Of a DNA stretch of 64,000 nt, positions 1 through 64,000 are shown piece after piece. The translations under genes and the position numbers were made by a program. Numbering within the stretch: position 1 is the stretch's first letter; the number at the start of each line of letters is the position of its first letter. Origin of the DNA: a virus; IMG/VR virus record IMGVR_UViG_3300049043_000066, positions 2,424 to 66,423 of that record. One strand, given 5' to 3'. The notes under the pieces are model-generated. The model was not told the DNA's origin and ran no database searches. It worked only from the letters and a program-made list of their open reading frames with translations.

Positions 1-139
1 TCTCACATCACGTCTCCTACTTGACGAACCTGGCAATCGGTGGTAAGATGAGTGTTGAAGATGCCTATACGGAGATTAAAAAACTCTATAAGGCAATGAA
101 ACAATCTCACAAATCATTGAAAGGTTCTTGGTTTTAATT

Positions 140-749
140 ATGACTGACTTTGATGTACAAAAGTATTCACTCGAACAACTTAAAGAATGGGTGGATAATG
201 CAGTTTTATCATCAGAAGCATCACCACAGGAAATTTATGACTGTTATTAGAAGTCTGTAGATTGAGAATCTATCATTACTTCAAGTATCACACTGAGTCG
301 TTGATATGAACTTCTGAGCACTGTTGAATGGTAACGGTAAGGGGCACATTGAAGCATATGATGATTATGTCAAAGAAGTTTTGAGAGAAAGAGAGTATTA
401 TGAGGGCAAAGATGACGGTATGCGTCCTTGGGGACACAGTGATTTAGAATATCAAATTGCAAACGAATCTTTATCCTGTGATAAAGATGATACATCACCA
501 GAATGTCAAGGTGCGTGGAATGACTTTGGGAAGAATATTACTACCCAGAAGAACGTTAAAAAAGATAAAGTCGTGAAATGGCAACTTCCTGTTGAAGCAG
601 ATGCAAGTGGTGAGTATTTTGTTCAGTTCCCGATGATTTACTTGATGCAGCAAATCTTAAAGAAGGAGATACTGTGGAATGGGTTGATAATACTGACGGA
701 ACATATACATTGCGTAAAGTAACAAACCACGTAAAATTAGGAGTGCTGA
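140..749 (+). CDS. Phage protein with C-terminal AbrB/SpoVT-like domain (frameshifted; left-arm copy)
   Basis: WQLPVEADASGEYFVQFPDDLLDAANLKEGDTVEWVDN resembles a swapped-hairpin AbrB fold. Mirror at 28220-28836. Confidence 0.55.
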
Positions 750-978
750 TGGCTCTATCACAATCAGTTGAAGAATCACTGAAGGAAGCAGAAGCATCAC
801 TTAGGAATGCACTTGCATATGCTAGCACGCCAAGAACGTCCTATGGTTTGTTCAGTCATTGCTGATCTTATACATCGCATTGAATCACTTCAAAGCACTG
901 ATGCAATTCATAGATAAACTTGAAAACCGCAAACCAGGAGATTCTGGATCATTTGGCACCTTCTTTGATAAAAATTAA
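749..978 (+). CDS. Hypothetical cyanophage protein (MALSQSVEESLKEAE...)
   Basis: Intact mirror ORF at 27993-28226. Confidence 0.6.
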
Positions 979-1240
979 GCTAATGTAAAGCAATCCCGAA
1001 GAGATTATTAAATGCCATACATAATAATGAAAATATATGTTAGGATTTCAAGATAATCACGGGAGCAAAAACTTATGTCACATTCATCCAAACACTCAGA
1101 AAAATCTGAATAATGATGAGTGGAAAGATATGACTGCAATCAAAAATGCAATCGATTATGATATTTCACAAGTTGCATCCAGAAAATGGAAGCATTTACT
1201 GAATATCTGGTAAGAAGTTTGAGAGAAAAAGGTGGTTGAA

Positions 1241-1276
1241 TTAAAAATAGCTCACCTTTAAAGTGTTCCTATAATG
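1241..1276 (+). promoter_or_regulatory. Repeated phage promoter motif A (AAATAGCTCACC-n-AAAGTGTYCTATAAT)
   Basis: Intergenic. Recurs at 5881-5916 and 7128-7163 and ends in a -10-like TATAAT/TATAGT upstream of ORFs. Confidence 0.65.
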
Positions 1277-1289
1277 AAACTCATTTACT

Positions 1290-1875
1290 ATTTTGACACA
1301 TCTCATTGATCATCTTGAAACTGGTGTGAACTGGAACAAAGTTTTTGGGAGTTGTAGATTCTACTTTACTCTGACAGAGGATTCTCTTCAAATGCAGACA
1401 ACTTTTGCCCGGTGCCACCGCCGTATTAGAAAAAGCACTTGCGGAGTTTTCTGATCTTGTTAGAGTTGATAAGACTGGTTATGATTTTATTTGGGAAGAT
1501 GAGACTGGAAAGCTTCATCAAAATTGAGATGAAGATGGGGCAGAATCTTTTTTACAAACGCAAAGATATTCACGCAACTAAAAAGTTCAAGGTCAAGTTT
1601 TTTATCCGAAAAGAAAACTGTAGAGGATTTCAAAAGATCTACTTACGATTATCTTTTGGTTCTTGATTTGACAGCACGTCGGGTTGTTGTTCTGGAAGAT
1701 GAAGTTGCACGTTCACTGTATCAAGAGGGTGCAGATGGTGCGATGATTGAGATCAAACTGTGATTATTACCAGTGTGATATTGGTGAAGTCAATTCAATT
1801 CTTCCTCCGACTTCACTCTCACAGAAGATTGATAAGCAATCGAAGAGTATCTTGACTTTCGATGTGACACCTAGA
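1290..1875 (+). CDS. PD-(D/E)XK nuclease-like protein (frameshifted; left-arm copy)
   Basis: Reconstructed EKAL...TGYDFIWED...KIEMKMG and YDYLLVLD fit a restriction-like D...ExK motif. Confidence 0.5.
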
Positions 1876-1916
1876 ACTGGCACAAGAGATCTTGTAAGGT
1901 GCCCTTTGATGCTTTA

Positions 1917-2008
1917 TCTAATATAATGCTTAATCGTGGTTGTTTAAGCAAAGGGGAGCAGAAATGCTCCTTTTTTATTATAAATAAGTATAACCACGAT
2001 TAAAGCAG
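1917..2008 (+). ncRNA. Putative antisense sRNA/terminator/late-promoter cassette upstream of GIY-YIG endonuclease 1
   Basis: TGCTTAATCGTGGTT (1927-1941) is complementary to leader AACCACGATTAAAGCA (1992-2007). Hairpin GGAGCAGAAATGCTCC plus T-run at 1955-1976; TATAAATA at 1979-1986. Confidence 0.55.
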
Positions 2009-2638
2009 ATGGAATACTACACTTAACTGCTATTTGCGTGAAGATGGAACACCTTATTATATTGGTAAAGGGAAAGGAAAAAGATGGTATTATAAGTATG
2101 GAAAGAATTGCAAACCACCAAAAGATAGAAGTAGAATAATAAAATTAAAACAGAACCTAACTGAAGAAGAAGCATTTAGGCACGAAATCTATATGATTGC
2201 AGTGTTTGGTAAAAAGTGTGATGGGACTGGCATATTGATGAATGTTGCTGATGGTGGCAATGCTCCTCCTAAAATCTATGGAGATAAACATCATATGAAA
2301 ACTGAAGAATATAAGAAAAGAGTGAGTGAGAAACTTAAAAGGTGAAAAATAACCAAGATGGGGGAAGGAACCTTGGAATAAAGGAAACCAATTCAAGAGG
2401 AAGTTAGGAAAAAATAATTGGTGAAGGTAATGGGCAGTCTAAATGGTGGAAATTAACTTTTGCTGATGGCAGAGAACTGTAATGTGTGGATTGTCTAATT
2501 GGTGTAAGTAATGGTTATAGTAAGGGATGTTTAGGTAGAGTTGCAAAAAGGAAAGAAGGTAGAAAAAAACATAAAGATATTGTGGCAGTTGAGGAACTGG
2601 CACACCCACCCACACAAGAGGTGCAGAATACCCTATAA
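2009..2638 (+). CDS. GIY-YIG family homing endonuclease 1 (frameshifted; left-arm copy)
   Basis: MEYYT.AYLREDGTPYYIGKGKGKR...EEEAFRHEIYMI...GILMNVADGG, followed by NUMOD3-like KRVSEKLKG...PWNKG. Confidence 0.8.
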
Positions 2639-2640
2639 TA
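2582..2640 (+). promoter_or_regulatory. Early promoter motif B (GAACTGGCACA ... TATAAT) overlapping the endonuclease stop codon
   Basis: Same GAACTGGCACA core as 1873-1883, 31727-31786, 34093-34151 and 35291-35348. Confidence 0.6.
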
Positions 2641-2669
2641 CATTTGTTGATTTGAGGAACCCCTGATCT

Positions 2670-3076
2670 GTGACAAGAAGTCGCATCGGCTCTTGAACTC
2701 TCTGATGGTTCTGTCCTGTCTGCCTATCATCATTGGGATGGTTATCCTTCCTGGTTGGGTCGTATTCTGAAGACTCACTACAACACCAAGACAAAGTTGC
2801 TGAACTGATTGATGGTGGTGATATGAGTTCTGCGTGGACTAACACTGGTTTCAACAATGAAACTGTAGAGCAAGGTCGCTCTGTACTACTCTTCCCGTGG
2901 TGAAGATTGCCCCCCTGTCTTGATAAGAACCTGGGTGAGTATCTTCAGGACAGCGAAGAGTACTGGTTACGTCTATCACTCGGGAACCGAAGGTTGGTCT
3001 TGTGCTATGATACCTGTGACTGGCACGAAACCTATCTTGAACAACAAGAAATCCCTCTGGAGCACTTGCAGTATGA
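2670..3076 (+). CDS. Conserved hypothetical phage protein (MTRSRIG...YHHWDGYP)
   Basis: Mirror ORF at 26054-26305; the HWDGYP motif is common in myovirus early proteins. Confidence 0.6.
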
Positions 3077-3443
3077 CTCAAACTGAACGTAAGTATCTGA
3101 TTGTAACTGTACTTGGTGTGGTGGCAATCGTTGGTTGGAATGTATTTTGTATCCAACGTGATGCTGTAATGTTTAAGGTATATGCTATAATCAACAAGCA
3201 ACTCAAAATCAAAGATGATAGAGTTTCTCATCATTTCAGCAGCATTTGCCTGGGCATTCTTTGCACTATTTTCCAAACACTTTGATTACCTGAGTAAAAA
3301 ATGATTCCTGAACGTATTTCAACAACTGATTCAACAAGCAGAACAAAGCAAAGAAGCAGAAGAGTTCTGGCAAGAAGTCTGCAATCGAACTTGCAGAGAA
3401 ACACCAGGTAACCTGCGACCACACCTTGGCAGAGTTCTACTAA

Positions 3444-3546
3444 TCTAATATACTGTGCTCTAATTAGGTGACACTATAGATAGAGGAGGAGCAGAAATGC
3501 TCCTTTTCTTGTATAAATATTAAGTCACCTAATTTAAGAAGCAGTT
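3444..3546 (+). ncRNA. Putative antisense sRNA/terminator/late-promoter cassette upstream of GIY-YIG endonuclease 2
   Basis: AATTAGGTGAC (3462-3472) is complementary to leader GTCACCTAATT (3524-3534). Identical hairpin GGAGCAGAAATGCTCC at 3488-3503; TATAAATA at 3512-3519. Confidence 0.55.
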
Positions 3547-4234
3547 ATGTCTCACCAAGGCAAGAGTCACTGTGTCCATTGTATTTTTACGGGAAAGAAA
3601 TACATTGGAGAGACAGTTAAAAATCATTTGAATTATAGAATTGCAGAGCATTTTGCAGATTGTAGAAATTACAATCATAAATTTGCAAATGCTTTAAAAA
3701 AATATGGGAAGAAATGGATTTATATGGGGAGTAATTGAAGAAGTGTGATTTTGATATGTTGAATGATAAAGAGATATACTGGATAGAACATAGGACACAT
3801 TTAATAATGGATATAACTCAACAATAGGTGGGGAATCAAGCCAAAGTATATGCCAAAGGAGATTGTAGAAACTCCAACTTTGATATGAAAGAAATTAAAA
3901 ATCTATCTCAATATTGTAGATATAATAACTTAAATATTGCACACGTTCATGAAACTTTTTATGGAAAAGATTACAACATAAAGGTTATAAATTAATTCAA
4001 GAACTGATGAAGAAATTGAAAGATATGAAAATGAAAGAAAAGGTAAGAGAAGATACAAGTAGAAAAGGTTTACCTGGTGATAGAAATGGAAGAGCAATAC
4101 TTGATTGGAATAAAGTTTATGAAATAAGAAATCTACACACCAGAAATATACAAAAATCAAGAAATAGCAGATATGTTTGGAATTAAACTCTGACATTAGA
4201 AAAAATAGTTTCCAATAAACTATGGACGGTTTAG
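3547..4234 (+). CDS. GIY-YIG family homing endonuclease 2 (frameshifted; left-arm copy)
   Basis: Mirror copy reads GKIYCVHCIFTGKKYIGQT...R..EH...E.YWI...GYNST.GG, with a C-terminal HTH-like segment. Confidence 0.8.
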
Positions 4235-4274
4235 GAACCGAACACTTGACTTTTGCCCACAAAACTTTTATGAT
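4224..4274 (+). promoter_or_regulatory. Sigma70-type early promoter (motif B variant)
   Basis: TTGACT-17 bp-TATGAT; upstream motif overlaps the endonuclease 2 stop. Confidence 0.65.
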
Positions 4275-4706
4275 GTATCTGTTAAACAAAAGAGGTTAAT
4301 GGTACAAAGTTTTATTTAATTGATTATTTTGTTCCTCAAATTTCCAATGGGAATATGGTGGATTGCTTGTAGTTGTTGCAGAAAACGATGAAGAATGTTT
4401 TGATGTTGTTGTTGAATGGGAAATGAAACTTGGACAGAGCATTATAGCAAACTTCGTGAATGTTGTAAAGGATAATGCTTTGCACTTTTGGAAAATGAAG
4501 ACTCAAAAGTTGTAGAGGCATTTACAACGTGACACAAAACATTGAACATACTAACAGAATGATCAACCAACTTAAGTTTCAGTATCAAGGACGTATCACT
4601 GAATTGCAACAAAAGATTACAGAACAACAGCAAGAGATTTTACAACTGCAAGAGCAGATTAAACTGCTCTCATACGTCAAAGATTATGATTGTTAATTTT
4701 TGATTT

Positions 4707-4895
4707 ATGAAACCATCTTTTGCCAAGGGTATTATCGTTCAGCATAAAAATTGGGTGGGAGAAGTTCGTTTTGTTTGCGAAGAATACATCTCAATTTGTG
4801 TTCGTGTCGGAAACAATCGAGCAAACGATATTTGTGTCTTGGTGTATAGAGATGATTGGAGCACAGTTAAGTTGCTGAAAGAATCTGGTAAATGA
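4707..4895 (+). CDS. Hypothetical cyanophage protein
   Basis: Intact 62 aa ORF, identical in mirror 24083-24271. Confidence 0.6.
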   Translation: MKPSFAKGIIVQHKNWVGEVRFVCEEYISICVRVGNNRANDICVLVYRDDWSTVKLLKESGK

Positions 4896-5158
4896 AGAAG
4901 AAGTCTAAAGGATTACTTTATTACATCTATTGTGCTCTTGGTGAAAAGTCTCATCCAAACTGCAATAAAACAGCAGATCGTGTTGCTCTCATTCGTCTTT
5001 TGATTGCTTTACAACTGATTATCACTAACTTTTTTATTATTGGCGGGGTAATAGTTAATATTATATCAATACATCGTCATTGGAATGATGTGCCTAAGGC
5101 CAAGTTCGACAAATACATAAAAAGTATTTGTAGAGATGAAACCTATATTAAAGATTAA
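4892..5158 (+). CDS. Hypothetical membrane protein
   Basis: 88 aa ORF with hydrophobic segment; mirror 23820-24086. Confidence 0.6.
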   Translation: MKKKSKGLLYYIYCALGEKSHPNCNKTADRVALIRLLIALQLIITNFFIIGGVIVNIISIHRHWNDVPKAKFDKYIKSICRDETYIKD

Positions 5159-5190
5159 AAAGGAGGGGTTTTATCCCCTCCTTTAGTTTT
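5157..5190. terminator. Bidirectional intrinsic terminator
   Basis: AAAAGGAGGGG-TTTTAT-CCCCTCCTTT between convergent genes; mirror 23789-23821. Confidence 0.8.
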
Positions 5191-5388
5191 ATTTGGAACT
5201 TACAAAGTCATTGATGACTTCTGCTTGTTGCAGAACTGATTCAAAGTTGGATATTTTTCAGCAAAGTCTGCTGAGATTAAACCATCTGGATTTTGTCGTT
5301 GTGCTATTTCAAACTTCATACTGTAATCATCTTGTAGCATATTGTATGCTTGCTTAAAAATCTCAAAACGTAATTCATAAGGTGTCAT
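5189..5388 (-). CDS. Conserved hypothetical cyanophage protein (MTPYELRFEIFKQA...)
   Basis: RBS aggaga; intact mirror at 23588-23788. Confidence 0.65.
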
Positions 5389-5469
5389 AGGTATTCTCCT
5401 GTGTAATGTGTGTGATGTGTAGTACATCAAAGTATATATTAGAATAAATATCTAAAAAAGTCAAGTATA

Positions 5470-5880
5470 ATGAAAACCTTTCAGCAGTTTTGTGAAGATG
5501 CTGCATCTCAATACAGAGCAGGAGAACTAGCATATCAATCATCAGCACCTGCAAGACTTGCTGCTCGTCGTGCCGCTGCTTATGAACGATCAAGAACTCG
5601 TGGAAAAGATTTTGCTGCTAAATCAAAACAAAGACTGCAAGCACAAAAAGAAAGACACGCACAAATAAGACAAGATTATAAAAGAGTAAGTCAAAGAGAG
5701 GATTTGCAATTAGAGCAAGTCCCAGTTATGAAGTCGAATGAATATAATAAGCAAATTGCAAGACGCCAAGCAACTCAAAAGTCAGCACATATTAAACACG
5801 TTCATAGTGAAATTGGCGCAGAAGCAAGAGCACAACAAGCAGCAAAACAATCAAGACTTAAGACAATTATGAGTCGTTGA
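5470..5880 (+). CDS. Hypothetical late protein (MKTFQQFCE N-terminus)
   Basis: 136 aa ORF preceded by late-promoter-like ATAAATA; MKTFxxF start is typical of T4-like head-associated proteins. Confidence 0.6.
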   Translation: MKTFQQFCEDAASQYRAGELAYQSSAPARLAARRAAAYERSRTRGKDFAAKSKQRLQAQKERHAQIRQDYKRVSQREDLQLEQVPVMKSNEYNKQIARRQATQKSAHIKHVHSEIGAEARAQQAAKQSRLKTIMSR

Positions 5881-6539
5881 ATTAAAATAGCTCACCTCCA
5901 AAGTGTCTTTATAGTGTAAGCAACTTATCTAAAATGGATCACTTTGATGATTTGCAAATTGAAGAGTTTTCTTCCTTTGATTTTGTTGAAGAAATGAATG
6001 AACGTCTCCTTGAAGAGGAGGATAACAAATCTTTTGATGCTTTTTTGAACTCTAATGTTGATTTTTGATTATGACTCCTGTAAGCTCTAATTTTAATGGT
6101 GATGTTGTTACCTTCCTTGGTTTGGTTGGCGTTATTTCAACGTTTATTATTCTTGTCTCGGTTTTTCGTTCCTATTACAATTCTCCTCTTTGTAAATGAC
6201 CGAAACTATTCTGAACGTGCTTTCTCACCTTAAAAGAGTCTCCAAAATTGCTTGGAGGAAACAAGATTTTATTTTTCAAATCAACAACAAGTAGAAGAGC
6301 ACTGACTCTTCTAATTGCAACTCGCTCAACGTGTGCGTCAATTTTATACTGAAGGTCTGTGTGTCTAAAGGTAGAGCAAACGGACTGATACAATCAAAGA
6401 TGCTAAAAAGAGTGTCCAAAGAACGACGAAAACCTTCCAGGACTTTATTACTGAAGCAAGAAAAAGGTTCAACCTATGTTAAAAGACCTATTGAACACAA
6501 ACTTGGCCTGATATTGGTCCTGGAAAGAAGGAGTATAAT

Positions 6540-7123
6540 GTCGTAACTTCTAAAGGTTATCCTAAAGAAGCATACGACGCCAGTGTGATGAGTTCTTCAC
6601 AAACCTGCTCGCACTGGTGAAGGTGTGGACGTATTGGTGCTGAACGTAAGAAAACTCGAACCTGAGAGCACGCAGATACGAAGGCTCGTCGGTGGGGGAA
6701 AATGGAACCTGCTAAAGAATACAAACCGCGCAAGATATTGGTGTTCAAAGACCAACATCCACAAGAGTTCGAACAACCTGAAAGAGAAAGAGGTTCTGCT
6801 GCATTATCACCTGAAGGAGGCACAACGCAAAGCAGACGCGAAAGAAAAGCAAAGAAAAAGAGGGGAATGGGCAACGAACAACCGCATCACGAGCTCTTTA
6901 GAACGAAAAAGAAAGAAACTGTTTCTATCAGACCGATCAACCACAAAAAGCATCTGGAAAAACAAGAGCAGAACGAGATCGAGAAAGAAATAAAGCAAAG
7001 AGTGAAATGTTGAGGCAAAGAAAAGCAAAATTATTTGCTGACTATAAAGAAGTTCACGGCAAAAATCCAACAGGAAAAGAAACAAGATTGCTTGGTTTAG
7101 TTCATCAATCTATGAAAGGTTGA
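6540..7123 (+). CDS. Hypothetical basic, charged cyanophage protein (frameshifted)
   Basis: Overlapping K/R/E-rich ORF fragments 6625-6993 and 6702-7013; mirror ~21880-22430. Confidence 0.4.
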
Positions 7124-7395
7124 GTTATTAAAGTTACTCACCTCGAAAGTGTTCTGTAGTATAAGCACTCTGAGAGCACCTTGAGAATCGACTACAACGT
7201 TATGGAAACTGTGACTGTGAGGGTTGATACCTTAAAACGTCTAATTAGTAGACTTGCAGGATGCAGTCAACGTCTGCTATAATGTTGACTCATCTGAGAG
7301 CGACAGCTTACGAAAAAACCTATCCTTTTGCGACAGGTTATCTCGTTGCTGCGATGAACTCGTGTGATTGACGACCTTAACAACATTCTGAACAA

Positions 7396-8315
7396 GTGAT
7401 TACTCTTCGTCCTCATCAACATCGTGCTGTTGCTGCTATGCAAAAGCACAACAAAGGTCAAGTGATTGTGCCTACTGCAGGCGGAAAAACGTTGAAAGAT
7501 GATTGTAGATACTCTGCGTCAGTTTCAGTCAGAAACTCCACAGACTGTTGTAGTTGTTGCTCTCGCGTATTCTGCTCGCTGAGCAACTCTCTGCCGAGTT
7601 TTTGGAGCACGTTGTTGACCCTATGGTTCGTATTCTTCACGTTCACAGTGGAGAAACCTCACCACCAATCTACTACCAATCCTGATGTGATTTACGATTG
7701 GGCAGTGCAAACTACAACGCGTCATCGACTCATCTTCACCACCTACAATTCTCTGAATCGTATTCAAGAGTCTGGTATTGATGTGGATACGATCTACTTT
7801 GACGAGGCACACAATAGCGTCCAACGTCACTTCTTCTTCCTGCAACGGAACACTTTGCTGCTAATGCAAGGCGTTGCTACTTCTTCACTGCAACTCCGGA
7901 AAACATTCGACTGCACTCCTTGGCTAAACCTGGAATGAATCAATGCTGATGTCTATGGTCAGGTCATCTGTCAGCGTTCCTGCTCCTGAACTCGTGGATG
8001 GGGGGATACATTACTGCCTCCTAAAGTTGTGGTCGAAGCAGTTTGCCGTATTGGTCACCGATCGTCAGGTAACTGCCGAGTGCGACAGTGATGCAATCTT
8101 AACTGGAGACGCTTGATGAGCATTGAGCGTCAGAAAATCTTGGTCGCGCTCGCATCCTGCCAAGCAACTCATCGGCCTGGTGTCGCTATCCTGACTGCTG
8201 CTTCGCAGCTGGATCATCGTGGCTGTACTCTTGGATGACGATTGCCTCCAAGACGGGCGCGGTTATTGATGGTAAGAAAGGTGGACCGTGAGGTAGTTCT
8301 TTGATACTCTCAATG
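7396..8315 (+). CDS. SF2 (DExH, type III Res-like) helicase, 3'-truncated at the junction (left-arm copy)
   Basis: LRPHQ Q-motif, VPTAGGKT, TTYNSL, YFDEAH, FTATP. Confidence 0.8.
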
Positions 8316-8562
8316 TTCAGGTATTCAACTCTGAATTGGGAAGATTTACTGAGAAAGTGTGCAACTTGTCAGGCAATCAAGCTATTATATCAGCATTACA
8401 AGATGATAGAACAAAGGAAAAGATAGAACAAAATTTAAAATTATTGAATGAAGATCTTAATATTAAAAGGATACATAGGAAGATCAACGATTATTTGAAA
8501 TTAATCAATAAAGAAGCTAGAACAAGATACTACACAGGAATGAAGGAAGAGGTTAATTATCC

Positions 8563-9340
8563 TTAATCTTCATCAGGATTAAGTTCGTTAAGTAATCCTA
8601 CTTCTCTCTCAGCATATAAACTTGAGGATAATGTTTAAAAATACAACACCATCGTGTATGCTGTTTTTTAATATAAATTATTGTATTCTTATCTAACCCT
8701 AGATATTCTTGTAAGAAATATTTAATTCTTCCACTTGCTGATGAAGGAAAATAAACAAAACAATGACTCTCGTTGAGAATGCGTCTGGTATCTTTGCCAT
8801 TGGTGGGCAAATGATTGGTCACGATAACATATGTCCGAGTATGTCTACCACATTCCAACAACTGGTTGAGTATCTTATATACGGCTTCCCGTTGCTTTTT
8901 ATCAGGAATTACATCTATATCATCAAAAATGCAAACAGAATCTGCGAGATCCTCTAAAGTTATAGGGTCCTCTATTAAAGTCTCATCGATGGTTATTCGT
9001 TGCGGATTTACACTGTCTAAACTTTCATCTTGACCTATTGCGGAAAATAAATATATTGGTATCTCTTTTTCTTCTTTTTCAATTCTTCTATATACTTCCT
9101 AGTGAAAGTAGATTTACCAGAACCACTTGGTCCTGTAATATATACAATTTGACGCTCAGTAGTTAAATCTGGAACTAATTGAAATTTTGACTCATTAGAA
9201 ATAGATAATCTTTTAAACTCTTTCATTATAGTATCATCGTCTTTATCATTCTGTTGATCTGTTACACTTACTAACATGTTATGGTATTTACCTTTATCCA
9301 CTCTACATAATGGTTTTCCAACTTTGTTTAAGTTTAACAT
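8563..9340 (-). CDS. A32/FtsK-HerA-like packaging ATPase (duplicate copy, frameshifted)
   Basis: GPSGSGKST, VCIFDDID, LECGRH..YVIVTNH. Confidence 0.75.
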
Positions 9341-9505
9341 TATTATATAAATATGCATATATTTTATATAATAATGTAAATAATCCAAATGGTTCTAAAA
9401 TCTCAAATAACATGTTGAATTAGGCTAATTGCTTCATAAATTTAAGCCTAATTTATATTATATAAAGTTAAAATTATTTTCTATATTATTGTTAAATAAT
9501 CGCAA

Positions 9506-9684
9506 ATGGATGTAGAAAGTCAAAAAACATGTGAAATACCAGGCAGTCCATGTAAAGAAAAGCCAAAACAACGCTGTCCTGTATGTGGTGCTCAATTATT
9601 CTAGAAACAGTATAGAAGCACTCTAAAACAAAGAAACATTTAGACGCATTGTTTGTTATGCATGATAGATTTGAAATAAAATAA
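9506..9684 (+). CDS. Small C2H2 Zn-finger protein (duplicate copy)
   Basis: RCPVCGAQL...H.KTKKH. Confidence 0.55.
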
Positions 9685-9908
9685 ATATAGTATAAAGTAA
9701 AGTATGATGAGAATGAAAGTGTTTAAAAATGTGGAACTTGATATGGATGCATCAGGAGCTACTGATGACGACTTAGTTGATCACCATAATGACACTAAAA
9801 AGAAAATAATTATATGTCCTTGTTGCGGTGTATTATTTGATCCTAAAACTAAAGAGCTACAAGTGATAACTTTCAGCAGGAGATATAAAAGATCTAACAG
9901 AACAGTAT

Positions 9909-10207
9909 ATGATGGAGGTAGTAATACAACAGAGCAGAAAAAAGGGAAGAAGCTGGACGCAGTGATTGATGGAAAGAAAACCGTCTCTTTTGGTCAGAAA
10001 AATGCATTTTCAGACTTTACGCTTCATAAGGACTAGGAGAGAAAGAATAGGTATATCGCCAGACATCAGAAGAATGAGAACTGGCAAGATCCTAAAACAC
10101 CTGGATTTTATAGTCGATGGATCCTCTGGAATAAACCTACCATTCAAGCTTCAGTGAATGATATTAATAAAAGGTATAAGAATATTAATTTTATCTTTAA
10201 GAATTAA
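9909..10207 (+). CDS. DUF5754-like giant-virus/PLV-associated protein (duplicate copy)
   Basis: KKLDAVIDGKKTVSFGQK..SDFTLHKD...YIARH...PGFYSRWILWNKPT. Confidence 0.65.
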
Positions 10208-10208
10208 T

Positions 10209-10965
10209 ATGGTAAAGTATAATAACATAATCAACAGATTAGGGAATAAAGAAACCGACATGAAGCACTTTAAGCATTTATTACCCCTGGAATGTTAAAA
10301 CAGTGGTGGAACCGTTCAGTGGCTCCTTTGCTGTCATTAAGCATTTCTATAAGGACTGGAATAAATATGATTTTCATATCAATGATACAGATGAGACATT
10401 ATTCTATGCCTTTAAGCATTATGAGCATATCCACGATGTGATCTATGAGTTAAATAGAGTATATAATGATGACTTCGAATTAAGGAAGCGAGACTTCAGG
10501 AAGTTCTTTGACTCTCTGGAACTCTCACCGCATGTCAAGGAACATATCAGGAAGACTCATTTCGTTCGTGGTCAGTTATGGCGTTGTCCTAAGAATCATG
10601 ACAATTATAACCCCGTGGAAGCCTCCATCCTGGAGAATGCTAAAATAACTAACTTGGGATTATAAAGACATCTTCGAGATGTATAAGGACGACGAGGAAG
10701 CCTTTTTATTTTTGGATCCGCCTTATCTATATTCAGATAATAGTAATTATGCATCTCAAATAAGGGATACAGATATGACCCAGATAGTTGTTGATATCAT
10801 AGAATTTTTAAAACTTGTAAATGTAAGGTGATGCTGGTGATTAATAAATTGAACTTATTATCATATTTATTCAGTGATTATATTAAAGGCGAGTATGAGA
10901 AGATATATCAAATAAGCAAGAAAAAGGCGATACACTTAATTATCTGCAACTATGATATAGAATGA
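10209..10965 (+). CDS. D12-class (Dam-like) N6-adenine DNA methyltransferase (duplicate copy, frameshifted)
   Basis: RLGNK, VVEPFSGSFAV (motif I), HIND, FLDPPY (motif IV). Confidence 0.8.
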
Positions 10966-11392
10966 TTATTTCCATGCTAGAATGTATTTATAAGCAGTGT
11001 TGCTTCGGCTGGAGGCACGATGCTAAAGAAATAAGGATCCTGAACAGAATAAGAACGATATCCAAGATTTGACCGATAAGAGATCGCCCACCTCAAGAAA
11101 TTCTTACTACGGAATTACGACAAGGTGTGCTGTTACTAATTAGGAACTAAAAGGATATCTGATCGGATGAATAAATGGTCTCGGTTTTTGATCTTGTAAA
11201 ATTTCTGCCCCTCCGACTTCTGTTATATCCACGAGCCTCGTGCAAGTCTTTTGACCAGACGCCAGATTCTTTCCTTATCCAGCGGTCCTTTCTTTTTGTA
11301 TAGCCTAACCTTGTCGCCTATAGCAATGTTCAGGTATTTCCTTTTCCAACATAGTTTCTCATTTCTAGTCTTAACTTTTATGCCCACAATAT

Positions 11393-11416
11393 TACTTGGT
11401 TCAGTTAGGTATTGCT
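11393..11416 (+). other. Oxford Nanopore ligation adapter remnant (2 mismatches)
   Basis: TACTTGGTTCAGTTAGGTATTGCT vs adapter TACTTCGTTCAGTTACGTATTGCT, at the end of the inverted duplicate. Confidence 0.85.
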
Positions 11417-11498
11417 ATAATGGTATTGCATATTTTGAACAAGGTTAAACCAGCAAACCCTGCGACCAGTAGAGAAATGGGCGTCTGAAAGCATACAG

Positions 11499-14400
11499 TT
11501 GCTACAATGCTTATATCAGCTACCCAGCTGGACTTGTCTAAGGAATTATGTATATCAAGCCATCGAGCGGGGACATCATAAAAAGAATCAGTGCTGGATT
11601 AATACATTACTAGATGTATATGGTGATGGTCTATTATCACAGAACAAACAGCAGAGATATGTCATAACAGTAGATAAGATTTTAGAGATTATAGGCATGA
11701 CCAATTACAATATTGAGCAAGGCTTTACAATCCAAGAATTTGAGCCATTTTTCAAGAAATACAGAATCCCAGTGAGGGTATATGATGCATTCAAGAAGAT
11801 GATTTACAAGTATGACCCAGAGATAAGAAATCCTCACATTCCTGTTTTATACTGTTTAGCCAAAGACGACCACATTTACACATTGAACCATAACACTAGA
11901 TTCCTATACAGATCAAGTAATAATCAGTCATGAGATGAAGAAGAGGAGTCAGAATATAAACTAACTGCATCCACCGACTACTATATTAATGAGGACGCTG
12001 AGCTTATCTATTGCAGATTAAATTGATAATATTGAAGATATCCTCAATATAGTAAAAGAAGAAGTGAAAGAGGATAACAGCCATGAGGGCAAAAAGATCC
12101 ATTTAGTTGTTAGCAATGACAGGATTGATGATATCTTCTTTGAACTCAAAGAGGTCGGTTATACGCCCCTGATCAAATTCGAATGCGGTCGAATAACCAT
12201 GATCACTTTAGAGTTCAATAGTCTAATTTTTGTCATCAAGTCTCAACAGCTAGTCACCTCTTCAATAGAACGCTGTGAAGCCGTTGAAAGTGAAACCATC
12301 TATAACAATATGAACCGTGCAATGCATGATTTTCATAGTGCAATTTTTGTCAATAAAACCAAATCCTACTACAACCAGCAAGACATACAGATCCTAGATG
12401 AATACAGAACCGTGGCAAATATAGGAATGCTCAATCAATTAGAAGTGAATCAGAAAACCAATGAGCCAATTCATAAGATGATAGAGATCGATCGTTCTAG
12501 GGCTTATACTACAGCCTTCGGGGAGATAACCAAAGTGCCAGTTTTTAATGTTTTTGATATTTTCAAGCCTTACAATAATGAAGAAATAAGCGACTACACT
12601 TTATATACTGTTCGTTCAAAGTCTGCTAATTTATTTTTCAACAAGGACAACAACCTCTGCTACGGCTACATCTTAAGGCAACTCGTCGTTGAGAAGAACT
12701 CAGGGAAATCTGACCTTGACTTTGAGATTGTAGCGTATAAGGAGCCCTCCGAGCTAGTTAAAGTTAATTATAAGCAACATATAAATGATCTTTACAATTG
12801 CTACAATAAGATAAGTGAAGATGAAGATGAAGACATGAGAATTAAAAAGCTAATCGCCAATATTAACATAGGATTATTAGAGAAATCTCAGAACACCAAA
12901 AGCCACAGTAATGTTTTTAATACTATAGAAGAAGCCAGACATTACCAGCTCAAATATGGCGGAAATATCCATATTATTGAGCAGAACGAATTTGAATCCC
13001 AGATAATATTGACCCTGACGATGAAGATCTTGAGATTATCCCAAAGTATAGCGGGGCGGGGTCGTATCATCATATGCCATATTATGAAAGGGATGATGGT
13101 GAATATGTTAAATACGCCTCGATCTTAGACCGTGGCATTAATGATGATGATGATGATGATATTGGATATTCAATTACCTATTACAAAGATTATAAGAAGC
13201 CAGTCGCGAAGGCTAAGCTTAAGTATTATGTCCTGACCATATCAGACACTCAAACCATGGTTAATGGCTTTAGATATATCAAAGAAATGATCCTGCAAAA
13301 CCATAATTATTTTATGTATAAGTCATATCAAAAGCTACAGAAGCACAAAGTTAAAGTATATTCAGTAAAGACCGACGCCTTTACAATTAAAGCCTCGGAT
13401 TATCATCAAGCATGGTCGGTCCTACAATTTGATGAAGGCTTCGGGACTTGGAGGGTATCTAAAAAATCAAATATTATCTACCCTACAAGCAAATGGTTCA
13501 AGCAAGACAACAGACAGATAGAGATCCAGCCAGTAGTTATAAATCATTTAGAAACGCCCAATGAGTATGACAACAAATATATCTGCAAGTTATTAATAGA
13601 TAACCGTCGGGTTTTAATCAAAGCTAGTGTGCCAGGAGCTGGGAAATCCTACTCGTGCAAATATTTAGAAAAGCTCGGCTATAATGTATGCATGGTCGCC
13701 CCATCAAATGAACTAGTCAAAGATATTCTAAATGATGGAATCATCAGCGTGACAGTGCATAGGTTCTTCGGGTGCGGTATCACCGAGGAGAGTCGTTCTA
13801 AACCTTTTGATGATTCTAAATTTGATGTGATAGTCTTTGATGAGATTTATCTGAATGACTTGCATTTCCTAGCCAAGATTTACAAATATATTAACAATCA
13901 CCCCGAGAAAATCATCCTAGCAACTGGAGACACTTTCCAAAATGACCCGATTATGCCGTTATCATCGAGATTCGAGCATGAAGAATATGCCGAGCATATC
14001 ATGAGCATCCTATTTCCTAATCAGATGTTCTTTACCAAAAATAAAAGGCTAAACAACGATGAAGACCGTGCAAAGCTCGTGCAACTAAAAGAGGATATAT
14101 TCAATGAGGACCAGGATGTTTTACAAGTATTAAAGAAATATTTCAGATTTACAAGTGAGATAGAAACCCTAAATAATATTTCATTTAGGAACAACATCGC
14201 CGAGGAGGTATCCGTAAGCGTTAGGAAGAAATTGAAAAAGAAATCAGAGTATGAAGTGGGAGAATTTCTACTCTGTAAGAAGTTCAGGAGCGTCAAAGCT
14301 TACAAAATCCTGAAAGACGATGAGGTTAAAAGCGTCGGGAAATATAACATCAATAATAATTGCAAATATGAGATTATTGATAATAATGGTAAAACCTTAG

Positions 14401-15032
14401 TGTTAAAGGATACTCAATATGATTATTTAAGAAAGGAGCAGATTGATGAGAACGACCAGATCACCGTAATCGCAGACAAGGGTGAATATGTTATGATAAG
14501 TTATGCAATTTATTTTGAACTTCCTCTAGACATCGTAAAGACGCATTTCATCTATTCATATTGTCGCACTGGGCACTCACTGCAGGGCGTCACCATAAAG
14601 GATAAGATAACAATATTTGATTGGCGTTTCCAGCAACAGCAAGACCAGCTGAAACTAAGGAAATGGATCTATGTAGCGGTGACAAGAGCAACATCTTTGG
14701 ATAATGTTCTAATCTTCAAAGGCGGAAATGTAGAATTTAACAAGCAATTATTACAAATATATCTGAAGAAGAAGGTCCAAGGATACAAGGAGCAGGATAA
14801 AAAAGCTGGTCGGGAGATAGATAATGAGAATTATATCACGCCTGAATGGTTAGAGAATAATCTGGATAATTGTTGTTATTTCTGTCGGGATACCTTTGAG
14901 ACGACCTTCAAGGGATGCAATGTATCGTCAAGCCTAACTGCTGACAGAATTGACAATGACCTCCCGCATGAGATTGACAACATCAGACCGTGTTGTAATT
15001 CTTGCAACATCAGGAAGTTAAAGGTAGCTTGA
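11499..15032 (+). CDS. Inactivated protein-primed PolB fused to SF1 helicase and C-terminal HNH-like domain (one gene split by frameshifts; 5' end uncertain)
   Basis: PolB-like EIDRSRAY, KKLIANINIG and YSVKTDAF (DTD to KTD). SF1 PGAGKS, FDEI, TGDTFQ, TGHSLQGVT and YVAVTRA. HNH-like CYFC...DRIDN..PH...N...CCNSCN. Confidence 0.75.
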
Positions 15033-15089
15033 AAATCTATAATTTATAAGTGGCTTAAAGATTTGTTGATATAATATAATATATATATA

Positions 15090-15617
15090 ATGAATGTATG
15101 CAAAAGATTTATTGAAGGTTTGAAGGATCATAATCTAACTCATGAAGATATTAAATCATGGAAATATATAGGTGGTAGTGGTCGCCATGACAGATTATTT
15201 CCATCTTAAGTTTCAAAGATGAAGAAGATAGATTTACGCCGCCTGATAAACAAAGCCAGTGTATTTGCAAAACTGCTATCAGTGAGCAGTGTTGGATAGT
15301 TGATGAAAAGTGCTTAATTAGCTAAAAATTTTGATAATGTTTTAGTCATTGGTAATTGTTGTAAAAGACATTTTTTACCCGATTGCGGTAGAAATTGCGG
15401 GAAATGCGGAGCACCTCATAAAAATAGAGTCATTGATCGATGTAATGATTGTAAATATACATGTGAAAAATGTTCAAAGAAGAAAGAATGCCTGGCGTCG
15501 CTTTTTTGTAATGACTGTAGAACAAAGCAATGTGAGAGCTGTGATAGAACTATAAAGTTCAAGTTTAAACATTGTTATAAATGCCATCTAGAATTACAAA
15601 AGAAAAAAGATACATAA
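15090..15617 (+). CDS. Cys-rich Zn-ribbon protein (frameshifted)
   Basis: Reconstructed QCICK...IGNCCK...CGKC...CNDC...CEKC...CESC...CYKC. Confidence 0.55.
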
Positions 15618-15664
15618 TTTATTATATGGCTTAAAGAATTATTAAATATATTATATTAAGTATA

Positions 15665-15889
15665 ATGGAAGAACAAAATAAAAAATCAAAAACTAAAAAC
15701 TCAAAAGAATATAATCTAGCTTATTATCACGAGGTCATAAAAGCCAAGGGACCAAGATTATGCACTTATTGTCAGAATGAATACATGAGCGACAGTAGCC
15801 TAATTCGCCATCAGAAGAGATCGTCAAAGTGCTTAGCCAAACAGCTACAGAAGCAAATAGATGAACTAAAAGCAAATATACAAAATTAA
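15665..15889 (+). CDS. C2H2/C2HC Zn-finger protein
   Basis: CTYCQNEY.SDSSLIRHQKRSSKC plus coiled-coil tail. Confidence 0.65.
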   Translation: MEEQNKKSKTKNSKEYNLAYYHEVIKAKGPRLCTYCQNEYMSDSSLIRHQKRSSKCLAKQLQKQIDELKANIQN

Positions 15890-15935
15890 TAAGTTAATTT
15901 AAGTATATAACTTAAATTAGCTTATATATATTTAA

Positions 15936-16274
15936 ATGAGTAGAGAGGATAGAAAAGAATATGCTAGAACTTATTACCAGATGAACAAGAAACGATACCA
16001 GGAATATTATGAGAAGAATGCAGAGGCAATTTTACAAAAGACACGCCAAGATTATTTGAACAATAAAGAATATTATAAAAACAAATCGAAGGCATATTAT
16101 GAACAAAATAAAAGTGAAATAAGAGAGAGAAAATCGGATAGGTATAGGAGCAACATAGAACAGTTCAGACAATATCACAGAGAATATAATAGATTTACAA
16201 AGTATAGAATACTAGATTACAACCGTGAAAGATATAGAATTTTCAGTAAAAATAAATCCGATATTAGACTTTGA
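15936..16274 (+). CDS. Y/K/E/R-rich helical repeat protein
   Basis: YYxxNK repeats, as seen in NCLDV/PLV proteins. Confidence 0.55.
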   Translation: MSREDRKEYARTYYQMNKKRYQEYYEKNAEAILQKTRQDYLNNKEYYKNKSKAYYEQNKSEIRERKSDRYRSNIEQFRQYHREYNRFTKYRILDYNRERYRIFSKNKSDIRL

Positions 16275-16347
16275 TGAATAACTTATATATTAATAATTCA
16301 TTTAAGTTAATAATAACTTAAATAATTATTAATATATAGTATTATAT

Positions 16348-16638
16348 ATGAATATTCAAGACTTACCAACTGAGCTACAGAACAAGATATTCTATTACAC
16401 CGCCGAGCATCCATGTGCTAAGATGATTAAGGATATATATAAGTATGATGTATATGAGCCATTATTTTTTAGTGCTGATGAAAATGGAAGATTAACCATG
16501 GAAGATATTAAGATTCCTTGTAATATCTTTCGAATTAGAAATTTAAAAAAGATTACTCTGAGTCAAAGTCCTATAAGTGAAATACATTGGAATAATCTGA
16601 TTACAAAGATTAAGAGAGAAAAAGTTAATTTGATTTAA
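16348..16638 (+). CDS. Small protein with F-box-like N-terminus
   Basis: IQDLPTELQNKIFYY matches the F-box consensus LxxLPxELxxxIF. Confidence 0.45.
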   Translation: MNIQDLPTELQNKIFYYTAEHPCAKMIKDIYKYDVYEPLFFSADENGRLTMEDIKIPCNIFRIRNLKKITLSQSPISEIHWNNLITKIKREKVNLI

Positions 16639-16841
16639 AAAGATTTTTCGGGAAACGCGATCTATAATTATCAGGAGGAGTTATCTTCCTTACAAACTCA
16701 ACAACCTTAACATTTACAACTGAAGAGCAACAGGATAAGTTGCATTTTATGTGATGGAAGAAATTTATGACATTATCCACTATTTTCTTGAGCAACTCGA
16801 ACATCAATATATAATATTATAGTCAGATATTAATATATTGA

Positions 16842-17762
16842 ATGCTTTCTATAGAAGATTCTATATCCAAAGCTTATTACGACGATGAAGACGGCTTCGG
16901 CTCCATGAACAAGACTCTGACAGATGCTAAGAGATACAACGAAAAAGTATCCTTAGAAAATGTTAGAAGCATGGTTCGCCAAGAATATAGGCGTCAAGAG
17001 AAACTTGAGAAGGGTATAACAGTTTCATAGCGGATAGGTGTTATGAAGAAATACCAGATGGATTTATTTTTCTTCCAAGATTTAGAGAAGGAATAGGGCA
17101 AAAGCAACCGTCAGCCCTGCTGATGGTCGATATTTTCAGCAAATACTGCGTGGTGGTGCCAACCAAGACCAAACAGCCCGACGATGTCCTTGAAGCAATC
17201 AAAGAGTGCATCAAAGAGCACCAAGCCAAGCCCGAGAGCATCTACTCAGACGAAGAAGGTGCTTTTGTTTCCAACAAAGTGCAGTCTTATTTCAGGAGCG
17301 AGGAGATCCGCCATATCATCACACGAGGACACGCGGCAGTGGCGGAAAGAACTGGGCGGACAATAAAGGATCTATTATATAGACGAGTAGATGGGCAAGA
17401 TAATCCTATATGGACTGACCATATAAAGGCTGTCCTGAACACCTACAACAAGAAAATGGTCCATAGTGCAACAGGCTTTACTCCATATGAAGGTCGCTTA
17501 GCTAAACATCGCATGGAAATTAAAACAAGACTGGAATTAAATGCTAAACGGAAAAGGAAATACCCTAACATTGCTATAGGCGACAAGGTTAGGCTATACA
17601 AAAAGAAAGGACCACTGGATAAGGAAAGAACTGGCATACTGGACAAAAGACCTGCATGAGGTCGTGGATATAAAAGAATCGGAGGGGCAGAAATTCTACA
17701 GGATCAGAAACCGAGACCATTTGTTCATCCGATCAGATATCCTTTTAGTTCCTAATTCCTAA
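16842..17762 (+). CDS. Retroviral-like (rve) DDE integrase of Polinton type (frameshifted)
   Basis: YQMD...VDIFSKY...IYSDEEGAF...AVAER.GRTIK...YN..VHSATGFTP...IGDKVR. Confidence 0.85.
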
Positions 17763-17930
17763 CAGCACACCTTGTCGTAATTCCGTAGTAAGAATTTCTT
17801 GAGGTGGGCGATCTCCTCGTCGGTCAAATCTTGGATATCGTCCTTGATTCTGTTCAGGATCCTTATTTCTTAGCATCGTGCCTCCAGCCGAAGCAACACT
17901 GCTTATAAATACATTCTAGCATGGAAATAA

Positions 17931-18691
17931 TCATTCTATATCGTAGTTGCAGATAATTGAGTGTATCACCTTTTCTTGCTTATTTGATATATCTTCTCAT
18001 ACTCGCCTTTGAATATAATCACTGAATAAATATGATAGATAAGTTCAATTTATTAATCACCAGCATCACCTTACATTTACAAGTTTTTAAAAATTCTATG
18101 ATATCAACAACTATTTGGGTCATATCTGTATCTCTTATTTGAGATGCATAATTACTATTATCTGAATATAGATAAGGCAGATCCAAAAATAAAAAGGCTT
18201 CCTCGTCGTCCTTATACACATTCGAAAATGTCTTTATAATCCAAGTTGGTTATTTTAGCGTTTTCCAGGATGGAAGCCTCCACGGGATTATAATTGTCAT
18301 GATTCTTCAGGACAACGCCATAACTGACCACGAACGAAATGAGTCTTTCCTGATATGTTCCTTGACATGCGGTGAGATTTCCAGGAGTCAAAAAACTTCC
18401 TAAAATCACGCTTCCTTAACTCGAAGTCGTCATTATATACTCTATTTAACTCATAGATAACATCGTGGATATGCTCATAATGCTTAAAAGCATAGAATAA
18501 TGTCTCATCTGTATCATTGATATGAAAATCATATTTCTTCCAGTCCTTATAGAAATGCTTAATGACAGCAAAGGAGCCACTGAACGGTTCCACCACTGTT
18601 TTAACATCAAGGGGTAATGAAATGCTTAAAGTGCTTCATGTCAGGTTTCTTTATTCCCTAATCTGTTGATTATGTTATTATACTTTACCAT
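17931..18691 (-). CDS. D12-class (Dam-like) N6-adenine DNA methyltransferase (frameshifted)
   Basis: VEPFSGSFAV, HIND, FLDLPY (DPPY in the other copy). Confidence 0.8.
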
Positions 18692-18692
18692 A

Positions 18693-18991
18693 TTAATTCT
18701 TAAAGATAAAATTAATATTCTTATACCTTTTATTAATATCATTCACTGAAGCTTGAATGGTTGGCTTATTCCAGAGATATCCATCGACTGTAAAAGCCAG
18801 GTGTTTTAGGATCTTGCCAGTTCTCATTCTTCTGATGTCTGGCGATATATCTCTCCTTCCTCTCCTCAGTCCTTATGAAGCGTAAAGTCAGATGCATTTT
18901 TCTGACCAAAAGAGACGGTTTTCTTTCCATCAATCACTGCATCTAGCTTCTTCCCCTTTTTTCGGCTCTGTTGAATTACTACCTCCATCAT
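18693..18991 (-). CDS. DUF5754-like protein
   Basis: MMEVVIQQSRKKGKKLDAVID...SFGQKNASDFTLHKD...GFYSRW. Confidence 0.65.
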
Positions 18992-19198
18992 ATACTGTTC
19001 TGTTAGATCTTTTATATCTTCTGCTGAAAGTTATCACTTGTAGCTCTTTAGTTTTACAGATCAAATAATACACCGCAACAAGGACATATAATTATTTTCT
19101 TTTTCGTGTCGTTATGGTGATCAACTAAGTCGTCATCAGTAGCTCCTGATGCATCCATATCAAGTTCCACATTTTTAAACACTTTCATTCTTATCATA
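18930..19198 (-). CDS. Hypothetical protein with CPCC motif
   Basis: Mirror of ORF 9704+ (IIICPCCGVLFD). Confidence 0.4.
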
Positions 19199-19215
19199 CT
19201 TTACTTTATACTATA

Positions 19216-19394
19216 TTATTTTATTTCAAATCTATCATGCATAATAAACAATGCATCTAAATGTTTCTTTGTTTTAGAGTGCTTCTCATACTGTTTCTAA
19301 ATAATTGAGCACCACATATAGGACAGCGTTGTTTTGGCTTTTCTTTGCTAGGACTGCCTGGTATTTCACATGTTTTTTGACATTCTAGATCCAT
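19216..19394 (-). CDS. Small C2H2 Zn-finger protein
   Basis: RCPICGAQL...KH.KTKKH. Confidence 0.55.
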
Positions 19395-19555
19395 TTGGAT
19401 TATTTAACAATAATATAGAAAATATTTATAAATTTATATAATGTAAAATAGGCTTGATATTTATGCAATTAGCCTAATTCAACATGTTATTTGAGATTTT
19501 AGAACCATTTGGATTATTTACATTATTATATAAAATATATCATGTTTATATAATA

Positions 19556-20336
19556 ATGTTAAACTTAAACAAAGTTGGAAAACCATTATGTAGAGTGGAT
19601 AAAGGTAAATACAATAACATGTTAGTAAGTGTAACAGATCAACAGAATGATAAAGACGATGATACTATAATGAAAGAGTTTAAAAGATTATCTATTTCTA
19701 ATGAGTCAAAATTTCAATTAGTTCCAGATTTAACTACTGAGCGTCAAATTGTATATATTACAGGACCAAGTGGTTCTGGTAAATCTACTTTCACTAGGAA
19801 GTATATAGAAGAATTGAAAAAGAAGAAAAAGAGATACCAATATATTTATTTTCCAGCAATAGGTCAAGATGAAAGTTTAGACAGTGTAAATCCGCAACGA
19901 ATAACCATCGATGAGACTTTAATAGAGGACCCTATAACTTTAGAGGATCTCGCAGATTCTGTTTGCATTTTTGATGATATAGATGTAATTCCTGATAAAA
20001 AGCAACGGGAAGCTGTATATAAGATTACTCAACCAGTTATTGGAATGTGGTAGACATACTACGGACATATGTTATAGTGACCAATCATTTGCCCACCAAT
20101 GGCAAAGATACCAGACGCATTCTCAACGAGAGTCATTGTTTTGTTTATTTTCCTTCATCGGCAAGTGGAAGAATTAAATATTTCTTACAGAATATCTAGG
20201 TTTAGATAAGAATACAATAATTTATATTAAAAAACAGCATACACGATGGTGTTGTATTTTTAAACATTATCCTCAAGTTTATATGCTTGAAAGAGAAGTA
20301 GGACTACTTAACGAACTTAATCCTGATGAAGATTAA
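19556..20336 (+). CDS. A32/FtsK-HerA-like packaging ATPase (frameshifted)
   Basis: Walker A GPSGSGKST, Walker B VCIFDDID, GRH arginine-finger motif followed by VIVTNH. Confidence 0.75.
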
Positions 20337-20592
20337 GGATAATTAACCTCTTCCTTCATTCCTTTGTAGATCTTGGATGCTTCTTTATTGATTAATTTCA
20401 AATAATCGTTGATCTTCCTATGTATCCTTTTAATATTAAGATCTTCATTTAATAATTTTAAATTTTGTTCTATCTTTTTCTTGTGTTCTATCATCTTGTA
20501 ATAATGCTGATATAATAGCTCGATTGCCTGTAAATTGCAGACCTTTCTCATATAAATCTTCCCAATTCAGAGTTGAATACCTGAACTAAAGT
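20333..20592 (-). CDS. Hypothetical element protein, 5'-truncated at the read end
   Basis: ...VQVFNSELGR...KIEQNLKLLNEDL...EEVNYP; mirror 8316-8566. Confidence 0.45.
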
Positions 20593-20614
20593 AGCAATCA
20601 TAAGTTTTGTAGCG

Positions 20615-20636
20615 CTTCGTTCAGTTACGTATTGCT
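20615..20636 (+). other. Oxford Nanopore ligation adapter remnant (exact 22-mer)
   Basis: CTTCGTTCAGTTACGTATTGCT equals the 3' 22 nt of AATGTACTTCGTTCAGTTACGTATTGCT. It is preceded by AGCAAT (20593), like the bottom-strand adapter, at the element/phage junction. Confidence 0.95.
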
Positions 20637-21609
20637 CAGTCCGACGCATTGATGCCCTCAGATAGGATGCTGTGGTGAATGACAACAAACCGCTTGCCGC
20701 TATCCTTACCCCACGCATTGAGAGTATCAAAGAACTTCTCACGATCCACCTTCTTGCCATCAATAACCGCACCAGTCTTGGATGTAATCATCATCCAAGA
20801 ATAACCACGATGTTCCAGTTGCGAACAGAAAGTCAGATTGTGATACCAAACCGATGATTTGTTTGGTAGTGCGAGCACAAATGAGGATCTTTTTGATGCT
20901 CTGCTCATCAATCGTCTCCAGAAGATTGTCTGCATCACGTTGAAAAACAACCTGACGATCTTTGACCATAGGCAACTGCTTGACCACAACTTTAGGAGGC
21001 AGAATGTAACCAGCATCCACGAGTTCAGGTGCAGGAACCTGACAAATTACCTGACCATAAACTTTCAGGATGATTCATTCCTGGTTTGCCAAATGCAATC
21101 GAATGTTTCGGAGTTGCAGTAAAGAAATAGCAACGCCTTGCATTAGCAGCAAAATATTCAGTTGCAGGAAAAAAGTTACGTTTGACACTATTATGTGCCT
21201 CATCAAAGTAGATCGTATCCACATCAACTACCAGACTCTTGAATACGATTCAGAGAATTGTAGGTGGTGAAGATGATACGATGACGTCTGGACGTTATGC
21301 ACTGCCCAATCGTAAATCACATCAGGATTGGTAGTAGATTGGTGGTGGGTTTCTCCACTGTGAACGTGAAGAATACGAACCATAGGGTCGACAACGTGCT
21401 CCAGAAACTCAGCAGAGAGTTGCTCAGCAAGCAGAATACGGGGAGCAACAACTACAACAGTCTGTGGAGTTTCTGACTGAAACTGACGCAGAGTATCTAC
21501 AATCATCTTCAGGACGTTTTCCGCCTGCAGTAGGCACAATCACTTGACCTTTGTTGTGCTTTTGCATAGCAGCAACAGCACGATGTTGATGAGGACGAAG
21601 AGTAATCAC
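20637..21609 (-). CDS. SF2 (DExH) helicase, 3'-truncated at the adapter
   Basis: LRPHQ, PTAGGK, YFDEAH, FTATP, GYILPP, HSILSEGIN. Confidence 0.8.
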
Positions 21610-23096
21610 TTGTTCAGAATGTTGTTAAGGTCGTCAATCACAGAGTTCATCGCAGGCAAGAATAACCTGTCGCAAAAGGATAGGTTTTTTCGTAACTATG
21701 GCTCTCAGATGAGTCAACATTATAGCAGACGTTGACTGCATCCTGCAAGTTACTAATTAGACGTTTTAAGGTATCAACCCTCACAGTCACAGTTTCCATA
21801 ACGTTGTAGTCGATTGTCAGAGGTGTCTCAGAGTGTTATACTACAGAGACACTTTGGGGGTGAGTAACTTTAATAACTCAACCTTTCATCAGATTGATGA
21901 GCTGAACTCAAGCAATCTTGTTTTTTCTTTTCCTGTTGGATTTTTGCCGTGAACTTCTTTATAGTCCAGCAAATAATTTTGCTTTTCTTTGCCTCAACAT
22001 TTCACTCTTTGCTTTATTTCTTTCTCGATCTCGTTCTGCTCTTGTTTTTCCAGATGCTTTTTGTGGTTGGTAATCTGGAGAAACAGTTTCTTTTTTTTGC
22101 TAAAAGCTGAGTGCAGTTGTTGGTTGCGATTCCCCTCTTTCTTTTGCTTTTCTTTCTAAGATGTCTGCGTTGTGCCTCCTTAGGTGATAATGCAGCAGAA
22201 CCTCTTTCTCTTTCAGGTTGTTGAACTCTTGTGGATGTTGGTCTTTGAACACCAATATCTTTGCGGGGTTTGTATTCTTTAGCAGGTTCCATTTTCCCCA
22301 CCAACAGGCTTTCGTTCTGCGTCTTTCAGGTTCAGTTTTCTTACGTTCAGCACCAATACGTCCACCTTCACCAGTGCGGCGAATTTGTGAAGAACTCATC
22401 ACACTGGCGTCATATGCTTCTTTAGGATAACCTTTAAAGTTACGACATTATACTCCTTCTTTCCAGGACCAATATCAGCAATTTTATATTCAATAGGTCT
22501 TTTAACGTAAATTTCGACCTTTTCTTGCTTCAGTAATAAAGTCCTGGAAGGTTTTCATCGTTATTTGAACACTCTTTTTAGTATTTAGATTGTATCGATC
22601 CGTTTGCTCTACCTTTAGAACACGCGACCTTCAGTATAAAATTGACGCACACGTTGACGGCAAGTTGCAATTAGAAGATCATATTCTTCTTGTTGTTGAT
22701 TTGAAAAAATAAAATCTTGTTTCCTCCAAGCAATTTGGAGTTCTTTAAGGTAAGAAAGCACGTTAGAATAGTTTCAGTCATTTACGAAGAGGAGAATTGT
22801 AATAGGAACGAAAAACCGAGACAAGAATAATAAACGTTGAAATAACACCAACCAAACCAAGGAAGGTAACAACATCACCATTAAAATTAAGAGTTTCAGG
22901 AGTCATAATCAAAAATCAACATTAGAGTTCAAAAAAGCATCAAAAGATTTGTTATCCTCCTCTTCAAGGAGACATTCATTCATTTCTTCAACAAAATCAA
23001 AGGAAGAAAACTCTTCAATTTGCAAATCATCAAAGTGATCCATTTTAGATAAGTTGCTTACACTATAAAGACACTTTGGAGGTGAGCTATTTAATT

Positions 23097-23506
23097 CAAC
23101 GACTCATAATTGCTTTCATCTCCGCACGTTTTTGTGCTTGTTGTGCTCTTGCTTCTGCGCCAATTTCACTATGAACGTGTTTAATATGTGCTGACTTTTG
23201 AGTTGCTTGGCGTCTTGCAATTTACTTATTATATTCATTCGACTTCATAACTGGGACTTGCTCTAATTGCAAATCCTCTCTTTGACTTACTCTTTTATAA
23301 TCTTGTCTTATTTGTGCGTGTCTTTCTTTTTGTGCTTGCAGTCTTTGTTTTGATTTAGCAGCAAAATCTTTTCCACGAGTTCTTGATCGTTCATAAGCAG
23401 CGGCACGACGAGCAGCAAGTCTTGCAGGTGCTGATGATTGATATGCTAGTTCTCCTGCTCTGTATTGAGATGCAGCATCTTCACAAAACTGCTGAAAGGT
23501 TTTCAT
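23097..23506 (-). CDS. Hypothetical late protein (MKTFQQF), different C-terminal allele from the left copy
   Basis: Ends AQQAQKRAEMKAIMSR vs AQQAAKQSRLKTIMSR. Confidence 0.6.
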
Positions 23507-23587
23507 TATACTTGACTTTTTTAGATATTTATTCTAATATATACTTTGATGTACTACACATCACACACATTACACAGGAGAATACCT

Positions 23588-23788
23588 ATGACACCTTATG
23601 AATTACGTTTTGAGATTTTTAAGCAAGCATACAATATGCTACAAGATGATTACAGTATGAAGTTTGAAATAGCACAACGACAAAATCCAGATGGTTTAAT
23701 CTCAGCAGACTTTGCTGAAAAATATCCAACTTTGAATCAAGTTCTGCAACAAGCAGAAGTCATCAATGACTTTGTAAGTTCCAAATAA
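23588..23788 (+). CDS. Conserved hypothetical cyanophage protein (MTPYELRF)
   Basis: Intact ORF with RBS and downstream terminator. Confidence 0.65.
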   Translation: MTPYELRFEIFKQAYNMLQDDYSMKFEIAQRQNPDGLISADFAEKYPTLNQVLQQAEVINDFVSSK

Positions 23789-23819
23789 AACTAAAGGAGG
23801 GGATAAAACCCCTCCTTTT

Positions 23820-24086
23820 TTAATCTTTAATATAGGTTTCATCTCTACAAATACTTTTTATGTATTTGTCGAACTTGGCCTTAGGCACATCATTCCAATG
23901 ACGATGTATTGATATAATATTAACTATTACCCCGCCAATAATAAAAAAGTTAGTGATAATCAGTTGTAAAGCAATCAAAAGACGAATGAGAGCAACACGA
24001 TCTGCTGTTTTATTGCAGTTTGGATGAGACTTTTCTCCAAGAGCACAATAGATGTAATAAAGTAATCCTTTAGACTTCTTCTTCAT
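23820..24086 (-). CDS. Hypothetical membrane protein
   Basis: 88 aa ORF. Confidence 0.6.
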   Translation of the reverse strand: MKKKSKGLLYYIYCALGEKSHPNCNKTADRVALIRLLIALQLIITNFFIIGGVIVNIISIHRHWNDVPKAKFDKYIKSICRDETYIKD

Positions 24087-24271
24087 TTACCAGATTCTTT
24101 CAGCAACTTAACTGTGCTCCAATCATCTCTATACACCAAGACACAAATATCGTTTGCTCGATTGTTTCCGACACGAACACAAATTGAGATGTATTCTTCG
24201 CAAACAAAACGAACTTCTCCCACCCAATTTTTATGCTGAACGATAATACCCTTGGCAAAAGATGGTTTCAT
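24083..24271 (-). CDS. Hypothetical protein
   Basis: 62 aa ORF. Confidence 0.6.
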   Translation of the reverse strand: MKPSFAKGIIVQHKNWVGEVRFVCEEYISICVRVGNNRANDICVLVYRDDWSTVKLLKESGK

Positions 24272-24751
24272 AAATCAAAAATTAACAATCATAATCTTTG
24301 ACGTATGAGAGCAGTTTAATCTGCTCTTGCAGTTGTAAAATCTCTTGCTGTTGTTCTGTAATCTTTTGTTGCAATTCAGTGATACGTCCTTGATACTGAA
24401 ACTTAAGTTGGTTGATCATTCTGTTAGTATGTTCAATGTTTTGTGTCACGTTGTAAATGCCTCTACAACTTTTGAGTCTTCATTTTCCAAAAGTGCAAAT
24501 CGTTGTGCTTTTACAACATTTTCACGAAGTTTGCTATAATGCTCTGTCCAAGTTTCGTTGTCCCATTCAACAACAACATCAAAACATTCTTCATCGTTTT
24601 CTGCAACTACTGCAAGCAATCCACCATATTCCGATTGGAAATTGAGGAACGAAATAATCAGATTAGATAGAGAAACTTTTGTACCATTAACCTCTTTTGT
24701 TTAACAGATACATCATAAAAGTTTTGTGGGCAAAAGTCAAGTGTTCGGTTC

Positions 24752-25441
24752 CTAAACCGTCCATAGTTTATTGGAAACTATTTTTTCTAATGTAGAGTTT
24801 TAATTCCAAACATATCTGCTATTTCTTGATTTTTGTATATTTTTTGGTGTGTAGATTTCTTATTTCATAAACTTTATTCCAATCAAGTATTGCTCTTCCA
24901 TTTCTATCACCAGGTAAACCTTTTCTACTTGTATCTTCTCTTACCTTTCTTTCATTTTCATATCTTTCAATTTCTTCATCAGTTCTTGGAATTAATTTAT
25001 AACCTTTATGTTGTAATCTTTTTCCATAAAGAGTTTCGTGAACGTGTGCAATATTTAAGTTATTATATCTACAATATTGAGATAGATTTTTAATTTCTTT
25101 CATATCACAGTTGGAGTTTCTACAGATACTCCTTTGAGCATATTCTTTTGCTTGATTCCCGCCTATTGTTGAGTTATATCCATTATTAAATGTGTCGTAT
25201 TTTCTATCCAGTATATCTCTTTATCATTCAACATATCAAAATCACACTCTTCAATTACTCCCCATATAAATCCATTTCTTCCATATTTTTTTAAAGCATT
25301 TGCAAATTTATGATTGTAATTTATACAATCTGCAAAATGCTCTGCAATTCTATAATTCAAATGATTTTTAACTGTCTGTCCAATGTATTTCTTTCCCGTA
25401 AAAATACAATGGACACAGTAAATCTTGCCTTGGTGAGACAT
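24752..25441 (-). CDS. GIY-YIG homing endonuclease 2 (frameshifted)
   Basis: GKIYCVHCIFTGKKYIGQT; ORFs 25163-25441 and 24819-25103. Confidence 0.8.
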
Positions 25442-25545
25442 AACTGCTTCTTAAATTAGGTGACTTAATATTTATACAAGAAAAGGAGCATTTCTGCTCC
25501 TCCTCTATCTATAGTGTCACCTAATTAGAGCACCGTTATTTAGAT
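25442..25545 (-). ncRNA. Antisense sRNA cassette of endonuclease 2 (right-arm copy)
   Basis: CTAAATA, anti-leader, GGAGCAGAAATGCTCC-TTTT, TATAAATA, leader, ATG. Confidence 0.55.
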
Positions 25546-25906
25546 TAGTAGAACTCTGCCAAGATATAGTCGCAGGTTACTTGGTGTTTCTCTGCAAGTT
25601 CATTCGACTTCTTGCCAGAACTCTTCTGCTTCTTTGCTTTGTTCTGCTTGTTGAATCAGTTGTTGAATACGTTCAGAAATCATTTTTTATTCAGGTAATC
25701 AAAGTGTTTGGAAAATAGTGCAAAGAATGTCCAGGCAAATGCTGCTGAAATGATGAGAAACTCTATCATCTTTGATTTTGAGTTACTTGTTGATTATCAT
25801 ATACCTTAAACATTACAGCATCACGTTGGATACAAAATACATTCCAACCAACGATTGCAACAACACCAAGTAGAGTTGCAATCAGATACTTACGTTCAGT
25901 TTGAGT

Positions 25907-26305
25907 CATACTGCAAGTGCTCCAGAGGGGATTTCTTGTTGTTCAAGATAGGTTTCGTGCCAGTCACAGGTATCATAGCACAACCAACCTTCGGTTTCAG
26001 TGAAGACGTAACCATACTCTTCATTGTTTTGAAGATACTCACCCAGGTTCTTATCAAGACGAGGGGGCAATCTTCACCACGGAAGAGTAATACAGAGCAC
26101 CTTGCTCTACAGTTTCATTGTTGAAACCAGTGTTAGTCCACGCAGAACTCATATCACCACCATCAATCAGTTCAGCAACTTTTTCTTTGGTGTTGTAGTG
26201 AGTTTTGAGAATACGACCCAACCAGGAAGGATAACCATCCCAATGATGATAGGCAGACAGGACAGAACCATCAGAGAGTTCAAGACCGATGCGACTTCTT
26301 GTCAC
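25907..26305 (-). CDS. Conserved hypothetical phage protein (HWDGYP)
   Basis: ORF 26054-26305 plus frameshifted tail. Confidence 0.6.
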
Positions 26306-26335
26306 AATGAGGGGTTCCTCAAATCAACAAATGTA

Positions 26336-26966
26336 TTATAGGGTATTCTGCACCTCTTGTGTGGGTGGGTGTGCCAGTTCCTCAACTGCCACAATATCTT
26401 TATGTTTTTTTCTACCTTCTTTTCCTTTTCCGCAACTCTACCTGAACATCCCTTACTATAACCATTACTCTTTACACCAATTAGACAATCCACACATTAC
26501 AGTTCTCTGCCATCAGCAAAAGTTAATTTCCACCATTTAGACTGCCCATTACCTTCACCAATTATTTTTTCCTAACTTCCTCTTGAATTGGTATTCCTTT
26601 ATTCCAAGGTTCCTTCCATCTTGGTTATTTTCACCTTTAAGTTTCTCACTCACTCTTTTCTTATATTCTTCAGTTTTCATATGATGTTTATCTCCATAGA
26701 TTTTAGGAGGAGCATTGCCACCATCAGCAACATTCATCAATATGCCAGTCCCATCACACTTTTTACCAAACACTGCAATCATATAGATTTCGTGCCTAAA
26801 TGCTTCTTCTTCAGTTAGGTTCTGTTTTAATTTTATTATTCTACTTCTATCTTTTGGTGGTTTGCAATTCTTTCCATACTTATAATACCATCTTTTTCCT
26901 TTCCCTTTACCAATATAATAAGGTGTTCCATCTTCACGCAAATAGCAGTGAAGTGTAGTATTCCAT
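26336..26966 (-). CDS. GIY-YIG homing endonuclease 1 (frameshifted)
   Basis: PYYIGKGKGKR...EAFRHE...LMNVADGG. Confidence 0.8.
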
Positions 26967-27060
26967 CTGCTTTAATCGTGGTTATACTTATTTATAATAA
27001 AAAAGGAGCATTTCTGCTCCCCTTTGCTTAAACAACCACGATTAAGCATTATTATTAGAT
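26967..27060 (-). ncRNA. Antisense sRNA cassette of endonuclease 1 (right-arm copy)
   Basis: Same layout as 1917-2008. Confidence 0.55.
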
Positions 27061-27104
27061 AAAGCATCAAAGGGCACCTTACAAGATCTCTTGTGCCAGT
27101 TCTC

Positions 27105-27685
27105 AGGTGTCACATCGAAAGTCAAGATACTCTTCGATTGCTTCATCAATCTTCTGTGAGAGTGAAGTCGGAGGAAGAATTGAATTGACTTCACCAATAT
27201 CACACTGGTAATAATCACAGTTTGATCTCAATCATCGCACCATCTGCACCCTCTTGATACAGTGAACGTGCAACTTCATCTTCCAGAACAACAACCCGAC
27301 GTGCTGTCAAATCAAGAACCAAAAGATAATCGTAAGTAGAGTCTTTTTGAAATCCTCTACAGTTTTCTTTTCGGATAGAAAAGACTTGACCTTGAACTTT
27401 TTAGTTGCGTGAATATCTTTGCGTTTGTAAAAAAGATTCTGCCCCATCTTCATCTCAATTTTGATGAAGTTTCCAGTCTCATCTTCCCAAATAAAATCAT
27501 AACCAGTCTTATCAACTCTAACAAGATCAGAAAACTTTGCAAGTGCTTTTTCTAACAGCGGTGGCACGGGCAAAGTTGTCTGCATTTGAAGAGAATCCTT
27601 TGTCAGAGTAAAGAGAATCTACAACTCCAAAAACTTTGTTCCAGTTCACACCAGTTTCAAGATGATCAATGAGATGTGTCAAAAT
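27105..27685 (-). CDS. PD-(D/E)XK nuclease-like protein (frameshifted)
   Basis: GYDFIWEDETGNFIKIEMK. Confidence 0.5.
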
Positions 27686-27992
27686 AGTAAATGAGTTTCA
27701 TTATAGGAACACTTTAAAAGGTGAGCTATTTTTAATTCAACCACCTTTTTCTCTCAAACTTCTTACCAGATATTCAGTAAATGCTTCCATTTTCTCGGAT
27801 GCACTTGTGAAATATCATAATTGATTGCATTTTCGATTGCAGTCATATCTTTCCACTCATCATCATTCAATTTTCTGCGTGTTTAGATGAATATGACATA
27901 AGTTTTGCTCCCGTGATTATCTTGAAATCCTAACATATATTTTCATTATTATCTAGACATTTAATAATCTCTTCGGGATTGCTTTACATTAG

Positions 27993-28220
27993 TTAATCTT
28001 TATCAAAGAAGGTGCCAAATAATCCAGAATCTCCTGGTTTGCGGTTTTCAAGTTTATCTAGAATTGCATCAGTGCTTTGAAGTGATTCAATGCGATGTAT
28101 AAGATCAGCAATAACTGAACAAACCATAGGACGTTCTTGACGTGCTGCATATGCAAGTGCATTCCTAAGTGATGCTTCTGCTTCCTTCAGTGATTCTTCA
28201 ACTGATTTTGATAAAGCCAT
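27993..28220 (-). CDS. Hypothetical cyanophage protein
   Basis: Intact ORF. Confidence 0.6.
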   Translation of the reverse strand: MALSKSVEESLKEAEASLRNALAYAARQERPMVCSVIADLIHRIESLQSTDAILDKLENRKPGDSGLFGTFFDKD

Positions 28221-28836
28221 CAGCACTCCTCCATTTTAGTGGTTTTGTTACTTTACGCAATGTATATGTTCCGTCAGTATTATCAACCCATTCCACAGTA
28301 TCTCCTTCTTTAAGATTTGCTGCATCAAGTAAATCATCGGGGAACTGAACAAAATACTCACCACTTGCATCTGCTTCAACTGGAAGTTGCCATTTCACGA
28401 CTTTATCTTTTTTAACTTCTTCTGGGTAGTAATATTCTTCCCAAAAGTCATTCCACGCACCTTGACATTCTGGTGATGTATCATCTTTATCACAGGATAA
28501 AGATTCGTTTGCAATTTGATATTCTAAATCACTGTGTCCCCAAGGACGCATACCAGTCATCTTTGCCCTCATAATACTCTCTTTCTCTCAAAACTTCTTT
28601 GACATAATCATCATATGCTTCAATGTGCCCCTTACCATTACCATTCAACAGTGCCAGAAGTTCATAACAACGACCAGTGTCGATACTTGATGTACATGAT
28701 AGTTCTCATCTACAGACTCTCAATAACATCATAGATTTCCTGTGGTGATGCTTCTGATGATAAAACTGCATTATCCACCCATTCTTTAAGTGTGTTCGAT
28801 CGTGTTCAATACATTTTGATAATCAAAGTCAGTCAT
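28220..28836 (-). CDS. Protein with C-terminal AbrB-like domain (frameshifted)
   Basis: FPDDLLDAANLKEGDTVEW. Confidence 0.55.
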
Positions 28837-28838
28837 AA

Positions 28839-29087
28839 TTAAAACCAAGAACCTTTCAATGATTTGTGAGATTGTTTCATTGCCTTATAGAGTTTTTTAA
28901 TCTCCGTATAGGCATCTTCAACACTCATCTTACCACCGATTGCCAGGTTCGTCAAGTAGGAGACGTGATGTGAGAAGTTATTGAGATTGTTGATTGTTGC
29001 AATATCCAGAAAACTCATCTCTGCATCTGGATTGATTGGTGGCATTGGATACAAAAACTCTTCTTTTGCTTGTTTGGGTGTTGTCAT
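28839..29087 (-). CDS. Hypothetical protein of a cyanobacterial/cyanophage small-protein family
   Basis: KEEFLYP...NLNNFSHHVSYLTNLAIGGKMSVEDAYTEIKKLYK. Confidence 0.6.
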   Translation of the reverse strand: MTTPKQAKEEFLYPMPPINPDAEMSFLDIATINNLNNFSHHVSYLTNLAIGGKMSVEDAYTEIKKLYKAMKQSHKSLKGSWF

Positions 29088-29296
29088 TTATCCAAAGAGA
29101 ATTGACTCATAGTATAGGGCTCTGCTGCCAAGATGTCAATACGAGCATCCAGTGCTCTTACATTTTCCATCAGTTCATAGATGAGATTTGTGTTTTCGAT
29201 GTTTTCTTCTTCCAGTCTTTTAATATCTTCCAGAGCACCTTGATATTTCTCTTGAAGTTCTTCGATTAAATCAAGAAGATTTTGATTGCTTTCCAT
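29084..29296 (-). CDS. Hypothetical coiled-coil protein
   Basis: 70 aa ORF coupled to the next gene. Confidence 0.6.
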   Translation of the reverse strand: MESNQNLLDLIEELQEKYQGALEDIKRLEEENIENTNLIYELMENVRALDARIDILAAEPYTMSQFSLDK

Positions 29297-29412
29297 ATTT
29301 TTGATAATAACGTTGATATGCCATAAATCGTTGAATTGAAGGAGTTACATTGAGACTTTCGCAGCACCTACAATACGATAGAAACTCATAATGTGGACTT
29401 GTGGGGTCAGTA

Positions 29413-29631
29413 TCACTCATACTTTCTCAAAACAAACACTATTAAACTTACCATAAACACCACGAAGAGATAGTTTTGTGTGCCAAGTGAATGAATTTCT
29501 ACTCTTTCAACATAATAAGACATCCTCCTCGAATTAAAATGTCCACATGGATTATCATTATTGCCCCATCTTACCTGTTCTTCAATGCTTCCAGTATATT
29601 TTACTTTGTCTCCTGATTTGAAGTGTTCCAT
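29413..29631 (-). CDS. Hypothetical protein
   Basis: GDKVKY...QVRWGNNDNP. Confidence 0.55.
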   Translation of the reverse strand: MEHFKSGDKVKYTGSIEEQVRWGNNDNPCGHFNSRRMSYYVERVEIHSLGTQNYLFVVFMVSLIVFVLRKYE

Positions 29632-29715
29632 CAGGATTTACGGATTACCATTTTCTATTTACCTTTTGCATTTCTAGCAAAGTTTCTAATGGTATCCAAG
29701 CAGGATTTTCATCCG

Positions 29716-29964
29716 TTAATATTGAACTTGAACTTCAGTTATTATTTTGATTCTAGTACTTTGACTCCACACTTCTCTTGTTTGTTTTACGTTAGATTGA
29801 ACGGGTTCTCCATCACGATAAATGATTTTGATTTTCCTTTTATCTAGTTTAGAACGATTGAGATGTTTTTGCAAGTCATAATCATCTCGAAACCAACACA
29901 CTCTATTTTCTTCTTTGATTTCCAATCGAACAGGCATTGAAGGATACGGGAATAGTTCGTTCAT
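29716..29964 (-). CDS. Hypothetical protein
   Basis: ORF in an operon-like array. Confidence 0.5.
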   Translation of the reverse strand: MNELFPYPSMPVRLEIKEENRVCWFRDDYDLQKHLNRSKLDKRKIKIIYRDGEPVQSNVKQTREVWSQSTRIKIITEVQVQY

Positions 29965-30359
29965 CGTCTAGTTACATCCTCATAATCTTGTAGTTTACCA
30001 TACCTGAAGTGAACACGACAACGGGGCCAATCTTCCCATTTACCCTCCCAAGTAGCAGGGTAGATTTCAATATATTTTGTAATAGGATGAACGTGATACT
30101 TTCCGTGCTGTCCCGTAGGTATCCATTCATAGTTTAGAAACAAATGTTTATCACTATATCGTGGATCGTCTTCTTCAATAGTCTCAAATGTGGATGTTCC
30201 TTTATAATCCCCACACCACAAATAACCATCTGGAGAAATCCAAAAATGCGTCATTGTGCCACTAATACCATAATCCTCGATGTCTTTAGTATGACACTCC
30301 ACGTTTGTAAACTGTTCTCCTAAATCATATGAAGATTTTAGATAATCAAACATAGCCAT
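29961..30359 (-). CDS. Conserved hypothetical phage protein (MAMFDYLKS)
   Basis: 132 aa ORF with overlapping start/stop coupling. Confidence 0.65.
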   Translation of the reverse strand: MAMFDYLKSSYDLGEQFTNVECHTKDIEDYGISGTMTHFWISPDGYLWCGDYKGTSTFETIEEDDPRYSDKHLFLNYEWIPTGQHGKYHVHPITKYIEIYPATWEGKWEDWPRCRVHFRYGKLQDYEDVTRR

Positions 30360-30583
30360 TATACAAATCCTCTTGACTTTTGTTTAATATCTAGCACCTC
30401 GACGTGACTTAAAAAGTTTCCAGTGCGATTCCACCATAAAACCTGCACGTCTTCATAGTTATCAAATGTTTGATGAGTTCCATCATTATACACCACTTTG
30501 TAGTGATGACGAAGATAAGGTTCATTTGATGTTTGTTTGAAGATTTTTAGTTCTTCGGTGTCGTGAGAAGAATCCATAACCAT
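30359..30583 (-). CDS. Hypothetical protein
   Basis: 74 aa ORF. Confidence 0.6.
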   Translation of the reverse strand: MVMDSSHDTEELKIFKQTSNEPYLRHHYKVVYNDGTHQTFDNYEDVQVLWWNRTGNFLSHVEVLDIKQKSRGFV

Positions 30584-30632
30584 AGTTCTAAAACAACCAG
30601 AATAGTAAGTTCAACAATGACAGGTGGAAAGT

Positions 30633-30854
30633 TCATTTGGGACAATACAAAAAGTATTTGTATTCGGCAAGTTGTGAATTAGTCCATTGTAGCAAATCGC
30701 ACCCTTTGTAGTGATCCACAACCTCAAAGGTTGATTGTGATTTTTCTGGTTGTGAGTTGCTATGTGAAGCAGCAAGTCCTAATATCATAAGTGCCGCAAC
30801 AGCCACAACACCAATCAGTAGAATAACATATTCATTAAATCTGTTCATTATCAA
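30633..30854 (-). CDS. Hypothetical membrane-anchored protein
   Basis: N-terminal hydrophobic helix; EVVDHYKGC. Confidence 0.6.
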   Translation of the reverse strand: MIMNRFNEYVILLIGVVAVAALMILGLAASHSNSQPEKSQSTFEVVDHYKGCDLLQWTNSQLAEYKYFLYCPK

Positions 30855-31186
30855 TCCTCCCAGGGGGCTTTTCTTTGAAGTAGTTTAGCAATATTTTCGT
30901 TGTATTGTGGTGGTTCATTTAGTCGTTCTACAAGGGCATCAAAGTCTTTTGCTGGTAAAGTAATCTTTTCAGGTTTTGCTCCAACTCCCCAGAACTTCTC
31001 AAACTCATATTTTTGTTCCGCATCTACATATCCCCGATTTATAGAATACCAAAACTCAGTCCAAATGTGATAATCATCAAAACGAAATCCTTCGTGAGAA
31101 ATCAAACGATACCACCACCAGAATGGAGTATAACGGAGAAATCTATTTGAGATAATCCATTTATTTAAGAATACTGGAAAGTCCAT
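30851..31186 (-). CDS. Hypothetical protein, C-terminus DUF1778-like
   Basis: ITLPAKDFDALVERLNEPPQYNENIAKLLQRKAPWE. Confidence 0.55.
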   Translation of the reverse strand: MDFPVFLNKWIISNRFLRYTPFWWWYRLISHEGFRFDDYHIWTEFWYSINRGYVDAEQKYEFEKFWGVGAKPEKITLPAKDFDALVERLNEPPQYNENIAKLLQRKAPWED

Positions 31187-31442
31187 TACTTTTTACTCAT
31201 CACATAAGAATAATAAGGATCTCTACCACTCAAATTATAAGGATCAAATCCTGGTTGGGACATAAGATACTCATCTATCATTTGATACCAACCACAGATT
31301 TAAGTTCTTCAAAGAAAGCAAGACGATCTATATTATCATTATAATTGACAAATCTAAAATGAATACAATTCCCCCAACTCCACCAAGCATCCACAAACCA
31401 CTCTTTCATTTGAGAACCTCATCAACATCAACAGCATCATAA

Positions 31443-31706
31443 TCACTCAATACCAAGTTTGAACCTTACAAAATCAGTAAAATCCATAGCATCACACTCA
31501 TAAACATAGTGCCCACCATTATTATCACTTTGAAGATAATTGGTGAAGTAATCATCAAACACCACCATAATTGCGAGTGCTCTGGATTTATCGTGTTCCG
31601 TCAAGTTCTTATGAGGATGTGCTACAATACGACTAATCGTATTGAAAAGTTCCTCTCTCGTATAACTAAAAGATTTTGCTTCTTGATTTAATGTGTAATC
31701 GGACAT
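31443..31706 (-). CDS. Hypothetical early protein
   Basis: 87 aa ORF directly downstream of an early promoter. Confidence 0.65.
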   Translation of the reverse strand: MSDYTLNQEAKSFSYTREELFNTISRIVAHPHKNLTEHDKSRALAIMVVFDDYFTNYLQSDNNGGHYVYECDAMDFTDFVRFKLGIE

Positions 31707-31726
31707 TTATCTTTTTTGGTTAATCA

Positions 31727-31786
31727 CATAATACTACAAAAGGCACCCAAAATCAAGTGCCCTTGTACCAGTTCTTCAAGTGTCCT
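31727..31786 (-). promoter_or_regulatory. Early promoter motif B with stem-loop
   Basis: GGACACTTGAAGAACTGGTACA, TTGATT-17-TATTAT, and a GGCAC/GTGCC inverted repeat over the -35. Confidence 0.75.
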
Positions 31787-32016
31787 CAATAACGATGCTC
31801 TGGAACAATCGTAGGTTCTTCTACATTCATACCATTCGCATTTCCAGTATTACAACTATAAAGTGTAGAAAGTTTCTTGCCTTTGCGAACGATATTAAAG
31901 TGATCTATTTGCCCATTATGAGTGAGTGAAGGAAAACCAAACAGCATCATCTCCCATAACCTCATAATGAACACTCACATTATCCAAAAGAGTTCATCAA
32001 CATTTTGTAGTATTGT

Positions 32017-32220
32017 TCATTTTTCCTCCCAGTATTTACCTTCTATACCACAATTCATACTATACATTCTTTCATATCCACAACGATATGCTTTTGTTCC
32101 TCCACTCACAAGATTTTCCCGATTAGGACGAACACATAGATCCCAGTAATCATTTTTTTCAAAAAAATGTTCCCACCAGTTCTTACGATACCACTTACAA
32201 TCTTTACAGAGTTTAGTCAT
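32017..32220 (-). CDS. Small Cys-rich protein
   Basis: KLCKDCKWY...C...C..ER...CG.EGKYWE. Confidence 0.6.
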   Translation of the reverse strand: MTKLCKDCKWYRKNWWEHFFEKNDYWDLCVRPNRENLVSGGTKAYRCGYERMYSMNCGIEGKYWEEK

Positions 32221-32483
32221 TATGCTACACCATCAGCACTATCTTTGAATTCTTTTACTCTATCCAAGAAAGTAATAGATTGTTGATAAAGTCCCTCAAT
32301 CAAATCCTCAATATCTTCAATCGCAATATGAGTGTATTCTTGATTGAGATGCTCACACTTCAAGGCATCAACCATAGAACGAAACGCAATCATTTGTTGT
32401 TGTTCAACTGTGATTGGTGTGCCGTGAGGAAGTCCAGAAGTTTCATGTATTGTGATACGTCGTTGTACCGTTGAAGAATACGT

Positions 32484-32786
32484 TCACTTTCTCACTTTGC
32501 GTTCCCATTCTTGTTTTTCAAGTGCTACTTCAACTGCTTTGTTTGCTGTGCGTGCAGCATCCAGCATTTCCTCTGGATATGGTTGAGGATTATCAAATGC
32601 CTCAACAATCTTTTGGAAGTCTTCGTCTGTTACTTTTGCGTGTAGTGGTTCAGTCATAAGTTTCCTCAGTTGTTGTTTTCCATAATCAGTAAGGGAATGT
32701 TTTTTGTTGCGGAGTTCTTCAAGCTCTTCTTGAGAAAGATTAACCCACGGCATATCATCAGGAACAGGGAGGTTATGTTCAGTCAT
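32484..32786 (-). CDS. Hypothetical protein
   Basis: 100 aa ORF. Confidence 0.55.
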   Translation of the reverse strand: MTEHNLPVPDDMPWVNLSQEELEELRNKKHSLTDYGKQQLRKLMTEPLHAKVTDEDFQKIVEAFDNPQPYPEEMLDAARTANKAVEVALEKQEWERKVRK

Positions 32787-32989
32787 AATCCAATGGTTCT
32801 CCCATATTCTTGTGCGATTACTACTTCTTGAACATCTTTAAGTTGCGTTTCAAGTTCCTCTATTCTACCACACAACTCGGTGATAATGTGTATCAACGAA
32901 GGATAGTCAATCGTTTCGGTATCATTTCCTTCTTCCATATCAATATAAGTGGAATAGGAAAGTTCTTTTTTGAAGTTGCGTTCAGTCAT
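32783..32989 (-). CDS. Hypothetical protein
   Basis: 68 aa ORF. Confidence 0.55.
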   Translation of the reverse strand: MTERNFKKELSYSTYIDMEEGNDTETIDYPSLIHIITELCGRIEELETQLKDVQEVVIAQEYGRTIGL

Positions 32990-33050
32990 TGTCCTACACC
33001 AGCAATAAAAACAATAAAGGCAATCCCAACCACAGCAGCAAATAGAATGT

Positions 33051-33625
33051 TCATCGTAGCATCTCCTTCATTTTTTGTAAACAATGATTGAAACCATCCA
33101 CAAGTAGTTCAGTATCTACATTTTGACTTCCTGCTGCTGATTGTGGTTCAGGCAACCAATCTTCCACCAAATCCACAAACTCATCACAACAATCAAAAGA
33201 ATATCCAAGTTCATCCCTTACTCTATTGTAGAGTTTTTTTGCTTGATGTTCTTTTACCAACTTATCAACTATTTCATCCAAAGGACTTCTGGGTTTTGAA
33301 GGATCATCAAACACACCATCTTCCTTTGCTTGTTTCATAGCAGCACGCAATCCATCAGCAACTTGTTCTGGTGTTTGTGGAGTTGGTTGGAAGTCATCTT
33401 CTCTTACCTGCTCCTCATATGCTGCCATATAACCTGCTTGGAAACCCTGCCACCTCATATCATGCATACTCGGAATCAGTTTCTAATTCAGGATATTGCC
33501 CCCACCAATCTTTATATGCTTCTTCTACTGGAGTTTTAGGTTCTGCTACTCTCTTATACTTCACACCCATAATGGTTGCATATTCTCCTTCTATGAGAAC
33601 TTTTTGAGATGTCGGTTTCAGTCAT
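33051..33625 (-). CDS. Hypothetical protein (frameshifted)
   Basis: ORF 33051-33467 plus upstream PVEEAYKDWWGQYP segment. Confidence 0.5.
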
Positions 33626-33807
33626 AGTGCCTCCAATTCCTCACACAATTCTAACACATCAGCACACATAATCACACCAGGGCTTTGTTGGAGTTGGTTG
33701 ATGACTTCACGGAGAGCAGCAGCAACACCATCACGATGCCAATAAAATCTATCTTGTTGATGAGAGTTCCAAAATGCTTCCATTACCTTTCTTTCTGTTT
33801 TAGTCAT
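33622..33807 (-). CDS. Hypothetical protein
   Basis: 61 aa ORF. Confidence 0.55.
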   Translation of the reverse strand: MTKTERKVMEAFWNSHQQDRFYWHRDGVAAALREVINQLQQSPGVIMCADVLELCEELEAL

Positions 33808-34064
33808 TCCAGTTCCTCTTCTTGTTTCTCAATATCAAAGATGGCATTTAGAAATCTCAGAGTCCATACTTGGCAACTATCAAACGCATCTTTATCCTCA
33901 AAGAACCTATCCCCGATGGTTCTCATATTATAGCATTCTTTGTCTTTATCAAAGAAAGCAACGACACAACAGTGCTCTTCACCGTGACGTTTGTGGATAC
34001 CACTTGACGAGTTCATATTTGTTGTTGCATTTGCTCCAACGGAACTCTATGCTACGGAACCTCA
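33804..34064 (-). CDS. Hypothetical early protein (frameshifted)
   Basis: Follows promoter 34093-34151; ORF 33804-34016. Confidence 0.5.
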
Positions 34065-34092
34065 TAGGATTGATTTGATTGTGTATGAAGTC

Positions 34093-34151
34093 ATTATACG
34101 ACAAAGAGCACTGAGTTTCAAGTGCTCCTGTGCCAGTTCTTCAAGTGTCCT
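34093..34151 (-). promoter_or_regulatory. Early promoter motif B with stem-loop
   Basis: GGACACTTGAAGAACTGGCACA, TTGAAA-17-TATAAT, and a GAGCACT/AGTGCTC inverted repeat. Confidence 0.8.
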
Positions 34152-34205
34152 CATCATCTAGTGCCTCATTCAAATCAACACCATCCAATACTTCATCAGA
34201 CCATT

Positions 34206-34553
34206 CTAAACATCGTTCTCTTTACTTCTTCTCCAAGAATACACCTTCTCTTTACCAGTCTCAATATCCTCTACCATTTGCATTAAATGCTCAAGAAATT
34301 CTTTTGGATAAACATCATCTTCGTTAAGTGATGCCCAGAACCATTCTACGCATTCTGTTTCTGGATCATCTTCTTTCATAAGGGCATAACCATTAAAGTT
34401 TGAAGTCATTAGGTCTGCCCAGATACGGAAAGTCATACGAATACTTTGCCATCCAGTCATCCAACAATGACCAATCCAGTATTCCCACCAGTTCAAGGTG
34501 GTTTTTATTTTTTCAGTTCCCTTCAATTGTTTGCTGAACATCTTCTTCCTCAT
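34206..34553 (-). CDS. Hypothetical Trp-rich protein
   Basis: 115 aa ORF. Confidence 0.55.
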   Translation of the reverse strand: MRKKMFSKQLKGTEKIKTTLNWWEYWIGHCWMTGWQSIRMTFRIWADLMTSNFNGYALMKEDDPETECVEWFWASLNEDDVYPKEFLEHLMQMVEDIETGKEKVYSWRRSKENDV

Positions 34554-34803
34554 CTATTTCTTTCATAAAATCCCAACTCCAAGTTCTTCCCAGAAGTGTA
34601 ATATCAATGCCCAGTTTTCCTGCCCAGAAAACAATACTACAGGACATCACCAGTTCCAGAACGAAGTTGGAGATAAGGCCACGATGGCAATAATCATTCA
34701 AGGAAAAAGATACTTGAAGCAAACTCGTGCGTTTGATATTTAGGAGTTGAACATAATATTCTGTTCCAAAGTCCTTTCTTTTGTTAATTTTTAGAATACT
34801 CAT
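34513..34803 (-). CDS. Hypothetical protein
   Basis: 96 aa ORF. Confidence 0.5.
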   Translation of the reverse strand: MSILKINKRKDFGTEYYVQLLNIKRTSLLQVSFSLNDYCHRGLISNFVLELVMSCSIVFWAGKLGIDITLLGRTWSWDFMKEIDEEEDVQQTIEGN

Positions 34804-34813
34804 ACTTCTTCCT

Positions 34814-35267
34814 CTAAATTAGTTTGTTCAATCTCTTCTTTGGTGTACTCCCAATCACCTTTAATCTTTGGTTCTGATTGTTTATAGTATTGAACAATTT
34901 TTCGTTGGTGGATTTTTCAATCTGGGCAATCTCTTCCTCACGAACCTGCCACTCCTTGAACTTCTCTTCAAGATGTTCATCCATCGTCAGTTCATATTCC
35001 TTACAAACCTGACGTTGTACTTCTTCACTCACCCAATCACTAAACACCAGAGACATTGCACCACTTACGGATACTTACGGGATCCATACCCACACACAGC
35101 AGGAACTTTTCAAACAACTTAAAGTATTGATTTGCGTTGAGATCGTGTGCTGGTGCTTCAATGACGAAGTGCTCTTCTGGAAGAAAGTCATCAACAAAAG
35201 AAGGTGAATTATAGTTTGATGTCCAGGTACTATCAAACTTTATGGTGACAGTGGCGTTGTAAGACAT
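34814..35267 (-). CDS. Hypothetical early protein (two ORF fragments, probably one gene)
   Basis: ORFs 35040-35267 and 34814-35056 join by a frameshift. Confidence 0.55.
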
Positions 35268-35290
35268 AATGAAGGTGTTTTGATAATCAA

Positions 35291-35348
35291 AGTATAAGGT
35301 GTTTTGAAGCAGAAATCAAGAGGCAGTGTGCCAGTTTGAAAAGTGTCT
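35291..35348 (-). promoter_or_regulatory. Early promoter motif B
   Basis: GACACTTTTCAAACTGGCACA and TTGATT-17-TATACT. Confidence 0.7.
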
Positions 35349-35350
35349 AC

Positions 35351-37504
35351 TCAAAAACCAGTTTTTTTCATATCTTTTTCTAACTGAATAATTTTATCAT
35401 CAATCAATTCCATCGCAGATTTAATTTTAGGTTTTCTTATAAATCTTGCTGCTGTCTTTTTATTTCTGCTTTGCAACTTCAATTTCTTTTTTGGTCTATC
35501 AATTTGATTGATATAATCAACAGAAAGTAATTTTCCAAACGAGAGTGTATCTTTAACATTCTTTAAAAGTCTTTGGATCTGTAAGTTTAATGTTTCTTTT
35601 GATTGTTTGTTGAAGTTTTTTAAAAAGTTTTTGGTTTTCTGGAAAGTGGGTATCAATGTACAAGTCGGAAGTTTTAATTAACAAATCATTTTTAATTTCT
35701 TTTTCTTTAAATGCTCTTTCGTCTGGTGATAACGTTGATAACTTCAAAGAAGTTTCAAATTCTAATAAAAGATATTTTTTGATGGGCCCTGGAAGAGATC
35801 TAATTTCGTCCATTAATAGATCAAACTCATTAAATTTTTCTGTTTGATCTTCCTGTTCTTTCCTTTTAAATTTTTCAAAAAGAGTTTCTTCTTTTACAGA
35901 TTGATTTTTATAATTTGGTGCTAACTTTTGAGCATCTTTTGCAGGAATAACTGTTTCAAAATGAACTATAGGGGCATCTTTTCCAGGAGTTCCAGGAACT
36001 AATCCATATAAAGATTGATCAAAAAAGGTTTGTATATTTTCCGATGCTTCTTGTTTTGCTTTTTCTCCACCCAAAGCACCAGCAATTCCACCTATAACAT
36101 CAACAGTTTGTTTTACAACTGGTTTATTATAAATGTTTTCAGATGGACCAAATCCATAAGTATCTGGAATATGAATGTTTCCTTGTTTATCAATGTACGG
36201 TTTTCCAGTAATATTATTGTGGGTTCCCTTTGCTCCTATATTTCCTCCACCATCAAGTCCCTTACTAGTTTGCATTTGCAAATATGGTCCGATAGGTCCA
36301 TTAACTTTAGGATCATATCCTCGTAAAAGATATTCTTGCGTTGATGACGATAATGTATTTTTTAATGGATTATTTTGAGTTCCCAAAGATCCAGAAGGAA
36401 GTGTGTAACGTCCATCAGAACCTTTAGTACCCCATTGAGATCGTGAAGATTCCAAGACATTTTGTACGTTAGATAGCAAATTCATTCCATCTTTAATTCC
36501 ATTAGTTATTTTTGTTATCTCTTTTGATGTTTTTATTTCTGCTGATCTAATATTGGTTCCAATGTTATTGATTGCTTTTTCTGCATTTCTACCAAATTCA
36601 GAAAGTGCTTTACCCTATATTTTGTACAAATTCAATCGTAGATTTAATAAATCCAAGGATAATAATTTGGATCTCCCAGTGCATTTCTACTTAAAACAAT
36701 GGGTTTAGGAGGACCTTGTGGAACACCAGGAATTGCAGGAACTTCAGGGAGCTCCTGGATCAGTCATAATTCTATTAGGTAGAGGATTACCATTCGCATC
36801 AGCAGCAATCCATAATGTATATGGATATAAAGCATAATCTGCTTTTGGGGTGCTGGTATTTGAAAGATTTGCTGGTGAATATTGTATTCCGCCCTTACAA
36901 CTTCCAAAAAGACAATCTAATGATCCCCAAAGATAAATTGTTTTTGTTATTTTACCAGGATAAGGGCCAGTTATAATAGAGCTTGGTGCATAAGCCTCTC
37001 CCAAAGGAGTATCATAATTTCCAAAAACACCAACTGAAGCTGCTAAAGTAATTCCACCACTACTAAGATATCCAACATAATTAGTAGATAACCACCCATC
37101 ACGAATTATAAATCCAACTGGAGTAACACCCGCAGGATATGTACCTTCAATTTGTCGTGTTGCTGCAACTTGGTTTCCATTATAAGTTGTGTATAAGTTG
37201 CTAGGTATATTCACTGGAGCATCTGGATTACTACCATCTCCTTGACTTGGCCAACTAAAATCATCTGGATTAGAAATACCACCAGTTACATTTTCATATG
37301 TTGGTGGAACTGCTGGGATTGCAGGAACTTCTGGAATTGCAGGGTCTCCAGGGGCAAATCCTGTAATAGTATAAACTCCTGAGGTGCTATTTGTAATTGC
37401 CTCTCCAAGAGTTTTCTTAATTGTTCGTCAAGTTCCTTTATCTTCTTATCAACAGGAAGATTTGGTTTTTTATATTTTAAAACTTTACTAAACGTTCCCA
37501 TCAA
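35351..37504 (-). CDS. Large hypothetical late protein (several frameshifts)
   Basis: ORF fragments 37286-37504, 36744-37214, 35553-36485 and 35351-35656 are collinear; ATAAATA late promoter upstream. Confidence 0.5.
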
Positions 37505-37534
37505 TAAATTGCTTTTAGATATTTATTTTAATAC

Positions 37535-38228
37535 TTAACTGATTGGAAAAATCCATTCTTTTCCACGATTGCTGTTGTTGAGATCCACGAAATCTCCACA
37601 GCACATATATTCAATCTTATCAATCTTACGCATATTGTTATGATGAATGTGTCCTACAATGATGCCCTTATAATCACCCTTCTGCCTACAATAGTTTGCT
37701 AAATCAGTTTCATATTGATTGATATATCTTTTACCACGAATGGTATTTTTAAGTGCATAAACCAATGAGAACCTAAAAATCTTTTCCAGAAACAAACTTA
37801 GTGGAGTAATCAGTTCATATCCTTTATTGAATACCAGTTGCTTCCAGGAACCAGAAGAGAACTCTGAATGTCTATCTCCGTGAGTGCAAAGATACTTATC
37901 ACCATCTTGAGTTTTATAAACATACTCCTCAACCATCTTAAAGTTTTTATGCTCAAACGGACAATATCTACGTCAACATTCCTTCGTGATTTCCAGGAAT
38001 ATAAACAATCTCTACACCTTTTTTAGCAAGGTTCAGGATTTGATGCACACATTCAGTATGTTCTTTTTTCCAGTGTGTATTATACTTTTCCATACACTGA
38101 ATATCAATAATATCTCCAACCAACACTAACTTCTTGGTTTTGATTTCTTTGAGAAACTTGAGAAGTTTTTTGGTATTACATCTGGTAGTTCCAATGTGCA
38201 AATCACTCACAAAGACTGCATCAAACAT
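37535..38228 (-). CDS. Calcineurin-like metallophosphoesterase (LpxH / UDP-2,3-diacylglucosamine hydrolase-like), frameshifted
   Basis: SDLH, GDIID, GNHE, HGD and GHIH motifs. Confidence 0.8.
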
Positions 38229-38464
38229 TATTCTTTTCCTCCATTTCTTTCATCAGTTCTTTTGCGATTTTCATCGAACTGACGATGCATACTATATCTA
38301 ACCAAGGCGTCTTTGGGTGATACATAACAATCCATTTATATTTCTCATACTGAAATTGAAGTAATCTGAATCACGAATAAAAATGCCTTTGCAACATTCT
38401 GATCCGTACAAATCAGATATGCAGCAAAAGCAAACAGAGTAAAGTAAATGTATTGTGTCGTCAC
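38228..38464 (-). CDS. Hypothetical membrane protein (frameshifted)
   Basis: Reconstructed MTTQYIYFTLFAFAAYLICTDQNVA... Confidence 0.45.
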
Positions 38465-38670
38465 TTAATGATATTCCAGTGCGGGTCATTTTGCTTGCTT
38501 AACCAGAAACAATACCTTTTGTTAATGGATACAACAAAGAATTGAGTATCAGTCTCTTGCTCTACTTCCATTGCGTGTAGAGAATCCATCATATTGCAGA
38601 ACCTGTTGCGGGTCTTTGATGTCTTTGGAGCAACGTTGATAAGATGACGTTTGATTTTCATAGAGTTCAT
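38461..38670 (-). CDS. Conserved hypothetical cyanophage protein
   Basis: NVAPKTSKTRNRFCNMMD...SINKRYCFW...DPHW; follows a consensus promoter. Confidence 0.65.
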   Translation of the reverse strand: MNSMKIKRHLINVAPKTSKTRNRFCNMMDSLHAMEVEQETDTQFFVVSINKRYCFWLSKQNDPHWNIIK

Positions 38671-38698
38671 AAGTATTATCAAGAACCGGACAAAGGTT

Positions 38699-38727
38699 AT
38701 TATACAGGGTTTTGAGTGTGTTGTCAA
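38699..38727 (-). promoter_or_regulatory. Consensus sigma70 early promoter
   Basis: TTGACA-17 bp-TATAAT, perfect match. Confidence 0.85.
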
Positions 38728-38732
38728 GTGGT

Positions 38733-39673
38733 TTATGTCAAATAACGAATGATAACGAATCCAGAAACCACCAGATCCACCAGTTGGTCTAGAAGGAGCA
38801 CCATTATAACCACCGCCACCACCTCCACCACCCGGTGTTTGTTGTTCCAGGAGTGGCATTTGGAGTCCTGGCTTCCTGTCTCTGCCGCCACCTGCCCCCC
38901 AGTTCCAGCAGCAACAGTTCTGGTTGTATCATCACCACCGCCACCACCACCAGCAAAGTATCTTCCTGGATTAGGTCCTGGTGTTCCATAATCTGATGGA
39001 GCCCAAGGATGTGGTGATCCTATTCCACCATTACCTGATTTGGGTGGAGATAAAGAACCTGGGTCTCTCCAGCACCGCCGCCACCGCCACCACCAGCACA
39101 ATACTTGTTGGAGATCCTCCAATCACATTGTATCCACCGGGATTCCTTCTGGGGGAGCTATGCACCAGCATTTCCAGAACCTCCATCCTGGCCCTGGCAA
39201 GTTCCGGCATGGGAATCTCCACCACCAGACCCTCCATTTCTACCGAGGTCAGCATTTCTGATCCTCCACCACCACCCGCCAGTAGATGTTATTGGACCAA
39301 ATACTGAAGGAGTTCCATGGCTCCATATGCGACGAAGCGATCAGGCAAGATCCAGATCCTCACCCAGCCAATCAGTGATCGTATAAGGTCCTGGAGTTAT
39401 AGAAAGGTTTCCAGTTCTATAACCACCAGCACCACCAGCCACCCGCAATTGTATTTCCTCCTCCACCACCACCAGCAACTACGAGATATTCAGCATTACC
39501 AGGAACCCGACGATAATACTAAAGAACCTGATGCAGTAAAGGTATGAATTGTGTATAATCCACTGGTGGTTTTTGTTCCACCAGTTGCTATAATAGGTGG
39601 TGGTGTAGCACGCAAGACCAGTAACTCCAAACTGTTTTACAATAGATGCCAAAGAAGTAACGATAGGAGCCAT
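38733..39673 (-). CDS. Glycine-rich virion protein (frameshifted)
   Basis: ATGG...IHTFT..G, GGGG runs, C-terminal GSGFVIIRY. Confidence 0.7.
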
Positions 39674-39676
39674 AAA

Positions 39677-40680
39677 TCAGTACCTTCTATATCCGCCGTT
39701 TACGTTTGAGAGTAACTTATAGTTCAGTGTTGATGCCGCAGAACCAATTGTATTAATACCAGTAAAGTTAAAGACATCAAAACCAGTTGTGCTTCCTGTT
39801 GCAACAGTTCCTGATGCATATGAGATACCAGTTTGCAATCCAGCAGAAACAGCAGCACTAAATGCAACACCATTTAATGTTACATTGGTACAAGCATATG
39901 CAGTTGTGCTTTGGTTTACAATGACTGCAAATGAGATTGCACGATTATCAAAGGAACTATCAGTAGGAATACCGTGACGTTAAGAGTAATTGCACCTGAT
40001 GGATTAGTACAGATCGCAACATTACCACCACCAGTATTATAAACAAGACTTACAGTATTACCACTTAACGATTGTTGTTCTGTCTGCGATTGATGAAACT
40101 CTTAAGTCAGTTGTAGAGGTAATACCAAGAGTTGATACTCCAACAACAATATTTGGAGTGCCAGAAAGACCAAAAGTATTGCAAAACTTGCAGTAGATGC
40201 AGTTCCTGTTAAGTTACCAACAAAACTTGATGATGTTGTAATACCAGTGACATTTAGATTGCCAGAAACATTCCAAGAGTTCCATCATCGGTAGTTCCAT
40301 TGGGAATTGTAGTGGTTGGAACAGCAGGATTCCAGAGTTGGACTGCAGGAGAAGAACCACTGGCAGGTGCAATGGTTGAACTTAATATTTGAAGAAGAAA
40401 CTGTATAGTCTACGGTTGGTTTTTGTACTATACCACCAAGATTTACAATTAATGATTGTGCATTTGGTGAGAGTGATTGCAGTTCCAGAAGATGTCAGTG
40501 CAAAGGTTTGAGTTGATCCGTTAAATGATGCGCTAATGTCACCAATAATTTTAACGATTATTTTGAACTTGCGGCACTATAACTTTTCCATAGAGTTCCA
40601 TCCCATTCATAGGAAAATCCAGATGTTGTGTCGGTAAAAACCCTACCTATACCAGGATTATTTGGAAAATCGAGTGCCAC
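39677..40680 (-). CDS. Tail-fibre-like structural protein (frameshifted)
   Basis: MALDFPNNP...TDTTSGFSYEWDGT; paralog of 45075-46050. Confidence 0.6.
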
Positions 40681-40711
40681 TTCTTTTGTCCTTTATTTTA
40701 TTTATCTGTCT

Positions 40712-41337
40712 TCACATATTTATACTTTGGTGCTCTGGTAATTGTGGAAGTAGATCAAAGGAAGATTATTGTTCTAATTTTATTAGATATATTTGGTGTC
40801 ACATAATGTAATGTATAAGATGGGAAGATAACAAGAGTTCCTTCTTTAACATCTTGTGGAAAAACGTTTTAATCCAGATAGGCCAATCAGCATCATCACC
40901 AGTTAAGATTAGTGCTGATATGAACCGTCACAGAAATCTCACAGGCATCACGATCTGCATGACGGGTAAGTTCTTGTCCTGGGAAGTAGTATCTGTCGTA
41001 ATAATAAGTATTATAAAGTTTCCTACCCAGTTCTCTCCAAGCTTCATACTGAATACCAGCAATGAATCTCACGGTATTGTGGATGCCAATAACGCGCCAG
41101 CGACCCCTCTACCTGCATCTCCACTTCACTATGCGTAAACTGGTCCATCTTACGACCCCACCAGTTCATCTGTCCTCGTTCTGGTGGAAGAGGGTGATAA
41201 AGTTCTTCTGGAATCCCATAGGTTTTTGATAACCAGGTATCCATTCTTTTCAAAACTTTCGTTGTGTGTCCAAGCAGTTCCAGTATTTTGATCGTTCTTG
41301 GAACATTCAACTGCATTTCGCTCATTTGTTCTGCCAT
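40712..41337 (-). CDS. 2OG-Fe(II) oxygenase (possibly a hybrid of two paralogs)
   Basis: HADRDACEISVTV...WPIWIKT, then EGTLVIFPSYTLHYVTPN...RTII. Confidence 0.6.
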
Positions 41338-41345
41338 GATTTACC

Positions 41346-41977
41346 TCACTTCCAACGGTGGTCCAACGCAGTCCAACCCAACAAGGGATTTTACGGGTTC
41401 CTTTTGTAACTTTAAGAACTCTATGTTGGGTGCGTGAATCAAACAGAATCACAGTTCCACGCTTTCGGGGTGCAATGTAACTGTTACCTGCTTCATCAAG
41501 CAGTTGAAGATTACCACCCTCATAATCATCAGGGTCAGAAAGTTGCACCACGAACGAAAGTTTCTGTACAAGTTCAATATTCTCATTCACGATAATCTTG
41601 TGCCAAACCATCTCTGACGATTACCAACGCTTACAGGTTTGTATTGTGTTGCAAGTCCTGCGTCATTATGCCATCCATAAAACTGCCCTTCAGTGTACTT
41701 CGTGAACTGCATTGACTCACCATCAATACAGCGAAGGTCATACAGGAAGTTTTCACGGTTTGCTCGTCTCAATGTAGTGCCATACAAATCCACCAACCCA
41801 ATGTGTGGTGGGAATCCAGGCGTTTTGTGAGTTGCGTTTATCTTTGTTTAGGGCATCGCCATGCAATCTGGAGTCCTGCCATTTGTTCTTCAAACTTTTC
41901 TGATAAATTCTTGTTCAATAATATCTACTACGTCCTCTGGGTAGGTCGCTGAAAAACCATATACTTTGGTACGCCAC
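41346..41977 (-). CDS. PKHD-type 2OG-Fe(II) oxygenase (frameshifted)
   Basis: QFTKY..GQFYGWHND...KLSFVVQLSDPDDYEGGNL...FDSRTQHRVLKVTKGTR. Confidence 0.85.
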
Positions 41978-42121
41978 CTGTGCTCTCTCCTATAACGTAT
42001 TCAGGTCTATTATATATCAGTTCTTAAAAAAAGGAGAGTCCATCTATTAAAAAGGAGAGACATTACTGCCTCTCCTACCCGAAAAGTACCACCCAATCAG
42101 GTATTAGTATTTATCACTCCT

Positions 42122-42547
42122 CTACGGTGCTTCTGGTGTTTCTAGAACCCATCCGGTGGTGTTGTCTGCCTGATATGCTTCTTCGTTCCATCTATAAAAA
42201 CTTCTAGAAGCAATTTCTTCTTCAGTTAGTGCAGGAGCAGGACCAACAGGTGCTTCCCAATCAGCAGTTTCGTTATTCAGAACCCAAGAAGCAAATGGGT
42301 TGTGGTGGGACGAAAGCATCAAGTTCTTCGTTGTAGAGTATACGAAATCCCTGCGTATCTCACACGGAAGTTATTGTTATAAGAAGTCTGCTTCCAGTTG
42401 GTATCAGCACCAAGAAGTTTCTTACAGAAAGCAACTCCGATTTCTTCTACTTCGTTTCCATTTACATCTTTGAATATCGTCATTTGATACAACGATAACT
42501 TGTGTAACGATGTTGTCTTTCATCTAACGCTGAGCAAAGTGTGCCAT
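42122..42547 (-). CDS. Small tail-associated protein (MAHFAQ family)
   Basis: MAHFAQ..ENNIVTQVIVVSN...WKQTSYN...WVLN..TADWEAPV; adjacent to a Gly-rich gene. Confidence 0.7.
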
Positions 42548-42604
42548 TGGTCTTCTTATATGAATGAATAATAGTGTGAAAGTATTTATTATATCACAAA
42601 GTTT

Positions 42605-44624
42605 TTATGATGGAAGGCAATGAGTGACAATACCTGGAACCACCTTTAGATCCAACAGGGTCACCTGTTAGAGATACTGGACCAGTCCCCCCTCCACCAC
42701 CAGAACCAGTATTTTCTAGTCCACCAGTTGACAGATTGATCGCCTAGATGTTCCATTACCTGGGCTACCAGCATAAGGTCCCCCAAAACCACCGCCAGTT
42801 CCTCCACAAGAAGAACCATTATATGCACTTCCACCTCCGCCACCACCAGCAACCCAATAGTTTCAACCACCAGGTCCTAGAACTGTCCCACACTACCACC
42901 TCTTGAGGTGTTGGATTTTGGAATGTTGCAGGAAGTTGGATACCAATACCACCAGCACCGCCTGGAAGTGTTGCCAGGTACCAGGACCATCTCCTCCAGT
43001 GCCTCCTGCACCACCGCCGCCGGCCACCAGTCTCCTCCAGGATTCCTCCAGCAGATCCAGATCCCACCAGCATTCCTTGTCCCACTTGTTGCCAGCATCT
43101 AGGTCCTCACTGAAGACTGTGGACCTCCAGCATTACCACCTCCAGTACCACCAGGATTTCCTATTGTTGAATATGGTCCAACATCATATCCGCCACCTGT
43201 CCACCACCAGTTGCAGATAGGAGTACCAAAATAAGATGGAGTTATGCACCTTGAACCAGCAGAAACATTATTGCAGTTGCTGCACCTGCTCCAACCTGAA
43301 CTGTAACAGCAAATGGTGCCTCCAGGAGATACTCGTTGTTGTAGATGTTAAATACCCTCCTGGCACCACCACCACCTCCACCATATCCTGCACTTGCACC
43401 CACCTGCACCACCACCACCAACAACAACATATTCTACTGATAAAGGTGCTCCAGTAGTATTATTAAAAGTGCCAGTAGCCGGTAAAAGTATGAATAGTCT
43501 TGCCACCAAAGAAACTAATAAGACCACCAGTTGCTTTTGCGGCTGCTGTGAGTTGTCCTATTTGGTAACGGACTACTACGATACCAGAACCACCAGTACC
43601 GCCTTGTCCACCGGGGTTTCGTGGCTGGAGCCACCGCCTCCACCACCGCCAGTTGCATAACCCGATTTCGCCACTTACTCCAGGACCAGCTGTTCCGGTG
43701 GATTGATCACTATATCCACCTCCACCAGTACCAGCAGTACCACCTTGTAAAGAAGCGCCACCGCCACCACCGAATCCACCACTTCCAGCAGTTCCTGTTC
43801 CAGTTCCTCGAGAACCTCCTCCACCACCAGCAAATCGCGTTCCGGCGGCGCAGGCGGCAGAGTTGGTGCTGTCGCAATATAAACCGTAAATCGAGCACCA
43901 CCATTTCCTCCTTGTGGAGAAGATTCGATCTTGACCTACAGCAGATGCTCCACCACCCCCACCAGCAGAATTATTTAATGGCGCAAGTCCCGGGACCACT
44001 CAGGATTACCTTGTCCTGGGCGCTTCCCGCAGTTCCAGTTCCAGGACCGTGACCCCCATACCACCACCAGATCCAGCAGGTGATGGACCTGCGCCACCTT
44101 GAGATCCACCACCACCACCGCCGACCGTACTTACTGGTCCAAAAGCAGAAGGATTTCCACCAAGTCCAGGAGTTGGTGCAGCACCAGATCTTCCTGCACC
44201 ACCAGCACCGATAGTTACTGAATATGGTGCAGGAAAAACTGCTGGAATTGGAAAAGCAGATTGTCTTAATGGAGCAGGAATATCGATGATTCTGGGAGTA
44301 ACCACTGCTCCTCCGCCACCACCAATGTGATTTCCTCCTGCACCACCACCAGAAACTACAAGATATTCTACGCCTGCTGGGTCATAAGAACCAGGACCCG
44401 TTACGTTAAAAGTTCCTGTTGATGTAAAGATGTGTGCCTCATAAATGTTACCAGTTCCCAGGATCAGTATAATCACTAATCACACCACCAGTTGCTGTTA
44501 GTCCCGTATAAACATTAACACTACTCGCACCACCACCTCTTACAAAAGTATTCCTAAAATACTCTAATAAGTGCCCATCACTTCTATTATTCTGTGTCGT
44601 ATTCCTGGAACTCTTTGCACCCAT
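42605..44624 (-). CDS. Glycine-rich virion protein with two repeated domains (frameshifted)
   Basis: AHIFTSTG...GIVVVRY, then KATGG...IHTFT... Confidence 0.7.
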
Positions 44625-44639
44625 TCTACTTACCTCTTA

Positions 44640-45047
44640 TTAGATATCAGTATCACCAAGGATTTGATAGTTTACGACACTACCAATACCTGCTCCTCCA
44701 ACTGTGTTGCTGGTTGTGTAACTTCTACAACAATCTTTTCTTGGTTAGTGAGAACCAATGGATAGTTCATTTCAAAGAAGAAAGTTTCGTTTGCATGTTA
44801 AATCAACTCTTGCAAGACGATAAGCAGTCTGTCCAACACCAGAAACTGCAACACTACTTGGATAAACGTAGAGAGATGAAGTAGCAGTTGCAAGTCCAGT
44901 ATTATGCATCACCACACCACGAAGATAAGTGGTTGATGCAATACCAACTCCACCAGCAGTTTGAGTGGTTCCAACAGTTAAGATGCCTACTGTGTTGATA
45001 CCAGTGATTGCTTGAATACCTAATAATTTAGTTCTCTTAAGTGCCAT
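44640..45047 (-). CDS. Small structural protein (MALKRTKL family)
   Basis: Paralog of 63041-63444 and 47403-47742. Confidence 0.65.
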
Positions 45048-45074
45048 CTTACTTCTTTTTTAGTTATTTATGTA

Positions 45075-46050
45075 TCAACCAAAGAGCATACCATCAAGTT
45101 CTGTATACCCAGCAGGAAGACCAGTAAGGTTTGCACCAGATCCAGAGAATGATGTTGCTGTTACAAGATCACTTACTGTTTACACCAGAAGCATTAATGG
45201 TAACTGCAGATCCTAACAACTGCTGATGTTGCTGTTACAATACCACTGGAATTAATGTTACCTGATGTAACAGATCCAACTGTAATGTTTGGTGTACCAG
45301 AAAGACCTGTTGCAGTACCAGTTAAAGTACCAACAAAACTTGATGCAGTAACAATACCAGTGACTACAGCATTTGTACTGACCTGTAATCTATTGGTTGT
45401 GGTAATACCAGTAACATTTAGATTATCAAAACTGGTGGATGCATTAATGATTGATGTAATGGTATAACCAATTGCTTCCAGTTCATCATTAACTGCAGCA
45501 GCATCAGTTAAGAAGAAGTTCGTTCCACTGGTTCCAACATAAGTCAGTACCAGAACTTAAACGAACACCATTACGATAAACATCCAGATAACCAACTGTA
45601 TAACCTTGTGTAAATGCAAAAGGTCCTGTTGTTCCTGCACCTGTGTAAGTGTTGCGAATATAGATGTTTCCATCATTCGCATAGGTCACAGGAACCGCAG
45701 GACCTAAAGAAACACCAGAGAACGAAAGGTCAGCAGTTGGTGCAGTTGTAAAGGTAATATTTGTTGTGACTTACTGTATAATCAGTACCAGGTTCTTGTA
45801 CTACACCACCAATACTAATGAGAAGTGATTGTGCATTTGCAGGAAGAAGAGCAACACCACTTGAGGTTAATGCAAATGTTACAGTGCTTCCATTAAATGA
45901 AGTTTGTAAGTCATCAATGATTTTAATGTTTGATGCACTTGCTGGACTATAACTCTTCCATACTGTACCGTCCCATTCATAGGAAAACCCTGATGTTGTA
46001 TCAGTATAAACCTGACCTGTAGTGGGACTATTTGGAAAATTAAGTGCCAT
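45075..46050 (-). CDS. Tail-fibre-like structural protein (frameshifted)
   Basis: MALNFPNSP..., GGVVQEPGTDY, VGYLDVYRNGVRL, FSGSGANLT. Confidence 0.65.
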
Positions 46051-46076
46051 TATCTTGCTACTTTTTTAGTTATTTA

Positions 46077-46280
46077 TCATTCTGCTACGACTGTGCTACC
46101 TGTCCAACCACCATTTTTACCATCAGGATTGGTGATGAGTGCTGTTGCAGCACTTTTTGGTTGAGAAAGTTGCTTTTTGTGATGCATCATCAGTCCATCT
46201 GATTATCACCAGCATAATAAACGGTGATGTTTAAAAAAATGGATCATGTATCGACTTGGTTTGGAGATGTAGCAAGACAT
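46077..46280 (-). CDS. Small hypothetical late protein
   Basis: VYYAGDN.WTDD...NPDGKNGGW; late promoter upstream. Confidence 0.5.
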
Positions 46281-46298
46281 TGGAGGTTTTTTGAGTAT

Positions 46299-47401
46299 TT
46301 ATCTCTTGCATGTTCCGCATCCGGCACCGGTAAAGGTTTGCTGCTTGGTGCTCTGGCATCATCAGCGTCCTCACGGCAAGGCAACGAACAACAACAATTC
46401 CTGGAACCGCCATTTCCACCAGAGCATTTTGAGGGTTGGTTCCAGTGGTATTTGCGCCACCACCCCCACCTCCACTGTTTGTTACACCAGGACTTCCATT
46501 AACTCCTGGACCTGTACACCGGCACCACCGCCGCCAAGACCGCCAGTTCCAGGTGTTCCTTGTGGTGGATGTTGTCCTCCTCCTCCACCACCACCAAAAT
46601 AACCACTTAATGGTGCAAATGGAACTCCAATTAAAGGACCAGTAAAGTTGGGAAATTGAACTCCACTTCCACCTGGACCTGCAGTGGTTGATGTTGCATC
46701 AGTTCCAGCACCTCCAGCACCTCCGCCGCCACCAGAACGGGAATAAGATTGCCGAACGCCGCGCCGCCTGATTTCCATAATTAGTTATCCAAGATTTTCC
46801 TGGATTTTGTGCGGGTTGATTTCCTGGAGCATTACTTGCTGGGTAACTCCCTGGTCCATACATTTGACCACCACCGGAACCACCAGTGGCACCAGCTTCC
46901 ATTTGCAACATCTCCTCCTCCACCGCCACCACCTTTAGTGATGATATAATAAGGATTGGGAGTAGATCCAAAGGTTGAATCTGTCCCATTTGGACCAGGA
47001 TCTCCAGTTGGTGTACTTGATGGTGTTGGTGCAGGACACCGGGTCCAACTGTAATAGGAATGCTTAATGGTCCAGAAATTGTAGTTGTTCCAGAACCAAC
47101 ACCCCAGCGTCCACCGCCGGCACCAAGCTTCCTCACCACCAGCACCACCGCCAGCAACAATAAGAATTTCAATTTGTCTTGATGCTGCATTTGGTGAACT
47201 TACGTAAAAGTCCCTGATGAAGTAAAGGTATGATACTTATATCCATTACCTGGAGCAAGAGCATCAACATTTCCACCACTCGCAACGAAAGCGAATCACT
47301 CTCTTAGTAACTACACTACTATTCAGATTTAAATCTCTGTCTCTAAAAGATCTAAGTAGTTTTCCTACACTTCTACCAATTGTTGATCTGATAGGAGCCA
47401 T
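46299..47401 (-). CDS. Glycine-rich virion protein (frameshifted)
   Basis: APGNGYKYHTFTSSG...PLSGYFGGGGG. Confidence 0.7.
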
Positions 47402-47402
47402 A

Positions 47403-47742
47403 TCAAACCTCCTTATCGCCAGTAATCAAGAAGTTAACGGTAGAAGTTCCAGCACCTACGTCGAAATACTATCACCTGTGGTATCAATTACTAAAGGATA
47501 TGATGGTTCAATCAAAACTGTTTCTCCTGCATTTACATCAACATCAAACAGTCTTGTGTTAGCACTTACAGAACCACCACTTGGAATAAAATAAACTTGA
47601 GCAGTAGCAGAAGTTGCTGTGCTCGCATCAGCCATTATAGATTTCACATATACTTTCTTAGAACTGGTAACTGTAATAATTCCCACTGTGCTCGCAGCAG
47701 AAACTACGACAATATTACTCAGTTTTCCTTATTGAGTGCCAT
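47403..47742 (-). CDS. Small structural protein (MALN/MALK family)
   Basis: VGIITV...YVKSI...ETVLIEPSYPLV...GD...VNFLITGD. Confidence 0.65.
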
Positions 47743-47769
47743 GGTTTCTTTTTTAGTTATTTATGAAGA

Positions 47770-48268
47770 TTAACTACCACCATATAACCAAGAATCTAAC
47801 GTTAATCCACCAGATTGGTCATCAAGTCCATAGATGTAGTCACTATACCGACTGCATTAATACCACCAGCATTTACAACAATGCCACTTCTTGCTGTTAC
47901 AATACCAATAGAATCAACATTGGTTACATCTTCGTAAGTTAATGTGCCAGCAATACTTACATTACCTGTAAAAGTTGCAGCAGTACCTGTGATATTTCCG
48001 CTGAATGTGGGGGAACTTAAGGTATTGGTTGTTGAGTTCCAAGTTAAGTCTGCATCAGTTGCAGCAGTCGTCATCGTGCCTGATGTAAGGTTAGTCAGTA
48101 CAACTCTCTGGGAACCTGAACCAGCACTTAAGGTTGATCCTGCATTCGTAAGTCCCAGAACCATCACCAACAAAACTGGTAGCAGTAACAACACCAACAA
48201 CCAGATTGTTTGGTGCATTGCTACAACACTTGTACTAAAACCTGCAAGACTGAGACGTCTCTGGACAT
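47770..48268 (-). CDS. Short tail-fibre-like protein
   Basis: GNITGTAATFTGNVSIAGTLTYEDVTNVDS motif. Confidence 0.65.
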
Positions 48269-48291
48269 CTTATTGCTACTTTTCTAGTTAT

Positions 48292-48720
48292 TTATCTGCT
48301 TATCTGTGCCCAGTTCTTCAATATCTGCCTTTGCTGCTCTTTGATTGCTTCTATCAATACTCCAATCAATCCATTATAATTTACTGACTTATGATGTTCG
48401 TCATTTCTTTGATTAATTCTGGTATGACTTCTTCAATATCTTGTGCAATCACACCAATCGCATCTTCCTTTGTATCTTTCCATCTAAATCCAACACCATT
48501 AATCTGCATTACTTTTGCTAATGGGTCAGTGATTTGAATGGATGTTTTCTTTGAGTTTAATATCAGACGTTGAGTTAATATCAATACAGGTAATCGTACC
48601 TGATACTTGTAATGTTGTTGATGGAACTGTTGTGCCTACACCAACACGACTATTGGTAGTATCAACATAGAAATTACTACCACTTGCTTGATTAGCATTT
48701 TGGCGTGTCTTGTTTGCCAT
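48292..48720 (-). CDS. Protein with peptidase S74 intramolecular-chaperone domain (frameshifted)
   Basis: SDIKLKENI...GVGFRWK...GVIAQDIEEVIPEL...NYNGLIGVLIEAIK. Confidence 0.8.
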
Positions 48721-48751
48721 TACCTATAATTCCTCTTGTTTATTATTTATT

Positions 48752-50908
48752 TTAATTGAGTTTAAATATCTCCATTTTGGTATAAAGTCCACTACCATCA
48801 CCAGTAACTACTTGACTGGTTGGATTACTGGTATAAGCAGTAAAATCAATATAATCAGTTGTTCCATTCATCGTAACAATACCGCAGGCATATTGATTGT
48901 ATTGGAATGTTTGTACTCCCGAAAGAGCTATTGCAAATGTATTTCCATTTTTTCTAACTTGAATATTTGATTGAACACTATTTGTACTAGCACCTCCCTG
49001 CCAGTTAAGCATTGCCTGAACTTGATAAGTTCCTGCAACTGTTGGAGTTGTACGAGTTGTAATTCCACTATACCAACCATTTGTATCACTAGTTGCAGTA
49101 AAACCAATCAAAGCATCAGCACCACTTGTAACAGTTTGGTTTGATGTTCTTGCAAGTTTTACATAATAATTTCCAGGTGCATTTAGGTTTCCAGTGATTG
49201 TTGTTGCACCACTAATTCTTGCGTTTCCAGTAACTATCAGTGCAGTTGTTGCAGTTCCAATCGTAACATTGGTTGCAGTAATGATACCAACAGTAATATT
49301 AGGTGTTCCTGTAAGTCCTTGTGATACTGTTGAGATACCAGATGTTGTTGCATATCCAGCAGTTGTTGCAGTTGTAGAAACTCCTGCTGTGGTTGCATAT
49401 GTTGCAATACCTGCTGATAGTGGCATAAGTTGCTATTCCTGCGGTGGTTGCATAAGTTGCGATACCACTTGAAGTAGCATAAGTTGCAATGCCTGCTGTG
49501 GTTGCATAGGTTGCAATACCAGCAGTTGTAGAATAGGTTGCGATTCCTGCATGTAGTTGCATAAGTTGCAATACCAGCAGTGGTCGCATAGGTTGCATTT
49601 GTTGCAATACCTGCTGATATTGCATAAGCACCAATCAGAATAAGTTTGATATCCAACAATTTCTACAACATCATCTACAGTTGCTCCTTCAGTTAAAACA
49701 ACAGTAGATCCATCAGTTGCTGTATATTCACTTTCGGTAAGTTTAATACCATTTAAATACACATCAACATAACCAACACTATAAGTTGCACTAAATGATG
49801 TTTGTGATGCAGTTGCTGTATATGAGTAAACATTTTTAGCAGAAGATCCTGTTGCACCTTGAGGACCTGTTGGACCTCTATTGGTTGCAACCTCTATAAT
49901 ATCAACAACATCACCTAATGCTGCTGCTTCATTTAATACAACAGAAGTTCCATTTGCTGCTGTGTATTCACTAGAACTTAAACGAATACCATTTAAGAAT
50001 ACATCAACATAACCAACATCATAAGTTACACTGAATGTTGTTTGCCCTGCTGTTGCAACGAATGAGTTTTCTGTATAAGTTGATGTTGTGATACCAGAGT
50101 AGTTAAATGGTGCAGCATCAACCCACTGGTCACTGCTACCATCTTTATAATAAACAAATAGACGACCGTAGTTAGAGTTATACCATAAGTCACCATCACT
50201 TGGTCCCGTTGGTGCTGTTGCTCCTACTGATACTGTTGCAGCACCACTTCCTTGAAGATTGAATGGTGCAGCATCAACCCACTGTGAACTATTACCATCA
50301 TTAAAGTAAACAAATAATCTTGCAAGTGTTGTGTGATACCATAAATCACCTGCAGTTGGTGATGATGGTGCTGAAGATTGTACTGTAACTCTTGCAATTG
50401 CACTGATACCAGTAATACCAGCACCATCACCATAGAACTTATATGCAGTAACAATACCAGCAGCAAGAACTGTTGTATTTGCTGATGTAACTATTGCATT
50501 TGGATTAGTGGTTCCAATACCAACAGCAGATAATGTATGAATACCTGCTGATGTTGTAACCCATTGACTTCCACCACCCGCAGAAATACCAGTGAGTTGT
50601 GAACCATCACCAACAAAACTGGTCGCACTGACGACACCAATGACGTTCAGTGCTGCTTTTGGATTAGTCGTTCCAATACCAACAGAACCAACAGTAAAAT
50701 AAGTATTATATGCTGTGCTTCCTAAACCAACAGACCAAGGATTGACTACAACAATTGTAGTTCCAACACCAACTCCACCTTGGTCTTGTTCAATATAAAC
50801 CTTACCATCATAGGTGTTAATTGCAAATTCCCCAAGTTCCAAACCTGCGATTGTGGGAATTTTACCGGCAACAGCCGACCGTTTAACCTTAATAATTGGA
50901 GCAGCCAT
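48752..50908 (-). CDS. Tail fibre protein (frameshifted)
   Basis: IKVKRS...LELGEFAINTYDGK, GDLWY repeats, VDVFLNGIRL domains, AGIATYATT repeats, C1q-like C-terminus. Confidence 0.75.
49383..49625 (-). repeat. Degenerate 27-bp tandem repeat encoding AGIATYATT
   Basis: Eight GIAT units at about 27 bp spacing. Confidence 0.85.
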
Positions 50909-50965
50909 TCAACCTCATATATGGTATAAACCGTAGAACTCTTATATAAGAGTTTTTAGTATTTA

Positions 50966-51142
50966 TCAAAAATCGTCTTCCTTTGTTGAGGTTCTTTTAG
51001 GTTTCTTTAACTGTTCTTGAAGTGTTGCAACAGTCTTGTTTAACTGCTCTACTTGCGTCTCTAGAACAATATTTTGATTAAACAATTCAAATGCTTTTTG
51101 TTGATATTTTGCTAATACTGCCTTCAGGTCATCTTCAGTCAT
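50966..51142 (-). CDS. Small coiled-coil protein
   Basis: MTEDDLKAVLAKYQQKAFELFNQNIVLETQV... Confidence 0.7.
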   Translation of the reverse strand: MTEDDLKAVLAKYQQKAFELFNQNIVLETQVEQLNKTVATLQEQLKKPKRTSTKEDDF

Positions 51143-51176
51143 AAAAAAGAGGAAGATATAAACTTCCTCTATTTAG
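51143..51176 (-). terminator. Intrinsic terminator overlapped by a late promoter
   Basis: CTAAATAGAGGAAG-tttatat-CTTCCTCT-TTTTT-ATG. Confidence 0.65.
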
Positions 51177-51180
51177 ATTA

Positions 51181-53418
51181 TCAGGTGAAACTTCCACCAT
51201 CAATCGTGATATTTTCCAGAGTTCTTGTGCTTCCAGAACAGTTGATGACTTGTGATTGTCCAGCACAGTCATTGACCCATAATCCACCAATTTCAAGTGC
51301 TGCATAACTGGAGAAAGTGATTTGTGGATTGCTGCTTCCTGAACCATCAGCATCAGCACTGATAACAGAACCTAACTTAAATCTTGCATCTGCTTGTTCC
51401 CAAACAAGTGCTGATTTCTTCGCAGAACCATCATAGTAGTTGAATAGAACACCAAGGTCCCAAGTGGTGGTAGATGATGGAGCAGAACCATCAACAACAC
51501 CAAGTTCAATGGTACGGTCTTCTACAGTTGCGGTGGTTGTATTGACTTGTGTTGTAGAACCATTAACGTAAAGATTTCCAGTAATCAGTCAGGTTTTGTG
51601 ATGCAGTGATGTTACCTGATGTATCAATCGTTGCTGCTTGAGTTCCGTTACGATGCTGAATAGTAGCAGCCTTAAGTGTTGGAGCACTTAATGCAGTTCC
51701 AACGATGACTGTATCAGGAAGTCCAACAGTAATCGTTTGACCTGATGCTGCAGTTGTCGATTTCACCTGCAGTACCAGCAACGGTTAATGTTTGTGATGT
51801 ATTAACAGTACCAGTTCCAGTATCACCAGCAATACCAGTGGTTACATCAACAGCATCAACATATGCTTTAACTGCTGCTTGTGTTGGTAGATATGCGTTG
51901 CTGTTTTCTGCAAGTGTGGTGCTTGAGGAAATACCAGTAATACCAATACCTGATGTACCATTCAGTTTTAATGTTCCAGTGGTTGTGATACCAGTGACTT
52001 TAATGTCTTGTGCAAAGGTTGCATTGAGACCAGATAAAGTAATCAGAGTATTTGCGTCTGATGCACTCCTGATTTCGTTGACGACTGCCTTTGCTTGGAA
52101 GGATACATCACCGTTAGAGTACAGGTAAAGTGCATTGGAACCACCACCTGCTTTGATGTATGCATTGACTGCGTTAATATTACCAACACTCAAGATACTA
52201 GAAACACCAACATTACCTGTAGAAGGATTAATTGATAAACCAGCACCAACTCTTATTGTTTCTCCATTTGTTCCAGTAAGATGTAGTTACAAATGGAACA
52301 TAGTAAGAGGCATTTGTTGATGTGGTTGTTGTATCAACAGTTGTTGCTCTGGTTGCTGTTGTTGCAGTACCCGTTAATGCACCAACAAATCCACCAGTTG
52401 CGGTGATAATACCTGATGCATTAATGCTGGTTGCACTTGCATCACCCAAAACAGGAGTTACAAGAGTTGGTGATGTTGCAAATACAAGTGAACCACTACC
52501 AGTTTCGTCACTACAAGCAGTTGCTAACTGTGCTGATGTAAATGATAAGGTGTTATTTGATAAGTTAATTGTTTTATTGGTAAGTGTCTGAACAGACGAT
52601 ATACCAGCAACGATATCATTACCACCAAAAAACGTTGCAATACCACCACCAGTTGCAGGAGCCTGTAATGTTGTTTGACCTGATGTACTACCATTCAGGT
52701 TGATACCAGTGGTGAATGATGGACTGGTTGCAAATACAAGTAAATTGCCCCCACCAGTATAACTTGATGCTTGGTTACCGTTAATTCTTAAGACATTACC
52801 AGTTCCAGCAGTATCAAATGTTTTATTGGTAAGAGTATCAGTTGTTGCACGACCAATTAATGTATCTGTGGATGTTGGAAGTGTTAATGTACCTCCATTT
52901 GTAATTGTACCGATAACTGGTGATGATAATGTCGGTGCAACTGCAAATACAAGTGAACCACTACCAGTCTCATCAGTGACTGCACTTGCTAAATTAGCTG
53001 ATGATGGAGTAACCAGGAAAGTTGTAACACCAGCACCAGCACCAGTGAGTGTTCCTGCATTGGTTGTAACCGTTGCGAAACTTAAAGTACCTGAACCATT
53101 CGTAACGATTGCTTGGTTTGAAGTTCCATCAGCACTTGGAAGAGTAAAGGTTGTAATACCAGAAAGACTATCTGGTGCTTTAAGAGTTACATATTGCGTC
53201 CCGTTTGTAGTACCTTCAACAAAGTTTACACCACTACCTGTTGATGCAGTACCTTTGGTCCAATAACGATGAGAACCAAAGAACTTATTATTGTTTGAGG
53301 TACTATCAATACCTACGTAAAGGTCGTAACTATCAGTTGTAAATCCAGGTTCACCAGCCCTTAAACCAGGGAGATTAGCAAGAAGACCTCTCTTAAACTG
53401 TAAAACAGGAGCAGCCAT
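51181..53418 (-). CDS. Tail fibre / baseplate-associated protein (frameshifted)
   Basis: MAAPVLQFKRG...AGEPGFTTD, DETGSGSLVFA repeats, TLTNKT, VEDRTIELG...IDGGSF. Confidence 0.75.
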
Positions 53419-53449
53419 CTTTCTTTATACTTTTCTTTTATTTATTGTA

Positions 53450-53776
53450 TCAAAAACCCCCGCCATCCAAATCAATTTTATCATCCAGGTCCACATCTAA
53501 CTTATCAATGAAGGTTTGTGGAAGTCCTGGAGAATTTGTATCCGTCACCGCAGTTGAGAGCACTGCATCTGGATTTGATGTTACAAACTTTCCTGTTGAT
53601 GCATTATAAGTGAGCACATAACCATTTTGTACTCCTGCAACATTTACGTCATCAAGGTCTGATAGGTTAGCCACATCCTTTGCTCCTGAACCTAAAATTG
53701 CTGATACTTTGTACTGTGCTTTTGCTGAAGATTTAACTGAATAACTATCGTTTGATGCTGATACTTTGTAAGTCAT
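53450..53776 (-). CDS. Small structural protein
   Basis: LSDLDDVN...GYVLTYN...LDDKIDLDGGGF. Confidence 0.7.
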   Translation of the reverse strand: MTYKVSASNDSYSVKSSAKAQYKVSAILGSGAKDVANLSDLDDVNVAGVQNGYVLTYNASTGKFVTSNPDAVLSTAVTDTNSPGLPQTFIDKLDVDLDDKIDLDGGGF

Positions 53777-54108
53777 ACAGATACCGTGTCGTGAACGAGT
53801 GCTGTACCTTCAAAGATTTTAATTTTCTTACCAGTTGTTGCGTGTGTTAAGACCACATCATAATAGTTTCGTCCTGCTGTTAAGTCTGCAGTCACCGTAG
53901 AACCCATCGAAATCTTTATCTCACCAGTTGCTGTTGTGATTGTTGTTGTAAAAGATGAGAATGTTGTTGCAGTGGGATGCTTACGGATTTTTGCAGTTGC
54001 TGATTGATTTGTAAGTGAATAAACGGAACTATCATTGTTTGAGACATTATAAATTGCCTCAAAGTCAGTTCCTTTCTCAATTACAATATTAACTGCAGGT
54101 ACGGTCAT
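53773..54108 (-). CDS. Small structural protein (baseplate-upper-like)
   Basis: VNIVIEKGTDF...AKIRKH...GRNYYDVVL...EG. Confidence 0.7.
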   Translation of the reverse strand: MTVPAVNIVIEKGTDFEAIYNVSNNDSSVYSLTNQSATAKIRKHPTATTFSSFTTTITTATGEIKISMGSTVTADLTAGRNYYDVVLTHATTGKKIKIFEGTALVHDTVSV

Positions 54109-54131
54109 TGTACTGGTATTGTTTTAAGTAT

Positions 54132-57100
54132 TTATCTTGCGTTTGCTTGTGCTCCGTAGAGGTTGATACTTGGTGCTTCTGCGAAGGCGGCGTAAATGTA
54201 TGTACTACCACTTCCATTGCTGCCTGCTCCAGAATCTAGGCTTTAAAACCGTTAGACAAAATATCTAAAGTGGTCTGAATACGGTTCCGCCAATACTAGG
54301 TTCTGCGTTTAGACGTATTCGCTGCAAAGACATTTCCACAAATTATAGGTTTCGCTGGCTGAATCCCAGATATACCAATCATTACCAGAGGCATTGGTTT
54401 GCTTAATCATCAACCACCTCGGCCTAAATCCCGGTGTACACAAACGGTCCATCGCTCGATCCGTTGCCAGTGTGCAGCTGCCAAAAGAAGAGTACCCGGA
54501 TACTCTGGTAAAACAATAAAGCACATATGTTGAACCAGAAGCATTTATTTGAGGATTATTTCCAAGGGCAATTGCTGTACTGGTAGGTGTTGCGTTGCCC
54601 CACATTGCACTGATGGCCACAGCATTTGTTGTTGTTTAATTCAATAGCTTGGGTATCGCACAGGCTGGAATGATAACCTGCCAGCCATTTGCAGCATCTC
54701 GCCGTTTGCCAATAATTAGATCTGGTGCAACTCCTAACCCATGTCCAACGTTGTACCCAGAAGGTGTATCCGCCGTACCAGATCCAGCACCCGTGTAAGT
54801 TATAATACTAAACCCACTCTTCGTATTCACAGAAGCACCAGTAGGAGTAATCGTTCCAGCAGTTAATCCGGCAGCAGATGCAGTTGAGTATCCAGTTCCA
54901 TTAATATTATAGGTATTTGAGTTTCCACCTGCTTTCCAGCACCAGGCAACATAACTTTTACCACTTTGATTACATTCAAGGTCAGCAGGTCCAGCACTAT
55001 CTGCACCCAATGTAAACCCATTTGAATTGTATGAAGTAACTTGATCCGTTGTAGTATATTCAGAAGATGTTGTAATTCTAAACCTTTTAGTAACTCCCCT
55101 AACAGAATCGGTTATATGATGATTGTATCCATTTGTAGTTCTTTCTTTTATCCACACGAAATCTGGTTGGAACCCGACATTAATACTCTGTGTTCCACCA
55201 TTACCATTATAAGTACTAACTCCAACATACTGATCCGGTACGAACAATGGTGGGACGTGGAGTATTTGCAAGTGTTAATGGTTGGAAACCTGCTGGTGGT
55301 GGGAACTTAAAGGGTTTTTGACCGAAGTTTGCATCAACACTATTAACACCATTAGAACCATTACAAGAAACTGCCATTGCATAGTCCCCAGAAATACCAC
55401 TAAATGCTTGACCTTGTGAAACTCCATTTTTATAAAATGTTAATGTTCCATTATCGGCATCAAAAGCAACGCCAATCAAATCTCCTGTTGTAAACGACAC
55501 TGCATATGATGGAAAGGATGCATTATTAACCTTTGTACCATCACCACGATATGCATAACTGGTTAAAGTATTTCCAATATAAGCACCAGCAGCAAAAGCA
55601 TAACCTATTGGTACAATACCAATATGAATACTACCAACAGGACCAGCAGCAGAACTTATAAAGTATTCGCAGTACCATTTACCAGTGCTTCTAAATATAT
55701 TAGAAACACTTGCAAACCAGTTTCCACCTGCTGATGAATATGAAAGATTTCCATTACTTAAAGTTCCTGATGATTGTAATGGATTTAAAGTAGCATAACC
55801 ACTCTGCAAACCTCTAACAGTCTTAATATTCGCAGTAAAGGGATTAAAGTTACTTGCAACAGCATTACCATTTGCTGTAATCGTTCCTGGTGTTACATCT
55901 GCTGTTGTTGCTGATGAGTTTGATTTACAGCACAGAAGTTTTGTATTTGCTACTGATGATATTGGTGCTGTTGGTGGTGTGAAGTTTGCTGTGTAGAGTG
56001 CAGTTCCTTTGACGATGTGGAGGTTTGAAATCATAGAAGCATTTGAAACTAGTATTCCTGATTCCATGTACCATATAGTTCCAACATATCAGGGTGAGAT
56101 GTTCCACTATGCTCACTCGCATCCATGCAGTAAACTGACTCCATCACCATATACATACTAGTATAAGTAACTATCTACTTGCTAACCGCAAGCAAGATGA
56201 TACCCATCTATCTAGTTGGTAATGATGATTACACAGATAAACTATATTGCATAACCACCTGCTACCATTTCTATAATAGTGTCAAATAACCACTGGAACT
56301 GACAAGCACTTGACTCCACCAGTTCCTATGCTCGAACATACAATTGGACGTGCTAGTTGAAATTATTAAGGTATACATAACATCTCTACTGTAAATGGAC
56401 CACTACCAAATGTAAAATCTGTTCCTATGCAGCAAGTTCGTTAAATAATCACCACTACCATCAAAAGCAACAGCACCATCAGTACTTGGAACTAATGCTA
56501 CATTAGAACTATAAGAAACTCCTGATGGACTATCTGGTACGATATCTGGGTCTGTGGATGCTGGTATGAAGTTGCTGGTGTATTTTGCGAGACCTTTGTA
56601 GATGCGGAAGTCTTGAAGATAACCATTTATATCATATCCAGTTCCTGCTGGACCTATAACCTGTTAATGTCCCATGTTCCGCCACAGTTGTTGTAACATT
56701 ACTAGTATTGGATTGAGTGGTGCTTTGCATTACACCATCAAGGAAGCAATATAATGTTCCACTGTATCTAGTAACTGCTAAATGTTGCCATCTTCCAGTT
56801 GTAAAACGCTCTAGTAATTACTGAAATCAGTTCCTGGTTTTAACCTTATGTAAAATATGATCCTCCAGCAATTAAATATATAGCACATCCATTATTTGTA
56901 ATTTGCGATTTTGCCCACAGTCCCACCAAGTTCCAGTATGTGGAATTTGAATATATCCAACATTTCTACAGTAAAATCACCTGTTCCAAACGCAAAATCT
57001 GATACTAGAAGTTAAAATGTTAGATAATCACCAGTCCCATCAAAGTAAAAACTTCCACCATAAAAATTACTATAAGCACTGTGATGCTAGCTGCATTAGT

Positions 57101-58060
57101 TGCGGTAATTGCTTTATTACTGTGTCCCACTATTAATAGCATTACTAAAATCACTCTTAATACCAACAAGAGGTAGTGCTAATACCAAACTACTTGCATT
57201 ACTATCAGTCCTTACACCAACTCTTGCAACCTTACCACCACCATCAGTATTCAGGATTGGTAGTGCTCCTGTTGCTTTATCAAGTGCAGTAGAACCACCA
57301 AAGTTCACCGGAGTCCAGTTGTTTCCTCTTCCTGATTGGTCTTGACCGATTGGTGCAGAACCATCAAAGGGGAGGTAGAAACCATTTGTACCGAATGCTA
57401 CTGATGATGATAACTTTTTAGGTCTCCAAGTATTTGTGAGTGGGTCAGTAAATCCAAAGTATGATGGGTCTAATGCTTGACCGTCTATGAAGTAGACGTT
57501 GTGATAGTTGACCATAAGAATAAATAATTAGTTGCGCACACCATAATGTCCTGCAATGATGTTACAGTATTATTGATCATTGAAGGATCACAGCATTATT
57601 GAAATATCCATATGTTGAACATAATCGGTTGTTGAGATTCCATTAATATAAGTTTGACTCTATCAGATGCTGTTGCAGTTAGTTGCATCAATGAAGAAGC
57701 ACAAACGTGCATACCAACCAAGAATATATCTGCTATATACTGAAGTGCTTCTACATTTTTAACTAGTTCCACTACCATCTTTAATTAATCCAACATTTAT
57801 CATTCGAATGGCAAATATCGAATAATGACATCATATTACTGCCACTTATGGCAGCACCCAGTTAACACTAAACGTGAACCAGATGCTCCATTCTTTTTAC
57901 CCAACCACTCCAAGTCCAAGTTGTTCTATTTCCAGGCACTGCTAGGAGTTCTTTTTAAATATTGACTTTTAGCATTATCAAACCTTAACCCACCATCAAT
58001 AACTTGAGCACCAGATGCTCTATCCTCACTGAATACAACCTGTGGAATTATTACACCCAT
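54132..58060 (-). CDS. Large receptor-binding-like protein with LamG/ConA and SPRY-like domains (frameshifted)
   Basis: GLRFD...WTWSGW, FGTNGFYLPF, GDFTVE, GKWYCE...IGVAFDAD...NFGQ, GFQPDFVWIK, YIYAAFAE. Confidence 0.75.
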
Positions 58061-58072
58061 TTATCTACCCTC

Positions 58073-59131
58073 TCAACTAAAGTTCAGTGAAGCACCAGCA
58101 AGCAACTGTGTTCCTGCAGTTCCTACTCTATGAACGGTGAAAGAAAGCAAACTAATCGCACCAGAAGTCGTTGGAAGAACTGGTGGTGAACCTGATGGGA
58201 ATAAGAAGTAAGTGCTAAATCCAACGGTTGCAATACCAGAGTTTACAATTCTTACTGTATGACTATCTCCTTCTGTACCACCAGAAACTGTGATGGTTGT
58301 GATACCTGTTGCAGTAACTTTATGGTCTTGTGCTGTGCTTAAACTTAATGTTGTAACAATACCTGATGCTGTCAAGTGCTTCTGTTTGAATACCAGCAGC
58401 AATGGTAATCGTTGCAATACCAGCAGAAACTGATGTGATTGTTGCACCTGATGCAAAGTTCACAGTTGTTGCTGCACCACCTGCAATCACAGACCCTGCT
58501 TGTCTTAATGATAAACCAGCAGAAACACCAGTCAGTTGTGAACCATCACCTCTATAACTGGTTGCTGTGATGATACCACTACCACCTGTAATATTAATTC
58601 CACCACCACCAGAAATAACAATACCAGACCTTGCAGTAATCAAACCAACGGAGTCTACATTGGTTACATCTTCGTATGTTAATGTCCCAGCAATTGATAC
58701 ATTACCAGTGAATGTTGCTGCAGTACCAGTAATGTTTCCACTGAATGTTGTTGCAGTTAAAACACCAGAGGTTGAGTTAAACAACAAGTTTGCATTGGTT
58801 GCAGCAGTCGTCATTGTACCTGTGGTGAGGCTTGTTAAGACAACTCTTTGCGAACCTGAACCAGCACTTAAACTTTGATCCTGCGTTTTGTAGACCAGAA
58901 CCATCACCAACAAAACTGGTAGCAGTAACAATACCACCACTGATTGTTACTCCAGTTCCAACTTTAAGTGTGGTTGCTGTTGCTACTCCAACAGAAAGAC
59001 CACTCGCATTTAAAGTGTTTGTACTTCCTGCAATATCATATTCAGTTGCGGTGATGATACCAGTAAAACTTGCACCACCTTGATACATTTCCTGATATAT
59101 TACTGACTAGTTGTACTTTCGTCTGGGACAT
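58073..59131 (-). CDS. Tail-fibre-like protein (frameshifted)
   Basis: MSQTKVQLV...TLTYEDVTNVDS...YRGDGSQLT. Confidence 0.7.
58633..58733. repeat. About 101-bp direct repeat, identical by eye to 63688-63788
   Basis: Encodes ITGTAATFTGNVSIAGTLTYEDVTNVDSVGLITA. Confidence 0.85.
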
Positions 59132-59157
59132 TTTATGGCTCTTTTTAGATATTTATA

Positions 59158-60036
59158 TCATGTTGCAAGATAACGAATACATTAGGATGCCAGATCCACC
59201 GTTTCCGCCATTAACTGGTGGATATGATGTTCCTGATGGGTCTGTTCCACCCCCACCCCCACCACCACTGTTTGTAACTCCAGGTGATCCAATATTTGGT
59301 GGACCTTCTCCTCCACCATTTCCACCACCACCTAAACCACCAGTTCCATATGTATTAGGTCCTGCATCCCAATATCCACCACCGCCACCACCACCAAAGT
59401 AACCACTTAAAGGTGATAAAGATGGTACACCAATTAATGATCCAGTAAATGCTGGAAGTTGTGTTCCATTTCCACCTGGATTTCCTGGACCATTTCTAAA
59501 TGGTTGTGGTCCAGCGCCACCATTTCCACCTCCTGGAGATCCACCGGCACCACCATATCCACCACCGTTGCCATTACTATTTCCTGCATCAATAACATCT
59601 GGTCCACCAGTTCCACCAGGGGCAGTGACACTGGAAAATGTAGTGCTTCCTCCTGAAGATCCAGCATTTGGAGAAGATGCTGATGGACCACCAGGTCCAG
59701 GAGTTCCAACTGTAACTGAATAAGAACCAACTGCTATTGGAAAAGAAGAATTATATACTACGGCGCCTCCGCCGCCGCCACCGCCGGCAGCACCTCCACG
59801 ACCGCCGCCGCCGCCGCCAACAGCAACTACTTCAACAATTCCACCACTTGTAACTGTAAAAGTTCCTGGAGAAGTAAAAGTATGATACTTATATCCATTT
59901 CCTGGAGCCAGTAGCACTTACGTTACCGCCAGTTGCAGAAATTGGAATAATAGTAATTCCCGCAGATGCATCAGTACCACTTCTAAAAAGTGTCTGCAAA
60001 TTGTTGTAGTGGATTATTAAATGATCTTACGCCCAT
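59158..60036 (-). CDS. Glycine-rich virion protein
   Basis: APGNGYKYHTFTSPG...PLSGYFGGG...GSG..IRY. Confidence 0.75.
59839..59940. repeat. About 100-bp near-identical direct repeat of 62837-62938
   Basis: Encodes SATGGNVSA.APGNGYKYHTFTSPGTFTVTSGG. Confidence 0.85.
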
Positions 60037-60054
60037 TTGGTGTTTTTTGAATAT

Positions 60055-61970
60055 TTATGAAGGATAAGCAATTAGGATGACACCAGAACCACCAGAAGCT
60101 CCACTACTTTGGTAGGTTCCTCCACCACCTCCACCGCCAGTGTTGATAACTCCATTTGCAGCAGAAGGAATTGTTGCTGGAGTTCCACCAGGATATTCAG
60201 ATGAAATTATCTCCATATCCTCCACCACTGGCACCACCAGTTCCTGCTCTAATTAGACTGATCTTTGGCAGTGTTTGGAGTTCCCCAAACACCTCCTCCT
60301 CCACCACCAGCAAAGTATGCTCCACCTGGATTTGGTCCAGGAGTTCCAATATTTGAAGTTGTTAATGGATTTCTGAAAGTTGTTGGTGCCTGCAATCCAA
60401 CTCCACCAGCACCAGAAACACCAGGAACTGGAGAACTTACAAAGGCACCACCAGTTCCACCAGCACCTCCACCGCCGCCCGTGTACCATCCACTATTACC
60501 TGGTGAAGGACTTCCTCCGGATGCTGGACCACCCGCATTTGATTGTGGAGTTCCACTAGATCCACCAGGACTTGTTGGAAATCCAGGACCACCCGCACTA
60601 CCTCCACCAGCATTTAATGGTCCTGGTCCAAATGTTGAAGTAGATCCTACCGATCCTCCTCCACCACCTGCTCCTATAGTAATACTATATGGACCAGGAG
60701 ACACTGGAGTAGAACCTGTTGCAAATCCTCCAGCACCCCCACCAGATCCAATATTACTACCTCCGCCGGCGCCGCCTCCAACAATAACATACTCAACAGA
60801 AGTGAGAGTTGGACTTGTAACAGTAAAAGCACCAGTAGATGTAAACATATGAATGGTCTTAAGACCACTTCCACTATTATAGTAAGAAATAGTTCCACCA
60901 GTGGCTTTTGCTGCAAAGAAACCACTTGTTACATAACGAATAACCACAATACCCTTTCCACCATTTCCACCCGTTGCTGGTCCATTTCTTTCGGATCCAC
61001 CGCCACCGCCACCTGTGTTGACAGATCCATTTTGAGCGACTGGTCCTCCAGGCCATCCATTACCAGCATCACCCCCGCCGCCAGGTCCACCGTTACCGCC
61101 TATCCCTGGTGGACTATTATAAATTGCTCCTCCACCACCACCTGCATAGGTTTGTGGAGTTGCTGGACCATATCTATAAGTATTTGTTCTTCCTGCTCCA
61201 CCATCACTTCTGGTTGGAGCTGGTGTTGGAGATTGACCTGGGTATCCATATGCTCCTGCTCCACCCCCTCCAGCACCATCCCAAGTTGGCGCCATAACTG
61301 GATAATAATTTGGTCCACCGCCAGGAAATCCATATCCGGTTAACGTTCCATTTGGTCCAGGTTGTGGTGCTTGAGTTCCATTTCCATAATCTGAAACTTG
61401 TGGTGAAGGTGGTTGAGAAACGCCAGAACCTCCACCACCAGATCCACCTGGATTTGCTGTTATTCCACCTTGTCCAACTGGAGAATATGCACCCCCACCG
61501 CCGCCAGTTGCAGTATAAGTAACTGGTCCTCTTGGGTCTAAAAGAGTTGTTGGAGTTCCATTAGCACCTTTATTGGCATTTAAAGCTCCTGCCCCTCTCG
61601 CCACCGACAGTAACTGTATATGAAAGTGGGAACAGCTGGTACTTTAATAAAACCTTCTAAAACTCCTCCTCCTCCACCACCACCTCCGTGATATTGCCCT
61701 CCACCACCACCGCCACCTCCAGGCAACCATCAAAACTTCAAAAGAAGCATCTGCAGAAAATGACCCCAAAGAACTGATATCAAAACTTCCAGGATCTAAA
61801 AAGGTATGTGATCTATAAGAGATTTCACCTACAGTATAGTCATTAATTGTACCACCAGTTGCTGTTATTCCTTGAATACCAAATAAAGCTTCAGTTGATG
61901 CATCAGTCCCCGTTCTGGAAAGATAATCTATGAATGCAGCGATTGGATTATTAAAAGAACGAAGAGACAT
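60055..61970 (-). CDS. Glycine-rich virion protein with two repeated domains (frameshifted)
   Basis: ORFs 61644-61970, 60249-61604 and 60055-60237; GIVVIRY and GVILIAYPS domain ends. Confidence 0.75.
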
Positions 61971-61991
61971 CTTATAGCGTTTTTTGAATAT

Positions 61992-63038
61992 TTATGCTAG
62001 GTAGCGGATAATGACGATACCTGATCCACCACCACCACTACTTCCACTATCTCCTGGACCAGATCCTGCACCACCACCTCCACCACCGGAGTTATTCACA
62101 CCATTTCCACCAGGATTATTAGGTCCAAAATTTGGAGTCTCCACGACCACCATTTCCTCCGCCACCTAATCCACCAGGAACATCTTTACCATCATTACCA
62201 CCACCACCACCTCCAGCAAAATAACCACTTAATGGAGATAATGCAGGAACGCCAATAAGTGTTCCAGTAAATTGAGGAAACTGAACACCATTGCCAGCGT
62301 CACTTCCATTTCCTGGACCACTACTTGTAGTTCCTGTTCCACCGGCACCACCACCACCACCGCCACCGGCACCACCACCTGGGAAAAATCCAGCCGAAGA
62401 TGGTCCACCAGCATTTCCATATTGAGTTATAGATCCATTTGAAAATCCTGGATTAGCAGTTGGTTGAGTAGCAACACCACCTGCAACATTATCTCTGGAT
62501 CCACCACCACCAGAACCTCCTGGCTCTTTGCGATCCATCCATCGGAGTTCCTGCTCCTCCACCAAGTGCAACCAAATATGTTGGACTTGGGTTTGTCCCA
62601 AAAGTTGTTGGACCTCCAGTTGGTTGTTGAGTTGGACTACTATATGGTGGACTATTAGTTCTATCCCATACATTTGGACCGCGATTAAATCCTCCATAAC
62701 CAGGACCAATACTAACGGAATATGGTCCCGGATTTATGGTCATATTGGTTACATATACGACCCCGCCAGCGCCACCGCCGCCTCCTCCGAGAAGATCCTC
62801 CAGAACCTCCTCCACCAACTAATAAAATTTCAATAGTTCCACCACTTGTAACTGTAAAAGTTCCTGGAGAAGTAAAAGTATGATACTTATATCCATTTCC
62901 TGGAGGCCAGAGCACTTACGTTACCGCCAGTTGCAGAAAAAGGAGGAACTACATAAGGATTAGCAAGCCCTTGCTCCAGTTCTATTGAACCGATCTCTAA
63001 ATGTTGCTATTGAATTTCCAATTCCTCTAACAGACCAT
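61992..63038 (-). CDS. Glycine-rich virion protein (frameshifted)
   Basis: PGNGYKYHTFTSPG...PLSGYFAGGG...GIVIIRYLA. Confidence 0.75.
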
Positions 63039-63040
63039 AA

Positions 63041-63444
63041 TTAAATATCAGTATCGCCATTAACCAGGAAATTAACTGCAGATCCAATACCAGCACCACC
63101 AACATCAGGTTGAAGAACTTCTACAACAAGTTTATCTTGGTTCGTCAGTGTGATTGGATAGTTAGTTTCAAAAAGAATGTTGTTTCGCTTGGTGCTAAAT
63201 CAACTCTTAAAACTCTATATGCTGTCACACCTACACCAGTAGCAGCAACACCACTTGGATAAATGTAAAGTGATGTTCTTGCAGTTCCAAGACCAGTATT
63301 ATGCATTACAACACTACGAATATAAGTGGTTGATGCAATACCAACACCACCACCAGTAGAAGTTGTTCCTACAGTTAAGATACCAACCGTTGCAATACCT
63401 GTGACTGAAGTTACATTGAGTAGTTTAGTCTTCTTGAGCGTCAT
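63041..63444 (-). CDS. Small structural protein (MTLKKTKL family)
   Basis: Paralog of 44640-45047. Confidence 0.7.
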
Positions 63445-63464
63445 TGTCTTGTCCTTTTTTGTAT

Positions 63465-63959
63465 TTAGAAGAATAGGTTAGAAGTGATATCGTTTGAACC
63501 GCCTGAACCTGCGGCAGCAACACCAGTTAGATATTGACCGTCTCCATAGTATGTAACAATACCTGTAGCTGCCGTTACAATACCAGAAGAAACCTTAACA
63601 GAACCTAGTGTTGATACGCCAGCAGTTACGTTTAAACCACCAGCAGTGATATCAACACCCCAGCAGTTACCTTTACACCTGACTCTAGCAGTAATCAAAC
63701 CAACGGAGTCTACATTGGTTACATCTTCGTATGTTAATGTCCCAGCAATTGATACATTACCAGTGAATGTTGCTGCAGTACCAGTAATATTCCCAACAGT
63801 AATGTTTGGTGTACCAGAAAGACCCGTTGCGTTTCCAGTGACATTACCAGTTACATTACCTGTTAGGTTACCGCTGAATGTAGTAGCAGTTGCAACTCCA
63901 ATGTTCTGTATATTCCTACTGTCATCAATAACAGTAGTTCCTGAAATCTTAATTGCCAT
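63465..63959 (-). CDS. Short tail-fibre-like protein
   Basis: MAIKISGTTVIDDSR...TLTYEDVTNVDS...YYGDGQYLT; CTAAATA late promoter at ~63988. Confidence 0.7.
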   Translation of the reverse strand: MAIKISGTTVIDDSRNIQNIGVATATTFSGNLTGNVTGNVTGNATGLSGTPNITVGNITGTAATFTGNVSIAGTLTYEDVTNVDSVGLITARVRCKGNCWGVDITAGGLNVTAGVSTLGSVKVSSGIVTAATGIVTYYGDGQYLTGVAAAGSGGSNDITSNLFF

Positions 63960-64000
63960 CTTCGTGTCACCACTCGGCGTTTCTTATTATTTAGCGTTCT

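Follow-up and report, generated by a model that had tools for sequence, protein, structure and literature searches.

A candidate RNA-level control cassette travelling with homing-endonuclease genes of T4-like cyanophages

Introduction

Masking of translation initiation by RNA structure is described for the T4 genes e, soc, 49, I-TevI, I-TevII, I-TevIII and segB as well as for mobE of phage Aeh1 (PMC3014915, PMC2988022). That is, on long transcripts a helix hides the initiation region, while a late promoter located between the two strands of this helix provides a translatable short-leader mRNA that lacks the 5' strand. With regard to T4 RNAs that regulate in trans, none had been characterised functionally by the time of a 2010 review, according to its accessible text (PMC3014915).

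Two further systems are relevant here. PeSL cassettes of T4-like phages combine a terminator stem-loop with an early promoter, and the accessible part of the respective paper does not mention cyanophages (PMC4122927). In cyanophage S-PM2, the ~225-nt antisense transcript CfrI runs on the opposite strand and spans an endonuclease gene and psbA (PMC2984593).

Here, we study a stretch of 64,000 nt (in the following, the window), which corresponds to positions 2424-66423 of a linear virus record of 66.4 kb (IMGVR_UViG_3300049043_000066) rated 30% complete. An earlier note on this DNA had suggested that a cassette in front of a GIY-YIG endonuclease gene encodes its own antisense RNA. It started from late promoters combined with sequestering hairpins in T4 I-TevI-type genes, which the accessible literature confirms (PMC3014915, PMC2988022).

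Results

First, we inspected the record itself. The reverse complement of 17550-28975 corresponds to window positions 1-11347 with ~95% identity, i.e., the record holds an inverted duplication of 11.3 kb. Over 8.4 kb, a comparison of both mirror arms yields 190 indel events and 208 substitutions. ORFs are broken throughout both of them, and the 6-kb centre contains intact ORFs of 354 and 652 aa. We interpret the duplication as a foldback of an error-rich assembly. Two covariance-model matches on the minus strand, at 26964-27060 and 25441-25544, are mirror images of cassettes 1 and 2 produced by this foldback and are therefore not independent. The copy at 26972-27045 is therefore not a second cassette; the real one is located at 3444-3547.

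Given an error-rich record with its first 11 kb duplicated in mirror image, the cassette might itself be a chance inverted repeat or an artefact of noisy, folded-back assembly. However, the cassette cores do not differ between the mirror copies, and the same architecture is found in 84 unique copies from other records as well as in the cultured Synechococcus phage B3. Furthermore, the covariation across the family (see below) refutes this explanation, to which we assign practically no probability.

Some repeats of the window are noted for completeness. Gly-rich coding repeats of many families populate 38000-64000 on the minus strand (read as CCACCACC on the plus strand), which is typical of large fibre or structural proteins. 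An intergenic motif, i.e., ACTGGCACAAG followed by a GGCAC/GTGCC-type hairpin, is located at 1876-1910 just upstream of cassette 1. It recurs twice on the minus strand (31727-31788 and 34092-34153; repeat family D20), and similar elements are present in phage B3 (L209).

Cassette 1 covers 1918-2011 on the plus strand and is composed of, in this order, a late-promoter-like box (P1), a small hairpin, an intrinsic terminator, TATAAATA, a 17-nt leader and ATG. The hairpin, the terminator with its T6, TATAAATA and the leader followed by ATG were all found where the earlier note had placed them. The arm and its local hairpin occupy 1927-1950 (TGCTTAATCGTGGTTGTTTAAGCA); TGCTTAA pairs with TTAAGCA over 6-7 bp and the middle of the arm is exposed in the loop. 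The terminator at 1955-1976 consists of GGAGCAGAAATGCTCC (1955-1970; 6-bp stem, GAAA loop) and T6 (1971-1976). The late promoter P2 (TATAAATA) is found at 1979-1986, and the leader of its transcript at 1992-2008 (AACCACGATTAAAGCAG).

P1 of cassette 1 (1918-1926) reads CTAATATAA and CTAATAATAA in the mirror copy. Since the record is noisy and the mirror copies disagree exactly there, the box is unreliable in this cassette. The late-promoter-like CTAAT(A)A of the earlier note is thus present as a box, but AT-rich and degenerate or noisy at this place, and the box of the family is NNTAAATA.

The 5' half and loop of the hairpin (1927-1942) are complementary to the leader with one bulge, as had been claimed. 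This pairing includes an exact 12-mer inverted repeat, AACCACGATTAA, at 1992-2003 (plus strand) and reverse-complemented at 1930-1941. A stretch of 114 nt around cassette 1 folds with -33.7 kcal/mol compared to -17.3 +/- 3.3 kcal/mol for shuffled sequences (z -5.0; 0/200 as good), i.e., the arm-leader pairing exceeds chance. When cassette 1 is folded as one RNA, the minimum-energy structure is the long-range helix with the terminator hairpin enclosed. The 16-nt terminator core has 4 exact occurrences in the window versus 0.2 expected by chance (at most 3 mismatches). In a simple terminator scan, the hairpin at 1955-1970 appears on the minus strand alone, and that at 3488-3503 is missing from the list.

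Cassette 2 (3444-3547, plus strand) obtains a covariance-model score of 53.7 bits and folds with -42.3 kcal/mol (z -5.5). It is composed of the upstream box (3445-3452), which is an intact CTAAATA in the mirror copy, arm and hairpin (3456-3481), terminator (3488-3507), P2 (3512-3519) and leader (3524-3546); the A of the start codon (ATG, 3547-3549) is the last cassette base. Terminator core and TATAAATA are identical to those of cassette 1. The arms differ between both cassettes, yet each is complementary to its leader, here AATTAGGTGAC with GTCACCTAATT.

Both cassettes precede GIY-YIG homing-endonuclease genes (HEGs). Gene 1 (2009-2638, plus strand) starts with the ATG at 2009 and has its GIY-YIG frame from 2034; in both mirror copies the frame is shifted between these positions, which reflects a shared error or, alternatively, a true pseudogene. 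Relatives of gene 1 begin with MEYYTYAYLREDG. Over 236 nt, gene 1 is 88% identical to a gene of Synechococcus phage S-SRM01, which has no cassette but a late-type box only. The annotated start of this homologue (QPX48000.1; L005, 2911-3606) overlaps a head-completion gene. The N-terminus of the family begins at ~2957-2963, immediately 3' of a CTAAATAA box, such that the annotated start is probably placed too far upstream. Gene 2 (3547-4190, plus strand) shows N-terminal GIY-YIG motifs and is fragmented by frameshifts; its close relative at L059 has a Pfam GIY-YIG match at 4.6e-8.

A CCCTATAAT(A) box recurs after several nuclease genes, namely at 2625-2700 of the window and past the stop codon in L164, L169, L170, L172 and L180. 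The gene 3' of it is conserved and starts M-S/T-T-R-S-R-V/I-G-L-E-L. The box may be a -10 element of sigma-70 type.

Next, we collected further members of the family from viral contigs. An exact scan for a 20-nt terminator string resulted in at least 117 loci. Among the matches listed, 74 share the architecture, with a late box at most 30 nt further downstream, and 43 are unrelated contexts that contain the string. A second sample of 80 loci was picked by protein similarity to a clean GIY-YIG N-terminus, which avoids selection on the cassette. Here, 49 of 50 unique upstream regions contain the full cassette (48 identified by regular expression plus L138 with its start offset), with at least a dozen different terminator stems. 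The exception, L142, has the late promoter alone. Pooling provided 84 unique cassettes, 83 of them with the target leader.

The consensus starts with NNTAAATA and 4 nt, followed by the arm beginning with T-G/A-C and a local hairpin of 5-8 bp with a loop of 12-18 nt. It continues with a purine-rich spacer, the terminator hairpin with its U-tract, TATAAATA, about 5 nt, the leader and ATG. Hairpin and U-tract are located between arm and leader in all 84 cassettes, and a terminator-promoter core of 32 nt is identical among many of them. P1 is found exactly 4 nt 5' of the arm (TGC) in 83/84 cassettes. It reads NATAAATA in 56 and NCTAAATA in 28 of the 84, and is a perfect TATAAATA in only 8/84; P2 equals TATAAATA in 81/84. 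According to the accessible text of PMC2984593, NATAAATA is the reported late promoter of cyanomyoviruses and TATAAATA that of T4.

Among cultured phages, Synechococcus phages B3 and B23 match the cassette. B3 has the same arms as cassette 1 of the window combined with a different terminator stem, and a covariance-model search of its whole genome yields two cassettes, both followed by a GIY-YIG-like ORF. An extended late-promoter consensus was also sought in B3, where the signal was too weak to use. The N-terminus of B3 gp45 (L123, 1597-2220), annotated as 'translation initiation factor 2', reads like the cassette-associated GIY-YIG homing-endonuclease family. Rfam provided ten matches that are all far below gathering (best 22 bits versus a threshold of 80).

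We then studied the pairing within the family. For the 83 cassettes with a leader, the arm-leader duplex has a mean energy of -21.5 kcal/mol (range -25.3 to -17.6) and 14-18 base pairs; at least 40 distinct arm-leader pairs occur. When 13 family representatives are compared, all 12 non-orphans have their cognate partner ranked first among the 13, both from arm to leader and from leader to arm. Cognate energies range from -18.8 to -25.0 kcal/mol versus a non-cognate mean of -9.8 kcal/mol, and the sole strong non-cognate value is that of the orphan L070 arm with the leader of its own family. This test is free of alignments, while the alignments of the covariance model are fitted to the very structures under test, which favours them.

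The earlier note had called for covariation across homologues, and the covariance model with its 93 matches provides it. For the long-range helix with terminator, 97.2% of the cells are paired compared to 75.8 +/- 0.6% in shuffles (0/500 as high), and 20/22 pairs have changed on both sides. The covariation score is 0.570 versus 0.165 for shuffled data and at most 0.071 when partners are slid by 1-3 columns. For the local hairpin with terminator, 97.4% of the cells are paired (80.9% in shuffles) and 11/12 pairs have changed on both sides, i.e., 6/6 in the local stem and 5/6 in the terminator stem; the respective scores are 0.517, 0.187 and at most 0.134. Covariation is thus seen in three helices, namely those of arm and leader, local hairpin and terminator.

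With leaders cut at ATG, 82/83 cassettes have a duplex that stops 0-4 nt short of it. With flanks added, the leader end of the helix is the 4th-6th nt after P2 in 47/63 distinct duplexes, and the arm end is found at TGC in 21/63. Sharp helix boundaries had been considered as an argument for action in trans; we dropped it, since the boundaries are variable once flanks are added.

The inverted repeat might alternatively be a DNA-level element, e.g., an operator by which the nuclease represses itself, as for I-TevI, or a recombination or cruciform site. I-TevI indeed binds an operator overlapping its late promoter, as stated in the accessible text of PMC2988022, and in the cassettes the start site of P2 is the beginning of the downstream arm. 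A symmetric DNA site would give rise to plus-strand G·U and A·C cells alike, but the arm-leader duplexes contain 38 G·U and 0 A·C. In the 93-match alignment, the pair next to the 5' end is G-C in 77, G·U in 9 and A-U in 4 cases. The wobbles are G·U only, which points to pairing of plus-strand RNA rather than to a DNA operator or cruciform, and the pattern argues for selection at the RNA level. In addition, ~60 nt separate the arms, many arm sequences occur with a single nuclease family, and a single arm with unrelated genes. We therefore rate the DNA-level explanation as very improbable.

Next, we evaluated whether the arm could be part of a separate RNA. The predicted short RNA has a minimum-energy fold of exactly two hairpins in 83/83 cassettes. 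For the window, the two putative short RNAs fold into two hairpins with z -5.1 and -4.1, and the leaders alone are weakly structured. With regard to other targets, the arm 12-mer has no other exact match in the window or the complete B3 genome, and two matches with 1 mismatch in B3 are at chance level. Judged by these matches, the arm's only evident partner is its own leader.

The earlier note had offered a free silencing RNA of ~50 nt, or alternatively a guide-like RNA bound by the nuclease. For the former, the arm does behave as a unit of its own given the P1 box in 83/84 cassettes, the covarying hairpin and terminator and the two-hairpin fold, but the same pairing also works in cis. The latter is not supported, given arms that occur with unrelated genes, a nuclease family that occurs with many arms and the missing further 12-mer match.

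Transcription from upstream has to be considered as well. By a strict test, 49/84 contexts have a co-directional upstream ORF that extends into or up to the box; in most others it ends within about 25 nt, and all upstream frames with a PHROG match are on the strand of the cassette. In 8/10 cases inspected, the TAA of P1 doubles as stop codon of the upstream gene, such that part of the P1 conservation may be a stop-codon constraint. Cassettes inserted against their neighbours, for which P1 would be the sole source of arm RNA, were sought at five loci and none was confirmed (PHROG matches on plus-strand frames only).

RNA libraries were inspected for the clean relative L124, parts of which occur in 17 RNA runs. 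The four examined provide contigs only, for which DNA carry-over is possible. This also applies to the contigs spanning the L124 cassette (e.g., 444-606, depth 637). In one contig (L124 547-606, run X1), the arm comes from one cassette family, whereas terminator, promoter and leader come from a different one. It is probably a graph chimera via the common 32-nt core; as cassettes have this core in common, RNA-library contigs are chimeric at them.

These observations bear on a purely cis-acting mask of T4 type, where the arm matters only on read-through RNA and no functional short RNA exists. Hairpin and terminator would then be the 3' end of the upstream mRNA, and P1 would be stop-codon context instead of a promoter. 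This view of P1 carries appreciable weight. The cis-acting mask has the T4 precedent (PMC3014915 and PMC2988022, as far as accessible) and agrees with the minimum-energy fold of read-through RNA, the co-directional upstream ORFs and the shared TAA. However, the terminator between the strands would remove most of the RNA that such a mask needs. Furthermore, the six invariant letters of P1 and its 4-nt spacing (83/84, at least 31 upstream contexts) exceed what a stop codon needs, and the 3' half of the local hairpin covaries though it has no role in the long-range helix. Taken together, we consider an exclusively cis-acting mask possible but rather unlikely.

Finally, we investigated the mobility of the cassette. 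The 69 loci examined comprise at least 31 different contexts upstream and 12 gene clusters downstream of the cassette, and a single arm family is seen in eight upstream contexts. One arm family occurs with unrelated genes and one nuclease family with many arms. The downstream nuclease genes have 170-271 codons, except for one of 92. Pfam assigns GIY-YIG (4.6e-8) as well as NUMOD3, above the cut-off in three genes and weaker in three more; HNH is just under the cut-off. A conserved 3' boundary of the mobile unit was not found, with a late box near the stop codon in only 10/49 unique ends. In L164 (1-495), the cassette follows an ORF whose tail resembles the C-terminus of the photosystem II D2 protein (psbD).

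Some alleles have the cassette without a HEG. L070 and L075 have the upstream ORF tail of L006, and L107 has that of L045; in all three, box, hairpin and terminator are kept and directly followed by a T4_baseplate-family gene. As L107 retains a relic of the leader, we interpret them as loss alleles. The HEG-less orphan units L086 and L116 have common flanks and different arms, which points to recurrent invasion and loss at a single locus or to an exchange of arms.

Discussion

We propose that the cassette is an RNA-level control unit that travels with homing-endonuclease genes of T4-like cyanophages. We lean towards this statement as a whole, i.e., with the short RNA included. Against it count the rarity of a perfect P1, the variable helix ends, and the S-SRM01 homologue and L142, for which a late promoter alone is sufficient. 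The first 14-18 nt of the upstream segment are complementary to the entire leader of the HEG mRNA, which extends from about the P2 start site up to a point 0-4 nt ahead of AUG. Transcripts that start at P2 would lack the arm and be translatable, while arm-bearing RNA would pair with the leader and block 30S binding. We consider it very likely that the arm-leader pairing represses translation.

The arm could be supplied via two routes. In cis, it would be part of RNA that reads through the terminator from upstream genes, i.e., the principle of T4 e and I-TevI. In trans, the most likely supply would be an RNA of ~50 nt with two hairpins that starts at the weaker P1 and ends at the terminator. 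Given a terminator inside the mask, the P1 box and the covarying local hairpin, such a late two-hairpin RNA is the simplest reading. P1 is placed such that the first paired base of the arm would be the transcription start, and the RNA would present its anti-leader in the loop and the 5' stem. It would titrate the mRNA pool, whereas read-through RNA would be masked in cis. As the P1 box mostly deviates from the perfect sequence and P2 hardly ever does, we infer a subtractive control, with the nuclease presumably made late and at low level regardless of the insertion site. We think it probable that a discrete short RNA is made; that it contributes materially in trans falls, in our estimate, slightly short of an even chance.

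The cassette is a concrete and testable candidate for a trans-acting regulatory RNA in T4-like phages. It also illustrates how a selfish nuclease may take an insulated expression unit to dozens of genomic sites: the terminator would stop transcription from upstream, the promoter is its own, and the mask would deal with all remaining RNA. Moreover, at least 40 natural arm-leader pairs, with own-partner preference in 12 arm-family representatives, would be ready-made orthogonal RNA regulators.

A more far-reaching version seems improbable to us. Here, the unit would act as a late small RNA in trans, the fast-diverging orthogonal arms would reflect conflict, and HEG-less alleles would provide RNA-based anti-homing immunity. 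If true, orphan units would shut off the matching nuclease encoded by a co-infecting phage and thereby resist homing, with L070 and L075 (L006 locus), L107 (L045 locus), L086 and L116 as candidates.

How does the cassette relate to known systems? In the type I pairs tisB/istR-1 and zorO/orzO, the small RNA is encoded beside and not opposite its target and has ~20 nt in common with the 5' UTR. Such pairs with an adjacent small RNA are divergently oriented, and the target is a small membrane peptide. The cassette resembles them in a candidate neighbouring short RNA that is complementary to a harmful gene's leader over a limited stretch and is predicted to form two hairpins including its own terminator, where both helices covary. 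In contrast, its orientation is tandem, both partners would be late phage transcripts, the target is a nuclease of ~170-270 aa, and an addiction logic is not evident. The membership among type I antitoxins that the earlier note had considered is thus not supported, since the targets are GIY-YIG, HNH and NUMOD3 nucleases instead of small toxic peptides.

Compared to PeSL, as far as the accessible text describes it, the cassette is likewise a small conserved module of stem-loop plus promoter that flanks variable genes and is linked to modular shuffling. However, PeSL have early promoters, lack a pair of antisense arm and leader and are not tied to nucleases, whereas the promoter boxes of the cassette are of late type, which sets it apart from the early-promoter definition of PeSL. 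With CfrI, again judged by the accessible description, it has in common to be an RNA of a T4-like cyanophage tied to a homing-endonuclease gene. Unlike CfrI, the candidate RNA is encoded on the same strand, has ~50 nt, and owes its complementarity to an inverted repeat.

A literature search, with the supplements of the 2023 viral structured RNA survey (PMC10690425) outside its scope, found no description of the cassette. Its known core is the T4-type translational mask with nested late promoter. As in the accessible accounts of that mask, the helix covers the translation initiation region (82/83, backed by covariation), P2 is located between the two strands such that late transcripts lack the 5' strand, and the unit is found on GIY-YIG and HNH homing endonucleases. 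Different from the uninterrupted upstream transcripts described there, and new, is an intrinsic terminator inside the mask, i.e., between the strands (84/84), a conserved second late-promoter box directly before the 5' strand, 4 nt ahead of the arm, and a 5' strand with a covarying hairpin of its own. Unlike the T4-type masks, the cassette is furthermore portable and highly diversified, with its arm-leader pairs numbering at least 40.

Follow-up and report, generated by a model that had tools for sequence, protein, structure and literature searches.

In phage T4, the endonuclease genes I-TevI, I-TevII, I-TevIII and segB carry a hairpin that hides the ribosome-binding site (RBS) on long early and middle transcripts, as does Aeh1 mobE (PMC2988022, in part). 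A late promoter located inside this T4-type hairpin produces an mRNA without the 5′ arm (PMC2988022, in part). Dassa et al. (2009) described metagenomic ‘fractured gene’ loci with phage-like GIY-YIG and Vsr-like endonuclease genes (PMC2677866, in part). In the text of that paper, 15 of 16 endonuclease 5′ UTRs contain hairpins, and 10 have TATAAATA together with complementary stem motifs. These hairpins may be the same element as the one described here, a portable and self-contained cassette carried by free-standing homing-endonuclease genes of T4-like, mainly freshwater, cyanophages.

The cassette is a real and widespread elaboration of the known T4 control logic. As in the T4-type locks of I-TevI, I-TevII, I-TevIII, segB and mobE, and of the T4 late genes soc and e, an arm masks the RBS and start codon, and a stable predicted structure sequesters these elements of the endonuclease gene. 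Also shared is the TATAAATA late promoter between the arms, a position from which late transcripts would start without the 5′ arm. Unlike the T4-type lock, the cassette contains a terminator-like hairpin between the arms and a second late promoter exactly before the 5′ arm (P1; the promoter between the arms is P2). The 5′ arm itself is a hairpin that is conserved and covaries, with part of the anti-leader located in the loop, and the complementarity spans the predicted P2 mRNA from its first base to just before the AUG. A further difference is that the cassette moves among at least four endonuclease types, with at least 19 mutually non-pairing arm classes. With regard to early or middle read-in transcripts as the supply of the arm, the neighboring genes are early at some loci and late at others, and a terminator-like hairpin separates the arms.

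In IS10 RNA-OUT/RNA-IN and in type I toxin-antitoxin systems with an adjacent small RNA (sRNA), the loop of a short hairpin RNA meets the 5′ end of the target mRNA. The cassette is similar in that the loop would cover the target RBS and the regulator is encoded next to a single target. As to a promoter and terminator of its own, which RNA-OUT has, the P1 box is found in 72/72 cassettes, and a hairpin and T-run are present, at which a terminator scan made no call. Unlike the opposite-strand, overlapping IS10 antisense RNA, the cassette regulator lies in tandem with its target on one strand and does not overlap it, with the arms about 60 nt apart. Their complementarity must therefore be kept by covariation. 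The bias towards G·U pairs among the duplexes fits a sense-strand RNA.

The cassette also resembles PeSLs, near-identical stem-loops with a promoter that are repeated within a genome and flank variable genes (PMC4122927, in part). Similar to PeSL shuffling, arm classes and endonuclease types are shuffled. The PeSLs of T4-like phages differ in having early promoters, no arm/leader pairing and no tie to endonucleases, according to the part of PMC4122927 considered. In a PeSL the stem-loop is followed by a sigma-70-type early promoter, whereas the box in the cassette is the late TATAAATA.

The earlier note on this DNA did not recognize the motif as a described family. This holds for Rfam, which gave no match at the gathering threshold for the whole window, the 64,000-nt stretch of DNA that was analysed. 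At E ≤ 10, the best match in positions 1800-3700 scored 22 bits against a threshold of 80 (E 0.39-0.41). It does not hold for the core logic, which is known in I-TevI, I-TevII, I-TevIII, segB and mobE (PMC2988022, in part). In the parts of the literature covered, no second promoter, internal terminator or small RNA is described for homing endonucleases; the figures of PMC2677866 and the lists of PMC10690425 may contain the motif. The text of PMC2677866, compared without its figures, mentions none of the three. The term ‘small RNA’ does not occur in the available text of a review of T4 mobile elements, where ‘antisense’ is used only for gene or promoter orientation.

Organization of cassette 2 and the source DNA

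The window is located in a 66-kb IMG/VR fragment. In an isolate-phage collection, all 42 of the 42 DNA matches to this record are Synechococcus phages or cyanophages. A portable control unit of about 110 bases (cassette 2) is located 5′ of an endonuclease gene (endonuclease gene 2), and a sister unit (cassette 1) is found in the same window. Their features are as follows.

3445-3452, + strand: P1, a late-promoter-like box, degenerate (CTAATATA); the mirror copy reads CTAAATA
3456-3458, + strand: conserved TGC, start of hairpin 1
3456-3485, + strand: hairpin 1 (variable); stem CTCTA 3458-3462 with TAGAG 3481-3485
3462-3472, + strand: anti-leader arm AATTAGGTGAC, in the 5′ strand and loop of hairpin 1
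3482-3510, + strand: terminator-like hairpin including the T-run; an upstream purine run can lengthen the stem
3488-3503, + strand: 16-nt hairpin GGAGCAGAAATGCTCC; GGAGCA 3488-3493, GAAA loop, TGCTCC 3498-3503
3504-3510, + strand: T-run TTTTCTT
3512-3519, + strand: P2, TATAAATA, a perfect T4-type late-promoter box between the arms
3524-3546, + strand: leader, the 5′ UTR of the predicted P2 transcript, about 22 nt
3524-3534, + strand: leader arm GTCACCTAATT, the exact complement of 3462-3472, starting four bases past P2
3540-3544, + strand: AGCAG
3547-3549, + strand: ATG, preceded by the 3′ part of the leader, AAGAAGCAG
3547-4231, + strand: GIY-YIG homing-endonuclease gene 2 with several frame changes, from tblastn with intact relatives of 231-236 aa
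25454-25543, − strand: inverted second copy of cassette 2; CTAAATA 25543-25537, TGC 25532-25530, arm 25526-25516, hairpin 25500-25485, TATAAATA 25476-25469, leader arm 25464-25454
25441-25439, − strand: ATG of the mirror cassette-2 gene, which ends at about 24755
1920-2011, + strand: sister cassette 1; arm TGCTTAATCGTGGTT 1927-1941, hairpin 1955-1970, TATAAATA 1979-1986, leader 1992-2007 (AACCACGATTAAAGCA), ATG 2009-2011; mirror around 27005-27020

All elements that the earlier note had named at 3444-3546 are present in the sequence. The predicted start of the P2 transcript follows the +1 position of T4 late promoters relative to the box. In cassette 2, the SD-like AAGAAG and the GCA of the leader pair with the 5′ TGC region. 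The 121-nt cassette 2 has a predicted fold of −40.5 kcal/mol (z = −6.05), and none of 200 shuffles is as good; the fold of cassette 1 is −34.6 kcal/mol (z = −4.78). In the predicted fold of cassette 2, the arms form an outer stem around the inner hairpin and TATAAATA, which continues over the AUG. The 16-nt hairpin occurs four times in the window (1955 and 3488 on the + strand, 25485 and 27005 on the − strand), compared to 0.00 expected from 100 shuffles. Two other TATAAATA sites in the window, at 9346 and 17904, were examined and are not cassettes.

The two cassettes have the same layout, and the arm pair in cassette 2 is wholly unlike that in cassette 1. The cognate duplexes are at −20.8 and −20.9 kcal/mol (−20.9 kcal/mol for cassette 2), whereas cross-pairing of the two cassettes gives only −6.9 and −9.6 kcal/mol. 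The claim that the pairing sequence has changed fully and is still complementary to its own leader is thus borne out.

Positions 3463-3479, in the loop of hairpin 1, strongly resemble what we take to be a single-subunit phage RNA polymerase promoter. We treat this likeness as a coincidence, which it probably is; related arm classes grade stepwise into it. No further copy of this promoter-like stretch is found elsewhere within the window. The same arm class is also found in loci L028, L124, L151, L200, L246, L274 and L275.

A large part of the window is duplicated in inverted orientation. Positions 1-8315 are the reverse complement of 28975-20716 (94.9% identity, 208 mismatches and 190 gap openings). 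As part of the same duplication, 8315-11347 pairs with 20586-17550 (95.3% identical), and a unique center of about 6 kb separates the two duplicate arms. Over its 11 kb (1-11347/17550-28975, about 95% identity), the duplication shows about one indel per 40 bases, and the ORFs are short fragments in both copies. A long-read foldback or an unpolished repeat is more probable than a biological origin, and the differences between the two copies look like sequencing errors. Since the mirror is an inverted duplicate of about 95% identity with indels, it represents a second, error-containing reading of one locus. The mirror at 25442-25545 was therefore rejected as independent support, given its approximately 5% differences and 190 gap openings. 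The CTAAATA of cassette 2, which the earlier note had given from the mirror, is intact only there (25543-25537), and the + copy reads CTAATATA. Altogether, P1 is intact in just one of the four cassette copies in the window, and endonuclease gene 2 is frameshifted in both copies, at different places.

Two other groups of repeats are found in the window. On the − strand, 38700-64000 contains many imperfect direct-repeat families that are rich in CCACCACC, Gly-rich and spread over about 25 kb. They presumably encode very large repetitive fiber or structural proteins. A 62-nt direct repeat (31727-31788 and 34092-34153) is 81% identical in its two copies, which are 2365 nt apart. With its GGCAC...GTGCC hairpin, this repeat may represent a further recurring regulatory punctuation.

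Spread and shared plan in other viruses

The cassette is found in many viruses. Two scans gave the exact 16-mer in at least 119 viral contigs and the pattern of hairpin, T-run and TATAAATA in at least 118, which supports the view that the module is widespread. At least 121 instances have enough flanking sequence. Of these 76 are distinct, and four of the 76 come from the window itself, leaving 72 others. All 72 (among the matches listed) follow one shared plan. Its 5′ half consists of NTAAATA (P1), four bases, T[G/A]C, the variable hairpin 1 and AGAGRG. Its 3′ half consists of the terminator-like hairpin with the T-run, TATAAATA, 4-5 bases, the complementary leader, AAGAGCAG, 0-5 bases and ATG. 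The leader is complementary to the 5′ strand and loop of hairpin 1.

The individual elements are highly regular in these cassettes. The TAAATA of P1 is present in 72/72 and was absent from the search pattern. The spacer from P1 to T[G/A]C is 4 nt in 71/72, and the leader pairing begins 4-5 nt past TATAAATA in 71/71. Hairpin 1 forms a helix of at least 5 bp that starts no more than 4 nt from the predicted 5′ end in 56 of 62 non-redundant cassettes. A protein-only search with relatives of endonuclease 2 gave 36 loci, one of which has no N-terminus and was dropped. The remaining 35 represent 13 distinct upstream regions, and by inspection all 13 have the full cassette including P1.

Synechococcus phage S-SRM01 is the sole isolate with the cassette in a blastn search of 50,697 isolate records. 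It is carried by three of the six NUMOD3 endonuclease genes in this phage, with copies near 18.0, 51.3 and 62.5 kb, and P1 is present in all three. NTAAATA is also located before the S-SRM01 terminase, portal and scaffold genes (5 of the 9 upstream regions inspected), so that P1 looks like a working late promoter. Neither promoters nor hairpins are mentioned in the available text of the S-SRM01 paper.

The downstream ORFs were scanned in 65 of the 76 distinct cassettes. Left out were L030 and L097, which are cut by the locus end; L169 and L210, which have an early stop; L153, which has no ATG; the near-duplicates L138, L215 and L220; and three window copies. The family phrog_314, ‘homing endonuclease’, matches 54 of the 65 ORFs, and Pfam found NUMOD3 in 33, GIY-YIG in seven and HNH in one. 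The tie between the cassette and homing-endonuclease genes is confirmed by the phrog_314 and NUMOD3 matches (54/65 and 33/65). In the window, the downstream ORF matches PF01541 GIY-YIG (E 1.2e-5) and, with the N-terminus of the mirror copy, phrog_5123 (E 7.6e-14). The catalytic domain and the NUMOD DNA-binding modules of its relatives are those of a GIY-YIG homing endonuclease. The intact relatives are 231-262 aa long, and the window gene is frameshifted.

Two loci are exceptions. In L156, the leader is fused to an unrelated ORF. In L154 (3005-3125), a ‘solo’ cassette with P1, hairpin 1, the terminator and P2 is located directly before a baseplate-hub gene, and has neither the leader arm nor an endonuclease; relatives carry an endonuclease at that site. 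This solo cassette is either a loss remnant or a pre-insertion state.

The hairpin between the arms is more variable than the earlier note supposed. The three cassettes in S-SRM01 use three other terminator hairpins, each different, and the relatives of endonuclease gene 2 show compensated stem variants. The 16-nt hairpin is therefore the commonest variant rather than a fixed scaffold, which refutes the proposal of a constant scaffold. Among the matches listed in viral contigs, the exact 16-mer is outside cassettes in 94 of 109 distinct contexts. A T-rich tail follows it in 75 of these 94, and in 33 of the 75 a TAAATA is no more than 35 nt away. Judged from these contexts, the exact 16-mer is a generic, common putative terminator hairpin of phages. 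Outside cassettes (L005-L123), GGAGCAGAAATGCTCC is found as part of a shared punctuation that combines a terminator with a late promoter.

The strength of the terminator is less clear than its position. The T-run can pair with the purine run 5′ of the stem, and for this reason a simple terminator scan called no + strand terminator at either cassette of the window. The stem consists of just six G/C-rich pairs, and the U-run is interrupted.

Specificity and covariation of the arm and leader

The pairing between arm and leader is specific and selected. The cognate duplex is kept in 71 of the 72 other cassettes, at about −21 kcal/mol (among the matches listed). Including the window copies, 75/76 cognate duplexes are between −18.8 and −25.3 kcal/mol, compared to −9.2 ± 2.8 kcal/mol for shuffled leaders; the sole unpaired exception is L154, at −4.0 kcal/mol. 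The duplex has a median length of 17 bp and ends 2-3 nt short of the AUG. At least 19 arm classes were counted, and they do not pair with each other. Among 18 class representatives, duplexes average −22.2 kcal/mol for the cognate pairs and −10.5 (sd 3.3) for the 306 non-cognate pairs. With 17 of the 18 arms, the cognate leader gives the strongest duplex, and only 3/306 non-cognate pairs reach the weakest cognate, as expected from the claim that each arm is specific for its own leader. In 17/18, the leader is also the best site for the arm within ±1.5 kb on both strands, with the antisense of the arm itself set aside. In the whole S-SRM01 genome, every 13-nt leader core is present exactly once.

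The covariation was analysed with two alignments. The first, of 47 cassettes, was produced with MAFFT and RNAalifold and recovered the terminator alone, because the variable arms were out of register. The second is a better-registered alignment of 17 rows with endonuclease-2-type cassettes. It contains a core helix of 11 pairs, which are 96.8% paired. In eight of the 11, both partners have changed, which supports the claimed covariation of arm and leader. The terminator in this alignment has 10 pairs that are 99.4% paired, three of them changed on both sides. In the long-range stems and terminator together (24 pairs), 12 are double-changed compared to 5.7 ± 1.5 when shuffled, and 0/500 shuffles reach this number. 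Ninety-eight percent of the alignment cells are paired, and 34-52% when the partners are slid. The terminal TGC:GCA becomes TAC:GTA in two rows.

Hairpin 1 is excluded from the 24 pairs and was counted separately. Three of its six stem pairs are changed on both sides and 91% are paired, a value that is lowered by L254, L260 and the window row, whose columns are shifted by one position. By these changes and the helix in 56 of 62 cassettes, hairpin 1 is conserved for its own sake.

Two additional observations indicate at which level the pairing acts. In 44 non-redundant duplexes, there are 33 G·U pairs and no A·C 1×1 mismatches. This locates the selection on the sense-strand RNA rather than the DNA. 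The predicted unpaired probability of positions −14 to +3 has a mean (n = 18) of 0.59 in the P2 mRNA, 0.36 in an RNA started at P1 and 0.32 in an RNA started further upstream. Compared to the P2 mRNA, the drops have Wilcoxon p values of 5e-5 and 1.5e-5, respectively. The anatomy, conservation, covariation and specificity of the cassette are established by these data.

It is improbable that the duplex acts positively or on the fate of the RNA, as a processing site or by protecting the 5′ end from RNase E/J. The duplex does take in the 5′ terminus of the predicted P2 mRNA, and antisense duplexes protect cyanophage transcripts. However, it also covers the SD-like region up to 2-3 nt from the AUG, which predicts repression.

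Proposed mechanism, alternatives and mobility

We infer promoter use, termination, the existence of a small RNA and repression, and combine them in the following model. The terminator-like hairpin would cut the endonuclease gene off from upstream transcription, and the late promoter P2 would produce an mRNA with a leader of 17-25 nt only. The upstream arm would be antisense to the full length of this leader, beginning at about +1 and ending 2-3 nt before the AUG, so that any RNA with both arms would be translationally masked. Such masking of read-through RNA in cis would follow the logic of T4 I-TevI and Aeh1 mobE. P1, exactly 4 nt before the arm, and the terminator would most likely define an RNA of about 55 nt, composed of hairpin 1 and the terminator hairpin. 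The loop of this RNA would capture the P2 mRNA at its 5′ end and thereby mask it in trans, which would keep the nuclease dose low late in infection.

The model as a whole is a self-insulating control of dose and timing, in which the approximately 55-nt RNA from P1 to the terminator masks in trans and the same pairing locks read-through RNA in cis. We regard it as evenly poised between right and wrong. A separate sRNA role for the arm is plausible. That the cassettes form programmable RNA/leader pairs, with a late RNA of about 55 nt repressing only the neighboring nuclease mRNA in trans and at least 19 orthogonal classes arising through compensatory change, is a tentative proposal that we place just short of even.

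Several points count against action in trans. The known mechanism, which acts only in cis, accounts for every part but P1 and hairpin 1. P1 and P2 are both late-type, so that regulator and target would be made simultaneously, to no obvious advantage. The lack of a + strand call in the terminator scan also weighs against the small RNA. The arm may instead matter only in read-through RNA, from upstream promoters or P1. P2 would then give an unmasked late mRNA, and a short P1 product, if any, would be functionless. This account is possible, on the doubtful side. Its geometry equals that described for I-TevI, segB and mobE (PMC2988022, in part). The long-range fold is the minimum free energy structure and lowers the accessibility of the start site, and the strength of the terminator is uncertain. 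However, P1 is invariant (72/72, and 13/13 of the protein-found regions) and precisely spaced, and therefore needs a role. Hairpin 1 covaries on its own, and a terminator between the arms works against such a lock. Furthermore, cassettes are also found inside late operons, where a switch between early and late would be purposeless.

RNA libraries provided limited information on transcripts. In a search of their contigs, six runs each contain 0.09-0.13 of the words, and a seventh run from the same study contains almost none. Four contig sets gave no cover of the gene of the queried cassette and no RNA ends. One contig covers a different cassette, beginning in an upstream gene and reaching the leader by way of P1, hairpin 1, the terminator and P2, and may be DNA. 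If it is RNA, it shows read-through rather than termination; its span over the whole cassette is in favor of a lock in cis alone.

These findings have several implications. The cassette shows how an invading selfish nuclease gene can come with its own insulation and a control of its dose. A terminator that shields it from upstream transcription, combined with a late promoter and an RNA mask, would work next to early and late genes alike. Should the short RNA exist and act in trans, it would represent a class of dedicated antisense regulators in T4-like phages that is unreported in the literature covered, the first that are trans-acting, and would supply orthogonal riboregulators ready for use. 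One scaffold carries many arm/leader pairs that do not cross-react, a natural system in which to test RNA-RNA specificity. The cassette is also a good marker in cyanophage contigs for annotating free-standing endonuclease genes and the boundaries of their insertions.

The distribution of arm classes indicates how the cassette spreads. The arm class TACCACAAAC... is found behind at least eight different upstream genes, and one site can hold different arm classes. One endonuclease lineage, always located before the small gene D1, carries at least four arm classes, and one arm class precedes three endonuclease types. Among the neighbors are the genes for tail tube and baseplate hub, which are late, and gp32, Hsp20, a Mom-like protein and gp59-DUF1825, which are early or middle. 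Since one class is found at many sites and one site with many classes, the arms move along with the cassette instead of being taken from the site. An origin of the arms in the insertion site was rejected on the same grounds, with one class at at least eight sites and several classes at one site. By this distribution, the unit is mobile.

The same data bear on two other functions that could be assigned to the cassette. In the first, it is a DNA-level element, such as an endonuclease operator pair, a cruciform or a recombination site. I-TevI autorepresses at an operator that overlaps its late promoter (PMC2988022, in part), and near-identical 32-nt scaffolds could promote shuffling as PeSLs do. 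However, the bias of 33 G·U to 0 A·C is strand-specific. The lineage before D1 with its at least four arm classes indicates that arms do not track protein specificity, and one arm class is found at no fewer than eight sites. We consider a DNA-level element very improbable.

In the second, the cassette is similar to a guide RNA, and its variable region would lead the nuclease to the site at which it homes. The only point in favor is a superficial analogy, a structured RNA with a variable segment before a nuclease gene. The variable segment matches its own leader rather than insertion sites. One class is found at many unrelated sites, there is no second match in the S-SRM01 genome, and the proteins have their own NUMOD3 DNA-binding modules. 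The chance of a guide-like role is practically negligible. Both the guide and the operator readings were rejected, based on the mixing of classes and sites, the G·U bias and the unique leader cores in S-SRM01.

Two loci carry additional features next to the cassette. In L228 (3245-3325; about 18.70-18.77 kb in S-SRM01), a near-perfect sigma-70-type promoter, TTGACA, 17 nt and TATAAT, is located before gp32 and overlaps the stop codon of the endonuclease gene that carries the cassette. The essential downstream gene appears to receive a fresh early promoter from the invader or from its site. In L171, RNA-library contigs join 3978 directly to 4766/4768, without the cassette and the endonuclease; one of them has 67 other letters in between. 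These joints are endonuclease-free alleles of the locus in lake samples.
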